Source: Nemertoderma westbladi (taxonomy: Eukaryota > Animalia > Xenacoelomorpha). From it: DNA of 64,000 bases. A model generated the notes under the pieces. That model saw nothing but the letters and a program-made list of their open reading frames with translations. It was not told the origin of the DNA and did no database searches. The stretch spans positions 1 to 64,000 of the forward strand of contig JAUCBJ010007883.1 in the NCBI GenBank assembly GCA_032718475.1, given 5' to 3'. The position numbers and the translations under genes are program-made. How positions within the stretch are numbered: position 1 is the first letter of the stretch; every line of letters begins with the position of its first letter. Shown in pieces: positions 1 through 64,000 of the stretch.

Positions 1-2
1 CA

Positions 3-860
3 GTGGCTTTCCAAACAAATTACTGTACGCTGGACATTCCTAAATATTACCCGCAGAATTCTGCTCAGTTAATTTTTTGGTTTCTGACATATAAAAAATA
101 ACATGTCTTATCAATTTGTTTTATATGGGAATTTGAATTGAAACGCCAATTTAGATGTAAAATGTTTACAATGTGCCAACTATAAATATGCCAATTTCGT
201 GAATAAAAGACTACATAACGCCAGTATCTACGTAAAATGGTTTTAATTCGACAACAATTGTCGATAGCCAATATGATCTCTTCAGCTCTTATTTTATTGT
301 ATAATTATATATAATTTATATTATATTATTATATAATATGAGCTCTTCATTGCATTTCTACTAAGTATATTCTGGCACACGAACATCAAAAAACTTGTCT
401 CAATTTGTAATATTTACGAACATGTAATGAAACACCAATTTTGTTCTAAGTGTGTTAATCGGATTCAGAACACATTTTAACATAAAGAAATGCAGAAATC
501 ACCATTTCGGCAAAAATGGCATATAGGTGGTTTCAAAATGAAAGGGACGATATGGTTATGATGATTCGGGTAAGTCTTTAGATCTCTTAAGGTCACAGTG
601 CAGGTGATACCGGTATGGTATTGTCTATGATTTTGAAGGTCCATGTATGTTATGGTTCAGTTTATGTAAATAATGTGGCCTTCGAAACAAATTACAGTAC
701 ACTGGACTGGACATTCCTAAATATTACCCGCAGAATTATTCTGCTTATTATTAATTTGTTTTATATGGGAATTTGAATTGAAACGCCACTTTAGTTGTAA
801 AATGTTTACAGTGTGCCAACAATAAATAGGTCAACAATTTGCCAATTTCGTGAATAAACT
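3..860 (+). repeat. Diverged local direct duplication (~3-210 vs ~675-860)
   Basis: Shared blocks tggacattcctaaatattacccgcagaatt, atttgttttatatgggaatttgaattgaaacgcca and tgccaatttcgtgaataaa occur in both copies, with indels. Confidence 0.8.
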
Positions 861-1931
861 CGTCTCCATCACTAGACTGGTTGCGCTCGTCCTGTTTCGC
901 ATCACAAATGAAGGCATTCTCAAGAGGGAGCCCAAGAGATGACAATAAGAGTGAAGCCTCAAAGGGGGAAGGAACGCCCTACGAAACGAATAGAGTTGTG
1001 GGCAGTAACTATCCACTGGGAAGCAGCACCACAAACTTGCGCCAATCACGCTTGTGTATTTAATTTTTGTATATTGGCTGTTTGGTATAACTGGTACATG
1101 CGATGCAGCCTGCAGGATAAAAAGTCTAAATTAGATCCTAAAAAACCTGACTTTGGTGTACCTAGCGAACTTTTTAGGCTTCTTATGCGAACATAAATCG
1201 CAAATTGCTGATAATTTACTGTAGGTCCCGTGTTTTTACTTAGGCCTATATACCACAATAAATGCCATTAATAGTCACCCCATGAGTTTATAGCTTTAAT
1301 TAATATTATGCTCATTTTAATAGTTTATATTAAAAATGGTTTATTTTTTATTGCTAGCCAGGGTGCCGTCAAAAAGAATTATAAATCGTTCCCCAGGAAC
1401 ATATGCTTTTTTCGTTGCATGAAATACAAGAGATGATAGGATGATTAATAATTTGTTAATAATTGGTGCTAGGAACGCTTGAATATAAACTGATAATCAA
1501 ACGCCACTTATGATGAAATTTTTGGTCTTAAGTAGCATTATCGCCATTATGGCGTTAAGATGACATGTCTACCAAACGCCATTATATCCCGCAGAACGCC
1601 CTCATCATATATAAACAGGTCGCAAAAGCGCCAATAAACATATTTCGACATGGCGTATTTGTTAAGCGCAACATCTATATATATATATAGTCTAATTTAT
1701 GAATTAATTTAGGTGGGTTGCAATGGTAACCTAGGTAACCTCGTTTAATACAATAGTATTAATTAATATACCTAAACACTGTAAATACACTGTCATTAAA
1801 TACACTGTATAACTTACATATTAGATAAATAAACATTAAATTACACGTAAATTAAACCTTTACAGAATCAAAGCAATTATAAATATAATAAAATAATTGT
1901 TGTGGGGTGGGGTGACGTCGTCATTAAATGT

Positions 1932-2019
1932 ATATTATGTTATGATAAATGCTCTCCTTAGCGAAAAATATTTAATTACATATTTTTCGCTATGGAGAGC
2001 ATTATCATAATATAATATA
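1932..2019. repeat. Short imperfect hairpin / inverted repeat
   Basis: ttatgataaatgctctccttagcgaaaaata ... tatttttcgctatggagagcattatcataa, with arms of ~40 bp and a small loop. Confidence 0.7.
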
Positions 2020-2338
2020 AACTATAAACTAAGTTTCTAAATCAGATTTATTAAGGTGAGAGAAAAAATATAGATTTAATGAATAATATTTCAGCCTGGA
2101 GAGGAAAACAATATTGTATTCTGTATCTAAAATGTGATTCTCTGTTGTGTGATATAAAAATTATTCTGAATAGAGTTTGATAAAGGCCTGTTGGCTGAAA
2201 TATTTCTCAGTAAACCTATATGTTTTCTATCACTCTGATTCCGAAACTAGTTTAGTATGATTAACGCGGTGACAGGGCACCTTCTCACTTACTAAAATAT
2301 AAACATAAAATCTTACTATTAATAATTTATTACAAACG

Positions 2339-2699
2339 CTAACTATTTCTTTTGAATCCATTATAACTATTATAACAAGATCCGTTTTTTATACTGCCGC
2401 TTTTGTTGCTTTCGATATATGGGAATCCTACAGCCCAACGGTTACAGGGCCACATACGTATCGAGAGATCCCGTCTTCCTTTAGAGTCTGGCACATCTGC
2501 GTAAACGAACCACCAATATAATATATGCAGCGATGACGCCACTGCCATGAACATATGCCATATCGAGTGACCCACAGGCCGGCCAACGTGTCTCTTCCAC
2601 TGGTCGCATAGCAACATGTCAGCAAGCCAAAATATGACCCCGATAAAGTTTAACACGATGGAGTAAATACCCACCATCTTGGCGCGGAAATTCCGTTGC
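2339..2699 (-). CDS. ACER2: Alkaline ceramidase (ACER1/2-like), exon 5 (last)
   Basis: AG acceptor at 2700-2701. Reads QRNFRAKMVG...FWLADMLLCDQW...GHSIWHMFMAVA. The HxxWH Zn-binding motif of CREST-family ceramidases is present, and the phase matches exon 4. Confidence 0.9.
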
Positions 2700-2912
2700 C
2701 TAGAAACAATGAAGATATTGAAATATAAAAGAGAAAGGTGCTACAGAAACCAATGTATTATTTTATAATTTGTATGTAATTAGTAGCAGTATTTATGGGT
2801 TTTAATTTAAATATAAAAGGTTTAAACGTTATCGCATTTAATTGAACATCAACGTACAAATTTGAATCACATCGATGAAATATGTGTGAAACTGGACACA
2901 AATCCCATACGA

Positions 2913-5900
2913 GCAGGTTACAGTGGCACGTTATTCTAACCAAACCAATAAACTAAAGTCAATGGAACAGGTTACAGTGGCACGTTATTCTAACCAAACC
3001 AATAAACTAAAGTCAATAGAACAGGTTACAGTGGCACGTTATTCTAACCAAACCAATAAACTAAAGTCAATAGAACAGGTTACAGAGGCACGTTATTCTA
3101 ACCAAACCAATAAACTAAAGTCAATAGAACAGGTTACAGTGGCACGTTATTCTAACCAAACCAATAAACTAAAGTCTATAGAACAGGTTCCAGTGGCACG
3201 TTACTCTAACCAAACCAATAAACTAAAGTCAATAGAATAGGTTATAGTGGCACGTTATTCTAACCAAACCAATAAACTAAAGTCAATAGAACAGGTTACA
3301 GTGGCACGTTATTCTAACCAAACCAATAAACTAAAGTCAATAGAACAGGTTACAGTGGCACGTTATTCTAACCAAACCAATAAACTAAAGTCTATAGAAC
3401 AGGTTACAGTGGCACGTTATTCTAACCAAACCAATAAACTAAAGTCAATAGAACAGGTTACAGTGGCACGTTATTCTAACCAAACCAATAAACTAAAGTC
3501 AATAGAACAGGTTACAGTGGCACGTTATTCTAACCAAACCAATAAACTAAAGTCAATAGAACAGGTTACAGTGGCATGTTATTCTAACCAAACTAATAAA
3601 CTAAAGTCAATAGAACAGGTTACAGTGGCATGTTATTCTAACCAAACCAATAAACTAAAGTCAATAGAACAGGTTACAGTGGCACGTTATTCTAACCAAA
3701 CCAATAAACTAAAGTCAATAGAACAGGTTACAGTGGCATGTTATTCTAACCAAACCAATAAACTAAAGTCAATAGAACAGGTTATAGTGGCACGTTATTC
3801 TAACCAAACCAATAAACTAAAGTCAATAGAACAGGTTACAGTGGCACGTTATTCTAACCAAACCAATAAACTAAAGTCAATAGAACAGGTTACAGTGGCA
3901 CGTTATTCTAACCAAACCAATAAACTAAAGTCAATAGAACAGGTTACAGTGGCATGTTATTATAACCAAACCAATAAACTAAAGTCAATAGAACAGGTTA
4001 CAGTGGCATGTTATTCTAACCAAACCAATAAACTAAAGTCAATAGAACAGGTTATAGTGGCACGTTATTCTAACCAAACCAATAAACTAAAGTCAATAGA
4101 ACAGGTTACAGTGGCACGTTATTCTAACCAAACCAATAAACTAAAGTCAATAGAACAGGTTACAGTGGCACGTTATTCTAACCAAACCAATAAACTAAAG
4201 TCAATAGAACAGGTTACAGTGGCATGTTATTATAACCAAACCAATAAACTAAAGTCAATAGAACAGGTTACAGTGGCACGTTATTCTAACCAAACCAATA
4301 AACTAAAGTCAATAGAACAGGTTACAGTGGCACGTTATTCTAACCAAACCAATAAACTAAAGTCTATAGAACAGGTTACAGTGGCACGTTATTCTAACCA
4401 AACCAATAAACTAAAGTCAATAGAACAGGTTACAATGGCACGTTATTCTAACCAAACCAATAAACTAAAGTCAATAGAACAGGTTATAGTGGCACGTTAT
4501 TCTAACCAAACCAATAAACTAAAGTCAATAGAACAGGTTACAGTGGCACGTTATTCTAACCAAACCAATAAACTAAAGTCAATAGAACAGGTTACAGTGG
4601 CACGTTATTCTAACCAAACCAATAAACTAAAGTCAATAGAACAGGTTACAGTGGCATGTTATTATAACCAAACCAATAAACTAAAGTCAATAGAACAGGT
4701 TACAGTGGCATGTTATTCTAACCAAACCAATAAACTAAAGTCAATAGAATAGGTTACAGAGGCACGTTATTCTAACCAAACCAATAAACTAAAGTCAATA
4801 GAACAGGTTATAGTGGCACGTTATTCTAACCAAACCAATAAACTAAAGTCAATAGAACAGGTTACAGTGGCACGTTATTCATACCAAACCAATAAACTAA
4901 AGTCAATAGAACAGGTTACAGTGGCACGTTATTCTAACCAAACCAATAAACTAAAGTCAATAGAACAGGTTACAGTGGCACGTTATTCTAACCAAACCAA
5001 TAAACTAAAGTCAATAGAACAGGTTACAGTGGCACGTTATTCTAACCAAACCAATAAACTAAAGTCAATAGAACAGGTTACAGTGGCACGTTATTCTAAC
5101 CAAACCAATAAACTAAAGTCAATAGAACAGGTTACAGTGGCACCTTATTCTAACCAAACCAATAAACTAAAGTCAATAGAACAGGTTACAGTGGCACGTT
5201 ATTCTAACCAAACCAATAAACTAAAGTCAATAGAACAGGTTACAGTGGCACGTTATTCTAACCAAACCAATAAACTAAAGTCAATAGAACAGGTTACAGT
5301 GGCACGTTATTCTAACCAAACCAATAAACTAAAGTCAATAGAACAGGTTACAGTGGCATGTTATTCTAACCAAACCAATAAACTAAAGTCAATAGAACAG
5401 GTTACAGTGGCACGTTATTCTAACCAAACCAATAAACTAAAGTCAATAGAACAGGTTACAGTGGCACGTTATTCTAACCAAACCAATAAACTAAAGTCAA
5501 TAGAACAGGTTACAATGGCACGTTATTCTAACCAAACCAATAAACTAAAGTCAATAGAACAGGTTACAGAGGCACGTTATTCTAACCAAACCAATAAACT
5601 AAAGTCAATAGAACAGGTTACAGTGGCACGTTATTCTAACCAAACCAATAAACTAAAGTCAATAGAACAGGTTACAGTGGCACGTTATTCTAACCAAACC
5701 AATAAACTAAAGTCAATAGAACAGGTTACAGTGGCACGTTATTCTAACCAAACCAATAAACTAAAGTCAATAGAACAGGTTACAGTGGCACGTTATTCTA
5801 ACCAAACCAATAAACTAAAGTCAATAGAACAGGTTACAATGGCACGTTATTCTAACCAAACCAATAAACTAAAGTCAATAGAACAGGTTACAATGGCACG

Positions 5901-8900
5901 TTATTCTAACCAAACCAATAAACTAAAGTCAATAGAACAGGTTACAGAGGCACGTTATTCTAACCAAACCAATAAACTAAAGTCAATAGAACAGGTTACA
6001 GTGGCACGTTATTCTAACCAAACCAATAAACTAAAGTCAATAGAACAGGTTACAGTGGCACGTTATTCTAACCAAACCAATAAACTAAAGTCAATAGAAC
6101 AGGTTACAGTGGCATGTTATTATAACCAAACCAATAAACTAAAGTCAATAGAACAGGTTACAGTGGCACGTTATTCTAACCAAACCAATAAACTAAAGTC
6201 AATAGAACAGGTTACAGTGGCACGTTATTCTAACCAAACCAATAAACTAAAGTCTATAGAACAGGTTACAGTGGCACGTTATTCTAACCAAACCAATAAA
6301 CTAAAGTCAATAGAACAGGTTACAATGGCACGTTATTCTAACCAAACCAATAAACTAAAGTCAATAGAACAGGTTATAGTGGCACGTTATTCTAACCAAA
6401 CCAATAAACTAAAGTCAATAGAACAGGTTACAGTGGCACGTTATTCTAACCAAACCAATAAACTAAAGTCAATAGAACAGGTTACAGTGGCACGTTATTC
6501 TAACCAAACCAATAAACTAAAGTCAATAGAACAGGTTACAGTGGCATGTTATTATAACCAAACCAATAAACTAAAGTCAATAGAACAGGTTACAGTGGCA
6601 TGTTATTCTAACCAAACCAATAAACTAAAGTCAATAGAACAGGTTATAGTGGCACGTTATTCTAACCAAACCAATAAACTAAAGTCAATAGAACAGGTTA
6701 CAGTGGCACGTTATTCATACCAAACCAATAAACTAAAGTCAATAGAACAGGTTACAGTGGCACGTTATTCTAACCAAACCAATAAACTAAAGTCAATAGA
6801 ACAGGTTACAGTGGCACGTTATTCTAACCAAACCAATAAACTAAAGTCAATAGAACAGGTTACAGTGGCACCGTTATTCTAACCAAACCAATAAACTAAA
6901 GTCAATAGAACAGGTTACAGTGGCACGTTATTCTAACCAAACCAATAAACTAAAGTCAATAGAACAGGTTACAGTGGCACGTTATTCTAACCAAACCAAT
7001 AAACTAAAGTCAATAGAACAGGTTACAGTGGCACGTTATTCTAACCAAACCAATAAACTAAAGTCAATAGAACAGGTTACAGTGGCATGTTATTCTAACC
7101 AAACCAATAAACTAAAGTCAATAGAACAGGTTACAGTGGCACGTTATTCTAACCAAACCAATAAACTAAAGTCAATAGAACAGGTTACAGTGGCACGTTA
7201 TTCTAACCAAACCAATAAACTAAAGTCAATAGAACAGGTTACAATGGCACGTTATTCTAACCAAACCAATAAACTAAAGTCAATAGAACAGGTTACAGAG
7301 GCACGTTATTCTAACCAAACCAATAAACTAAAGTCAATAGAACAGGTTACAGTGGCACGTTATTCTAACCAAACCAATAAACTAAAGTCAATAGAACAGG
7401 TTACAGTGGCACGTTATTCTAACCAAACCAATAAACTAAAGTCAATAGAACAGGTTACAGTGGCACGTTATTCTAACCAAACCAATAAACTAAAGTCAAT
7501 AGAACAGGTTACAGTGGCACGTTATTCTAACCAAACCAATAAACTAAAGTCAATAGAACAGGTTACAGTGGCACGTTATTCTAACCAAACCAATAAACTA
7601 AAGTCAATAGAACAGGTTACAATGGCACGTTATTCTAACCAAACCAATAAACTAAAGTCAATAGAACAGGTTACAGAGGCACGTTATTCTAACCAAACCA
7701 ATAAACTAAAGTCAATAGAACAGGTTACAGTGGCACGTTATTCTAACCAAACCAATAAACTAAAGTCAATAGAACAGGTTACAGTGGCACGTTATTCTAA
7801 CCAAACCAATAAACTAAAGTCAATAGAACAGGTTACAGTGGCACGTTATTCTAACCAAACCAATAAACTAAAGTCAATAGAACAGGTTACAGTGGCACGT
7901 TATTCTAACCAAACCAATAAACTAAAGTCAATAGAACAGGTTACAGAGGCACGTTATTCTAACCAAACCAATAAACTAAAGTCAATAGAACAGGTTACAG
8001 TGGCACGTTATTCTAACCAAACCAATAAACTAAAGTCAATAGAACAGGTTACAGTGGCACGTTATTCTAACCAAACCAATAAACTAAAGTCAATAAAACA
8101 GGTTACAGTGGCACGTTATTCTAACCAAACCAATAAACTAAAGTCAATAGAACAGGTTACAGTGGCACGTTATTCTAACCAAACCAATAAACTAAAGTCA
8201 ATAGAACAGGTTACAGTGGCACGTTATTCTAACCAAACCAATAAACTAAAGTCAATAGAACAGGTTACAGTGGCACGTTATTCTAACCAAACCAATAAAC
8301 TAAAGTCAATAGAACAGGTTACAGTGGCACGTTATTCTAACCAAACCAATAAACTAAAGTCAATAGAACAGGTTACAGTGGCACGTTATTCTAACCAAAC
8401 CAATAAACTAAAGTCAATAAAACAGGTTACAGTGGCACGTTATTCTAACCAAACCAATAAACTAAAGTCAATAGAATAGGTTACAGAGGCACGTTATTCT
8501 AACCAAACCAATAAACTAAAGTCAATAGAACAGGTTATAGTGGCACGTTATTCTAACCAAACCAATAAACTAAAGTCAATAGAACAGGTTACAGTGGCAC
8601 GTTATTCATACCAAACCAAAAAACTAAAGTCAATAGAACAGGTTACAGTGGCACGTTACTCTAACCAAACCAATAAACTAAAGTCAATAGAACAGGTTAC
8701 AGTGGCACGTTATTCTAACCAAACCAATAAACTAAAGTCTATAGAACAGGTTACAGTGGCACGTTATTCTAACCAAACCAATAAACTAAAGTCAATAGAA
8801 CAGGTTACAGTGGCACGTTATTCATACCAAACCAAAAAACTAAAGTCAATAGAACAGGTTACAGTGGCACGTTATTCTAACCAAACCAATAAACTAAAGT

Positions 8901-11900
8901 CAATAGAACAGGTTACAGTGGCATGTTATTCTAACCAAACCAATAAACTAAAGTCAATAGAACAGGTTACAGTGGCATGTTATTCTAACCAAACCAATAA
9001 ACTAAAGTCAATAGAACAGGTTACAGTGGCACGTTATTCTAACCAAACCAATAAACTAAAGTCAATAGAACAGGTTACAGTGGCACGTTATTCTAACCAA
9101 ACCAATAAACTAAAGTCAATAGAACAGGTTACAGTGGCACGTTATTCTAACCAAACCAATAAACTAAAGTCAATAGAACAGATTACAGTGGCACGTTATT
9201 CTAACAAGACCAATAAACTAAAGTCAATAGAACAGGTTACAGTGGCACGTTATTCTAACCAAACCAATAAACTAAAGTCAATAGAACAGGTTACAGTGGC
9301 CCGTTATTCTAACCAAACCAATAAACTAAAGTCAATAGAACAGGTTACAATGGCACGTTATTCTAACCAAACCAATAAACTAAAGTCAATAGAACAGGTT
9401 ACAGTGGCATGTTATTCTAACCAAACCAATAAACTAAAGTCAATAGAACAGGTTACAGTGGCACGTTATTCTAACCAAACTAAGTCAATAAAACAGGTTA
9501 CAGTGGCACGTTATTCTAACCAAACTAAGTCAATAAAACAGGTTACAGTGGCACGTTATTCTAACCAAACCAATAAACTAAAGTCAATAGAACAGGTTAC
9601 AGTGGCACGTTATTCTAACCAAACCAATAAACTAAAGTCAATAGAACAGGTTACAGTGGCACGTTATTCTAACCAAACCAATAAACTAAAGTCAATAGAA
9701 CAGGTTACAGTGGCACGTTATTCTAACCAAACCAATAAACTAAAGTCAATAGAACAGGTTACAGTGGCATGTTATTCTAACCAAACCAATAAACTAAAGT
9801 CAATAGAACAGGTTACAGTGGCACGTTATTCTAACCAAACCAATAAACTAAAGTCAATAGAACAGGTTACAGTGGCACGTTATTCTAACCAAACCAATAA
9901 ACTAAAGTCAATAGAACAGGTTACAGTGGCACGTTATTCTAACCAAACCAATAAACTAAAGTCAATAGAACAGGTTACAGTGGCACGTTATTCTAACCAA
10001 ACCAATAAACTAAAGTCAATAGAACAGGTTACAGTGGCACGTTATTCTAACCAATCCAATAAACTAAAGTCTATAGAACAGGTTACAATGGCACGTTATT
10101 CTAACCAAACCAATAAACTAAAGTCAATAGAACAGGTTACAGTGGCACGTTATTCTAACCAAACCAATAAACTAAAGTCTATAGAACAGGTTACAGTGGC
10201 ACGTTATTCTAACCAAACCAGTAAACTAAAGTCAATAGAACAGGTTACAGTGGCACGTTATTCTAACCAAACCAATAAACTAAAGTCAATAGAACAGGTT
10301 ACAGTGGCACGTTATTCTAACCAAACCAATAAACTAAAGTCTATAGAACAGGTTACAGTGGCACGTTATTCTAACCAAACCAGTAAACTAAAGTCAATAG
10401 AACAGGTTTCAATAGAACAGGTTACAGTGGCACGTTATTCTAACCAAACCAATAAACTAAAGTCAATAGAACAGGTTACAGTGGCACGTTATTCTAACCA
10501 AACCAATAAACTAAAGTCAATAGAACAGGTTACAGTGGCATGTTATTCTAACCAAACCAATAAACTAAAGTCAATAGGACAGGTTACAGTGGCACGTTAT
10601 TCTAACCAAACCAATAAACTAAAGTCAATAGAACAGGTTACAGTGGCACGTTATTCTAACCAAACCAATAAACTAAAGTCAATAGAACAGGTTACAGTGG
10701 CACGTTATTCTAACCAAACCAATAAACTAAAGTCAATAGAACAAGTTACAGTGGCACGTTATTCTAACCAAACCAATAAACTAAAGTCTATAGAACAGGT
10801 TACAGTGGCACGTTATTCTAACCAAACCAGTAAACTAAAGTCAATAGAACAGGTTACAGTGGCACGTTATTCTAACCAAACCAATAAACTAAAGTCAATA
10901 GAACAGGTTACAGTGGCATGTTATTCTAACCAAACCAATAAACTAAAGTCAATAGAACAGGTTACAGTGGCACGTTATTCTAACCAAACCAATAAACTAA
11001 AGTCAATAGAACAGGTTACAGTGGCATGTTATTCTAACCAAACCAATAAACTAAAGTCAATAGAACAGGTTACAGTGGCACGTTATTCTAACCAAACCAA
11101 TAAACTAAAGTCAATAGAACAGGTTACAGTGGCACGTTATTCTAACCAAACCAATAAACTAAAGTCAATAGAACAGGTTACAGTGGCACGTTATTCTAAC
11201 CAAACCAATAAACTAAAGTCAATAGAACAGGTTACAGTGGCACGTTATTCTAACCAAACCAATAAACTAAAGTCAATAGAACAGGTTACAGTGGCACGTT
11301 ATTCTAACCAAACCAATAAACTAAAGTCAATAGAACAGGTTACAGTGGCACGTTATTCTAACCAAACCAATAAACTAAAGTCAATAGAACAGGTTACAGT
11401 GGCACGTTATTCTAACCAAACCAATAAACTAAAGTCAATAGAACAGGTTACAGTGGCACGTTATTCTAACCAAACCAATAAACTAAAGTCAATAGAACAG
11501 GTTACAGTGGCACGTTATTCTAACCAAACCAATAAACTAAAGTCAATAGAACAGGATACAGAGGCACGTTATTCTAACCAAACCAATAAACTAAAGTCAA
11601 TAGAACAGGTTACAGTGGCACGTTATTCTAACCAAACCAATAAACTAAAGTCAATAGAACAGGTTATAGTGGCACGTTATTCTAACCAAACCAATAAACT
11701 AAAGTCAATAGAACAGGTTATAGTGGCACGTTATTCTAACCAAACCAATAAACTAAAGTCAATAGAACAGGTTACAGAGGCACGTTATTCTAACCAAACC
11801 AATAAACTAAAGTCAATAGAACAGGTTACAGTGGCACGTTATTCTAACCAAACTAAGTCAATAAAACAGGTTACAGAGGCACGTTATTCTAACCAAACCA

Positions 11901-12570
11901 ATAAACTAAAGTCAATAGAATAGGTTACAGAGGCACGTTATTCTAACCAAACCAATAAACTAAAGTCAATAGAACAGGTTATAGTGGCACGTTATTCTAA
12001 CCAAACCAATAAACTAAAGTCAATAGAACAGGTTATAGTGGCACGTTATTCTAACCAAACTAAGTCAATAAAACAGGTTACAGTGGCACGTTATTCTAAC
12101 CAAACCAATAAACTAAAGTCAATAGAATAGGTTACAGAGGCACGTTATTCTAACCAAACCAATAAACTAAAGTCAATAGAATAGGTTACAGAGGCACGTT
12201 ATTCTAACCAAACCAATAAACTAAAGTCAATAGAACAGGTTACAGTGGCACGTTATTCTAACCAAACCAATAAACTAAAGTCAATAGAATAGGTTACAGA
12301 GGCACGTTATTCTAACCAAACCAATAAACTAAAGTCAATAGAACAGGTTACAGTGGCACCTTATTCTAACCAAACCAATAAACTAAAGTCAATAAAACAG
12401 GTTACAGTGGCACGTTATTCTAACCAAACCAATAAACTAAAGTCAATAGAACAGGTTACAGTGGCACGTTATTCTAACCAAACCAATAAACTAAAGTCAA
12501 TAAAACAGGTTACAGTGGCACGTTATTCTAACCAAACCAATAAACTAAAGTCAATAGAACAAGTTACAGT
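2913..12570 (+). repeat. 54-bp satellite, ~180 copies, inside ACER intron 4
   Basis: Monomer aggttacagtggcacgttattctaaccaaaccaataaactaaagtcaatagaac repeated head-to-tail with few variants and no unique spacers. Confidence 0.98.
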
Positions 12571-13171
12571 TTTATTTTTGTTGATTATTTTTGGTAATCG
12601 GCTATTATTAGCATCGATTTCCCCTGGAGAGGAATTAATTTTGCTTGCGTTGAAAGTCCCCCCCCCCCCCCCCCCCCTACTTGAACTCAGGATGAGAAAG
12701 TCATAAATGAAACAAAATAAAAACTTTCCATAATTAATTAAACTTACGTTTTTCACTTTGTATAATATTTCTACTGTTTTGGATCTGACGCTTTCCGCAG
12801 GCATATAAAATTGAATATATCAAAATATACAACATTGTATATATCGTGGTATATGTTACGAAATATCTAATAAAATGTAGCATCGCGGTATTTGAGAAAC
12901 AGTTATTAATGTTGATACAAATGGGAGTAACGACACCGTTACGTAGGGTACTTGAATAAATAACAATGTCGTTGTGAAATTGGCCATTCTCCTCAGTAAA
13001 CACTTACTTGTAGGCCCGTCCATCGCCACATGGTGCGATAATAATTGGTACTCGCAGTAAAAGAAAGAACCAACCGATACAATTATTATCCAATTAAAAC
13101 ACAATTAGTGAATTACCGGACCGGTATTATGCTTTAGATGTAGATTAGCTGAGTAGAAATAGAGAACTGAC

Positions 13172-13303
13172 CTTTGTAGAGAATAGATCAAGGATGCCAC
13201 CATAGGGCCCATGAAAACAATTAATACGATGTGGTTGATAGGTGGATAAATGAAGGATGACGCTGTCATGGAAACCAATGACAATAGACACAAACGTCGC
13301 CAC
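13172..13303 (-). CDS. ACER2: Alkaline ceramidase exon 4
   Basis: AG at 13304-13305 and GT at 13170-13171; 132 bp. Reads WRRLCLLSLVSMTASSFIYPPINHIVLIVFMGPMVASLIYSLQ (two TM helices; P.IN motif as in ACER2). Confidence 0.85.
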
Positions 13304-13439
13304 CTAAATGAATAATGAAACTAAATGTGAATGTGATCTGAAACTTCAGTAGCACTACACTTAAGTGTACTGGAAATGGTTCTCAGATTCACTAATGGTT
13401 CAATTTGTCGGACATAAATATTTGTTTTAATAAAAGTAA

Positions 13440-16400
13440 TTTACTGGAGGCAAAATTAGGTATCCTCTCTCTCGGTTATCTACTATAACTTACTGGAGGC
13501 TAACTAAGGCTCTTCTCTCTCGGCTATCTATCATAACTTACTGGAGGCTAACTAAGGCCCTTCTCTCTCGGCTATCTACTACAACTTACTGGAGGCTAAC
13601 TAAGGCTCTACTCTCTCGGCTTTCTCCCATAACTTACTGGAGGCTAACTAAGGCTCTTCTCTCTCGGCTATCTCCCATAACTTACTGGAGGCTAACTAAG
13701 GCTCTTCTCTCTCGGCTATCTACCATAACTTACTGGAGGGTAACTAAGGCTCTTCTCTCTCGGCTATCTCCCATAACTTACTGGAGGCTAACTAAGGCTC
13801 TTCTCTCTCGGCTATCTACCATAACTTACTGGAGGCTAACTAAGGCTCTTCTCTCTCGGCTATCTCCCATAACTTACTGGAGCCTAACTAAGGCTCTTCT
13901 CTCTCGGCTATCTACCATAACTTACTGGAGGCTAACTAAGGTTCTTCTCTATCGGCTATCTCCCATAACTTACTGAAGTCTAACTAAGGTTCTCCACTCT
14001 CGGCTATCTACCATAACTTACTGGAGGCTAACTAAGGCTCTTCTCTCTCTCTCTCGGCTATCTACCATAACTTACTAGAGGCTAACTAAGGCCCTTCTCT
14101 CTCGGCTATCTACCATAACTTACTGGAGGCTAACTAAGGCCCGTCTCTCTCGGCTATCTACCATAACTTACTGGAGGCTAACTAAGGCTCCTCTCTCTCT
14201 CTCGGCTATCTACCATAACTTACTAGAGGCTAACTAAGGCCCTTATCTCTCGGCTATCTACCATAACTTACTGGAGGCTAACTGAGGCCCTTCTCTCTCG
14301 GCTATCTACCATAACTTACTGGAGGCTAACTAAGGCTCTTCTCTCTCCGCTATCTACTATAACTTACTGGAGGCTAACTAAGGCTCTTCTCTCTCGGCTA
14401 TCTACCATAACTTACTGGAGGCTAACTAAGGCTCTTCTCTCTCGGCTATCTACCATAACTTACTGGAGGCTAACTAAGGCTCCTCTCTCTCCCTCGGCTA
14501 TCTACCATAACTTACTAGAGGCTAACTAAGGCCCTTCTCTCTCGGCTATCTACCATAACTTACTGGAGGCTAACTAAGGCCCTTCTCTCTCGGCTATCTA
14601 CCATAACTTACTGGAGGCTAACTAAGGCTCCTCTCTCTCTCTCTCGGCTATCTACCATAACTTACTAGTGGCTAACTAAGGCCCTTCTCTCTCGGCTATC
14701 TACCATAACTTACTGGAGGCTAACTGAGGCCCTTCTCTCTCGGCTATCTACCATAACTTACTGGAGGCTAACTAAGGCTCTTCTCTCTCCGCTATCTACT
14801 ATAACTTACTGGAGGCTAACTAAGGCTCTTCTCTCTCGGCTATCTACCATAACTTACTGGAGGCTAACTAAGGCTCTTCTCTCTCCGCTATCTACTACAA
14901 CTTCCTGGAGGATAACTAAGGTTCTCCTCTCTCGGCTATCTACCATAACTTACTAGAGGCTAACTAAGGCCCTTCTCTCTCGGCTATATACCATAACTTA
15001 CTGGAGGCTAACTAAGGCTCATCTCTCTCGGCTATCTACTATAAATTACTGGAGGCTAACTAAGACTCTTCTCTCTCTCGGCTATCTACCATAACTTACT
15101 AGAGTCTAACTAAGGCCCTTCTCTCTCGGCTATCTACCATAACTTACTGGAGGCTAACTAAGGCCCTTCTCTCTCGGCTATCTACCATAACTTACTGGAG
15201 GCTAACTAAGGCTCATCTCTCTTGGCTATCTACTATAACTTACTGGAGGCTAACTAAGACTCTTATCTCTCTCTTGGCTATCTACTATAACTTACTGGAG
15301 GCTAACTAAGACTCTTATCTCTCTCTCGGCTATCTACCATAACTTACTAGAGGCTAACTAAGGTTCTTCTCTCTCGGCTATCTACCATAACTTACTGGAG
15401 GCTAACTAAGGCTCATCTCTCTCGGCTATCTACCATAACTTACTGGAGGCTAACTAAGGCCCTTCTCTCTCGGCTATCTACCATAACTTACTGGAGGCTA
15501 ACTAAGGCCCGCCTCTCTCGGCTATCTACCATAACTTACTGGAGGCTAACTAAGGCTCCTCTCTCTCTCTCGGCTATCTACCATAACTTACTAGAGGCTA
15601 ACTAAGGCCCTTCTCTCTCGGCTATCTACCATAACTTACTGGAGGCTAACTGAGGCCCTTCTCTCTCGGCTATCTACCATAACTTACTGGAGGCTAACTA
15701 AGGCCCTTCTCTCTCGGCTATCTACCATAACTTACTGGAGGCTAACTAAGGCCCTTCTCTCTCGGCTATCTACTATAACTTACTGGAGGCTAACTAAGGC
15801 TCTTCTCTCTCGGCTATCTACCATAACTTACTGGAGGCTAACTAAGGCTCTTCTCTCTCCGCTATCTACTATAACTTACTGGAGGATAACTAAGGTTCTC
15901 CTCTCTCGGCTATCTACCATAACTTACGAGAGGCTAACTAAGGCCCTTCTCTCTCGGCTATCTACCATAACTTACTGGAGGCTAACTAAGGCTCATCTCT
16001 CTCGGCTATCTACTATAAATTACTGGAGGCTAACTAAGACTCTTCTCTCTCTCTCGGCTATCTACCATAACTTACTAGAGTCTAACTAAGGCCCTTCTCT
16101 CTCGGCTATCTACCATAACTTACTGGAGGCTAACTAAGGCCCTTCTCTCTCGGCTATCTACCATAACTTACTGGAGGCTAACCAAGGCTCATCTCTCTTG
16201 GCTATCTACTATAACTTACTGGAGGCTAACTAAGACTCTTCTCTCTCTCTCGGCTATCTACCATAACTTACTGGAGGCTAACTAAGGCCCTTCTCTCTCG
16301 GCTATCTACCATAACTTACTGGAGGCTAACTAAGGCCCGCCTCTCTCGGCTATCTACCATAACTTACTGGAGGCTAACTAAGGCTCCTCTCTCTCTCTCG

Positions 16401-19400
16401 GCTATCTACCATAACTTACTAGAGGCTAACTAAGGCCCTTCTCTCTCGGCTATCTACCATAACTTACTGGAGGCTAACTGAGGCCCTTCTCTCTCGGCTA
16501 TCTACCATAACTTACTGGAGGCTAACTAAGGCCCTTCTCTCTCGGCTATCTACCATAACTTACTGGAGGCTAACTAAGGCCCTTCTCTCTCGGCTATCTA
16601 CTATAACTTACTGGAGGCTAACTAAGGCTCTTCTCTCTCGGCTATCTACCATAACTTACTGGAGGCTAACTAAGGCTCTTCTCTCTCCGCTATCTACTAT
16701 AACTTACTGGAGGATAACTAAGGTTCTCCTCTCTCGGCTATCTACCATAACTTACGAGAGGCTAACTAAGGCCCTTCTCTCTCGGCTATCTACCATAACT
16801 TACTGGAGGCTAACTAAGGCTCATCTCTCTCGGCTATCTACTATAAATTACTGGAGGCTAACTAAGACTCTTCTCTCTCTCTCGGCTATCTACCATAACT
16901 TACTAGAGTCTAACTAAGGCCCTTCTCTCTCGGCTATCTACCATAACTTACTGGAGGCTAACTAAGGCCCTTCTCTCTCGGCTATCTACCATAACTTACT
17001 GGAGGCTAACCAAGGCTCATCTCTCTTGGCTATCTACTATAACTTACTGGAGGCTAACTAAGACTCTTCTCTCTCTCTCGGCTATCTACCATAACTTACT
17101 AGAGGCTAACTAAGGCCCTTATCTCTCGGCTATCTACCATAACTTACTGGAGGCTAACTGAGGCCCTTCTCTCTCGGCTATCTACCATAACTTACTGGAG
17201 GCTAACTAAGGCTCTTCTCTCTCCGCTATCTACTATAACTTACTGGAGGCTAACTAAGGCTCTTCTCTCTCGGCTATCTACCATAACTTACTGGAGGCTA
17301 ACTAAGGCTCTTCTCTCTCGGCTATCTACCATAACTTACTGGAGGCTAACTAAGGCTCCTCTCTCTCCCTCGGCTATCTACCATAACTTACTAGAGGCTA
17401 ACTAAGGCCCTTCTCTCTCGGCTATCTACCATAACTTACTGGAGGCTAACTAAGGCCCTTCTCTCTCGGCTATCTACCATAACTTACTGGAGGCTAACTA
17501 AGGCTCCTCTCTCTCTCTCTCGGCTATCTACCATAACTTACTAGTGGCTAACTAAGGCCCTTCTCTCTCGGCTATCTACCATAACTTACTGGAGGCTAAC
17601 TGAGGCCCTTCTCTCTCGGCTATCTACCATAACTTACTGGAGGCTAACTAAGGCTCTTCTCTCTCCGCTATCTACTATAACTTACTGGAGGCTAACTAAG
17701 GCTCTTCTCTCTCGGCTATCTACCATAACTTACTGGAGGCTAACTAAGGCTCTTCTCTCTCCGCTATCTACTACAACTTCCTGGAGGATAACTAAGGTTC
17801 TCCTCTCTCGGCTATCTACCATAACTTACTAGAGGCTAACTAAGGCCCTTCTCTCTCGGCTATATACCATAACTTACTGGAGGCTAACTAAGGCTCATCT
17901 CTCTCGGCTATCTACTATAAATTACTGGAGGCTAACTAAGACTCTTCTCTCTCTCGGCTATCTACCATAACTTACTAGAGTCTAACTAAGGCCCTTCTCT
18001 CTCGGCTATCTACCATAACTTACTGGAGGCTAACTAAGGCCCTTCTCTCTCGGCTATCTACCATAACTTACTGGAGGCTAACTAAGGCTCATCTCTCTTG
18101 GCTATCTACTATAACTTACTGGAGGCTAACTAAGACTCTTATCTCTCTCTTGGCTATCTACTATAACTTACTGGAGGCTAACTAAGACTCTTATCTCTCT
18201 CTCGGCTATCTACCATAACTTACTAGAGGCTAACTAAGGTTCTTCTCTCTCGGCTATCTACCATAACTTACTGGAGGCTAACTAAGGCTCATCTCTCTCG
18301 GCTATCTACCATAACTTACTGGAGGCTAACTAAGGCCCTTCTCTCTCGGCTATCTACCATAACTTACTGGAGGCTAACTAAGGCCCGCCTCTCTCGGCTA
18401 TCTACCATAACTTACTGGAGGCTAACTAAGGCTCCTCTCTCTCTCTCGGCTATCTACCATAACTTACTAGAGGCTAACTAAGGCCCTTCTCTCTCGGCTA
18501 TCTACCATAACTTACTGGAGGCTAACTGAGGCCCTTCTCTCTCGGCTATCTACCATAACTTACTGGAGGCTAACTAAGGCCCTTCTCTCTCGGCTATCTA
18601 CCATAACTTACTGGAGGCTAACTAAGGCCCTTCTCTCTCGGCTATCTACTATAACTTACTGGAGGCTAACTAAGGCTCTTCTCTCTCGGCTATCTACCAT
18701 AACTTACTGGAGGCTAACTAAGGCTCTTCTCTCTCCGCTATCTACTATAACTTACTGGAGGATAACTAAGGTTCTCCTCTCTCGGCTATCTACCATAACT
18801 TACGAGAGGCTAACTAAGGCCCTTCTCTCTCGGCTATCTACCATAACTTACTGGAGGCTAACTAAGGCTCATCTCTCTCGGCTATCTACTATAAATTACT
18901 GGAGGCTAACTAAGACTCTTCTCTCTCTCTCGGCTATCTACCATAACTTACTAGAGTCTAACTAAGGCCCTTCTCTCTCGGCTATCTACCATAACTTACT
19001 GGAGGCTAACTAAGGCCCTTCTCTCTCGGCTATCTACCATAACTTACTGGAGGCTAACCAAGGCTCATCTCTCTTGGCTATCTACTATAACTTACTGGAG
19101 GCTAACTAAGACTCTTCTCTCTCTCTCGGCTATCTACCATAACTTACTAGAGGCTAACTAATGCCCTTCTCTCTCGGCTATCTACCATAACTTACTGGAG
19201 GCTAACTAAGGCCCTTCTCTCTCGGCTATCTACCATAACTTACTGGAGGCTAACTAAGGCCCTTCTCTCTCGGCTATCTACCATAACTTACTAGAGTCTA
19301 ACTAAGGCCCTTCTCTCTCGGCTATCTACCATAACTTACTGGAGGCTAACTAAGGCCCTTCTCTCTCGGCTATCTCCCATAACTTACTGGAGGCTAACTA

Positions 19401-22400
19401 AGGCCCTTCTCTCTCGGCTATCTACCATAACTTACTAGAGGCTAACTAAGGCCCTTCTCTCTCGGCTATCTACCATAACTTACTGGAGGCTAACTAAGGC
19501 CCTTCTCTCTCGGCTATCTACCATAACTTACTGGAGGCTAACTAAGGCCCTTCTCTCTCGGCTATCTACCATAACTTACTAGAGTCTAACTAAGGCCCTT
19601 CTCTCTCGGCTATCTACCATAACTTACTGGAGGCTAACTAAGGCCCTTCTCTCTCGGCTATCTCCCATAACTTACTGGAGGCTAACTAAGGCCCTTCTCT
19701 CTCGGCTATCTACCATAACTTAGTAGAGTCTAACTAAGGCCCTTCTCTCTCGGCTATCTACCATAACTTACTGGAGGCTAACTAAGGCCCTTCTCTCTCG
19801 GCTATCTACCATAACTTACTGGAGGCTAACTAAGGCCCTTCTCTCTCGGCTATCTACCATAACTTACTGGAGGCTAACTAAGGCCCTTCTCTCTCGGCTA
19901 TCTACCATAACTTACTGGAGGCTAACTAAGGCTCATCTCTCTCGGCTATCTACTATAACTTGCTGGAGGCTAACTAAGACTCTTATCTCTCTCTCGGCTA
20001 TCTACCATAACTTACTAGAGGCTAACTAAGGTTCTTCTCTCTCGGCTATCTACCAAAACTTACTGGAGGCTAACTAAGGCTCTTCTCTCTTGGCTATCTA
20101 CCATAACTTACTGGAGGCTAACTAAGGCTCATCTCTCTCGGCTATCTACTATAACTTACTGGAGGCTAACTAAGACTCTTATCTCTCTCTCGGCTATCTA
20201 CCATAACTTACTGAAGGATAACTAAGGTTCTTCTCTCTCGGCTATCTACCATAACGTACTGGAGGCTAACTAAGGCTCATCTCTCTCGGCTATCTACCAT
20301 AACTTACTGGAGGCTAACTAAGGCTCATCTCTCTCGGCTATCTACCATAACTTACTGGAGGCTAACTAAGGCCCTTCTCTCTCGGCTATCTACCATAACT
20401 TACTGGAGGCTAACTAAGGCCCGCCTCTCTCGGCTATCTACCATAACTTACTGGAGGCTAACTAAGGCTCCTCTCTCTCTCTCGGCTATCTACCATAACT
20501 TACTAGAGGCTAACTAAGGCCCTTCTCTCTCGGCTATCTACCATAACTTACTGGAGGCTAACTGAGGCCCTTCTCTCTCGGCTATCTACCATAACTTACT
20601 GGAGGCTAACTAAGGCCCGCCTCTCTCGGCTATCTACCATAACTTACTGGAGGCTAACTAAGGCTCCTCTCTCTCTCTCGGCTATCTACCATAACTTACT
20701 AGAGGCTAACTAAGGCCCTTCTCTCTCGGCTATCTATCACAACTTAATAGAGGCTAACTAAGACTCTTCACTCTCTCTTGGTTATCTACCACATCTTACT
20801 GGAAGCTAACTAAGACTCCTCTCAGCTATCTAGCATAACTTCCTGGAAGCTAACTAAGGTTCCTCTCTCTCGGCTATCTATCATAACTTAATAGAGGCTA
20901 ACTAAGACTCTTCACTCTCTCTTGGTTATCTACCATATCTTACTGGAAGCTAACTAAGACTCCTCTCAGCTATCTAGCATAACTTCCTGGAAGCTAACTA
21001 AGGTTCCTCTCTCTCGGCTATCTACCATAACGTACTGGAGGCTAACTAAGGCTCATCTCTCTCGGCTATCTACCATAACTTACTGAAGCCTAACTAAGAT
21101 TCTTCTCTCTCGGCTATCTACCATAACTTACTGGAGGCTAACTAAGGTTCTTCTCTCTCGGCTATCTATCATAACTTAATAGAGGCTAACTAAGACTCTC
21201 CACTCTCTCTTGGTTATCTACCATATCTTACTGGAAGCTAACTAAGACTCCTCTCAGCTATCTAGCATAACTTACTGGAAGCTAACTAAGGTTCCTCTCT
21301 CTCGGCTATCTACCATAACGTACTGGAGGCTAACTAAGGCTCTTCTCTCTCTCTTGGTTATCTACCATATCTTACTGGAAGCTAACTAAGACTCCTCTCA
21401 GCTATCTAGCATAACTTACTGGAAGCTAACTAAGGTTCCTCTCTCTCGGCTATCTACTATAACTTACTGGAGGCTAACTAAGACTCTTCACTCTCTCTTG
21501 GTTATCTACCATATCTTACTGGAAGCTAACTAAGACTCCTCTCAGCTATCTAGCATAACTTACTGGAAGCTAACTAAGGTTCCTCTCTCTCGGCTATCTA
21601 CTATAACTTACTGGAGGCTAACTAAGACTCTTCACTCTCTCTTGGTTATCTACCATATCTTACTGGAAGCTAACTAAGACTCCTCTCAGCTATCTAGCAT
21701 AACTTACTGGAAGCTAACTAAGGTTCCTCTCTCTCGGCTATCTACTATAACTTACTGGAGGCTAACTAAGACTCTTCACTCTCTCTTGGTTATCTACCAT
21801 ATCTTACTGGAAGCTAACTAAGACTCCTCTCAGCTATCTAGCATAACTTACTGGAAGCTAACTAAGGTTCCTCTCTCTCCGCTATCTACTATAACTTACT
21901 GGAGGCTAACTAAGGCTCTTCTCTCTCGGCTATCTACCATAACTTACTGGAGGCTAACTAAGACTCATCTATCTCGGCTATCTACCATAACTTACTGGAG
22001 GCTAACTAAGGCCCTTCTCTCTCGGCTATCTACCATAACTTACTGGAGGCTAACTAAGGCTCTTTTCTCTCGGCTATCCACCATAACTTACTGGAGGATA
22101 ACTAAGGCTCTTCTCTCTCGGCTATCTACCATAACTTACTGGAGGCTAACTAAGGCTCTTCTCTCTCGGCTATCTACCATAACTTACTGGAGGCTAACTA
22201 AGGCTCTTTTCTCTCGGCTATCCACCATAACTTACTGGAGGATAACTAAGGCTCTTCTCTCTCCGCTATCTACTTTAACTTACTAGAGGCTAACTAAGAC
22301 TCTTCTCTCTCGGCTATCTACCATAACTTACTGGAGGCTAACTAAGGCTCTTCTCTCTCGTCTATCTACCATAACTTACTGGAGGCTAACTAAGGCTCTT

Positions 22401-23880
22401 CTCTCTCGTCTATCTACCATAACTTACTGGAGGCTAACTAAGGCCCTTCTCTCTCGGCTATCCACCATAACCTACCGGAGGCTAACTAAGACTCATCTCT
22501 CTCGGCTATCTACCATAACTTACTGGAGGCTAACTAAGGCTCCTCTCTCACTTGGTTATCTACCATAACTTACTGAAGACTAACTAAGGCTCTTCTCTCT
22601 TTCTTTTTCTTATAACTTACTGCAGGCTAACTAAGGCTCTTCTCTCTCGGTTATCTACCATAACTTACTGAAGGCTAACTAAGGCTCTTCTCTCTCGGTT
22701 ATCTACCATAACTTACTGAAGGCTAACTAAGGCTCTTCTCTCTCGGTTATCTACCATAACTTACTGAAGGCTAACTAAGGCTCTTCTCTCTCGGCTATCT
22801 ACCATAACTTACTGGAGGCTAACTAAGGCCTTCTCTCTCGGCCATCTACCATAACTTACTGAAGGCTAACTAAGGCTCTTCTCTCTCGGTTATCTACCAT
22901 AACTTACTGAAGGCTAACTAAGGCTCTTCTCTCTCGGTTATCTACCATAACTTACTGAAGGCTAACTAAGGCTCTTCTCTCTCGGCTATCTACCATAACT
23001 TACTGGAGGCTAACTAAGGCTCTTCTCTCTCGGTTATCTACCATAACTTACTGAAGGCTAACTAAGGCTCTTCTCTCTTTCTTTTTCTTATAACTTACTG
23101 CAGGCTAACTAAGGCTCTTCTCTCTCGGTTATCTACCATAACTTACTGAAGGCTAACTAAGGCTCTTCTCTCTCGGTTATCTACCATAACTTACTGAAGG
23201 CTAACTAAGGCTCTTCTCTCTCGGCTATCTACCATAACTTACTGGAGGCTAACTAAGGCTCTTCTCTCTTTCTTTTTCTTATAACTTACTGCAGGCTAAC
23301 TAAGGCTCTTCTCTCTCGGTTATCTACCATAACTTACTGAAGGCTAACTAAGGCTCTTCTCTCTCGGTTATCTACCATAACTTACTGAAGGCTAACTAAG
23401 GCTCTTCTCTCTCGGTTATCTACCATAACTTACTGAAGGCTAACTAAGGCTCTTCTCTCTCGGCTATCTACCATAACTTACTGGAGGCTAACTAAGGCCT
23501 TCTCTCTCGGCCATCTACCATAACTTACTGAAGGCTAACTAAGGCTCTTCTCTCTCGGTTATCTACCATAACTTACTGAAGGCTAACTAAGGCTCTTCTC
23601 TCTCGGTTATCTACCATAACTTACTGAAGGCTAACTAAGGCTCTTCTCTCTCGGTTATCTACCATAACTTACTGAAGGCTAACTAAGGCTCTTCTCTCTC
23701 GGCTATCTACCATAACTTACTGGAGGCTAACTAAGGCTCTTCTCTCTCGGTTATCTACTATGACTTACTGAAGGCTAACTAAGGCTCTTCTCTCTCGGCT
23801 ATCTACCATAACTTACTGGAGGCTAACTAAGGCTCTTCTCTCTCGGTTATCTACTATGACTTACTGGAGGCTAACTAAGG
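13440..23880 (+). repeat. 48-bp satellite, ~215 copies, with higher-order blocks, inside ACER intron 3
   Basis: Monomer ataacttactggaggctaactaaggcccttctctctcggctatctacc with a variable (CT)n tract. Variant patterns recur at offsets of ~828 and ~2876 bp. Confidence 0.98.
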
Positions 23881-24005
23881 GACCTCAGCTCACATATTCA
23901 ACCCCCCCCCCCCCCCCCCCACCCATTGTACCACTGGGTTTGCATAAGCTATAATGTGACGAAACAGTACATAAGTAATACGCAATATATTTAAAAATTT
24001 CTTAC

Positions 24006-24110
24006 CTTTTCCGAAGACGTTTCGGTTTTACCTCGTCTGGAATGTAAAGATATATGATGGCCATAAAAACCCACAATATACCGAGTTCATCTAACAACTG
24101 TCCAAGGTGA
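24006..24110 (-). CDS. ACER2: Alkaline ceramidase exon 3
   Basis: AG at 24111-24112 and GTAAG at 24005-24001. Reads (S)HLGQLLDELGILWVFMAII..., matching the ACER1/2 GQxLDELxILW motif. Confidence 0.92.
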
Positions 24111-24347
24111 CTGAAATAAATATATATATTCACATGAATGTTTATTGTTTTGGTTACAATTATAAATCGAATAATTGTTAATGGAAACTATCCCAATATC
24201 TTTATTATTATACTTGCGATTTAATAATGTTGTTAATTTTCACTTGAAACGAGGTAAGATTTAATGCGATCCGGTTAAATGTATTTGATTAATTATTTAA
24301 TTAATAACTTACAATAAAATATATTAATATTAACGATAACTATTGAG

Positions 24348-24617
24348 TACGGTGGCTGAAAGCTACGGTGGCTGAAAGCGGCCAAAATAATTCACTACTT
24401 TTTTAATTTTTAATTTGGTCAACATTTTTTTCTTGAATTTCAACCCGGGTTGAAATTAATTTCAACCCGGGTTGAAATTAATATCAACCCGGGTTGATAT
24501 TAATTTCAACCCGGGTTGATATTAATTTCAACCCGGGTTGAAATTCAAGAAAAAAATGTTGATCAAATTAAAAATTAAAAAAGTAGTGAATTATTTTGGC
24601 CGCTTTCAGCCACCGTA
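24348..24617. mobile_element. Palindromic MITE with TACGG...CCGTA termini and 6-bp TSD (IS3EU-like), in ACER intron 2
   Basis: TIR tacggtggctgaaagcggccaaaataattcact at both ends, with the left 16 bp duplicated. ATTGAG flanks both sides (24342-47, 24618-23). The core is five copies of the 22-bp palindrome aatttcaacccgggttgaaatt. Confidence 0.85.
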
Positions 24618-24672
24618 ATTGAGTAATTCAAATAATTAGGTAAGGAAAACCTACTATAACGCAGCTTCTTAC

Positions 24673-24824
24673 CTAAGGGTAGCGTGGAACAGTATACTTC
24701 CGAAAGCGACCACGAAACCAAGGAATAATGTCAATAGCGTCGACCAATCACCGAATAGTTGGAGAAACCTCCAATTTAAATAGAACATAAATGGTGGGAG
24801 AGCAGCAAACACAGTGCTGCTAAT
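24673..24824 (-). CDS. ACER2: Alkaline ceramidase exon 2
   Basis: AG at 24825-26 and GTAAG donor at 24672. Reads ISSTVFAALPP...GSILFHATL(S), containing the SxxxH motif. Confidence 0.92.
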
Positions 24825-25246
24825 CTAAAAAGTAGTAATAAACGAGATTCAAACAAACTTCATGGACTTGGACTACTACAGTAGGCCTACAGTATATATG
24901 TACATTAAATAATAAAAACGTATCCAGTCACTAAGGCTCTTGCTCACTGCACTGATGTAGCTCACCAATTTAAGGGCGCAAATTGACCATCAAACTCAAT
25001 CTTGAGTTTTAATGGGTTTAAAAATTAATTTAATTTAAAGCATAAATGGAAAGGAACAGTTATACATTTATAATGGATTCTAACAAAAACAATCACTAAA
25101 TTACTTTTCATAAGCTAACAATTTGCACTGGGGATAAACTTCTTTCACTTGCTGCGGTCAATATGCGCCACTATCTGGGCTCACCAACCTGTTGTCTCTA
25201 ATTTATAGTACTTTAATACTGGAATGCCTAATAATGTAATAATTAC

Positions 25247-25345
25247 CGTATTGTAGAATTCCGCAATATATGGATGGTAGTCATAGTTTGGTTCGCACCA
25301 ATCTATAGCAGACGTCTCGTATTTATACCACTCCGGTAGTCTCAT
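25247..25345 (-). CDS. ACER2: Alkaline ceramidase exon 1
   Basis: MRLPEWYKYETSAIDWCEPNYDYHPYIAEFYNT followed by GTAATT. DWCExNY...AEFYNT is the diagnostic alkaline ceramidase N-terminus. The spliced CDS is 849 nt (282 aa) and open throughout. Confidence 0.93.
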
Positions 25346-25742
25346 TGCTTCTTATTAAAATACAACAAAATAAAATACTGTGACTTACAGATTAGTAGCT
25401 GATATTAGAATAAACTTGAGAATCTAAGAAATAATGTTGATATAAATACTGTACAGTATTATATTGCAATATGGTAATATACAAATTAGAACATTATACC
25501 GGCATATATTGTAACGACTGCCATATGCTACATACAGTACACACAGTTGATAATCTCCAATATTCTAACCCAGCAGAACTAAAGCACCTGTTTACGTAAA
25601 TAATTAAGATAACAGAAAATGTTTGTTGCTTTGTGCTTTTTGAATGCCTATGGTTGGTCTTATTGGTACGGTAAGCCCGGTAAGGTACTGCATAATAATA
25701 ATTATACAAAATATGTAGTAATATATTTATTTATTATATGTT

Positions 25743-27418
25743 AACTTTTTCTCATTATTCTCGAGGCATTTTATTTACCAAGCTCCATTGTTGTTAATAA
25801 AGGGTGGATATAATATAAAAAAAATGTTGCACGTTTTTTTCCCATGTCATGCGAAATTTTATTCTTAAATTGGTACTTTTTTGTTACTCAATTCTTTAAT
25901 AAATGATAGAACGATATAGTGTTACAAAATAAATTGAACTGCAGTATTTAACAATATTGCTTCCATAGTTACTGCAATTCAAATTACTAAACTCTTCAAC
26001 TCCTGATGCTGCCTTACACAATGTTAAATAATTTAGTGTTCTCGAATATTTATTACGTAACTGCATTGCAGCTGCATTTTTAAGAATGCCGGCTTATCGA
26101 CAAAATTGCACCGCCACAACAACTCCCTATCACCCATGACATTTGCTAGATCATCCGCATCTTCAAGGCCAGTGTCCTTTAAGATGTCTCTCAAGAAAGT
26201 CATGGACTGTCCACCATGCTTATTCACTCCATGAGGCTGCCAAAGTACAAGATTATGCACTGGCTGGTCCTCACGGCGAAAGCAATGTCCTGCAAAGCGG
26301 AGGCGATTTTGTTCTAGTGTCAAGCTTGGGGATACCATAACTAGAGATACGCTTAACTACGTAATATTGGATATTGAGTTACGTTTTGGAGTTCGCCTTG
26401 AAGACACTAAAATTGCAATAACTAATTATTGTGTGAATGGATTTTGCTGAAATGACAAGCAAACCTTATTTCTACTGCGATGCTCTTTCAACATATTATG
26501 TATAATAAGATAAGATATTCTAACCAAAATATATTATTTTACTTTTTTCGTTGGAAAAAAATAAAATCAGTGCAATCCTATGGGTTACTTTTTACTTGGA
26601 AAAAAAGTAAATTTTTCTCCCTATTTTGGGGTATATTCTAGCGAAAAAGTAACAATTAAAGAATAAATATTTTTTTTCTTAAATTGTTACTTTTTCATTC
26701 GAATTTAGACCATAATCGGGAGAAAAACTTGCACTTTTTTCTCTAGGGAAAAAAAGTAACTCGCTCGCTCGAAATCGCTCGAATTAGACCATAATCGGGA
26801 GAAAAACTTGCACTTTTTTCTCTAGGGAAAAAAAGTAACCCGTAGTAATGCAATGTAAAGATTGCATTGATTTTACTTTTTTTCCCGGCGAAAAAGTAAA
26901 ATAATATATTTTTAGTGGAATTTCTTAAATTTTAATAAATGTGTTCAAAAAGGATTGACGCAGAAAAAGGTTTGCACGTAATTTGAGTAAAATGCATGCA
27001 CGCACTCAAAAATTATGGCAAATTTAGTGTCTGCGCGGCGTATTCCAAAACGGAACTCAATATCCAATATTTGTTTATGTTGTTAAGCGGCTCTCTAGTT
27101 ACGTAATAAATATTCGAGAACACTAAATTATTTAACATTGAGTAAGGCAACATCGAGAGTTGAAGAGTTAAATAATATGAATAGCTGTAACTATGGAAGC
27201 AATATAGTAAAATACTCTAGTTCAATTTATTTTGTACCACTATATCGCTACACGTTTTATTAAAGAATTAAGCAACAAAAAAGTAACAATTTAAGAATAA
27301 AATTACGTATTACATGGGAAAAAAACGTAGAACATTTTTTTTCAATATTCTCTCGACCCTTTATTAACCTCGCTGACGCTCGGTAAATAAATTGCCTTGA
27401 GAATAGTGAAAAAAGTTC
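25743..27418. repeat. Large diverged inverted repeat (foldback, arms ~650 bp)
   Basis: Example: aatgttaaataatttagtgttctcgaatatttattacgtaact (~26020-26062) is the reverse complement of agttacgtaataaatattcgagaacactaaattatttaacatt (~27097-27139). Similarity runs along both arms, and there is a central ~60-bp tandem duplication at 26700-26840. Confidence 0.85.
26063..26337 (-). mobile_element. 5'-truncated RTE-clade LINE 3' fragment inserted in the left foldback arm
   Basis: RLRFAGHCFRREDQPVHNLVLWQP...DTGL...MGDRE..WR is a typical RTE ORF C-terminus. It is flanked by TAACT direct repeats and absent from the opposite arm. Confidence 0.75.
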
Positions 27419-28417
27419 TACTTTTTTTCCCATGTAATAAATAATTATAATAAAAATGATATGATAAAAACGTACATTTTATTCAAAACTAATAAATAAC
27501 TCAAATAACCAATAATAAATGTAGGACTACCGGTACCTTATTCTGTTATTTAATAGTGAAAGTAAAATGCTGATATTGTATAATATTATAAAATTAAGGA
27601 AACTATTAAATTATATGATGTGTGATACGTAATTTTACACTAACATTGCAGAACTATGGTGGACCAGAAGGGCCAATTCGTTTTTTTTTTAATTTCACAG
27701 AATTAAAAAAAACCGAATATATAATTGGCCTTTCAAATTCGTTTTTTCGTTTATTTATTTTACATTTCCCAGAATAAAAAATCGAATAAACGAATTTGCC
27801 GTTCAAATTCGTTTTTTCGTTTTTATTTTTTTACAATTCCCTGAATAAAAAATAAAAAATAAACGAATTGGCCCTTCACATTCGTTTTTTTCGTTTATTT
27901 ATTTTACATTTCCCAGAATAAAAAATCGAATAAACGTATTTGCCGTTCAAATTAGTTTTTTCGTTTTTTTTTACCATTCCCTGAATAAAAAAAACAAATT
28001 TACATTTTATACAACCCACAATCCTGCATCCATACCAGACCAGTACTCAGGTACCGGTACTGGTGCTGCAGTTAGGCTGTAAGGCAAGGCCGGCCTGATT
28101 CTGATATCTGTCAGTCTCTACATCATACTCATCATCTATATCATACTCTAATATATAAGTCGAGATTCGTTCGATTTCATTTATCTCCAATTATTGTTCT
28201 CGTTGGACTTTAATGTGTTTTAATATTTTTTAATAGTTACTGTTTCACTATCATTAATTATTGAATTAATCGTTTTAATTAATTAATAATAATTAATAAT
28301 TGTTGTTTTTTTCCAAAAAGTTAATTCCGCGCCACACTAACACCCAGGGGTGATCACTTAATCACGTAAACACGTAATCCTGAAACTGATTTTAGGAATT
28401 TAACATTTTAAAATTTT

Positions 28418-28490
28418 CGGATTTGAACCTGCGCCGCCGCAAGTTACTAATGTGCAGGAAGTTCAGGCGCTGTATCCACTTGGGCACTGG
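28418..28490 (-). mobile_element. tRNA-derived (SINE head-like) fragment inside the transposon
   Basis: Minus strand shows an A-box-like gtgcccaagtgg and B-box ggttcaaatcc. It resembles 44806-44875 and has no complete cloverleaf. Confidence 0.5.
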
Positions 28491-28867
28491 GATTACTTAG
28501 TTATGGGCTACGCGTTATCACCCGTATCATAAAGCATTCTCAACAATCGCATAAAGTCACCCACTTCATATAAAGTAATGCATGACATGAATGAGTTTAT
28601 AAATTTAAGAGTTTAATTAATAAAGAGTTTAATTAGTTTAATTACCGGACCCGGGGTGTATTATTGTAGTACTACCTTGTTTGAATTACACCTTTCCAAA
28701 GTTCGCACAATTATTTATTCATCATAAATATTGGAATCAGTTTCTAAATGCAAGCAAAGTTAATTAATTAATTAAAATTGTCTAAACAAATCAAGCATGT
28801 CTTTGAAAACTGCTACTGCAACAGTAATTGATTGAGGCACATCAGGAATATTTCCCTCAAATAATAC

Positions 28868-29965
28868 TTACAGACATTCCATGAAGTCAACACTACAACC
28901 ATTCACAGGCGTTTCGACACATAGTTCCTGCCGCATAAACACTAGTTCGTTGCGGGATAGTGGTAATGGCGACGACTGGTCCGTTTTACCGTACGGTGGT
29001 GAAAGATACATCACGTCAGGAATTCCTCCGGCAAATCCGATTTTCCTATTTCTCCGCATTCTATGCGTATTCCAATAGTGGGTACAATCATCTAATTGAC
29101 TTTGCATCAACTGATAAAAGCAAAACCTAGCAGCCTGTACTTGTAGATTATCTGTGGGATTGTACAGACCATCATTCATCAGTTCATTAAATAAGTCTAT
29201 GTAGAATTGAGACATTTTACGTCGCAAATCTCTCCAAAATCGTTCTATTCGTGTGTTGTAAATGGAACTTCCTATAATAACAGATTTGGCTGCTTCCTCG
29301 CTGCCGTCAATAAGTTTTCTTAGTTCTTGGTGTAACCGAACTATTAAACAATTATCTGTTCCGGCATCAACACGCAGTTTCCTGGGCAATCTGTCAGTTA
29401 ACTGCAGGAAATCGAAGTAATTTTGAGTTACGGTTTTAGGATTGTTATTGCTGGTCAATACGCTAAGCCAAACTACTTTTCTCGAAAAGCCGTCAATTGC
29501 TGCGTGGATGGGGAAACCGTAAGGTTTAAGTTTATCGTAGCCGTCAATGTGGATCGAGTCGTTGGGACCATTCGAACCATACCGGCCTCTTTGTCTCAGC
29601 GATTTTCGCAATCTGTGATTGACACCATCCGGATCTAAATAATTAAGCATTAGGCGGACCATGTTCTGTGGCGTATTAATGGAATACTTTGACCACAATA
29701 TGTGTTTCATGGTTCGGTAGCCGCAATTCATCGCACCACCCTGGAGCTCCATTATTATTGCAACTAAAACTGTCACCAATGACTTCTCGAAATTCCTTGA
29801 CTTTAACTGTAGTTTTTGACGGTATCGTTTCACCGTTCGTTCAGATATCGAAATATTATGCGTTCGAGATAATATTACTTGGGTTTCCCTCGCAGAAATC
29901 CGCAAATTAAAATAATAAATAATAAGTTCATCAAGTGTAATATCTGATTGATCATGATCAGACAT
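28868..29965 (-). CDS. DDE transposase / integrase-core protein (IS3EU type), probably with a premature stop
   Basis: N-terminal HTH-like (ISERTVKRYRQKL); HIDGYDKLKPYGFPIHAAIDGFSRK (D1), RVDAGTDN (D2), SIYNTRIERFW (E). The frame continues 31 codons past the TAA to 28772. Confidence 0.85.
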   Translation of the reverse strand: MSDHDQSDITLDELIIYYFNLRISARETQVILSRTHNISISERTVKRYRQKLQLKSRNFEKSLVTVLVAIIMELQGGAMNCGYRTMKHILWSKYSINTPQNMVRLMLNYLDPDGVNHRLRKSLRQRGRYGSNGPNDSIHIDGYDKLKPYGFPIHAAIDGFSRKVVWLSVLTSNNNPKTVTQNYFDFLQLTDRLPRKLRVDAGTDNCLIVRLHQELRKLIDGSEEAAKSVIIGSSIYNTRIERFWRDLRRKMSQFYIDLFNELMNDGLYNPTDNLQVQAARFCFYQLMQSQLDDCTHYWNTHRMRRNRKIGFAGGIPDVMYLSPPYGKTDQSSPLPLSRNELVFMRQELCVETPVNGCSVDFMECL

Positions 29966-31540
29966 ACTGTACTACCGGACAGACAGAGAGAGTCAATATC
30001 ACGTCTAATCAAAATAGCGACTATTAAGAATTGGTTTTTGGTTTATTTTTTTTCCAGGTTAGAAAAAAATAAACTAGTTAAACAAATTTTTACCAAACAT
30101 TTTGTTTTTTGTTTATTTTTTTCAATTCGTTTATTCGTTTTTTTTTATTTAGGGAATTGTAAAAAATAAAAACGATAAAACGAATTTGAACAGAGCAAAT
30201 TCGTTTATTCGATTTTTTATTCTGGGAAATGTAAAATAAATAAACGAAAAAACGAATTTGAAGGGCTAATTCGTTTATTTGTTTTTTTTAATTCTATGAA
30301 ATAAAAAAAAAACAAATTGGCCCTTCTGGTCCACCATACAGAACACACCATGTTGAACGTAGTTTTATTCCAGAATTGAAACATTTCACGACAACCGACT
30401 GACCGAGGGTTCTTGATCGGGGCACAATATTAATCTGATTTGGGGACTGGGTGTGGGTAGTACATTCTGTACATAGAGAGTACTACAGAGTACACTACAT
30501 TGTACAGCAACAGGGAACGTCATAGACTTCCTTTACCCGTTCACAGACCTCACACGACGTGTTCATGCAACTTATCCTCACCCTCCGGTGGTTTTAGTAT
30601 CTATTGCCTTGGAATCAATTGCGGTTGGATTTATTGACTGACACCTCATCTATACCAATCTTCAGTTCGTTTTACAGGTACCGATACCATGTGCTGGATG
30701 ACAATTTCAGCTGTTTTATTCGAACAAGAATACCGGCAATATGTAAACAGTACTACTACCGGGTACGCTACCAGGAAGAGACAAATGAATTGAAAGTGAA
30801 ACTATTTTTTGACTTACCGCACTACCTAAGGCTATACAGCTGTACTAATCACTAATCTTTGCCTAACCTAACGGTGTAATTTTATAACATCATAGCATGC
30901 ATAGACCTCCGTAGTTAATCAGATCACCACCATAAGGATAAATATAAAACAAACTAAATATTACATTTAATAAATAATCCAATTAGTCAATTAGGAATAC
31001 GTGAGGAATACAATTTCTGAATTCCACAATTTGGGGAGATATGAAATCGGTCAATTAAAAAAAGTATAAAATAATTATCATATGTAAAAATGTATATTTA
31101 ATATTTATCAATGAAGACAATAAATATGTATAAACTAAAAATGAAGTCCATCTCTGTAAACAATTATTTACGCATGTGTTTAACTCCAGAAAATTGCGAT
31201 TTTAATGATTATAACTTGGTAGGAATAGTATTCCTGTTCCAGGTCAGATCAAGGCCTACAATAAATAACATGGAATGGATTCCGCCAAGGATATGGGAAT
31301 ACCATGCCAGCATGCCACTGTGTGCTAGAGCCAGTCTCATGCAAGAAGCAATTTATACAACATCGGGAGGGAGGGGATGTCCCCCCATTCCCTGGAGCAG
31401 CCTATACTCCTAGGGCATCAGCTGACAGCAGCAGTGAACAGCTGATATGCTCGGAATATCACACTGAATAATAATATTCAGAGTAGATTACAATCTGTCT
31501 TAGCAGTGAGTGCTGATTAAGTTCTGTGGGTGTAGTTTCG

Positions 31541-31760
31541 GTGTTGGGAGTGCAGCCTCGATGTTGGGAGTGCAGCCTCGGTGTTAGGAGTGCACTCTCG
31601 ATGCTGTAGTACATACACCCTCCTTGCTTTGTGTGCTGTGCATAGTCTCGTTGTTGGGCTTTGGAGTGAATTCTCCATGCTTTGAGTGCAGTCTAGGTGT
31701 TGGAAGTGCACACTCCGTGTTTTTAAGTGCAGTCTTGGTGTTGATTTGATAGTGCAGTCC
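31541..31760 (+). repeat. Degenerate ~20-bp tandem repeat
   Basis: gtgttgggagtgcagcctcg x3, followed by decaying copies. Confidence 0.6.
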
Positions 31761-33447
31761 TTGTGCTGTGAGATTTGCGGGTGTACCCTCAACCCTCAAA
31801 TACAAAAATGTTAACCAACTCAGCTTGGTTAACACTGCTGTACTATCAATTGATAATGATAAGTTTGTTAGATGGTTTTTAAAGATTTCAGGTTAAAAAT
31901 ACATATTTGTTTTGTTTGGATATAATGAGGACATACTTCCACTCATCGGCTCAATTTGCTGTTTGGAGTGAGGTGTTATTATCATTAGTGATTCGAGTTA
32001 TCGGCTTCGCGATGGAACTGATGTTTTCCATTAGGATCGATCTATCAGATCGATTGGCATTGTTAGTCGCCTGATCGCTTAGTTATTATGATAATCGGGA
32101 AATTTGATAACTTTGTCCAGAAAAACAATTTCCTCGCGTATGACTTGTATTTTTGTGTAGAGATAGTCACTGGACTGATGAGGTTGGGATGACACATATT
32201 AGGCCCTATATTGCCCAACGAAGTCTCAGTACCATGATGCATAATTTTCAAGCAAAAATCGATGTGACACCTTTCCTGAACCATCACGACTTGCAACTCT
32301 AAAGTTCAACTTTGTTTCAATTTGGCCGAAGTTCTCATTTATGTGTTGAGTCCGTATAAACTACCGATAACAGGGCACATCTCCAAAGAAACGGCAGTTT
32401 ACAAAATAAATTGATGGAATTAACATCAGAGGTAACGGACGGGTCACAGTCATGAACCAAAAAATTAAAATCGTAATTAGTGGATAATTATTTTTTATTC
32501 GATAATTTTGCTTATTCAGTACCGGGACCTAATAGGTGAAGATACATTCGATATTTGGGTGTCATGAGCCATCGCACAGGCCTTACAGAAAAGTAGTAAA
32601 TCCAAGTTAGATTTTGTAAATTGTGTCCCATCCGTGACAGATAACACGCATTTACTTATTTAGAATACTTTTTAACGAACTTCACTTTTCCGGAGTCTAT
32701 GTGTTGCCTGCGCGCAAAGTGACCCTACGCCTACACAATGGTGTGAGCGCATTTATTACCTATCATTACCTACCGGTCAATCTTCCAAAAATGCGGATAA
32801 TAAAATATTTAACGAATCAACGATCTAGAAGTTTATTATGTTGATTTCGCAAAGTAGAATGTGCATCTATTCCTCGGCTACGTCTCGGAAAAAATGTGCA
32901 CATTCTACTATTCCTCGCAGTGGCGGATTTAGGGGGGGGGGGGGGGGGGGGGCTTTGGGCCATGCCCCCCCCCCCCCCCCCCCCCCTTGAAAAAATGTAA
33001 AAACTTCGACACAATGGAAGCCTAATTGACCCGAGCAGGAGGGCGCCTCATTGTCCCTGCTGTCCAGCACTACTGTGGGTACAGTCGGGATCAGCATTGA
33101 GGTTTTGACTCCACCTGTGTTCAAATAGTCTGACAGTGTTCAATATAACAAACAATGTAAGACAGGTACGTAGCTCATAGTGATGTAAAGCAATCTTATT
33201 GAAGGGAACTGGGTGGCCGCAGGCCAAGGCCATTATGTGGTCTGATTGGACGATGCTTTTTTAAGTCGTTGGTTATGTAATAACGGTTAATAGTCTTGTC
33301 AGATATCATACTGTCAATTGGTTTACTATTATTTTAATATTATAGGGAGCCTACTATTATAACGTTGATAGAGTATATAATTGTTTATGTTTTTAATGTA
33401 TCTATTTAAATCTATTTTTTTTTATATTCAGGGCCGGATTATTCAGG

Positions 33448-33682
33448 GCTTTGCAGGACATTGCTTTCGCCGTGAGGACCAGCTTGAGCACAATATTGCG
33501 CTTTGTCAGCAGCATGGAGAAATAAGCATGGTGGACAGCCCATGACTTTAGTGAGATGCATCTTAAAGGACACTGGCCTTGAAGATGCGTATAATCTCGC
33601 GAAAGTCATAGGGGATAGGGAGTTGTGGCGGTGCAACTTTGTGATAAGGCGGCATAGCATTCCTAATGCACGCTGCATTGGG
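33448..33682 (+). mobile_element. Second RTE-clade 3' fragment (same family as 26063-26337)
   Basis: ctttgcaggacattgctttcgccgtgaggaccagc...aaggacactggccttgaagatgcg is the reverse complement of the 26.1-26.3 kb fragment. Confidence 0.8.
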
Positions 33683-33807
33683 CTTGCCAATTGTGTATTG
33701 CATTGTGGTGGCAAAATACTTTTGTTAAGCCGGTATAGCATCTCAATGTTTAGTTTCAATGCAGCAGGCCCATTACAGTAGTAGTAGTAGTACCCCACCC
33801 AACTCAA

Positions 33808-35432
33808 ATAAAAGTCTCAAATAAATTGGGTTACAGAATTCCTAAATTGTAATGATATAAACTCCAAGTGGGATTCGTTTCAATCTAGAATTGCTGACTT
33901 GTTTGTTAAATATGTACCTACTTATAAATTATGTAGCAATCGTTATAGGCCACCCCTACATATCAGAAAATTACAAGCAAACAAACGACGCCTCTGGCGT
34001 CTACGGAATAGGTCTACGTCTGATCTACAAGCTTATAGACGTGTGTGCTTTGAGTTTGACAAGGCAATCCGTTCCTTTCACATGCAACAAGAATTGAAAA
34101 TTCTATCTAGTAAAAATAAAAAAGCATTCTTTAAATACGCTAAGAGCCGTACAACAAATCGTAACTCTATAGCCCCCTTAAAGAAAAAAGGATGGTTCCC
34201 TAGCAACCACTGACAAAGAAAAATGTGACTGTCTGATAACTCAATACTCATCTGTCGGTAATGTAGATAATGGTGAATTTCCTGTATTTAACCAGCTAAC
34301 TGACGAAACTTTTGACATTGATTGCATTTCTGAATCTAAAGTTATTGATATCCTTGCTAAATTACAGTATAAATTTGGAGATACGCCAGACGGCATTCCT
34401 GTTGCTACCTTAAAAATATTTAGATTTGAATTATGTTATGCATTGTGCATATTATTTATGAATCACTCTTAACTGGTGCATTACCGAAGTGTTGGAAACA
34501 GGCCGATATTACATCTGTCTACAAAAAAGGCGATGCGTCCATTGGTGCTAATTATCGCCCTATTTCCAGCACTTCTTCAGTCTGTCGTGTTCTAGAACAA
34601 ATCTTAATTCATGAAATGTCGGGTTTTTTAAAAAGGAACAATTTAATAACAGATGAACAATACGGATTTATTAAGGGCCGTAGCACTACCACTCAACTTT
34701 TAGACTGCACCTATAATTGGGCAACTGCCCTTAATGCAAAATGTTTTACTGATGTAGTATACACAGACTATGCCAAGGCATTTGACTCTGTTGTGCCTAG
34801 TAAATTGTTATTTAAACTTAAATGTTATGGAATTACAGGTAATTTGTATCGCTGGTTTGCCAGCTATTTAACTGATCGTGTTCAGCGAGTGAAAATAGGT
34901 GAAAGCTTACGTAGGATTCATATTGATTTGGTGTACACTTATAAAATAATGCATAATCTTTTAGACCTTGATCCTGAAAAATACTTTCAGCGATCATTTT
35001 CAATTACTCGTGGCCACTCATATAAACTTCGAGGCATTAAATGTGCTACTAACCCAATATCGAATATGTTCTTTAATCGAGTTGTAAATATCTGGAATGA
35101 CCTCACCGATGATATTGTTACCAGTATTTCTGTGGAGCAATTTAAACTAAAACTTATTGAATGCGATCTCACTAAATACTGTAATTTTGATAGGAATTTG
35201 TAACTTGTTTCGTTGTAATTTTTATTTTATTTAAATACTTTGTGCAATGTGTTGCATATTTTATATTAATTGATATTTACTTAAGCTAGAGTATCAGTCG
35301 CCTCGTTTACCGTGTTAACCTTTTTACTTTTGTTCTGGTCGGTACATTGTGCCTTTTATTGTGATTTTTAATGTTGTCTGTGCGCTACTCTAACTGGAGT
35401 TATCTCCGAATAATATATCTTATCTTATCTTA
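33808..35432 (+). pseudogene. Degraded CR1-group LINE ORF2 fragment with frameshifts and an internal deletion of the RT core
   Basis: NKKAFFKY, NYRPISSTS, QYGFIKGRST and DYAKAFDSV, then a direct jump from QRVKIGES to the C-terminal LRRIHIDL...TRGHSYKL...FFNRVVNIWNDL (no PQG or YADD). Ends in a (tatct)n tail at ~35415-35430. Confidence 0.85.
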
Positions 35433-35993
35433 ACTCCTACCTTAATATGCTCTGGCTAAACCAATGGAAGGATAGGCCTATATTTCATTAGTTAAACGAA
35501 TTAAAAAGTACCCTTTTTGGTAAAAACGAACCGCCCTTTTAAAATCCTGGCTATGGGCCTGTAAACTAGTACTGTAAAAGCAAATTAGATCTATTAGCTA
35601 TCTCTATTTCTAATTTCATTGGGGGGGGGGGGGGGGGGGGGGGTTAACATAATGCATGATATGAGGATTATGTGTACAGTATTTATAAAAAGTGCCACCC
35701 CCCCCCCCCCCCCCCCCCCCGCCCTTCATAAATTCCCAGATCCGCAACTGATTCCTCCTTTCTTTTTGTAAAAGAAATAGTTATATTGTTTGGTAACAAC
35801 CAGCCATATTCCGTGCTTGCGATAAACCGACATTAACCACGATGGACTATTATATTAAAATTATACACTTTACTGCTTTCGATTAAATAATATATATACA
35901 AATAACTACTAGCTGTCTAGGAACAAAAAAAACACCAATACAGAAATATTAAGAAACTCGATATCTGAAAGCTCCAATTACTCCCGGACATGT

Positions 35994-36668
35994 TTACCCG
36001 GACCCGGACCCGGACTCCCGGACATGTTTACCCTTTTTCCGATTCCGAACTCGAGAACGTTTTTCCTCCTCTTCCGACGAGCTGCTTGACGAGCTAGAGG
36101 AACTCGGCGAGCGACGAACTCTCTTCTTCTTGAGTTTCTTATGTTTCTTCCCGGCTATTTCCGCGGTTCCTCCCGGTTTCGCGACGACTTTACCAGCGGG
36201 GATGGCGAACGAATCGTCCTTGGAGAAACTGCTCCCGGCCACATATCCGCTCAGTCCCATCGCGTCTTTAAACGCCTCGTTTTTCTTCTCATTTAGTTCC
36301 GCAGTTACGTGCCGCTCGAATGTTTTTGGTTTATGAGATCCGTCGTCCGTCGCCTCTAGCAACGCAGCGCTGTCCGTTAACAACCAACGCAACTCGCCGA
36401 CTTTATCTTCAATCTCAGTGTCGGAATATCCTTGATCTTCCATCATATCCTGTAATTCCACGCATTTTAGTTCAATTTTTCGTTTATTTTCGTGTTCCAA
36501 AATCTCCTTGTTGCCTTTCCGCAGAAGAACTTCGTCTATTTTATTAAAATCTTTGGGTTTTGCGTAGTCCACTCGCTCCTTGTGTTGTCTTATGAGTGCC
36601 CGGTTGGCTTGGATGTGGCCGTTTGTCCCGGTTCCGCGTGGAGTAATTACTCCGATTCCGTTATACAT
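35994..36668 (-). CDS. CWC21: Pre-mRNA splicing factor CWC21 / SRRM2 N-terminal (cwf21 domain) protein, intronless, 224 aa
   Basis: MYNGIGVITPRGTGTNGHIQAN signature, EILEHENKRKIELKC cwf21 domain, and a short K/S/R-rich tail. Confidence 0.92.
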   Translation of the reverse strand: MYNGIGVITPRGTGTNGHIQANRALIRQHKERVDYAKPKDFNKIDEVLLRKGNKEILEHENKRKIELKCVELQDMMEDQGYSDTEIEDKVGELRWLLTDSAALLEATDDGSHKPKTFERHVTAELNEKKNEAFKDAMGLSGYVAGSSFSKDDSFAIPAGKVVAKPGGTAEIAGKKHKKLKKKRVRRSPSSSSSSSSSSEEEEKRSRVRNRKKGKHVRESGSGSG

Positions 36669-36873
36669 TGTGTCAGTAGACGTCTATCAGTCTATAATCC
36701 AGTAATCTGTATTTCGGCGTACTGACGTAGGCCTAAGTGGTAGGTACAGTACAGAGGTAGGCAGGTAGGTCCCGGGACCGATTCGGCGCTACCCTTCTGA
36801 CAATCTGACAATAGCCTACCCAGCTACCTGCCTACACAACAGAGTAATACTTCAATGCCCCCAGTTCAATCTT

Positions 36874-36931
36874 GGGGTAAATCTTTTCGACCTACGCGTA
36901 GGCCTACGCGTAGGTCGAAAAGATTTACCCC
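36874..36931. mobile_element. 58-bp perfect palindrome with 6-bp direct flanks (micro-MITE-like) in the CWC21/MCUR1 divergent promoter
   Basis: ggggtaaatcttttcgacctacgcgtagg|cctacgcgtaggtcgaaaagatttacccc, flanked by AATCTT on both sides. Confidence 0.7.
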
Positions 36932-37412
36932 AATCTTGTTGTAAGTTCTTGTCTGTAGGCCTAGTCCTTCAGTCATTGGCAGCTTGGGTTAGGCAGGCTA
37001 ATGTCTGAATGTCTGTTGTACATGTACCGGTACTGCACTACCGTACCTACCGTCAGACAGTAGATGTATGTCGACTATATTATATAGTTAGGTCTCGTCT
37101 AGGTCGACATTTTGAGTGACTATTCATTCCTCTATTCGTTCAGGTACCGGTACTCCCTATTGAGGTAGTACCTATTCATTTATGATCTATTTATCAATAT
37201 CGGATCTGTATTTCTTTTGTTTTGGTGTAAAGGTGAAGCCGGAGAGCAGCTGAGCAGAGGGAAAATATTTAATAAACAATTTTTAATCATGTTCCATATT
37301 CTATATTACGCATTATATTTTCAATTCATTAACTTAGCTGCATATAATTTATTACCGGTGCTGTATTACGGTATATTTTTCTTAATATTTGCGACTTGCC
37401 GATTCATTTAAT

Positions 37413-38141
37413 ATGTTTGCATTCCCGCCCTCCGCTATCATTCTGCGTAATATCTGCCATGGCCATAGGCGTTTGGTATTAACGAGGAAACTGTACAGCA
37501 ACTCTAATGTCGAGGATATGAACGATAAAGCAAAGAACCAAACTGATGTAATACTTCCCGAAGCCACCAAGTTTTATTTCGATACATTTCAGCTAATTAA
37601 ATTATTAGAGAGAGGAGGCTTTACAAGGCATCAAGCGGAGATTCTCTGTTCCAATTTAGTGACTCTACATAGTCGCAGTCTGGATATGATCACCAAGGAC
37701 GTAGTTTCCAAAGCCGAGATGGAGATTAAGATGCAACTGATTTTGTCTGAGTTAGCGTCGTTAAGGAAAGATATGGCGCTGCTGGAGAAAAGCGAATTCC
37801 AGTCCTTGAAACACGATAACGATAAACTTAGTGCGGAAGTTCATCATCTTAGGAAGAATCTCGAAGAGGGAATGGTAAAGGTTAAAGGTGACGTCACTCT
37901 AGATGTAAACTTGGAGAGGCGAAGGTCGAGGGATGATTTTGCCTCTCTACAGAATTCATTGATTCAGTTGCGAGCGGACACTGATAACTCTATTGTTAAA
38001 CTTTCTAACACTATGACCACAGTTGGAGCTGAAACTGATACAAAGTTGGAAAGATCTAAAAGTGATTTATTGAAGTACGGATTTGCTACAGTAGCTTCTC
38101 TCGCTGCTGTTATATTGGCAATATTTAGACTTTTTCAATAA
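37413..38141 (+). CDS. MCUR1: MCUR1/CCDC90-like (DUF1640) mitochondrial coiled-coil protein, copy 1
   Basis: Presequence-like N-terminus, FYFDTFQLIKLLERGGFT, LRKDMALLEKSEF, coiled coil and a C-terminal TM ending FRLFQ. First ATG at 37413. Confidence 0.88.
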   Translation: MFAFPPSAIILRNICHGHRRLVLTRKLYSNSNVEDMNDKAKNQTDVILPEATKFYFDTFQLIKLLERGGFTRHQAEILCSNLVTLHSRSLDMITKDVVSKAEMEIKMQLILSELASLRKDMALLEKSEFQSLKHDNDKLSAEVHHLRKNLEEGMVKVKGDVTLDVNLERRRSRDDFASLQNSLIQLRADTDNSIVKLSNTMTTVGAETDTKLERSKSDLLKYGFATVASLAAVILAIFRLFQ

Positions 38142-38817
38142 GTATTCCTCTGCAATTTCTAATTTAAAATGTCGTTCCGACCATTACTTATTATTGGAAT
38201 TAATTAATAACTAATGTTTACTAAAACTAAACTACAAAAATTTAGGAATATGTATTAATATTGCATATTTTCTCCATCATTGTGTCTTCCTAATAACAGT
38301 TTTTCGCCATTATTAAAATGTAGGGCAAATATAATTTATCTTTGTATTGATATGGTTATTGGTATATTTTAATTATGATAAGGATAGTTAATTAATTTAT
38401 TAAAAATGTATTTCGATGTTAAGTAAATTGTAATCGTGTTTTTTTACCCGGCCTGCACCTGCGTGAACAAAGAACTATCAATTCATCTCACACTTCACTT
38501 GGTACAGTAAGTTATTTAGGGTAGTGATTTCATGGTAACCGCGGTTCTTGATAAACCTACATTTTCAATAATGCGTTGTTTATTAAGTAGCATGGCTATA
38601 ATCCGTATCGCGAAGGTATATTTCTATTATAGTTCTATTGCGATGTCAATTTATATAGTTTAAGACAGAATATTATAAGTTGTACAATCGAGAAGAACAT
38701 ATGATTCTTATTTGAAGCTTAAATCCGGAATCTTCCCAGATATAAACTCGTACTATTCTGTCTTACATTTACTTCACTATAACTTCCATTTCGATAGTTC
38801 CTTATATCGGAGATATT

Positions 38818-39543
38818 ATGGTCTTACTTTTTAATATGTTAACCCGCCGTGTCTGTATTTTGAATTCAAGTAGTTGGCGACCTGTTGTAAAGAGACAACT
38901 GTGCAGCAGTGGCATTATCAATAGCGGAGACGGAAATAATGATGTTGTTCCAGTTTCTAGGCAGTTGTATTTTGATACATATCAATTAATTAAACTCCTA
39001 GAATCTGGCGGATTCACGCCAGATCAATCCGAGAAAGTCTCTTCATTATTAGTGAACCTACACAACAGTAGTCTGGATAGGGTGGCCGAGAAAATAGTTT
39101 CCAAAGCCGAGATGGAGATTAAGATGCAACAGATTTTGTCTGAGTTGGCGTCGTTAAGAAAAGATATGGCGCTGCTGGAGAAAAGCGAATTCCAGTCCTT
39201 GAAACACGATAACGATAAACTTAGTGCGGAAGTTCATCATCTTAGGAAGAATCTCGAAGAGGGAATGGTAAAGGTTAAAGGTGACGTCACTCTAGATGTG
39301 AAGTTGGAGCGACGAAGATCGAGGGATGATGTCGAGGCTCTACAGAATTCATTGATTCAGTTGCGAGCGGACACTGATAACTCTATTGTTAAACTTTCTA
39401 ACACTATGACCACAGTTGGAGCTGAAACTGATACAAAGTTGGAAAGAACGAAAAGTGATTTATTAAGGTACGGTATTGTATTAGGTGTAGTTGTAGCAAT
39501 TGTTGGGTTTGTCTCTGTTAATCAATATATGTATGCCAAATAA
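38818..39543 (+). CDS. MCUR1: MCUR1/CCDC90-like protein, tandem copy 2
   Basis: LYFDTYQLIKLLESGGFT and LRKDMALLEKSEF. The core is near-identical to copy 1, while the termini differ. Confidence 0.85.
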   Translation: MVLLFNMLTRRVCILNSSSWRPVVKRQLCSSGIINSGDGNNDVVPVSRQLYFDTYQLIKLLESGGFTPDQSEKVSSLLVNLHNSSLDRVAEKIVSKAEMEIKMQQILSELASLRKDMALLEKSEFQSLKHDNDKLSAEVHHLRKNLEEGMVKVKGDVTLDVKLERRRSRDDVEALQNSLIQLRADTDNSIVKLSNTMTTVGAETDTKLERTKSDLLRYGIVLGVVVAIVGFVSVNQYMYAK

Positions 39544-39667
39544 TTTTATAATTAAATATTGTCTATAATAATTAATACGCGACCTTCCTTATGAGGAAAT
39601 ATTATGTTTGAAACTTGCATAGACCTATATTTTATATAGGTCTATGATTATTATTATATGGGGCAAA

Positions 39668-39870
39668 AGTGAAGTAAAGTTATCAGTGAACGTTAAACAC
39701 AAAACGCAACCTGAAGGATTATCTCTCTTGGCTGTTACCTGTAAGGCAAGGATGACGTCACATCATCTCTCAAGGGTGAACACTACCCTTTCTTTACTCC
39801 CCCTGAAAGTCAGGTTCCTATTGTACAGCTGGGGAGGCGACTTACATCTAAGATGCCTTGCTTACTAGAT
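39668..39870 (-). mobile_element. SINE body fragment related to 44535-44875
   Basis: Shares aagttatc.gtga, tctctcttggc.gttacctgtaagg, caggttc..attgt and gccttgctta blocks with the ABCB6-intron SINE. Confidence 0.6.
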
Positions 39871-40194
39871 AGACAACAGTGCGAAATTATACATTTTGCC
39901 AAACACAAAATGGTTAAGAAAAAGTTAAAGTTACGTACAGTTAAAAAGAGACAGGCGTGCCCAGCATCCCAGGATATCATATTTTGATATCCCGTCCGTG
40001 AAATTACCGCCAGCTGTACGTCAACAACAAAACCCTCAAACTTACTTAGGCCCCTGCTGCACTGTTAAGTCGTATGTCGTAAGTCAAAATTAATTAAGGA
40101 ACACATTGGTTTCAATGGGAGCGTCTCTACTGGTATGTCGTAAGTCATAAGTTCCAAGGTTCCACATTGGTGTAATTGTTACATTGAATTCACA

Positions 40195-40427
40195 TTACTC
40201 GTAGGTCGTGGGTTCGATCCCCGCATGGGCCACGGCAGTTTTTGTTTCGGCAGGAATACTTTTAAGGGACAAATCAGTGCGCCTCTCTGCCTTGCATCCT
40301 TAAGTGGTAGCTAAATGAGTACTGGAGTTTCCTCGGGGGAGTAAAGTTCTGGGGGGACCGCATTGGAAATAAGTCGTTAGACATGGGCGTAATCCCTGGC
40401 CTAACGACCGAAGAAACTTTACTTTAA
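40195..40427 (+). mobile_element. tRNA-derived SINE fragment
   Basis: B-box gtgggttcgatcccc, a SINE-like body, and an (acttt)n tail. Confidence 0.55.
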
Positions 40428-41051
40428 GTTACGACCCATAAGAGTCGAAGTGATTATGCCCCATGTTCCATATTTTGACATACAACTCATTAGTTATATC
40501 CGGCTAGAGTCCGGGTGATTTACTTTAGGGACAGTAGTAGGCCTAGCAAAATTTTCATCGAAGGTTTTTTAAATGACATGCGAATGTAATGAATTCTTAC
40601 ATTTTTCCTCGCCTTCTCTTAGCTGCGTGTATAATTTGCCGTTATACACCTGGTATTTCGCTTGGCATTTATAGGGTGAACCCAATAACGATTACTAATG
40701 ATAACTCTAAGTCTCCGCCCACTAATATTTAATATATAAATACATTGTAAGAACATTTAATTGTTTTATTAGAATGAGCAACGGGACAGGTCCACGCTAT
40801 ATGCATGGGGCGAGCCACACAGTGAGCAAAGCATTGGCGTAAGTGATTTATAAATAAATAAATAATTATAAAAGAACGAAAACGAAAGTAAGATAAGAAA
40901 ACAAACATTTACCGGCTGAGTTTAAAATGTATTATATTTAGCGACGTACAGTAAATTACCACTCAGGTGCACAAATTGATAGCACAATTAATAAATATAC
41001 GATTTAATTACTTCAATAAATTAACAACATAAATGTAATGCAATGCGGTAA

Positions 41052-41350
41052 AGGCCTATTTACACGTGGCAACTTTTAGAGCAACTTTCTCGGCAATCTG
41101 TAGAGCAACCCACCCAGGCTGTCGATCAAGTTGCTCCGTGTAAACACGTAAAAAAGTTGCCGTAAAAGTTGCTCAACTTTTACGGCAACTTGAAGGAATT
41201 TGCGTTGGCGAATTAAAGCGGGATAATCAAATTAAATTATAAAACTAGCTAGTAGATAAAATGACCCATTATTTTACAGTCAAACTAGCCAAGTTGCTCT
41301 AAAAGTTGCAGGCCAAGTTGCTGGTAAAGTTGCCACGTGTAAACAGGCCT
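41052..41350. mobile_element. PIF/Harbinger-like MITE (299 bp)
   Basis: TIR aggcctatttacacgtggcaactt / aagttgccacgtgtaaacaggcct; TAA TSD on both sides; internal gcaactt repeats. Confidence 0.85.
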
Positions 41351-41946
41351 TAAATAATTCTAAATAAGGTTGTGTTATTAGTAAGCATAGAACGATAAGG
41401 GTAAATAAATTTCTTACTCAATTAACATTTACGCAAAAACAACATAATACTCAATAATAGGGAGGTGAGGATGATAAAATAATTTTATTAACGACAAAAT
41501 GAAAGTAATCCAGAACATTAAAAGTCAAATAAACTTCACGTTAACTTACTATTTAAGTAGAACACTGACCTGTAACTTATTATAGCTTACCATATAATAC
41601 AAGGGGTGACTAGTACACTATCATTTGCATATTGTAAGATGATACTGGCCTTGGCCTAGGAAATATTTTTACAAAAATACGAAGAACACAGCCAAACGAA
41701 AATGTAACAAAACATGTTTAATTAAATAAACATAAATATACATGTGTGGGAGTTTGTGACACTGCAAAACTACTAAAAAAGAGTAAGAACTTAAGAGTTA
41801 AAGCTTTCAAGTAAATATAAAAGTAACTAACTGTACACCAAATAAAGCGCAAATCGACGCATCACTACCGTAAATAATCATATTTGTGCAAATAAATAAC
41901 CATCACAATTTTAAATATATCCTGAGTTCCGTTCACTAGAGAACCA

Positions 41947-43485
41947 ACTAATTGATCCCCAACCAATAGACTTCCAGCACTAATAGATACCCAACCAATA
42001 GACTTCCGGCACTAATTGATCCCCAACCAATAGACTTCCGGCACTAATTGATACCCAACCAATAGACTTCCAGCACTAATTGATCCCCAACCAATGGACT
42101 TCCAGCACTAATTGATCCCCAACCAATGGACTTCCAGCACTAATTGATCCCCAACCAATAGACTTCCAGCACTAATTGATCCCCAACCAATAGACTTCCG
42201 GCACTAATTGATACCCAACCAATAGACTTCCGGCACTAATTGATACCCAACCAATAGACTTCCAGCACTAATTGATACCCAAACAATGGACTTCCAGCAC
42301 TAATTGATACCCAACCAATAGACTTCCGGCACTAATTGATACCCAACCAATAGACTTCCAGCACTAATTGATACCAACCAATAGACTTCCGGCACTAATT
42401 GATCCCCAACCAATAGACTTCCAGCACTAATTGATACCAACCAATAGACTTCCGGCACTAATTGATCCCCAACCATTAGACTTCCAGCACTAATTGATAC
42501 CCAAACAATGGACTTCCAGCACTAATTGATCCCCAACCAATAGACTTCCGGCACTAATTGATACCCAACCAATAGACTTCCAGCACTAATTGATACCAAC
42601 CAATAGACTTCCGGCACTAATTGATCCCCAACCAATAGACTTCCAGCACTAATTGATCCCCAACCAATAGACTTCCGGCACTAATTGATACCCAACCAAT
42701 AGACTTCCGGCACTAATTGATCCCCAACCAATAGACTTCCAGCACTAATTGATACCCAAACAATAGACTTCCGGCACTAATTGATACCCAACCAATAGAC
42801 TTCCAGCACTAATTGATCCCCAACCAATAGACTTCCGGCACTAATTGATCCCCAACCAATAGACTTCCAGCACTAATTGATACCCAAACAATGGACTTCC
42901 AGCACTAATTGATACCCAACCAATAGACTTCCGGCACTAATTGATACCCAACCAATAGACTTCCAGCACTAATTGATCCCCAACCAATGGACTTCCAGCA
43001 CTAATTGATACCCAACCAATGGACTTCCGGCACTAATTGATCCCCAACCAATAGACTTCCAGCACTAATTGATCCCCAACCAATAGACTTCCAGCACTAA
43101 TTGATCCCCAACCAATAGACTTCCAGCACTAATTGATCCCCAACCAATGGACTTCCAGCACTAATTGATACCCAACCAATGGACTTCCGGCACTAATTGA
43201 TCCCCAACCAATAGACTTCCGGCACTAATTGATCCCCAACCAATGGACTTCCGGCACTAATTGATCCCCAACCAATGGACTTCCGGCACTAATTGATCCC
43301 CAACCAATAGACTTCCAGCTCCAATTGATCCCCAACCAATAGACTTCCAGCACTAATTGATACCCAACCAATAGACTTCCAGCACTAATTGATCCCCAAC
43401 CAATAGACTTCCAGCACTAATTGATCCCCAACCAATAGACTTCCGGCACTAATTGATCCCCAACCAATAGACTTCCAGCACTAAT
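41947..43485 (+). repeat. 32-bp minisatellite, ~48 copies, immediately 3' of the ABCB6 stop
   Basis: Unit actaattgatccccaaccaatagacttccagc. Confidence 0.97.
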
Positions 43486-43497
43486 AGAATCTCCGTC

Positions 43498-44385
43498 TTA
43501 CCTTATAAGTTTATCACTCCCGGAACTCTCGTCTAACAAGGCCCCCTCACCCCCGACATCCGACTGCTGTTGCCGCCACATATCGGCGTACACACCGTCG
43601 GCTCGCAGCAGCTCGGCGTGGCAACCCCGCTCCGTAATCTCCCCGTCCTGCAGCACGAGGATCTGATCCGCGGATTGGATCGTCGACAAGCGATGCGCCA
43701 CGATCAACGAGGTCCGATCGGCGCAGATCCGGTTGAGACTCGCCTGGATGTTCCGCTCGGTTTTGGTGTCGAGGGCCGAAGTCGCTTCGTCCAGTAGGAC
43801 AATCTGCGGCGCTTTCAGCAGCGTCCGCGCGATCGCTACGCGCTGCTTCTCGCCTCCGGACAGTTTCAACCCCCGCTCCCCGACCGCGGTTTCGTACCCG
43901 TCCGGGAATCCTTCGATCCGACTGTGGATATCCGCCGCCTTGGCGGCTTCCACAACTTCCTCCTCTGAGGAGGTCACCTTCCCGTAGCGGATGTTGGCTC
44001 GGATATCGTTATTGAAGAGGACGGTATCCTGGGGCACCACTCCGATGGACTGCCGCAGCGAGGTCTGCCGGACGCGCGAGATATCCTGCCCGTCGATCGT
44101 GATACTCCCGGAATTTACGTCGAAGAAGCGGAATATGAGGCGGATGATGGTGGACTTTCCGGAGCCGGAAGGCCCGACCACTGCGACCGATCGACCGGCC
44201 GGAACCACGAAGTTGATCCCTCGTAGGATCGATTTATCGGGTCGGTAGTTGAAACAAACATCGTTGAAACGGATCTCCCCCTGGCTGATTAACAGCTCAG
44301 GGGCGTCGGGAATGTCTGTGACCTCCTGGCTCTCCTTGAGGAGGGAGAACATATTCTCCATGTCAATAAATGCATTCTGGAGCAC
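43498..44385 (-). CDS. ABCB6: ABCB6/HMT-1 half ABC transporter exon 2 (NBD)
   Basis: CAG acceptor at 44386-88; [13 protein letters not shown], Walker [10 protein letters not shown], signature LSGGEKQR, Walker [11 protein letters not shown] and H-loop AHRLST. Confidence 0.93.
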
Positions 44386-44534
44386 CTGTGGTGGATAAAA
44401 TGTAATGTTTGATAAATATACGATACCGTAACTATGGTAATAAATATGTGTATCGTTACTCCTTGTACAACGTTGCGGTGGTTGCTGCAACACAAATAGA
44501 ATACATTACATGCACAACGAAAAGTTATGGTAAA

Positions 44535-44875
44535 AAGAAAAGTTAAGTTATCGGTGACAGTGAAACACGAAATGCCGGAGGCCATCACCGACCACCAGCG
44601 CGATCCTCTCTCTTGGCAGTTACCTGTAAGGTAGGGAGGACGTCGCACTGAACCCAATGGCGAACACTCCATAACTACCCAATCCTTTCTTTACACTTAA
44701 AGCCGAAGCCAGGTTCGAATTGTTCTGCTGGGTTTGCGATAGCACTATTGTTTAAAGTGTCTTGCTTAGGGACTCAAAGTGCTAAATTTGTACAGCCTTT
44801 AGTTGGATTTGAACCTGCGTCGCTAAACAATATTGTGAAAGCAGATCAGCCGCAGTATCCACTCGGATCTTGCGC
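44535..44875 (-). mobile_element. tRNA-derived SINE in the ABCB6 intron
   Basis: Minus strand: A-box-like agatccgagtgg, B-box ggttcaaatcc, then cctaagcaagacactttaaac (SINE central-domain-like) and an aactt tail. Confidence 0.65.
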
Positions 44876-45805
44876 TCGCTGCAAATAAGTTTGTTAATTA
44901 TTCGTTTTCGATTCATAATAATTTTGGTATTTCTTCATTTATTTTTTATTCATTAAATTTAAAAGTTACAGAGGCAGGCTTATCTAACCAAAACAATAAA
45001 CGGCCACTTTACCAATTGAGGGAGAGGAGCAGGTTGCAGAGACGGGCTTTTATAACCAAAACAATAAACCATCATATCAGTAGTCACTCTATAACCAAAA
45101 AAATTAGGCAGTCAAGCAATAGGTACCGCCCCCTACTGCTACCGGTATGCAGCTGTAGAAACGGTTGAAACAACGGTCCCCAAAGTAACAAGACCCCATC
45201 AATCATATATAAATATAGGCAGGATTATAAATAAAGCGTTCCGTCATAGGAAAATTTATAATCGTAAACCACGGGAACTCGACATAATTAAGGCAAGATT
45301 TGTTAAACGCCTGCTAGGACCGACAAAAACTACCTCAGCTACAATGGTTCTCAGAGCCGTAAATGAAAAAACATTCTGTGAGGACATTATTGATAAAACA
45401 CCGAACGTCTTCAAACTCGAAATAATTGAAGACTACATATAAACCAGGGCTTCTTAAATGGACCGGCGTTTATAAATTCCTCTTGGAAAGGAGCTCTCCT
45501 ACAGATCCGCCATATCATAACTAGAACTACGGCCCATCGTTGGCACTCCAACTTATGCACAAACTCTGAACCATTCCACGATCGATCGGATCAGTGTTTA
45601 TGCGGGTTTTGCGGCGGCTCAGCCCATCACCTGCCCCACGTGCTAGACTGCCCCAATCAATCATTATCAAATTCTGTGAAATTTTAAAGTCTATTTCAAC
45701 GTGATATTTTTAAACTATGTTGTTTTAATTAAAATTTTATTTATTGCGATTAAACACTCATTTACGCAGATCATGGGGTGTATATATTAAAAATAAATAA
45801 ATAAC

Positions 45806-47500
45806 CTGGTAGATGGTGCCGAAAAAGTTGAGCGGAACGTAGAGTTGAATGATATAAGTAGAGAATAGGACGTAGTCTCCTGAACTCATTGTGCGGTCTA
45901 CAACGTAATGGGCACAGAGGAGAGCCCCACCGAGGAGACCGATGTTAACGATGATGCTCTGGGTCGTGTTTAGGATAACCAGGGAGTACTGACTCTTCCA
46001 TTCGCATTCCTGGTAGTTGAGAATCTGTTTGTTGTAGATATCGACTTCGTAATCCTCGGCGCCGTAGTATTTAACGGTCTCGAAATTAAGGAGGGAGTCG
46101 ATTGCTTTAGATTTAGTAGCGTTGTCTTTCTCGTTCATGGCACGGCGGAATTTAGTCCGCCATTCGGTTATAGTGATAGTGGCGACCAGATAGATAACCA
46201 TCACAGTGAGCACAATGAGTCCGAAGTAAATATTGAAGGCGACCATGAAGTAGACGACAGCGATGATGATGTCGGCGATGGTTGGGACGATGTTGAAGGT
46301 GAGATACTGGAGCACTGAGTTGATGGAGGTAGTCCCGCGGTCCATAACGCGGATTACCTCGCCAGTTTTACGACCGAGGTGCCATCTGAGGGAGAGGGCG
46401 TGGAGGTGGGAGAAGAGTCGAACCGAGATGGATCGGGAGGTATTCTGTTGGACCTTGATGAATAGGAGGGCGCGGGCGCTGTTGAGAAGACCTGCGGAGC
46501 CACTGCCCTGGAGCAAACGGAAGAGAACGTAATAAATGATGACGGCGAAAGGGATTAGTGTCGGGTAATTGTTGTCAGGGCCGATTGATAGTTGGTCGAC
46601 GATCTTCTTGTAGAAGATGGGGATGAAGACGTTGACAACCCGACCGGCAGCGAGGACGACATAGCAGAGGAACATGTAGAGCTGCAGACGGGGTTTACCT
46701 TGGGGCCACAAGTACGGGAAGAGGATGCCAATCTTACGGGAGAAATTTGCCCAGGTTGAGCCGGTCTCAGGCCTTCCGACTTCCAATAAGGATTGGGAAG
46801 CTTCTTCTGTGTCATCTTCGTCCCGCGGTCGCCATGCGAAGCCTGGGCCCTTGAGGCTGACCACGAACAGCACAAACAACACGACAAGCTTAGCTAACCA
46901 TAGGCCAAAGAAGGTAACATCGTTATCGGATGATAAGGGCCACCACCAATGGGGACTCAGCCATGAAATCAGCGGGCAAATCTCCAAAACTACGGCCAGA
47001 GCCCAGAATAAGTGAAGGAGGCAGCTGTGCCTAGGTTTACGGTAACTGTTGCGGCGGCGTTTAACGTCGTGGAAAATTAAAATGACGGAGAATATATAAG
47101 CGGTGGATTCAGTGATAGCATCGAAGACCACGTACATGGGGTGGTAGCCAGCCATCTCTATGAGAACAATCACCTTGGCGACAACCAATAGAAGGGAGAT
47201 TACAGTGAGAAGCAGCTGTAGGCGGTATAAAAAGGGATGTTGGGGGGCCCGAGAGGACCGCAACCTGGAGAGGTAGCTGGGGTCTCTGGGGCGGCCCCCA
47301 CATACAGCGGAGGAACAAACCCGGCAAACAACGTCCACGAGGACAATAGCCAATAAGATAGCTGGAAAGAAGGTGTAATAGAAACAAAGGGAGATCCCGC
47401 TGTCCAACCATACCGTGCTAATGTTAACGTTGGCAGGGCAATAGTGTTTGGCTGATATGTTAGTAGCATTGTGGATATCTTCTGAAAATATTTCTATCAT
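45806..47500 (-). CDS. ABCB6: ABCB6/HMT-1 exon 1 (TMD0 + TMD)
   Basis: N-terminal YCP...W...GISLCF TMD0, LFPYLWP, LSLRWHLGRKTGEV, DSLLNFETVKYY and QLYVPLNFFGT. Phase-0 GT at 45805-04 joins exon 2 for 860 aa in total. Confidence 0.93.
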
Positions 47501-47762
47501 ATTGAATTGCGGTGCATTATCCTGTTATCAAATTATTATTAATAATAGTCAATATCTGAATAGAGATATAACCGGATATATTCTATACCATATGTTCTAT
47601 AATATATATTATATCTGAAATATTAGTTGTCACACATTTTACTGTTAGTTCAAAAGGCCAACAGTCCAGCAGTCTACATAGTACCGGTACTGTATCCGTA
47701 ACCGTACATCATACACCCATATACTGACAAGACTGATACCTATATCAGTATATACTGATATA

Positions 47763-48085
47763 TTGGTAGTAACAATGTGTTGGCAAGCTGTATTTTTCGA
47801 GGTGTTTGTTATTATACATTTATTATAGGAAGGGATCTAGGGGTCTAGGAATCCGACACCACGCTGATGAGACCCAGTAAGGTCGAAACGCGTACGTGGA
47901 TTGGAGAGATATGAGATATTAATTTCAAGAAAAATTACGCGATTCTTAAATTTGTACACTACCCGGCTAAAAAGTACGCATGTGATGGGATTAGTCCTAC
48001 AATTGCGCCAATAAAAGATAAGTTATTTTCGGTAAAATAAACTTATCATTCGAGGTAAAGACCCCTAGATCCCTTCCTATAATAA
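47763..48085 (+). mobile_element. 323-bp insert with 13-bp TSD and internal inverted repeat, carrying a hammerhead (Penelope/retrozyme-like)
   Basis: ATATACTGATATA at 47750-62 and 48086-98. 29-bp inverted repeat atttattataggaagggatctaggggtct / agacccctagatcccttcctataataaat. Confidence 0.65.
47859..47899 (+). ncRNA. Type I hammerhead ribozyme (minimal, palindromic helix III)
   Basis: ccacg-CTGATGA-gacc cagtaa ggtc-GAAA-cgcg-TA^cgtgg. Helix I is ccacg/cgtgg, helix II is gacc/ggtc, the core is complete, and the GUA cleavage triplet ends at 47894. Confidence 0.88.
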
Positions 48086-48158
48086 ATATACTGATATAGG
48101 CCTACCGGGTAAGTGATCAGCCTATTGAATCATGACAAAATACCGGTTGCCGGTGCCA

Positions 48159-48362
48159 GTCCACGGTTCGCCCAACAATCCCGGATGGGTCCACGGTTCG
48201 CCCAACAATCCCGGATGGGTCCACGGTTCGCCCAACTATCCAGGAGGGGTCCACGGTTCGCCCAACAATCCAGGATGGGTCCACGGTTCGCCCAACAATC
48301 CCGGATGGGTCCATGGTTCGCCCAACAATCCCGGATGGGTCCACGGTACGCCCAACAATCCC
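48159..48362 (+). repeat. 30-bp tandem repeat (~7 copies) at the LINE 5' end
   Basis: Unit gtccacggttcgcccaacaatcccggatgg. Confidence 0.95.
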
Positions 48363-49887
48363 AGTCCCTGAATCCCCTGAGTCCCAGAATCATCCTATAA
48401 CTACTGATGCAGATAACTGCCAGGAAAACTCACCGAGACCTTCCTCACCCCCATACACAACGGTGCGAAACGCGAAAAGGGATAAACCAAGAGTCCTAAT
48501 ATTTATGGACAGCAATCGACGGTTTATACGTACAAGACAAATCGACATAACAGCAAAGATGATTCCTACAGGTAATTCTCAAGATCTTATTGATAGAATG
48601 TACTCATCCGCTAAATTCGACAGTAATGTTACCAAAATATATATCCACACAGGAACAAATGAAGTTGACCCTATCAACAGATCTACAAGGCCTATATGTA
48701 AAAACATCGAAACTGCAATCGGAGTAGCAAAACAAACCTGGCCTAATTGTCAAATAGTTGTTTCTTCCATTCTTCCACGAACTGATATCGATGTTACCAA
48801 TATCAATAACAACCTCAGAATCTCATGTAGGAAATTAAAAGTCACGTTAGCATCCCACACGACGATAAACAGATCCCATCTGTATGACGATAGACATATT
48901 TCACTAAGAAATATAAAGATCCTTGCTAAGTCCATAAAGGACTTTCTTCACCGTAATATTATTGTTACCGACCACTCGGTAAACTTCGGTAAACAACTTC
49001 GGTACCCCGACACCACCCCGGCTCGGTACCCCGACACCAACCCGGCTCGGTACCCCGACACCAACCCGGCTCGGTACCCCGACACCAACCCGGCTCGGTA
49101 CCCCGACACCAACCCGGCTCGGTGCCCCGACACCAACCCGGCTCGGTACCCTGACACCAACCCGGCTCGGTACCCCGACACCAACCCGGCTCGGTACCCT
49201 GACACCAACCCGGCTCGGTACCCCGACACCAACCCGGCTCGGTGCCCCGACACCAACCCGGCTCGGTGCCCCGACACCAACCCGGCTCGGTACCCTGACA
49301 CCAACCCGGCTCGGTACCCCGACACCAACCCGGCTCGTTGCCCCGACACCAACCCGGCTCGGTACCCTGACACCAACCCGGCTCGGTACCCCGACACCAA
49401 CCCGGCTCGGTACCCTGACACCAACCCGGCTCGGTACCCCGACACCAACCCGGCTCGGTACCCCGACACCAACCCGGCTCGGTACCCCGACACCAACCCG
49501 GCTCGGTACCCCGACACCAACCCGGCTCGGTACCCCGACACCAACCCGGCTCGGTACCCCGACACCAACCCGGCTCGGTACCCCGACACCAACCCGGCTC
49601 GGTACCCCGACACCAACCCGGCTCGGTACCCCGACACCAACCCGGCTCGGTACCCCGACACCAACCCGGCTCGGTACCCCGACACCAACCCGGCTCGGTA
49701 CCCCGACACCAACCCGGCTCGGTACCCTGACACCATCCCGGCTCGGTACCCCGACATAAACCCGGCTCGGTACCCCGACACCATCCCGGCTCAGTGCCAT
49801 GAGGTACCTGAAGAGAAGGTTCTCCTTAAGTACAACAGACCAGTAGTAGATGCTTTTATTTCGTTACTGCGAGCTATAAATATATGA
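48313..49887 (+). CDS. LINE ORF1: SGNH esterase-like domain followed by a (PARYPDTN)n repeat
   Basis: VLIFMDSN (block I), IHTGTNE (block III), IVVSSILPR and LYDDRHI (DxxH). Frame is open from 48136. Confidence 0.8.
   Translation: MVRPTIPDGSTVRPTIPVPESPESQNHPITTDADNCQENSPRPSSPPYTTVRNAKRDKPRVLIFMDSNRRFIRTRQIDITAKMIPTGNSQDLIDRMYSSAKFDSNVTKIYIHTGTNEVDPINRSTRPICKNIETAIGVAKQTWPNCQIVVSSILPRTDIDVTNINNNLRISCRKLKVTLASHTTINRSHLYDDRHISLRNIKILAKSIKDFLHRNIIVTDHSVNFGKQLRYPDTTPARYPDTNPARYPDTNPARYPDTNPARYPDTNPARCPDTNPARYPDTNPARYPDTNPARYPDTNPARYPDTNPARCPDTNPARCPDTNPARYPDTNPARYPDTNPARCPDTNPARYPDTNPARYPDTNPARYPDTNPARYPDTNPARYPDTNPARYPDTNPARYPDTNPARYPDTNPARYPDTNPARYPDTNPARYPDTNPARYPDTNPARYPDTNPARYPDTNPARYPDTNPARYPDTIPARYPDINPARYPDTIPAQCHEVPEEKVLLKYNRPVVDAFISLLRAINI
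48999..49795 (+). repeat. 24-bp in-frame coding minisatellite (~33 copies) in ORF1
   Basis: Unit cggtaccccgacaccaacccggct. Confidence 0.95.
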
Positions 49888-50014
49888 ATAATAATAATCT
49901 TTAACATTTTTACAAAGAACCATTGAACCATGTAATAACCATAACCAACCGTAATAACTAACATATCACTAAACTATTTCATTCAAGTGCGGAATAATTT
50001 TAATATGCATAATA

Positions 50015-53000
50015 TTGTCATTATGTTTTAATTATAATATTTTTAATAAATCTAACGCCAGAGCACAAAGCGAAGCAGCGACAGAAGTATATAGAGATAA
50101 ACCAAACTTAAAACATTTATTATGTAATTTCAACGCCAGTGCCACCCATATAGCACCTTTGTATGTACCATATAATTATAATTACCGTGCCTTACTTACG
50201 AATTGCCATGAACTTATTTACGCCATATTATTAATTCCGTTGTTCGCCAATATTCATTTATTACTATTAAAGTGCAATTTACTATATAACAGGTTAGAGC
50301 GTCCCATACTGAGTTGCCAGCAAGGGGCTTGTTATATGTTTATGGCGGGTTTATTTAGAATTGAAACTCGGCGCATATGTATATATCTTGTATATTTGAT
50401 ATTAATGTTTAACAAATATATTTTCTTATTACATTTACATTGTGTAAATGAGGTTTATGTAAACTTTGCTGTAAATATCCTAGCCAGTATCTATGGCAAC
50501 TATATTCGCCCATTTTTGTCGCGAAAGAAAATAATATTATTAAAATCTAAGCCAAATCTTCTTCGAAAAACTAAATATAAACCTATTAGACTTTCATTGT
50601 TAATTCTTTTACAGATCTTAATACCGCAAGTATTCATCCTAAATCAAATTCACTTTTTCCATACTATAATCACTGCCACTGCTGTATTAATAGATTTCCT
50701 ACTCGCAATATGGCTTGTTACAAAACAATACGGTAAATTAGAATGTAGAAAACCCACAGGTTTAGTAGGTTTAGTATGTTTAGTATTAACTATACAATTA
50801 GCGTCACAATTGTCGGTACATAACCGTTTTACTGTTACAGCACACGCCTACAATATAAAAGTACTTAGTCCCAATAGAAGTTACTCAGGTTCTTTATTTA
50901 GTCCACGCCAAACAGTCCCAAGAGTGCACCAAGTAACTCATATGCTCACACAATTTTTTATAAGTTTAGGTATCAATATAATAGTTTACATATCAGGCAA
51001 CTTTTTAGCAGACATATTCGCCCAATGCAATGATATAGAAACTAACCCGGGACCTAAAGGTACACAGCCAACTAAGACGAACAATCGACCTAATACACAA
51101 TGTATAACAGTAACCGACTACATGACACAAAATCCTAACGGGGTAAATTTCATTTTAATCAACACCCGCAGTTTAGTGAAAAATTATGAAGAATTAAAAC
51201 AATTAATTATGTCTCTTAACCAGTACGCAATAATTGGAGTAACAGAAACATGGTTAAAGCGGAAACATAGTAAACAATCTATTTCAATACCTGGATATGT
51301 ACATTACCGTAACGATAGGAGGAAAAGAAAGGGAGGGGGGGTTCTTATTTATATTCCAGAAAACTTGCCGCATAAAGTAAAGCAGGACATCCAAAATAAA
51401 AACTGCAAATCTGCATATGAGTCACTTTGGATAGAAATCGATACCAGTATTCTATTCGGCGTAGTATATCGACCCCCCAAAAATGTATCTTTTCTTGAAG
51501 ATTTTCTTGAAGAAACGGAAAATGCACTGAACTACAATTATAGTAATACAATCATAGCAGGTGACTTTAATTGTGATATGTTAGATAAAAATAATGTGAA
51601 AGTGAAGGAACTTGAAAACTATATGATTACTTATAATCTAGACCTACTTAATGAACTTACCCCAACACGATATGGCAATGGGAAAAACAAAAACTCATTA
51701 CTTGACTTATACCTCACTACCTCCCATAATAAATCCATTTATAATTCAATAACAACACCGAGTGGCTTCTCTGACCACGATTATGTATTATTACATTGTG
51801 ACACGAAGCTAAGCGCGACACCCACGTCCAAAAAAAGTAGCATAAGAATAACATACAGAGATTATAAACAGTTCTCAGAAAAAATGTTCTTGCAGGATAT
51901 ATCGCAAATAAATTGGGCCCCACTATACAATAACGCGGACATTGACAAATCATATAATTACTTCGAACATGAAATTGAAAACGTACTAAACAGACATGCT
52001 CCTATAACAACAAAAACAATAACAGAAAACAGAACTAAGAACACTACAAACAAAAATGCATGGGAAACACAGGAATTAAAACAACTAAATAAACAAAAAA
52101 TGGACTCACTATATATCTGGAGAACAACTAAAACTGATGATGATTATGCAAACTTTAAGACGAATAGAAATAAATACAATAACTTAAATCGCACATTAAA
52201 AAATAATTATATGAAATCAAAATTTGCTGGGGCAAAAAATGCAAAATCACGCTGGAAAATAATTAACTCAATTTTAAATAAAAAAAGTACGAGCGATATG
52301 ATTAATACAATAAAAACTAAAAATGGAAAAATTGAACACGGTTGCAAAATAATAGCTAATATACTCAACTCTACATTTTTAACACTGGGACTACAGACTA
52401 GAAATATCACAAAACAAACACTACCTGTTAACACACATACTCCATTGTGCAATGATACTTTTTCATTTCACAATATCACTGTAACTGATCTCTTAACCAT
52501 CTTGGATAAACTAAATACGAATAAATCTGCTGGTCCCTCCACAATTCCCCCACGCATAATAAAATTAATTAAGACAAAAATAGCCTACCCATTAACATAT
52601 ATAATAAACCAAAGTTTAACCACATCGAAGTTCCCCTCAAACTTAAAAATGACTAATATTACCCCTGTTTTCAAAAAGGGAGATAGAGAGAATGCTACCA
52701 ACTATCGCCCAATATCTGTAACATCCACATTTGCTAAAATTTTTGAAACCGTAATGCTAAACCAAATTGTATCATATATAACTAAAAATAAAATAATCAA
52801 AAATAAACAATTCGGTTTTCGCAAAGGATATGCAACTTCTGATGCATTAATTTACACTACAGAATCATGGAAAGCAACACTAGATAGCAATAAATACGTG
52901 GCCATTGCAGCACTGGATGTAGCAAAAGCGTTCAACTCTTTAAATCATAATATCCTATTAAACAAACTTACCCGACTCGGATTTCACACTACTGCCACCA

Positions 53001-54061
53001 ACCTAATAGCAAACTACTTACATGATAGGGTGCAAAGAGTCAAAATTAATAATACTCATTCTGACTGGGCTAAAATTAATCACGGCATTCCACAGGGTAC
53101 CCAAGTAGGACCTATCCTATTTCTTTTATACGTAAATAACATATCCGCCTTCTCTGATTTAGATCTAATCCAATATGCTGATGACACTCTAATATTTGCA
53201 TCACATTCAAATCCTTTAACAGCAACACACAATCTATCTGAACATGTAGACAAACTGGAACGTAACCTACTAGATATAAACCTAGATCTCAACACGGATA
53301 AGTCAGAATTTATCTTACTTTCTCCAAAAACCAGAACACCGAGCATAGAAAAAATACAACTAAAAACACAGTCATACACAATTGAACAATCCACTTCAAT
53401 TAAGTACTTAGGCGTTATTATTGATAATAGACTTAACTGGCACGCCCAAATTGACCAAATTACTCACAAAATGGCCCTTGCAATATCATGCCTACGCAAT
53501 GTTAAAGGACAACTACCATTGAAGACAAAATTAAATATATATAAATCTACAGTATTACCTTACCAAAATTATTGCTCAGATTTGCTAGTACCATTACACA
53601 AACAATATGGATATAAACAAAAACTATATGAAATAGAGAAACAACAAAACTTTGGTTTACGCGTAGTCTTCAGTAAAAAGAATAGGGATTCCACCGGCAC
53701 AGAACTTCGCACCATTGCTAAAATACCAAATTTACATTCACTGCGAGAATTTAACGCTTTAAAATTCTTTCACAAATATACGCATAACTTATCCACCCCT
53801 TTCAAACACATAGATCTACCATACTTACCAATTACTTTGTTAACTTCTGGTTCCCACAAACTTCTAAACCCACGCACGTACAATATTAAAATTCCAAAAA
53901 CTTATTCAAATCATGGAACTTACAGTTTAACAGTGGCACTTATTAAAATATGGAATAGTATCCCCACTGAAATTAAAAAACAAGATACATATAAATTATT
54001 TTTACGCGACGTAAAAGCAAAATATTTGAAACACTACACTCGATACGAAGAAATAACTTAA
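50015..54061 (+). CDS. LINE ORF2: hydrophobic N-terminal extension, 2A-like peptide, APE endonuclease and reverse transcriptase (uninterrupted)
   Basis: DIETNPGP; APE motifs NTRSL, GVTETWL, GGGV, YRPP, AGDFN, SDH; RT motifs NYRPISV, QFGFR, DVAKAF, GIPQGT, YADD, YLGV. No stops or frameshifts. First ATG at 50336. Confidence 0.92.
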   Translation: MSLCFNYNIFNKSNARAQSEAATEVYRDKPNLKHLLCNFNASATHIAPLYVPYNYNYRALLTNCHELIYAILLIPLFANIHLLLLKCNLLYNRLERPILSCQQGACYMFMAGLFRIETRRICIYLVYLILMFNKYIFLLHLHCVNEVYVNFAVNILASIYGNYIRPFLSRKKIILLKSKPNLLRKTKYKPIRLSLLILLQILIPQVFILNQIHFFHTIITATAVLIDFLLAIWLVTKQYGKLECRKPTGLVGLVCLVLTIQLASQLSVHNRFTVTAHAYNIKVLSPNRSYSGSLFSPRQTVPRVHQVTHMLTQFFISLGINIIVYISGNFLADIFAQCNDIETNPGPKGTQPTKTNNRPNTQCITVTDYMTQNPNGVNFILINTRSLVKNYEELKQLIMSLNQYAIIGVTETWLKRKHSKQSISIPGYVHYRNDRRKRKGGGVLIYIPENLPHKVKQDIQNKNCKSAYESLWIEIDTSILFGVVYRPPKNVSFLEDFLEETENALNYNYSNTIIAGDFNCDMLDKNNVKVKELENYMITYNLDLLNELTPTRYGNGKNKNSLLDLYLTTSHNKSIYNSITTPSGFSDHDYVLLHCDTKLSATPTSKKSSIRITYRDYKQFSEKMFLQDISQINWAPLYNNADIDKSYNYFEHEIENVLNRHAPITTKTITENRTKNTTNKNAWETQELKQLNKQKMDSLYIWRTTKTDDDYANFKTNRNKYNNLNRTLKNNYMKSKFAGAKNAKSRWKIINSILNKKSTSDMINTIKTKNGKIEHGCKIIANILNSTFLTLGLQTRNITKQTLPVNTHTPLCNDTFSFHNITVTDLLTILDKLNTNKSAGPSTIPPRIIKLIKTKIAYPLTYIINQSLTTSKFPSNLKMTNITPVFKKGDRENATNYRPISVTSTFAKIFETVMLNQIVSYITKNKIIKNKQFGFRKGYATSDALIYTTESWKATLDSNKYVAIAALDVAKAFNSLNHNILLNKLTRLGFHTTATNLIANYLHDRVQRVKINNTHSDWAKINHGIPQGTQVGPILFLLYVNNISAFSDLDLIQYADDTLIFASHSNPLTATHNLSEHVDKLERNLLDINLDLNTDKSEFILLSPKTRTPSIEKIQLKTQSYTIEQSTSIKYLGVIIDNRLNWHAQIDQITHKMALAISCLRNVKGQLPLKTKLNIYKSTVLPYQNYCSDLLVPLHKQYGYKQKLYEIEKQQNFGLRVVFSKKNRDSTGTELRTIAKIPNLHSLREFNALKFFHKYTHNLSTPFKHIDLPYLPITLLTSGSHKLLNPRTYNIKIPKTYSNHGTYSLTVALIKIWNSIPTEIKKQDTYKLFLRDVKAKYLKHYTRYEEIT
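51032..51055 (+). other. 2A-like ribosomal skipping motif D(V/I)ExNPG^P
   Basis: GAT ATA GAA ACT AAC CCG GGA CCT = DIETNPGP, preceded by hydrophobic NFLADIFAQCN and just upstream of the APE domain. Confidence 0.8.
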
Positions 54062-55414
54062 TCCCAGGAACAGGATATATACTGCACTGTGCTGCATTCA
54101 CCTTTTTATTAGTTTATTGTTATTGTTATTTGTTTAGATACCAGTAAAGTTGTTAGTAGTAGGCCCCGCCCCTACTTGATGTCTATGTTTTACGTATATA
54201 GTTAGACCCCTGCTGGACAACTGACGCTTATTTCCTTTTTAAATTATCAGCTTGTGCGACGTTTGTTTGCTAGCTGCCTCCAATTGGTTTACCAGGCGGA
54301 GTTTTAAGGAAATAAAAGATGTTTATTATTATTTTATTATATTATTATATTATTATTATATTATTATGCCATCCAGCGACTGCGAATCATGCCCTGCCCA
54401 TTGTACAGTTGTATAACGTCGTCGTTGAAATTGGCTACTCCTAGCCATACACACACACACACACACATTACAGCATTATGTACAAGGACAAACAGATTAA
54501 ACAGGATACAAAGGCATTTCAGGTTAGACCTCCTTGGCACTTGGTCCTTATATAAAGTATATATAAAGAAAGATTTAACACATACTGACATAGATAAGTT
54601 AAATAAAATAGGCCCTTACTGCCTTACAAAAAGAAAGTACCGGTACCTACTGACTGACTAAAGTAGGGTAAATTCAGACCTTTCCTGCTGTCCTGCCTTC
54701 ACTTTTTCGCAAAAAAAATGCTTTTACACACGGCACGGATCGGAGACTGTGTTCACAACCTCCACCCTCAGGCGCTCAGGGTCAGCTGGAACCGGGAGGT
54801 GGGAGGGGAGCGAGGGCGAGTAGGCCTACCAAATGGCAGAATGGGCTGGGCACAATTCTGTACGCAAATACCAGAATACTGAAATATATTTTTACACATT
54901 AACCAGTTAACAGCGACTGCTACTACCTACTACTTCTACTTGCTTTCTACATCTACAACTGTACAGTTCTAACAGTATTGTCAGATTGTACTTAGACCTG
55001 TAGGCCTAGTACAGTTCAGTTAGATTCCTGCTCTGCTGCTGTACTACTACTACACTGACTACAGCGATACAGTTGCACAGCACAGCAGCAGTCAGTATTG
55101 ACACTATGCGGCTGTGATAGTACTGCAATATGCAATATGCCTACAGCTGTACAGTCTGACAGTACAACGTACAATTCAGCAATTATGATTGCGAAATTGC
55201 AATGTCAGAATGTGTGGGTGGAAACAGCTGATTTTGTTTACATTTACTGATACCAGATACCGTTTGGTTTGGATTTATAAGATTGTAAATAAATCGATAA
55301 CGCCACCTAGAGGTATTAACTAATATTTCGAACTGGTGTGTCATTAAATCCATTTTGTACCATCTTCGATGAATTAAGTTAGCAACATTGAGCATACCTG
55401 AAAAAAATATATTA

Positions 55415-55550
55415 CCTTTCCTGATAATAATTGTGAATTGTTCCTTTTTTGAAGAATCGGAAGTTTCATCCGTCAATATTGTAAATAAAATACTGCTGAC
55501 GTAATGCGTTCCGCAATCTTTACTTGAAACTGTTGCTTTAGTATCCATTA
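55415..55550 (-). pseudogene. hAT transposase remnant
   Basis: FTILTDETSDSSKKEQFTIIIR matches the hAT/ZMYM-type first catalytic Asp motif (DExxDxSxxEQxxxxxR). Confidence 0.55.
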
Positions 55551-56850
55551 TCTATTCTTAATCGAAGGAGACCTCGAAATATTCCTTCTACGGGTACATG
55601 AGTCAGTTAAAATCATCATTCCCAACAAAGAGGACACGTTTTAGTCCCTTCCTGATTAAAAATAAAATTGAAGTTTAGAGGGAGTCCATCAGTCCAAGGA
55701 TAATCTGCCCAGTGGGCGTATCCAGGATTTCTCCGATAAAGTTGAAGTTACTAGACCTAGTGGTACTGTACTGGTGGGCTTCAGATACCTTCCTAAAATT
55801 ATGGGTTAGATACTTTTGGGGCTTTAGTGTTAAAGATTTTATGAACATGGTTAAGCCGAAGTTGGGAGACGTGCGATTCAACATGAACAAACTATACCTA
55901 CTTCTTTAAAATCTGTCGTTGTTACACTTGTGGGTGGCCCATAACTACACAGTATGTATAATACGTACGTATTAACGCATTTATTTTGACACACTTGTAG
56001 TCTTTGTTTCAAATTATTGTTAAGCCCTACATAGCAGAATGAATAGAGCATAAAATTGTTCGCATGTTAGGTGATAGGCATTTTCTGGTTTCTACTGTAT
56101 ACAGAAACTTAAATCTTCCATTCCCTTTGGATATTATGTCTGATACAATATCAATTCCTGCCAGGCTGTTGTCTATTGTGAGACCTTACTCAACTATATG
56201 AAAGTGTACGATTATATTTGATTATATTGTGCAGTAAATAGTTCATTAAATAAATAATAATTGATTATATAAATTAAGTAAAAATAAATATTAAAATATT
56301 CCTGCCCCAGCCCCAGTCCACCGTTTTAGAAAGCGATAATTCAAATTTACAGCATGGCACAGGATTTCATTGCTTTGATTGACTGTCCACTCCCCGCTCT
56401 TTGTACAGTTGTATGCTTCCCCCAAGGACTACTGAAGTAGTCTTTGGCTCCCCCTCAACTCTGCCAGTCTGCATCTGCATCTGCACAATGTCTGAATGTA
56501 ACGTACAGAAGTACACTAAGAAGGTCTGAAGGTAAGTACCGTACCGTACACTTCCAGACTGTAGCACTGCACTGGTTGCTGCTTGCTGGGTTGACTGGCT
56601 TTGTCTTTGGCTACTCCAGTACTCTGCTCTGGTCTTAAAGTCTTACATCTTGGTTTGGCAGTTTGGTGCTAGCTGGCTGGTGTCTGGTGCAGTGCAGCAG
56701 TGGTGAATGCAGATACTGAGATACGATACACTGATTCACTGATACGGTCAGACAGTATCGCGCAGTAGTACAGTAGTCAGGTAGTAGGGTGTAGTACCGG
56801 TACTACTGTACTATACCTGTATACCGTGTATACAGCTATATACTACAACT

Positions 56851-57828
56851 ATGCCTTCGCTATTCAATGTGATTGTTGTGCTTCTAACTTCTATGCGCTA
56901 TCATTGCCACGCGGAACTTTCTCCTAATGATTATTTGCGCAAAGAATTTAGTTTAATCAAACCATTCTCTGGTGCACGGATACCGCTTTGGGACATCCTA
57001 GGGAACACGATGATAACCCCGGACTACGTGCGACTAACTCCGGACGAACCGAGCCGAAGCGGCGCGATATGGGGCAAAGTTCCCTGCAACGTCCGGGACT
57101 GGGAGATCCATCTGCGATTCCGAGTCCACGGCAAAGCCAAGTCCTTGTTCGGCGACGGATTCGCGTTCTGGTACGCCCGGGACAGGATGTTCTCCGGCCC
57201 GGTGTTCGGTAGTCGGGACTACTTTCACGGACTCGCCGTATTCTTCGACACTTACAGCAACCACAACGGCCCACACAACCACGGACACCCCTATATATCC
57301 GCGATGGTGAACAACGGGACCTTCCATTACGACCACGACCGGGACGGGACTCACACCGAGATGTCCGGTTGCCAATCCTCCTTCAGGAATCGGAAATCCG
57401 ACGTTAAAGCGATAATCCGTTACGTGAAAGGCCAACTCACCGTGTCTACGGACATCGACGATAGAGGTAAACCCAAGGAGTGTTTCACCTCTCCGGACGT
57501 TCGTCTACCCATCGGGTACCACTTTGGTCTATCAGCGGCCACTGGGGAACTATCGGACAACCACGATATTATATCGTTTAAGTTCTACGATATTGATATG
57601 CCGGGACGGATAGCGGCCAAGGAGGAGGAACTGCGGAATATTAAACCGGAGGCGCGGTTCTTCCAGCCCCCGCGGGACCACATTGATGACGCTCCCGTCT
57701 CCACACTGGGGGGGTTCAGGATGTTTCTACTGGTACTTATTGGACTCGCTGGGACCGTTCTATGCGTGGGTGTCAGCGTTATGGTGCTAAAGAAGCGCCA
57801 AGAAAGGAACCTAAAGCGCTTTTATTAA
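56851..57828 (+). CDS. LMAN2: VIP36/LMAN2-like L-type lectin cargo receptor, intronless, 325 aa
   Basis: Signal peptide, YLRKEFSLIKPF, GDGFAFWY, FDTYSN, YDHDRDG, SAATGELSDNHDIIS, TM helix and a cytosolic KRFY tail. Confidence 0.93.
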   Translation: MPSLFNVIVVLLTSMRYHCHAELSPNDYLRKEFSLIKPFSGARIPLWDILGNTMITPDYVRLTPDEPSRSGAIWGKVPCNVRDWEIHLRFRVHGKAKSLFGDGFAFWYARDRMFSGPVFGSRDYFHGLAVFFDTYSNHNGPHNHGHPYISAMVNNGTFHYDHDRDGTHTEMSGCQSSFRNRKSDVKAIIRYVKGQLTVSTDIDDRGKPKECFTSPDVRLPIGYHFGLSAATGELSDNHDIISFKFYDIDMPGRIAAKEEELRNIKPEARFFQPPRDHIDDAPVSTLGGFRMFLLVLIGLAGTVLCVGVSVMVLKKRQERNLKRFY

Positions 57829-58353
57829 GGGCCGGATGCCCTGCCTTGATTCGAATAAATTAGAGATACACCGTCGGAGCGGAAGACTTGCTGCCATTCT
57901 TTTTTGAGCTATTAGTTAATTATTATTCCGTAATGACTGTAGAAACATCGACGGAGTCTAGCAAAGCAGTTCATTATATTCGGCTGGTCGGGGAGTTTAT
58001 TTTTTTAGTTATATTAGAAACGTCTCGTTCGGTATTGTTTGTATCAATTGTGAATTTGGGATTATTTAACATCTCCATCGTTTGTCTTGTTGACAGTTTT
58101 AGCGTAAATATTAATATAAATATTATTGGACTGTCTAATATGTAACTATTTTAAGTATTTCTGGAACTAAAGTGATAATAATATATGCATGGGTTGCGTA
58201 CGTGCATTAATAATAATTACTATACTAATATGTGTCGCAATATTTTCGCCCCCAACCCCAATAAAAGATGGTTCCCCAAACTAAAAGTGACATGGAATTA
58301 AATTTTAAAGCAAAAATATTGTAAGATATTGAATCCACCTTTAGTATAAATAT

Positions 58354-58988
58354 TAGGGATGTGGCGAATGTCCGCATCCGCGGATATCCGCATGATTTTT
58401 CGCATTCGCACCCCCGCCCATGGCATGCGGATGTTACATGCGGATGATACATGCATTATTCAAGCATCCCGTCTGAAGGCACAGCAACCACTCAATTAAA
58501 TTTTCAATAATAATTACTTTTTCCCTTATGAAATTTTTTTTATTTTATCTTAAAATTATCAAAGTATAAAATATCAAAATTATTTCTTACTACTTATTTC
58601 TTATATCAACTTGGCCAGATGTAAAATAAACTACTGTGTTGTATTATACCAGGATCTAATCTCCCAAGACCTCATGACGCAGGCCAGGACCCAACGACCA
58701 CTCACATGACCTACGACGCATTACTGGGCTGGGCAGCCTATGCCCATGAATAGGCATAGATTGAACTGTTCTATAATCTTAGACTCTCGTTAGTTTATTA
58801 ATATAAGATTAGAATATAATATTAAAATGCTGCTGGTATAACACCTTGATGTAAAAGGGAGGTCAGGCAAAAATATATATGTTTTAATAGACATCCGCAT
58901 CCGTGCGGATGTCACCTCAGACTGTCAGACATTTGCATCCGCATCTGCATTCGCGGATGTTAAAAATATGACATTCGCAACATCCCTA
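58354..58988. mobile_element. Non-autonomous TIR element (TAGGG termini, hAT-like)
   Basis: tagggatgtggcgaatgtc / gacattcgcaacatcccta, with subterminal gcatcc/cggat repeats. No clean 8-bp TSD. Confidence 0.7.
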
Positions 58989-59639
58989 ATATTATATAAT
59001 ATATATATATGTATAATATATATGTAATATATATTACGGATATCACCTGATCCAGGATGACGGATCCATGTAGGATCATAGAAATCGCAGATCCTAGGAT
59101 CCAATAGCATTAATTAATTAATAGTCTAAGGTTTTCGTCTTATACATGTTTGTAAACAGCGGAGCCAATGAACTACAGCGGCTTATCCTATCAATACCAT
59201 GATGGGGGTGGTGTAGAGCGCTTCTTAAAAATCGAATTTCCATGCGGAGTGCGCATTTTTATCCGGATGAGGTAATAAACTGTGTGTGGTAAAAACTTTT
59301 CAGTGAAACATTGACATTGACAAATGGGGCAAACCCATCCTTGGGGTGTGCTGATGATGCTAGATTTGTGTAGTTGTGATGATCGATTGATTGATTGTTT
59401 TTACGCGATAAATATAGAGTACTGTAGATACAAATTATATAACAACAAAATACATATAAATACTTTGCATAATTATTGGACAGGCGGTAATATATAGTAG
59501 AGTATATGTCTTTCAAATAGTAAGAATTAATGGCACCGACAACAGAAAATACATATTAAAATTGGTAAGTTTATACTATATCATTCATCAAATATATTAC
59601 TAAAATCTTTAAAATCATAAAAGTTATTAATTTAATTAA

Positions 59640-60563
59640 GGGGAGAGGAGTACATTACCACCACCACCCCCCCCCCCCCCCCCCCCCCCCTGAACAATTT
59701 CTATTATTTCAATTACAATTTCTATTGAATTTAAAATATTTTGATTTTATACAGTATGGGCTGTTAAAATATGGCCAAACATTTGTTTTTTCGAAAAATT
59801 TTCAAATTTCCAGTCGCCCTCTAGCGGCCATTGAATGAATCAAGATTTGCGGTTAAAATGCTAGTAGTCATTCAATTTTAGGTGAAATTGTCATGAAAGG
59901 TGAAATTAAAAAAGCCAATTTTTTCGAATTACGGAGGTGAGCTCCGCAAAAGTTATCTGTTAAAATTTTAAGTTTTGCCTTTTTATGAAAATTAATTAAT
60001 ATTAATTAATATTTGGCAAAATTTTAACAAATTTTTGGCTTTAATCTGAAAAATTGGCTGTAAAAACAAAAATATCAAAATTTCCAACCGATAACTTTGA
60101 AAGAACAGCAGAAACCCTTTCGAATCAGCCAAAAATAAAGAAAATTGGTTCAAAAATTGGCGGTGGTGTAGTAATTTGAAAAATGAAAAATGTCATTCCA
60201 ATTGCCTTCAAAGTTTAAACCTTCCCGCCAGAACTGGCTGTCTGTGGTCTGGTTGGTTAATCATTTCTGGCATGATAGACTCACCGGGCTAAAACTTTCA
60301 TTATGGGGGTTTTCGGGGTCGTTGATTTAATTTCCGATGTCAGTTTTAAATTTTGGTGGAATCTAGTCTCTCCGGTTATCTGTCTGTCTTATAATTTGAC
60401 TGACAGACCGTCATACGGAAAAATAGCGATAACTCGAGAACTAAAAGAGGTTCCGCTAAGCGGTTTTCAGATTTGAAATTCTCATTAAATTATGCTATAG
60501 ATTAAATAAAAAAAACATTTGAAATTTTGACATGGGGGGGGGGGGGGGGGGGGTACTCCCCCC
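59640..60563. mobile_element. TTAA-flanked non-autonomous DNA element (Kolobok-like)
   Basis: TTAA|ggggag..gagtac followed by poly-C at the left end, and poly-G gtactccccc|TTAA at the right end. Confidence 0.6.
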
Positions 60564-60846
60564 TTAAGTCAACTAAAAAATTAAAATATTTACAAATACT
60601 AATACAAATAAAAATTTCAAATACTAATAAACAAGTAAAAAACTGAAACGATAATCTTATCTTACTATTTTGTGTCTAATCATGTTTTGACGTAAGTTTA
60701 TTATTATTCAGTAATTAATAATTAAAAACAAATAAAGGCGTATTGGATTGCTCCATGAGGCCGGTGCCTCGTTTCCATTGGGGTCCATTCTAGTACTGTA
60801 GGTAAGTTAAAAATATTGAAATGTTGATTGGTCAGAGCTCTCTTTT

Positions 60847-63800
60847 GTCTCTCCAGCCTACCTCTCTGCAACGGGTCTCTCCAGCATACCTCTTCACCCC
60901 GGGTCTCTCCAGCCTACCTCTTCAATCCGGGTCTCTCCAGCCTACCTCTTCAATAACCCGGGTCTCTCCAGCCTACCTCTCTGCAACGGGTCTCTCCAGC
61001 CTACCTCTTCAACCCGGGTCTCTCCAGCCTACCTCTTCAATCCGGATCTCTCCAGCCTACCTCTTCAATAACCCGGGTCGCTCCAGCCTACCTTTTCAAC
61101 CCTGGACTCTCCAGCCTACTTCTTCAATAACCCGGGTCTCTCCAGCCTACCTTTTCAACCCTGGACTCTCCAGCCTACCTAACTGTAACGGGTCTCTCCA
61201 GCCTACCTCTCTGCAACGGGACTCTCCAGCCTACCTCTCTGCAACGGGTCTCTCCGGCCCACCTCTTCAACAACCCGGGACTCTCCAACCTACCTCTCTG
61301 CAACGGGACTCTCCAACCTACCTCTCTGCAGCGGGACTCTCCAGCCTACCTCTCTGCAACGGGTCTCTCCAGTCTACCTCTCTGCAACGGGACTCTCCAG
61401 CCTACCTCTCTGCAACGGTTCTGTCCAGCCTACCTCTTCAACCCGGGTCTCTCCAGCCTACCTCTCTGCAAGGGGACTCTCCAGCCTACCTCTCTGCAAC
61501 GGGACTTTCCGGCCTACCTCTCTGCAACGGGACTCTCCAGCCTACCTCTCTGCAACGGGTCTCTCCAGCCTACCTCTTTAACCCGGGTCTCTCCAGCCTA
61601 CCTCCTCAACCCGGATCTCTCCAGCCTACCTCTTCAACCCGGGTCTCTCCAGCCTACCTCTCTGCAACGGGTCTCTCCAGCCTACCTCTTCAACCCGGGT
61701 CTCTCCAGCCTACCTCTTCAATCGGATCTCTCCAGCCTACCTCTTCAATAACCCGGGTCTCTCCAGCCTACCTTTTCAACCCTGGATTCTCCAGCCTACC
61801 TAATTGTAACGGGTCTCTCCAGCCTACCTGTTCAATAACCCGGGTCTCTCCAGCCTACCTCTCTGCAACGGGTCTCTCCAGCCTACCTCTCTGCAACGGG
61901 TCTCTCCAGCCTACCTCTTCAACCCGGGTCTCTCCAGCCTACCTCTTCAATCCGGATCTCTCCAGCCTACCTCTTCAATAACCCGGGTCGCTCCAGCCTA
62001 CCTTTTCAACCCTGGACTCTCCAGCCTACCTAATTGTAACGGGTCTCTCCAGCCTATCTCTTCAATAACCCGGGTCTCTCCAGCCTACCTCTCTGCAACG
62101 GGTCTCTCCAGCCTACCTCTTCAATAACCCGGTACTCTCCAGCCTACCTCTCTGCAACGGGACTCTCCAGCCTACCTTTCTGCAACGGGTCTCTCCAGCC
62201 TACTTCTCTGCAACGGGTCTCTCCAGCCTACCTAATTGTAACGGGTCTCTCCAGCCTATCTCTTCAATAACCCGGGTCTCTCCAGCCTACCTTTTCAACA
62301 ACCCGGGACTCTCCAGCCTACCTCTTCAACCCGGGTTTCTCCAGCCTACCTCTTCAACCCGGATCTCTCCAGCCTACCTCTTCAATCCGGATCTCTCCAG
62401 CCTACCTTTTCAATAACCCGGGTCTCTCCAGCCTACCTTTTCAACCCTGGACTCTCCAGCCTACCTAATTGTAACGGGTCTCTCCAGCCTACCTCCCTGA
62501 AACGGGTCTCTCCAGCCTACCTATCTGCAACGGGTCTCTCCGACCTACCTCTTCAACAACCCGGGTCTCTCCACCCTACCTCTTCAACCCGGGTCTCTCC
62601 AGCCTACCTCTTCAACCCGGGTTTCTCCAGCCTACCTCTTCAACCCGGATCTCTCCAGCCTACCTCTTCAATAACCCGGGTCTCCCCAGCCTACCTTTTC
62701 AACCCTGGACTCTCCAGCCTACCTATTTGCGACGGGACTCTCCAGCCTACCTCTCTGCAAGGGGACTCTCCAGCCTACCTCTCTGCAACGGGACTATCCG
62801 GCCTACCTCTCTACAACGAGACTCTCCAGCCTACCTCTCTGCAACGGGTCTCTCCAGCCTACCTCTTCAACCCGGGTTTCTCCAGCCTACCTCTTCAACC
62901 CGGATCTCTCCAGCCTACCTCTTCAATAACCCGGGTCTCCCCAGCCTACCTTTTCAACCCTGGACTCTCCAGCCTACCTATTTGCGACGGGACTCTCCAG
63001 CCTACCTCTCTGCAAGGGGACTCTCCAGCCTACCTCTCTGCAACGGGACTATCCGGCCTACCTCTCTACAACGAGACTCTCCAGCCTACCTCTCTGCAAC
63101 GGGTCTCTCCAGCCTACCTCTTCAACCCGGGTTTCTCCAGCCTACCTCTTCAACCCGGATCTCTCCAGCCTACCTCTTCAATAACCCGGGTCTCCCCAGC
63201 CTACCTTTTCAACCCTGGACTCTCCAGCCTACCTATTTGCGACGGGACTCTCCAGCCTACCTCTCTGCAAGGGGACTCTCCAGCCTACCTCTCTGCAACG
63301 GGACTCTCCGGCCTACCTCTCTACAACGAGACTCCCCAGCCTACCTATCTGCAACGGGACTCTCCAGCCTACCTCTCTGCAACGGGTATCTCCAGCCTAC
63401 CTCTTCAACACGGGTCTCTCCAGCCTACCTCTTCAATCCGGGTCTCTCCAGCCTACCTCTCTGCAACGGGTCTCTCCAGCCTACCTCTTCAACCCGGGTC
63501 TCTCCAGCCTACCTCTTCAATCCGGATCTCTCCAGCCTACCTCTTCAATAACCCGGGTCTCTACAGCCTACCTCTTCAACCCTGGACTCTCCAGCCTACC
63601 TAATTGTAACGGGTCTTTCCAGCCTACCTCTCTGCAACGGGTCTCTCCAGCCTACCTCTCTGCAACGGGACTCTCCAGCCTACCTCTCTGCAACGGGACT
63701 CTCCAGCCTACCTCTCTGCAACGGGACTCTCCGGCCTACCTCTTCAACAACCCGGATCTCTCCAGCCTACCTCTTCAACCCGGGTCTCTCCAGCCCACCT

Positions 63801-64000
63801 CTTTAACAACCCGGGTCTCTCCACCCTACCTCTTCAACCTGGGTCTCTCCAGCCTACCTCTTCAACCCGGGTCTCCCCAGCCTACCTCTTCAACCCAGAT
63901 CTCTCCAGCCTACCTCTTCAATAACCCGGGTCTCTCCAGCCTACCTCTTCAACCCTGGACTCTCCAGCCGACCTATTTGCGACGGGACTCTCCAGGCTAC
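60847..64000 (+). repeat. 28/31-bp minisatellite with variant units and a ~258-bp higher-order repeat; runs off the window
   Basis: Units gggtctctccagcctacctctctgcaac / ...cttcaaccc / ...cttcaataaccc. The same 9-unit block recurs at 62727, 62985 and 63243. Confidence 0.96.

What the first reader, a model, noticed from the sequence alone, without database searches (positions are those of the whole stretch)
49973..51055. LINE ORF2 encodes a putative multi-pass membrane protein released by a 2A peptide
Seen: the ORF2 frame is stop-free for ~350 codons of very AT-rich DNA upstream of DIETNPGP. It contains about five hydrophobic stretches (LIYAILLIPLFANIHLLLL; ICIYLVYLILMF; LSLLILLQILIPQVFIL...AVLIDFLLAIWLV; GLVGLVCLVLTIQLA; FFISLGINIIVYISG) separated by basic linkers. 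Knowledge: 2A-like motifs just before the APE domain are described in CR1/L2-type elements, and esterase ORF1 proteins have been reported to bind lipids. As far as I know, a long polytopic membrane product upstream of 2A is not a characterised LINE component. Inference: a three-product retroelement (esterase ORF1, membrane protein, EN-RT) that may tether its RNP to membranes or vesicles. This is the best candidate for an undescribed system in the window.
Basis: partly seen in the sequence, partly recalled or inferred. Interest (0 to 1): 0.8.

Follow-up and report, generated by a model that had tools for sequence, protein, structure and literature searches.

The report
Oversized membrane leader before LINE 2A
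A young jumping gene (LINE) has, in front of its copying enzyme, an unusually long open stretch of 361 codons that would encode up to seven predicted membrane helices and ends in a virus-like ribosome-skipping motif, so it is likely an enlarged form of the short greasy leaders seen in related elements, with skipping and function still untested.

Summary
Observation confirmed. ORF2 (49973-54061) is open for 361 codons up to DIETNPGP: 0 stops against about 25 expected. It has seven hydrophobic segments against about 2 in composition-matched nulls (p=0.0003), and its excess T sits at codon positions 1-2, not 3. Major contigs of four runs keep the frame. The leader has no homologue among 1.84 billion representatives and no confident fold. 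Nearest RT relatives have called leaders of 67-107 aa. An unrelated LINE family (14 clusters) conserves its own hydrophobic leader, 283-335 aa in 10 of them, so long leaders can be under selection. Against the reading: the start is unresolved (first in-frame ATG is at codon 122, behind seven out-of-frame ATGs), 7 of 8 within-species leader variants change the amino acid, and the 2A context has one leucine, so skipping is uncertain. Best reading: an ER-targeted membrane leader, partly cut off by 2A, that localises or throttles EN-RT. It is a new variant of 2A-bearing CR1-group LINEs. The scan noted shorter hydrophobic LINE leaders in three other genomes.

The parts
48136..49887 (+). ORF1 frame (583 codons stop to stop): 30-nt repeat, SGNH-type esterase domain (about 48490-48960), 24-nt repeat x33 (RYPDTNPA), short C-terminus. 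It has no good start in this copy, which may be 5' truncated near 48100 (not tested with reads).
   Evidence: phmmer hit to SGNH protein 2hsj E=0.042; no Pfam hit at E<=1
49884..49972 (+). ORF1 stop overlapping an out-of-frame ATG (AUGA, uORF MNNNNL) and an unstructured AT-rich spacer ending in TAA 49970-49972, which bounds the ORF2 frame. CTAAC at 49958-49962 lies 26 nt before AAG at 49985-49987 (possible branch point and acceptor, unproven).
   Evidence: folding z=+0.95; no variant or indel listed at the stop in 4 of 4 runs
49973..51055 (+). Pre-2A leader of ORF2: 361 open codons, 7 hydrophobic segments (nt 49973-50029, 50213-50269, 50375-50431, 50585-50641, 50666-50722, 50762-50818, 50954-51010); 240 codons and 5 segments if counted from ATG 50336.
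50996..51055 (+). 2A-like (StopGo) peptide GNFLADIFAQCNDIETNPGP; core D-I-E-x-N-P-G-P at 51032-51055; predicted skip between Gly and the last Pro.
   Evidence: sequence; context table; motif definition in PMC3708506
51188..51787 (+). APE endonuclease domain, after a linker of about 40 aa with no PHD finger.
   Evidence: Pfam PF03372 aa 406-538 and PF14529 aa 494-605; alignment A1
52676..53422 (+). Reverse transcriptase domain (YADD); ORF2 stops at 54059-54061.
   Evidence: Pfam PF00078 E=1.8e-35
54062..54367 (+). 3' UTR with AATAAA (54311-54316) and an irregular (TATTA)n tail; no target-site duplication found.
   Evidence: contig depth falls to flank level after about 54390

Best explanation
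This is a young, multi-copy CR1-group LINE whose ORF2 frame starts with a lineage-specific 240-361-residue leader that is predicted to be a multi-helix membrane protein and would be partly cut off by the 2A-like motif, likely placing ORF2 synthesis on the ER and limiting how much free endonuclease-RT is made. Shown: element anatomy, the open frame, the clustered hydrophobic segments, the codon-position signature, the core 2A motif, and the same frame in several samples. Inferred steps: (1) ribosomes enter the frame near its 5' end (non-AUG start or re-initiation) or at ATG 50336/50342; (2) the first hydrophobic segment engages SRP, so the ribosome and its LINE mRNA sit on the ER; (3) by the positive-inside rule the last four segments alternate so that the 2A/EN junction faces the cytosol; (4) at NPG|P a fraction of ribosomes skip, leaving the leader in the membrane and releasing EN-RT beside its own mRNA and the lipid-binding esterase ORF1p, while unskipped product stays membrane-bound and out of the nucleus. 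The leader is best seen as an enlarged form of the 60-120-aa hydrophobic leaders of sister elements.
For: Frame open at p about 4e-12. Even the ATG-less first 121 codons are unlikely to be open by chance (1.5e-4). Seven segments vs 2.0 and 3.2 in two nulls, and 1-2 off-frame. T is enriched over APE-RT at codon positions 1 and 2 (p=3e-4, 5e-6) but not 3 (p=0.18). G1 minus G3 bias is 0.086 vs 0.020 (p=0.004). No stop or indel in the leader in major contigs of 4 of 4 runs from 3 studies; depth is about 10-20 times the flank and rises towards the 3' end, as in 5'-truncated LINE copies (rough, since depth is no copy number). Ten of the 13 nearest RT relatives carry a 2A behind a 67-107-aa leader, 7 of the 10 with a hydrophobic segment. 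An unrelated 2A+PHD family keeps a 283-335-aa leader with a shared Met start, 2-4 hydrophobic segments and invariant motifs in 10 of 14 clusters at 35-86% identity, which shows that a LINE can keep such a product under selection. Precedent for signal-plus-2A dual targeting: PMC4981915 (passages). Esterase ORF1p binds liposomes: PMC3905857 (abstract). 59% of tested ORF2p 2As reduced protein level: PMC13405545 (section 14).
Against: No homologue of this leader: 0 hits at E<=0.001 among 1.84 billion representatives, no Pfam hit, and no similarity to the second family's or the sister clade's leaders beyond the 2A. Purifying selection on its residues is therefore untested. Within the species 7 of 8 leader variants are non-synonymous, one placing Asp in a hydrophobic segment, while 3 of 5 well-supported variants after the 2A are synonymous (too few to be significant, P(<=1 synonymous of 8)=0.46 under neutrality; 75 further rows were not shown). 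Mean hydropathy is not clearly above composition (p=0.08), and 4-fold sites are somewhat T-richer than in APE-RT (0.34 vs 0.26). No strong start codon: seven out-of-frame ATGs precede ATG 50336. The 2A context has 1 Leu at -19 to -10 against 2-6 in 13 relatives, and only 3 of 8 look-alike peptides skipped in a published screen. The N-terminal half has no unambiguous topology.
Confidence: 0.5

Rival explanations
1. Reading-frame bridge: the leader is translated only to carry ribosomes from a start near the ORF1 stop to the enzyme, and 2A discards it. Selection acts against stops, not on the residues, and the hydrophobicity mostly reflects AT-rich DNA (de novo membrane-like sequence).
For: No homologues; sister-clade leaders are only 6-36% identical to each other; 7 of 8 variants are non-synonymous; mean hydropathy p=0.08; T-rich DNA readily yields TM-like ORFs (PMC7005711, search listing only).
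Against: Segments are clustered beyond both nulls and beyond the off-frames; the T excess is at positions 1-2, not 3; sisters manage with 67-107 aa, so a 361-codon bridge is costly; another family conserves motifs in its long leader.
Confidence: 0.25
2. The 2A is weak or inactive, so most product is a membrane-anchored leader-EN-RT fusion, and the active enzyme comes from a small skipped fraction or from internal initiation at ATG 50942 (a 38-aa leader of ordinary size).
For: Leucine-poor context, Asn in place of Gly before the Asp; 5 of 8 look-alike peptides did not give clean skipping; many LINE 2As are barely active (PMC3708506, Results); ER translocation of the upstream protein can inhibit 2A (PMC2978324, abstract); 38 aa is close to the 40-80 aa reported by Odon et al.
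Against: The core DIETNPGP is intact and unchanged in 4 of 4 runs; a 2A is kept in 10 of 10 sister proteins that reach this region; CND/SND variants can skip (3 of 8).
Confidence: 0.15
3. The leader is not an independent product but is joined to ORF1 by splicing (donor in the ORF1 tail, acceptor at 49987/49988 in phase 0), which would give one esterase-membrane-2A-EN-RT polyprotein and explain the missing ATG.
For: CTAAC lies 26 nt upstream of a pyrimidine-rich tract ending in AAG at the very start of the open frame; GAG/GTACCT at 49804/49805 is in phase with ORF1.
Against: Both signals are weak and common in AT-rich DNA; no joint skipping this stretch in DNA contigs of 4 runs, where retrotransposed spliced copies might show (contigs drop rare variants); no RNA data.
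Confidence: 0.07

Closest known systems
[quoted passage not shown] 2013, PMC3708506; Luke et al. 2013, PMC3894237)
   Same: 2A-like motif in the N-terminal region of ORF2, directly before APE with no PHD (as reported for CR1-26_BF, STR-194_SP, L1Tc); proposed role as a translational throttle.
   Different: Published 2As lie about 40-80 aa from the ORF2 start and most such elements lack ORF1. Here the frame is open for 361 codons (240 from the first ATG) with 5-7 hydrophobic segments, and an esterase ORF1 is present (ORF1 plus 2A was a listed exception: CR1-26_BF, CR1-53_BF, CR1-1_LG).
Sea urchin NLR 2A-like signal sequences (Roulston et al. 2016, PMC4981915)
   Same: A hydrophobic segment plus 2A gives two fates: skipped cytosolic product and unskipped product sent to the secretory pathway. 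This is the mechanism it most likely works like.
   Different: A 26-aa N-terminal signal on a host immune protein, not a multi-helix domain on a retrotransposon enzyme.
Esterase-ORF1 LINEs (ZfL2-1, CR1, RTEX; Schneider et al. 2013, PMC3905857)
   Same: SGNH-type ORF1 ahead of APE-RT; membrane association proposed for RNP assembly.
   Different: No 2A or membrane leader is mentioned in the abstract or passages read; the ORF1 here carries two tandem peptide repeats, and no coiled coil is visible in this possibly truncated copy.
ORF2p with domains ahead of a 2A (Josephin/OTU DUB, PPR-like, fused ORF1p; PMC13405545 section 14) and TM-bearing ORF3s of bdelloid LTR elements (PMC5408684)
   Same: 2A used to attach an extra domain in front of EN-RT; small TM proteins carried by retroelements.
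   Different: Those added domains are soluble and recognisable, or belong to LTR elements; none is described as a polytopic orphan membrane domain on a LINE ORF2.

Membership tests
APE-type non-LTR retrotransposon (LINE) | APE endonuclease followed by RT in one ORF | tested here: met
   PF03372, PF14529 and PF00078 hits in order
APE-type non-LTR retrotransposon (LINE) | 3' simple-repeat or A tail, no LTRs, 5'-truncated dispersed copies | tested here: met
   (TATTA)n tail at 54323-54367; no long self-repeat other than the internal arrays; depth rises towards the 3' end
APE-type non-LTR retrotransposon (LINE) | target-site duplication | tested here: inconclusive
   only 7-8-nt low-complexity matches found; 5' end not mapped
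CR1 group (CR1/L2/Crack/Daphne/Rex1), specific clade | RT groups with named clade references | not testable with these tools
   the RT tree of 196 sequences has no clade-labelled references; the group label is inferred from esterase ORF1 + 2A + microsatellite tail (recalled knowledge and PMC3708506)
Esterase (type IV) ORF1 | SGNH blocks: GDS-like Ser, GxND-like Asn, DxxH | tested here: met
   MDS, GTNE and DDRH present in order; SGNH protein 2hsj E=0.042; Pfam gave no hit; activity untested
2A/StopGo peptide | core D(V/I)ExNPGP | tested here: met
   DIETNPGP at 51032-51055
2A/StopGo peptide | suitable upstream context (Leu/hydrophobic helix at -19 to -10) | tested here: inconclusive
   1 Leu and 4 hydrophobic residues vs 2-6 Leu in 13 relatives; viral 2As have 1-3 Leu (PMC13405545 section 13)
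2A/StopGo peptide | peptide-bond skipping at G|P | not testable with these tools
   needs a reporter; 3 of 8 look-alike peptides skipped
Odon-type 2A LINE | 2A within about 40-80 aa of the ORF2 N-terminus | tested here: not met
   361 open codons; 240 from the first ATG; 38 only if ATG 50942 is the start
Odon-type 2A LINE | usually no ORF1 | tested here: not met
   esterase ORF1 ends 85 nt upstream of the frame; contigs run from the ORF1 repeat into the leader
Long-leader 2A+PHD family found here (P0022 group) | leader homology (VNH[FL]SV[DE]N repeats, NYR..TP motif) and PHD after 2A | tested here: not met
   hhalign matches only the 2A; hmmsearch ranks the window leader 114 of 502 among shuffles; no PHD; distant in the RT tree
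Known membrane protein family (GPCR, transporter, viral envelope) | profile or fold match | tested here: inconclusive
   no Pfam, sequence, Atlas or Foldseek match, but the model has pLDDT 45

The most novel reading that the evidence does not exclude
LINEs have, at least twice independently, grown the pre-2A leader into a full polytopic membrane protein that is made one-to-one with the enzyme. In this element it would form a third product that, with the lipid-binding esterase ORF1p, builds a membrane compartment or vesicle for RNP assembly or cell-to-cell passage: an envelope-like function in a retrotransposon class thought to have none.
Probability: 0.2. Interest if true: 0.8.

Novelty: new variant of a known kind. 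Interest (0 to 1): 0.52.

Why it matters
Why LINEs carry 2A motifs, and what the product upstream of 2A does, is an open question raised in PMC3708506 and PMC3894237. Most leaders are too short to study as proteins. This element and the unrelated family found alongside it offer 250-360-residue, membrane-like upstream products, so the proposals (ER targeting of ORF2 synthesis, throttling by dual targeting, membrane-linked RNP assembly with an esterase ORF1p) can be tested directly with tags and reporters. If the leader is a stable membrane protein, LINEs encode a kind of product not described in the papers I could search.

Tried and rejected
No whole genome is held for this window, so diverged sister families of the same host could not be read; this leaves dN/dS open. 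Leader searches that found nothing: phmmer over 1.84 billion representatives, Pfam, ESM Atlas for the window leader and for one leader of the second family, earlier scan notes by sequence. Capture from the neighbouring ABC transporter gene: BLASTP best E=0.57, rejected. Homology to the second family's leader, suggested by eye from a basic loop between hydrophobic runs: rejected. Homology to sister-clade leaders: rank 27 among 501 sequences, score negative, rejected. A structured IRES-like spacer: z=+0.95, no support. Contig scans: a single-protein scan of metagenomes and an alignment scan of viral contigs found no relative; the 150 loci gave 8 motif hits, of which I dropped 1 (L070, no NPGP and no leader) and kept 7, none close to this element. 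No RNA holder was listed. A target-site duplication was not found. The 5' end of the element was not mapped with reads. Pfam on the second family's leaders gave only scattered sub-threshold hits. Supplement search for the look-alike motifs in PMC12338488 gave no rows.

Full report
Observation. The + strand frame 49973-54061 is open for 1362 codons and holds an APE endonuclease and a reverse transcriptase. The first 361 codons end in DIETNPGP. They contain no stop, whereas the other five frames contain 15-44 and 5000 dinucleotide shuffles a mean of 25.4; the chance of an open run of this length is about 4e-12. The DNA is 31-32% GC. Seven 19-residue windows reach a mean hydropathy of 1.6 or more, against 1.97 for stop-free random codons of the same composition (p=0.0003), 3.2 for shuffles of the same residues (p=0.001) and 2 and 1 for the off-frames. 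Mean hydropathy alone is not clearly raised (p=0.08). Compared with the APE-RT part, T is enriched at codon positions 1 and 2 (p=3e-4 and 5e-6) but not at position 3 (p=0.18), and G is favoured at position 1 over 3 (p=0.004). This is a coding signature rather than a simple T-rich tract. Four-fold sites are somewhat T-richer than in APE-RT (0.34 vs 0.26), so composition contributes.

The element. Upstream lies an ORF1 frame (48136-49887) with a 30-nt repeat, SGNH-type motifs MDS, GTNE and DDRH (weak match to the SGNH protein 2hsj, E=0.042; no Pfam hit) and a 24-nt repeat of 33 copies. It may be 5' truncated; this was not tested. An 85-nt unstructured spacer separates it from the ORF2 frame. Downstream are a 3' UTR and a (TATTA)n tail; no target-site duplication was found. 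No genome is held. Contigs of four public runs (three samples at most, one species label) cover the leader with 0-5 differing letters per long piece, no indel, and no change at the bounding TAA or in the 2A core. In X1 and X3 depth is about 10 times the flank over the leader and about 20 times over RT, and it rises 5' to 3' in X1-X3, as expected of a young family with 5'-truncated copies (depth is only a rough guide). The window's own sample may be among these runs.

Start site. The first in-frame ATG is codon 122 (50336), followed by 50342, 50405 and 50942; none has a purine at -3. Seven out-of-frame ATGs precede it, the first overlapping the ORF1 stop (AUGA). The ATG-less first 121 codons are themselves unlikely to be open by chance (1.5e-4) and hold two hydrophobic segments, but their own coding statistics are not significant. 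A non-AUG start, re-initiation, or splicing from ORF1 to a weak acceptor at 49987/49988 are all possible. No DNA contig shows a joint there, and no RNA holder was listed.

Relatives. The leader has no hit among 1.84 billion representatives, in Pfam or in the Atlas. Its single-sequence model is all-helical but unreliable (pLDDT 45), with no fold match. In an RT tree of 196 sequences the element is sister to a group of 13 proteins (support 0.97) at 29-33% overall identity. Ten of the 13 reach the 2A, which precedes APE without a PHD as here; their called leaders are 67-107 aa, and listed cluster members are no longer than 1116 aa in all. These lengths depend on gene-caller starts. On DNA, 7 genuine 2A sites among 150 fetched LINE loci have open frames of 69-145 codons (one further motif hit dropped as spurious). 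Among 58 2A-bearing proteins held (redundant), leaders run from 24 to 335 aa with 0-4 hydrophobic segments, so the window's is the longest and richest seen. The long tail of that list is one family: 14 clusters of 2A+PHD elements, 10 with leaders of 283-335 aa that share a Met start, an N-terminal hydrophobic pair, repeated VNH[FL]SV[DE]N motifs and a hydrophobic-basic-hydrophobic block, at 35-86% pairwise identity (median 45) against 53-91% (median 57) after the 2A. They were retrieved as intact proteins, so broken copies would be missed, but ten lineages this diverged could not stay open without selection. That family is distant in the RT tree and its leader is not homologous to the window's. 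Long leaders therefore arose at least twice.

Evidence against amino-acid constraint. Of 8 variants in the leader, 7 are non-synonymous, including Tyr to Asp in segment 3 in run X4; of 5 well-supported variants after the 2A, 3 are synonymous. The numbers are too small to decide (P=0.46 for at most 1 synonymous of 8 under neutrality), many are probably private changes of single copies, and 75 rows were not shown.

Is the 2A active? The core fits D(V/I)ExNPGP. The context has Asn before the Asp and one Leu in positions -19 to -10, against 2-6 in 13 relatives. In the reporter screen of PMC13405545 (sections 13 and 14, passages and supplementary rows read), activity goes with a hydrophobic, Leu-rich helix. 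Of the 8 rows matching my terms NDIETNPGP, NDVETNPGP, CNDIE and CNDVE, 3 were classed as skipping, 1 as fall-off and 4 as non-skipping. Skipping is plausible, not shown.

Mechanism. Most likely (0.5) the leader is translated, engages SRP through its first hydrophobic segment and is woven into the ER membrane. Basic loops at aa 154-204 and 251-263 suggest that the last four segments leave the 2A junction in the cytosol (inferred; the N-terminal half is ambiguous). Partial skipping would free EN-RT next to its own mRNA and the lipid-binding ORF1p, while unskipped product stays on the membrane, giving both localisation and a throttle. Rivals: a reading-frame bridge with no residue-level function (0.25); a largely inactive 2A with a tethered fusion or internal start at 50942 (0.15); a spliced ORF1-leader polyprotein (0.07).

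Comparison with what is known. Odon et al. 2013 (PMC3708506; abstract, Results and Discussion read) place LINE 2As 40-80 aa from the ORF2 start, mostly in elements without ORF1. Luke et al. 2013 (PMC3894237; parts 1-2 of 3 read) propose down-regulation of ORF2. Roulston et al. 2016 (PMC4981915; passages) show signal-plus-2A dual targeting in sea urchin NLRs, and PMC12846837 (passages, section 14) repeats this. PMC2978324 (abstract) reports that ER translocation can inhibit 2A. PMC3905857 (abstract) shows that the ZfL2-1 esterase binds liposomes. PMC13405545 reports variable N-terminal sequence and DUB or PPR-like domains on ORF2p. PMC5408684 (passages) reports TM-bearing ORF3s in LTR elements. 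PMC4120745 and PMC13343379 (passages) have no occurrence of 'transmembrane'; PMC12338488 (passages) likewise. PMC7005711 was seen in a listing only. Searches found no description of a polytopic pre-2A LINE product; Repbase and most subscription papers are outside the library. The label 'CR1 group' is inferred and was not tested against clade references. Three earlier notes of this scan report shorter hydrophobic leaders before LINE 2As in other genomes; they are unchecked and I use them only as context.

Verdict. A real feature and a new variant of 2A-bearing LINEs: the longest and most membrane-like leader among those examined, together with an esterase ORF1. Translation, skipping and function are untested. 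Interest 0.52; the bolder reading (an envelope-like third product) has probability 0.2 and interest 0.8.

Noticed in passing
proteins P0005, P0020, P0022, P0027, P0033, P0199-P0207 (alignment A2): An unrelated family of 2A+PHD LINEs with a conserved leader of about 300 aa: Met start, N-terminal hydrophobic pair, 2-4 repeats of VNH[FL]SV[DE]N, a hydrophobic-basic-hydrophobic block, then 2A. No Pfam or Atlas match. It is a better object than the window's element for testing selection on a pre-2A product.
   Followed up: partly
window 47739-48100: Nested inverted repeats (15 nt perfect, 47739-47753/48086-48100; 32 nt at 97%, 47815-47846/48059-48090) directly at the LINE's 5' junction; looks like a MITE.
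   Followed up: no
window 48159-48362 and 48999-49792: ORF1 carries two in-frame tandem repeats (30 nt x 6.8; 24 nt x 33, RYPDTNPA) on either side of the esterase domain.
   Followed up: no
window 50527-51210: Runs X1-X3 hold a low-depth contig with unrelated sequence before 50527 and after 51210, which suggests an internal fragment spanning half the leader, the 2A and the start of APE inserted elsewhere.
   Followed up: no
window 52212-52286 and 52706-53197: Short matches with loose ends show diverged sister LINE families in the same species; their leaders could not be read.
   Followed up: no
window 43498-47524 (-) and 56788-57828 (+): Host genes in very long exons: an ABCB6-like transporter (MTABC_N, ABC_membrane, ABC_tran) in two long frames, and a legume-like lectin (LMAN2/VIP36-like, name recalled) in one frame, both about 52% GC in AT-rich surroundings.
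   Followed up: no
window 34430-34906: RT fragment of another LINE family, 36% identical to this ORF2.
   Followed up: no
window 2914-12570, 13437-23880, 41947-43485, 60847-64000: Long tandem arrays with periods of 54, 48, 32 and 28 nt.
   Followed up: no
loci L081-L150: 70 loci from prokaryotic genome records encode LINE-type RT or APE-RT pieces, most likely eukaryotic host contigs binned into MAGs.
   Followed up: no
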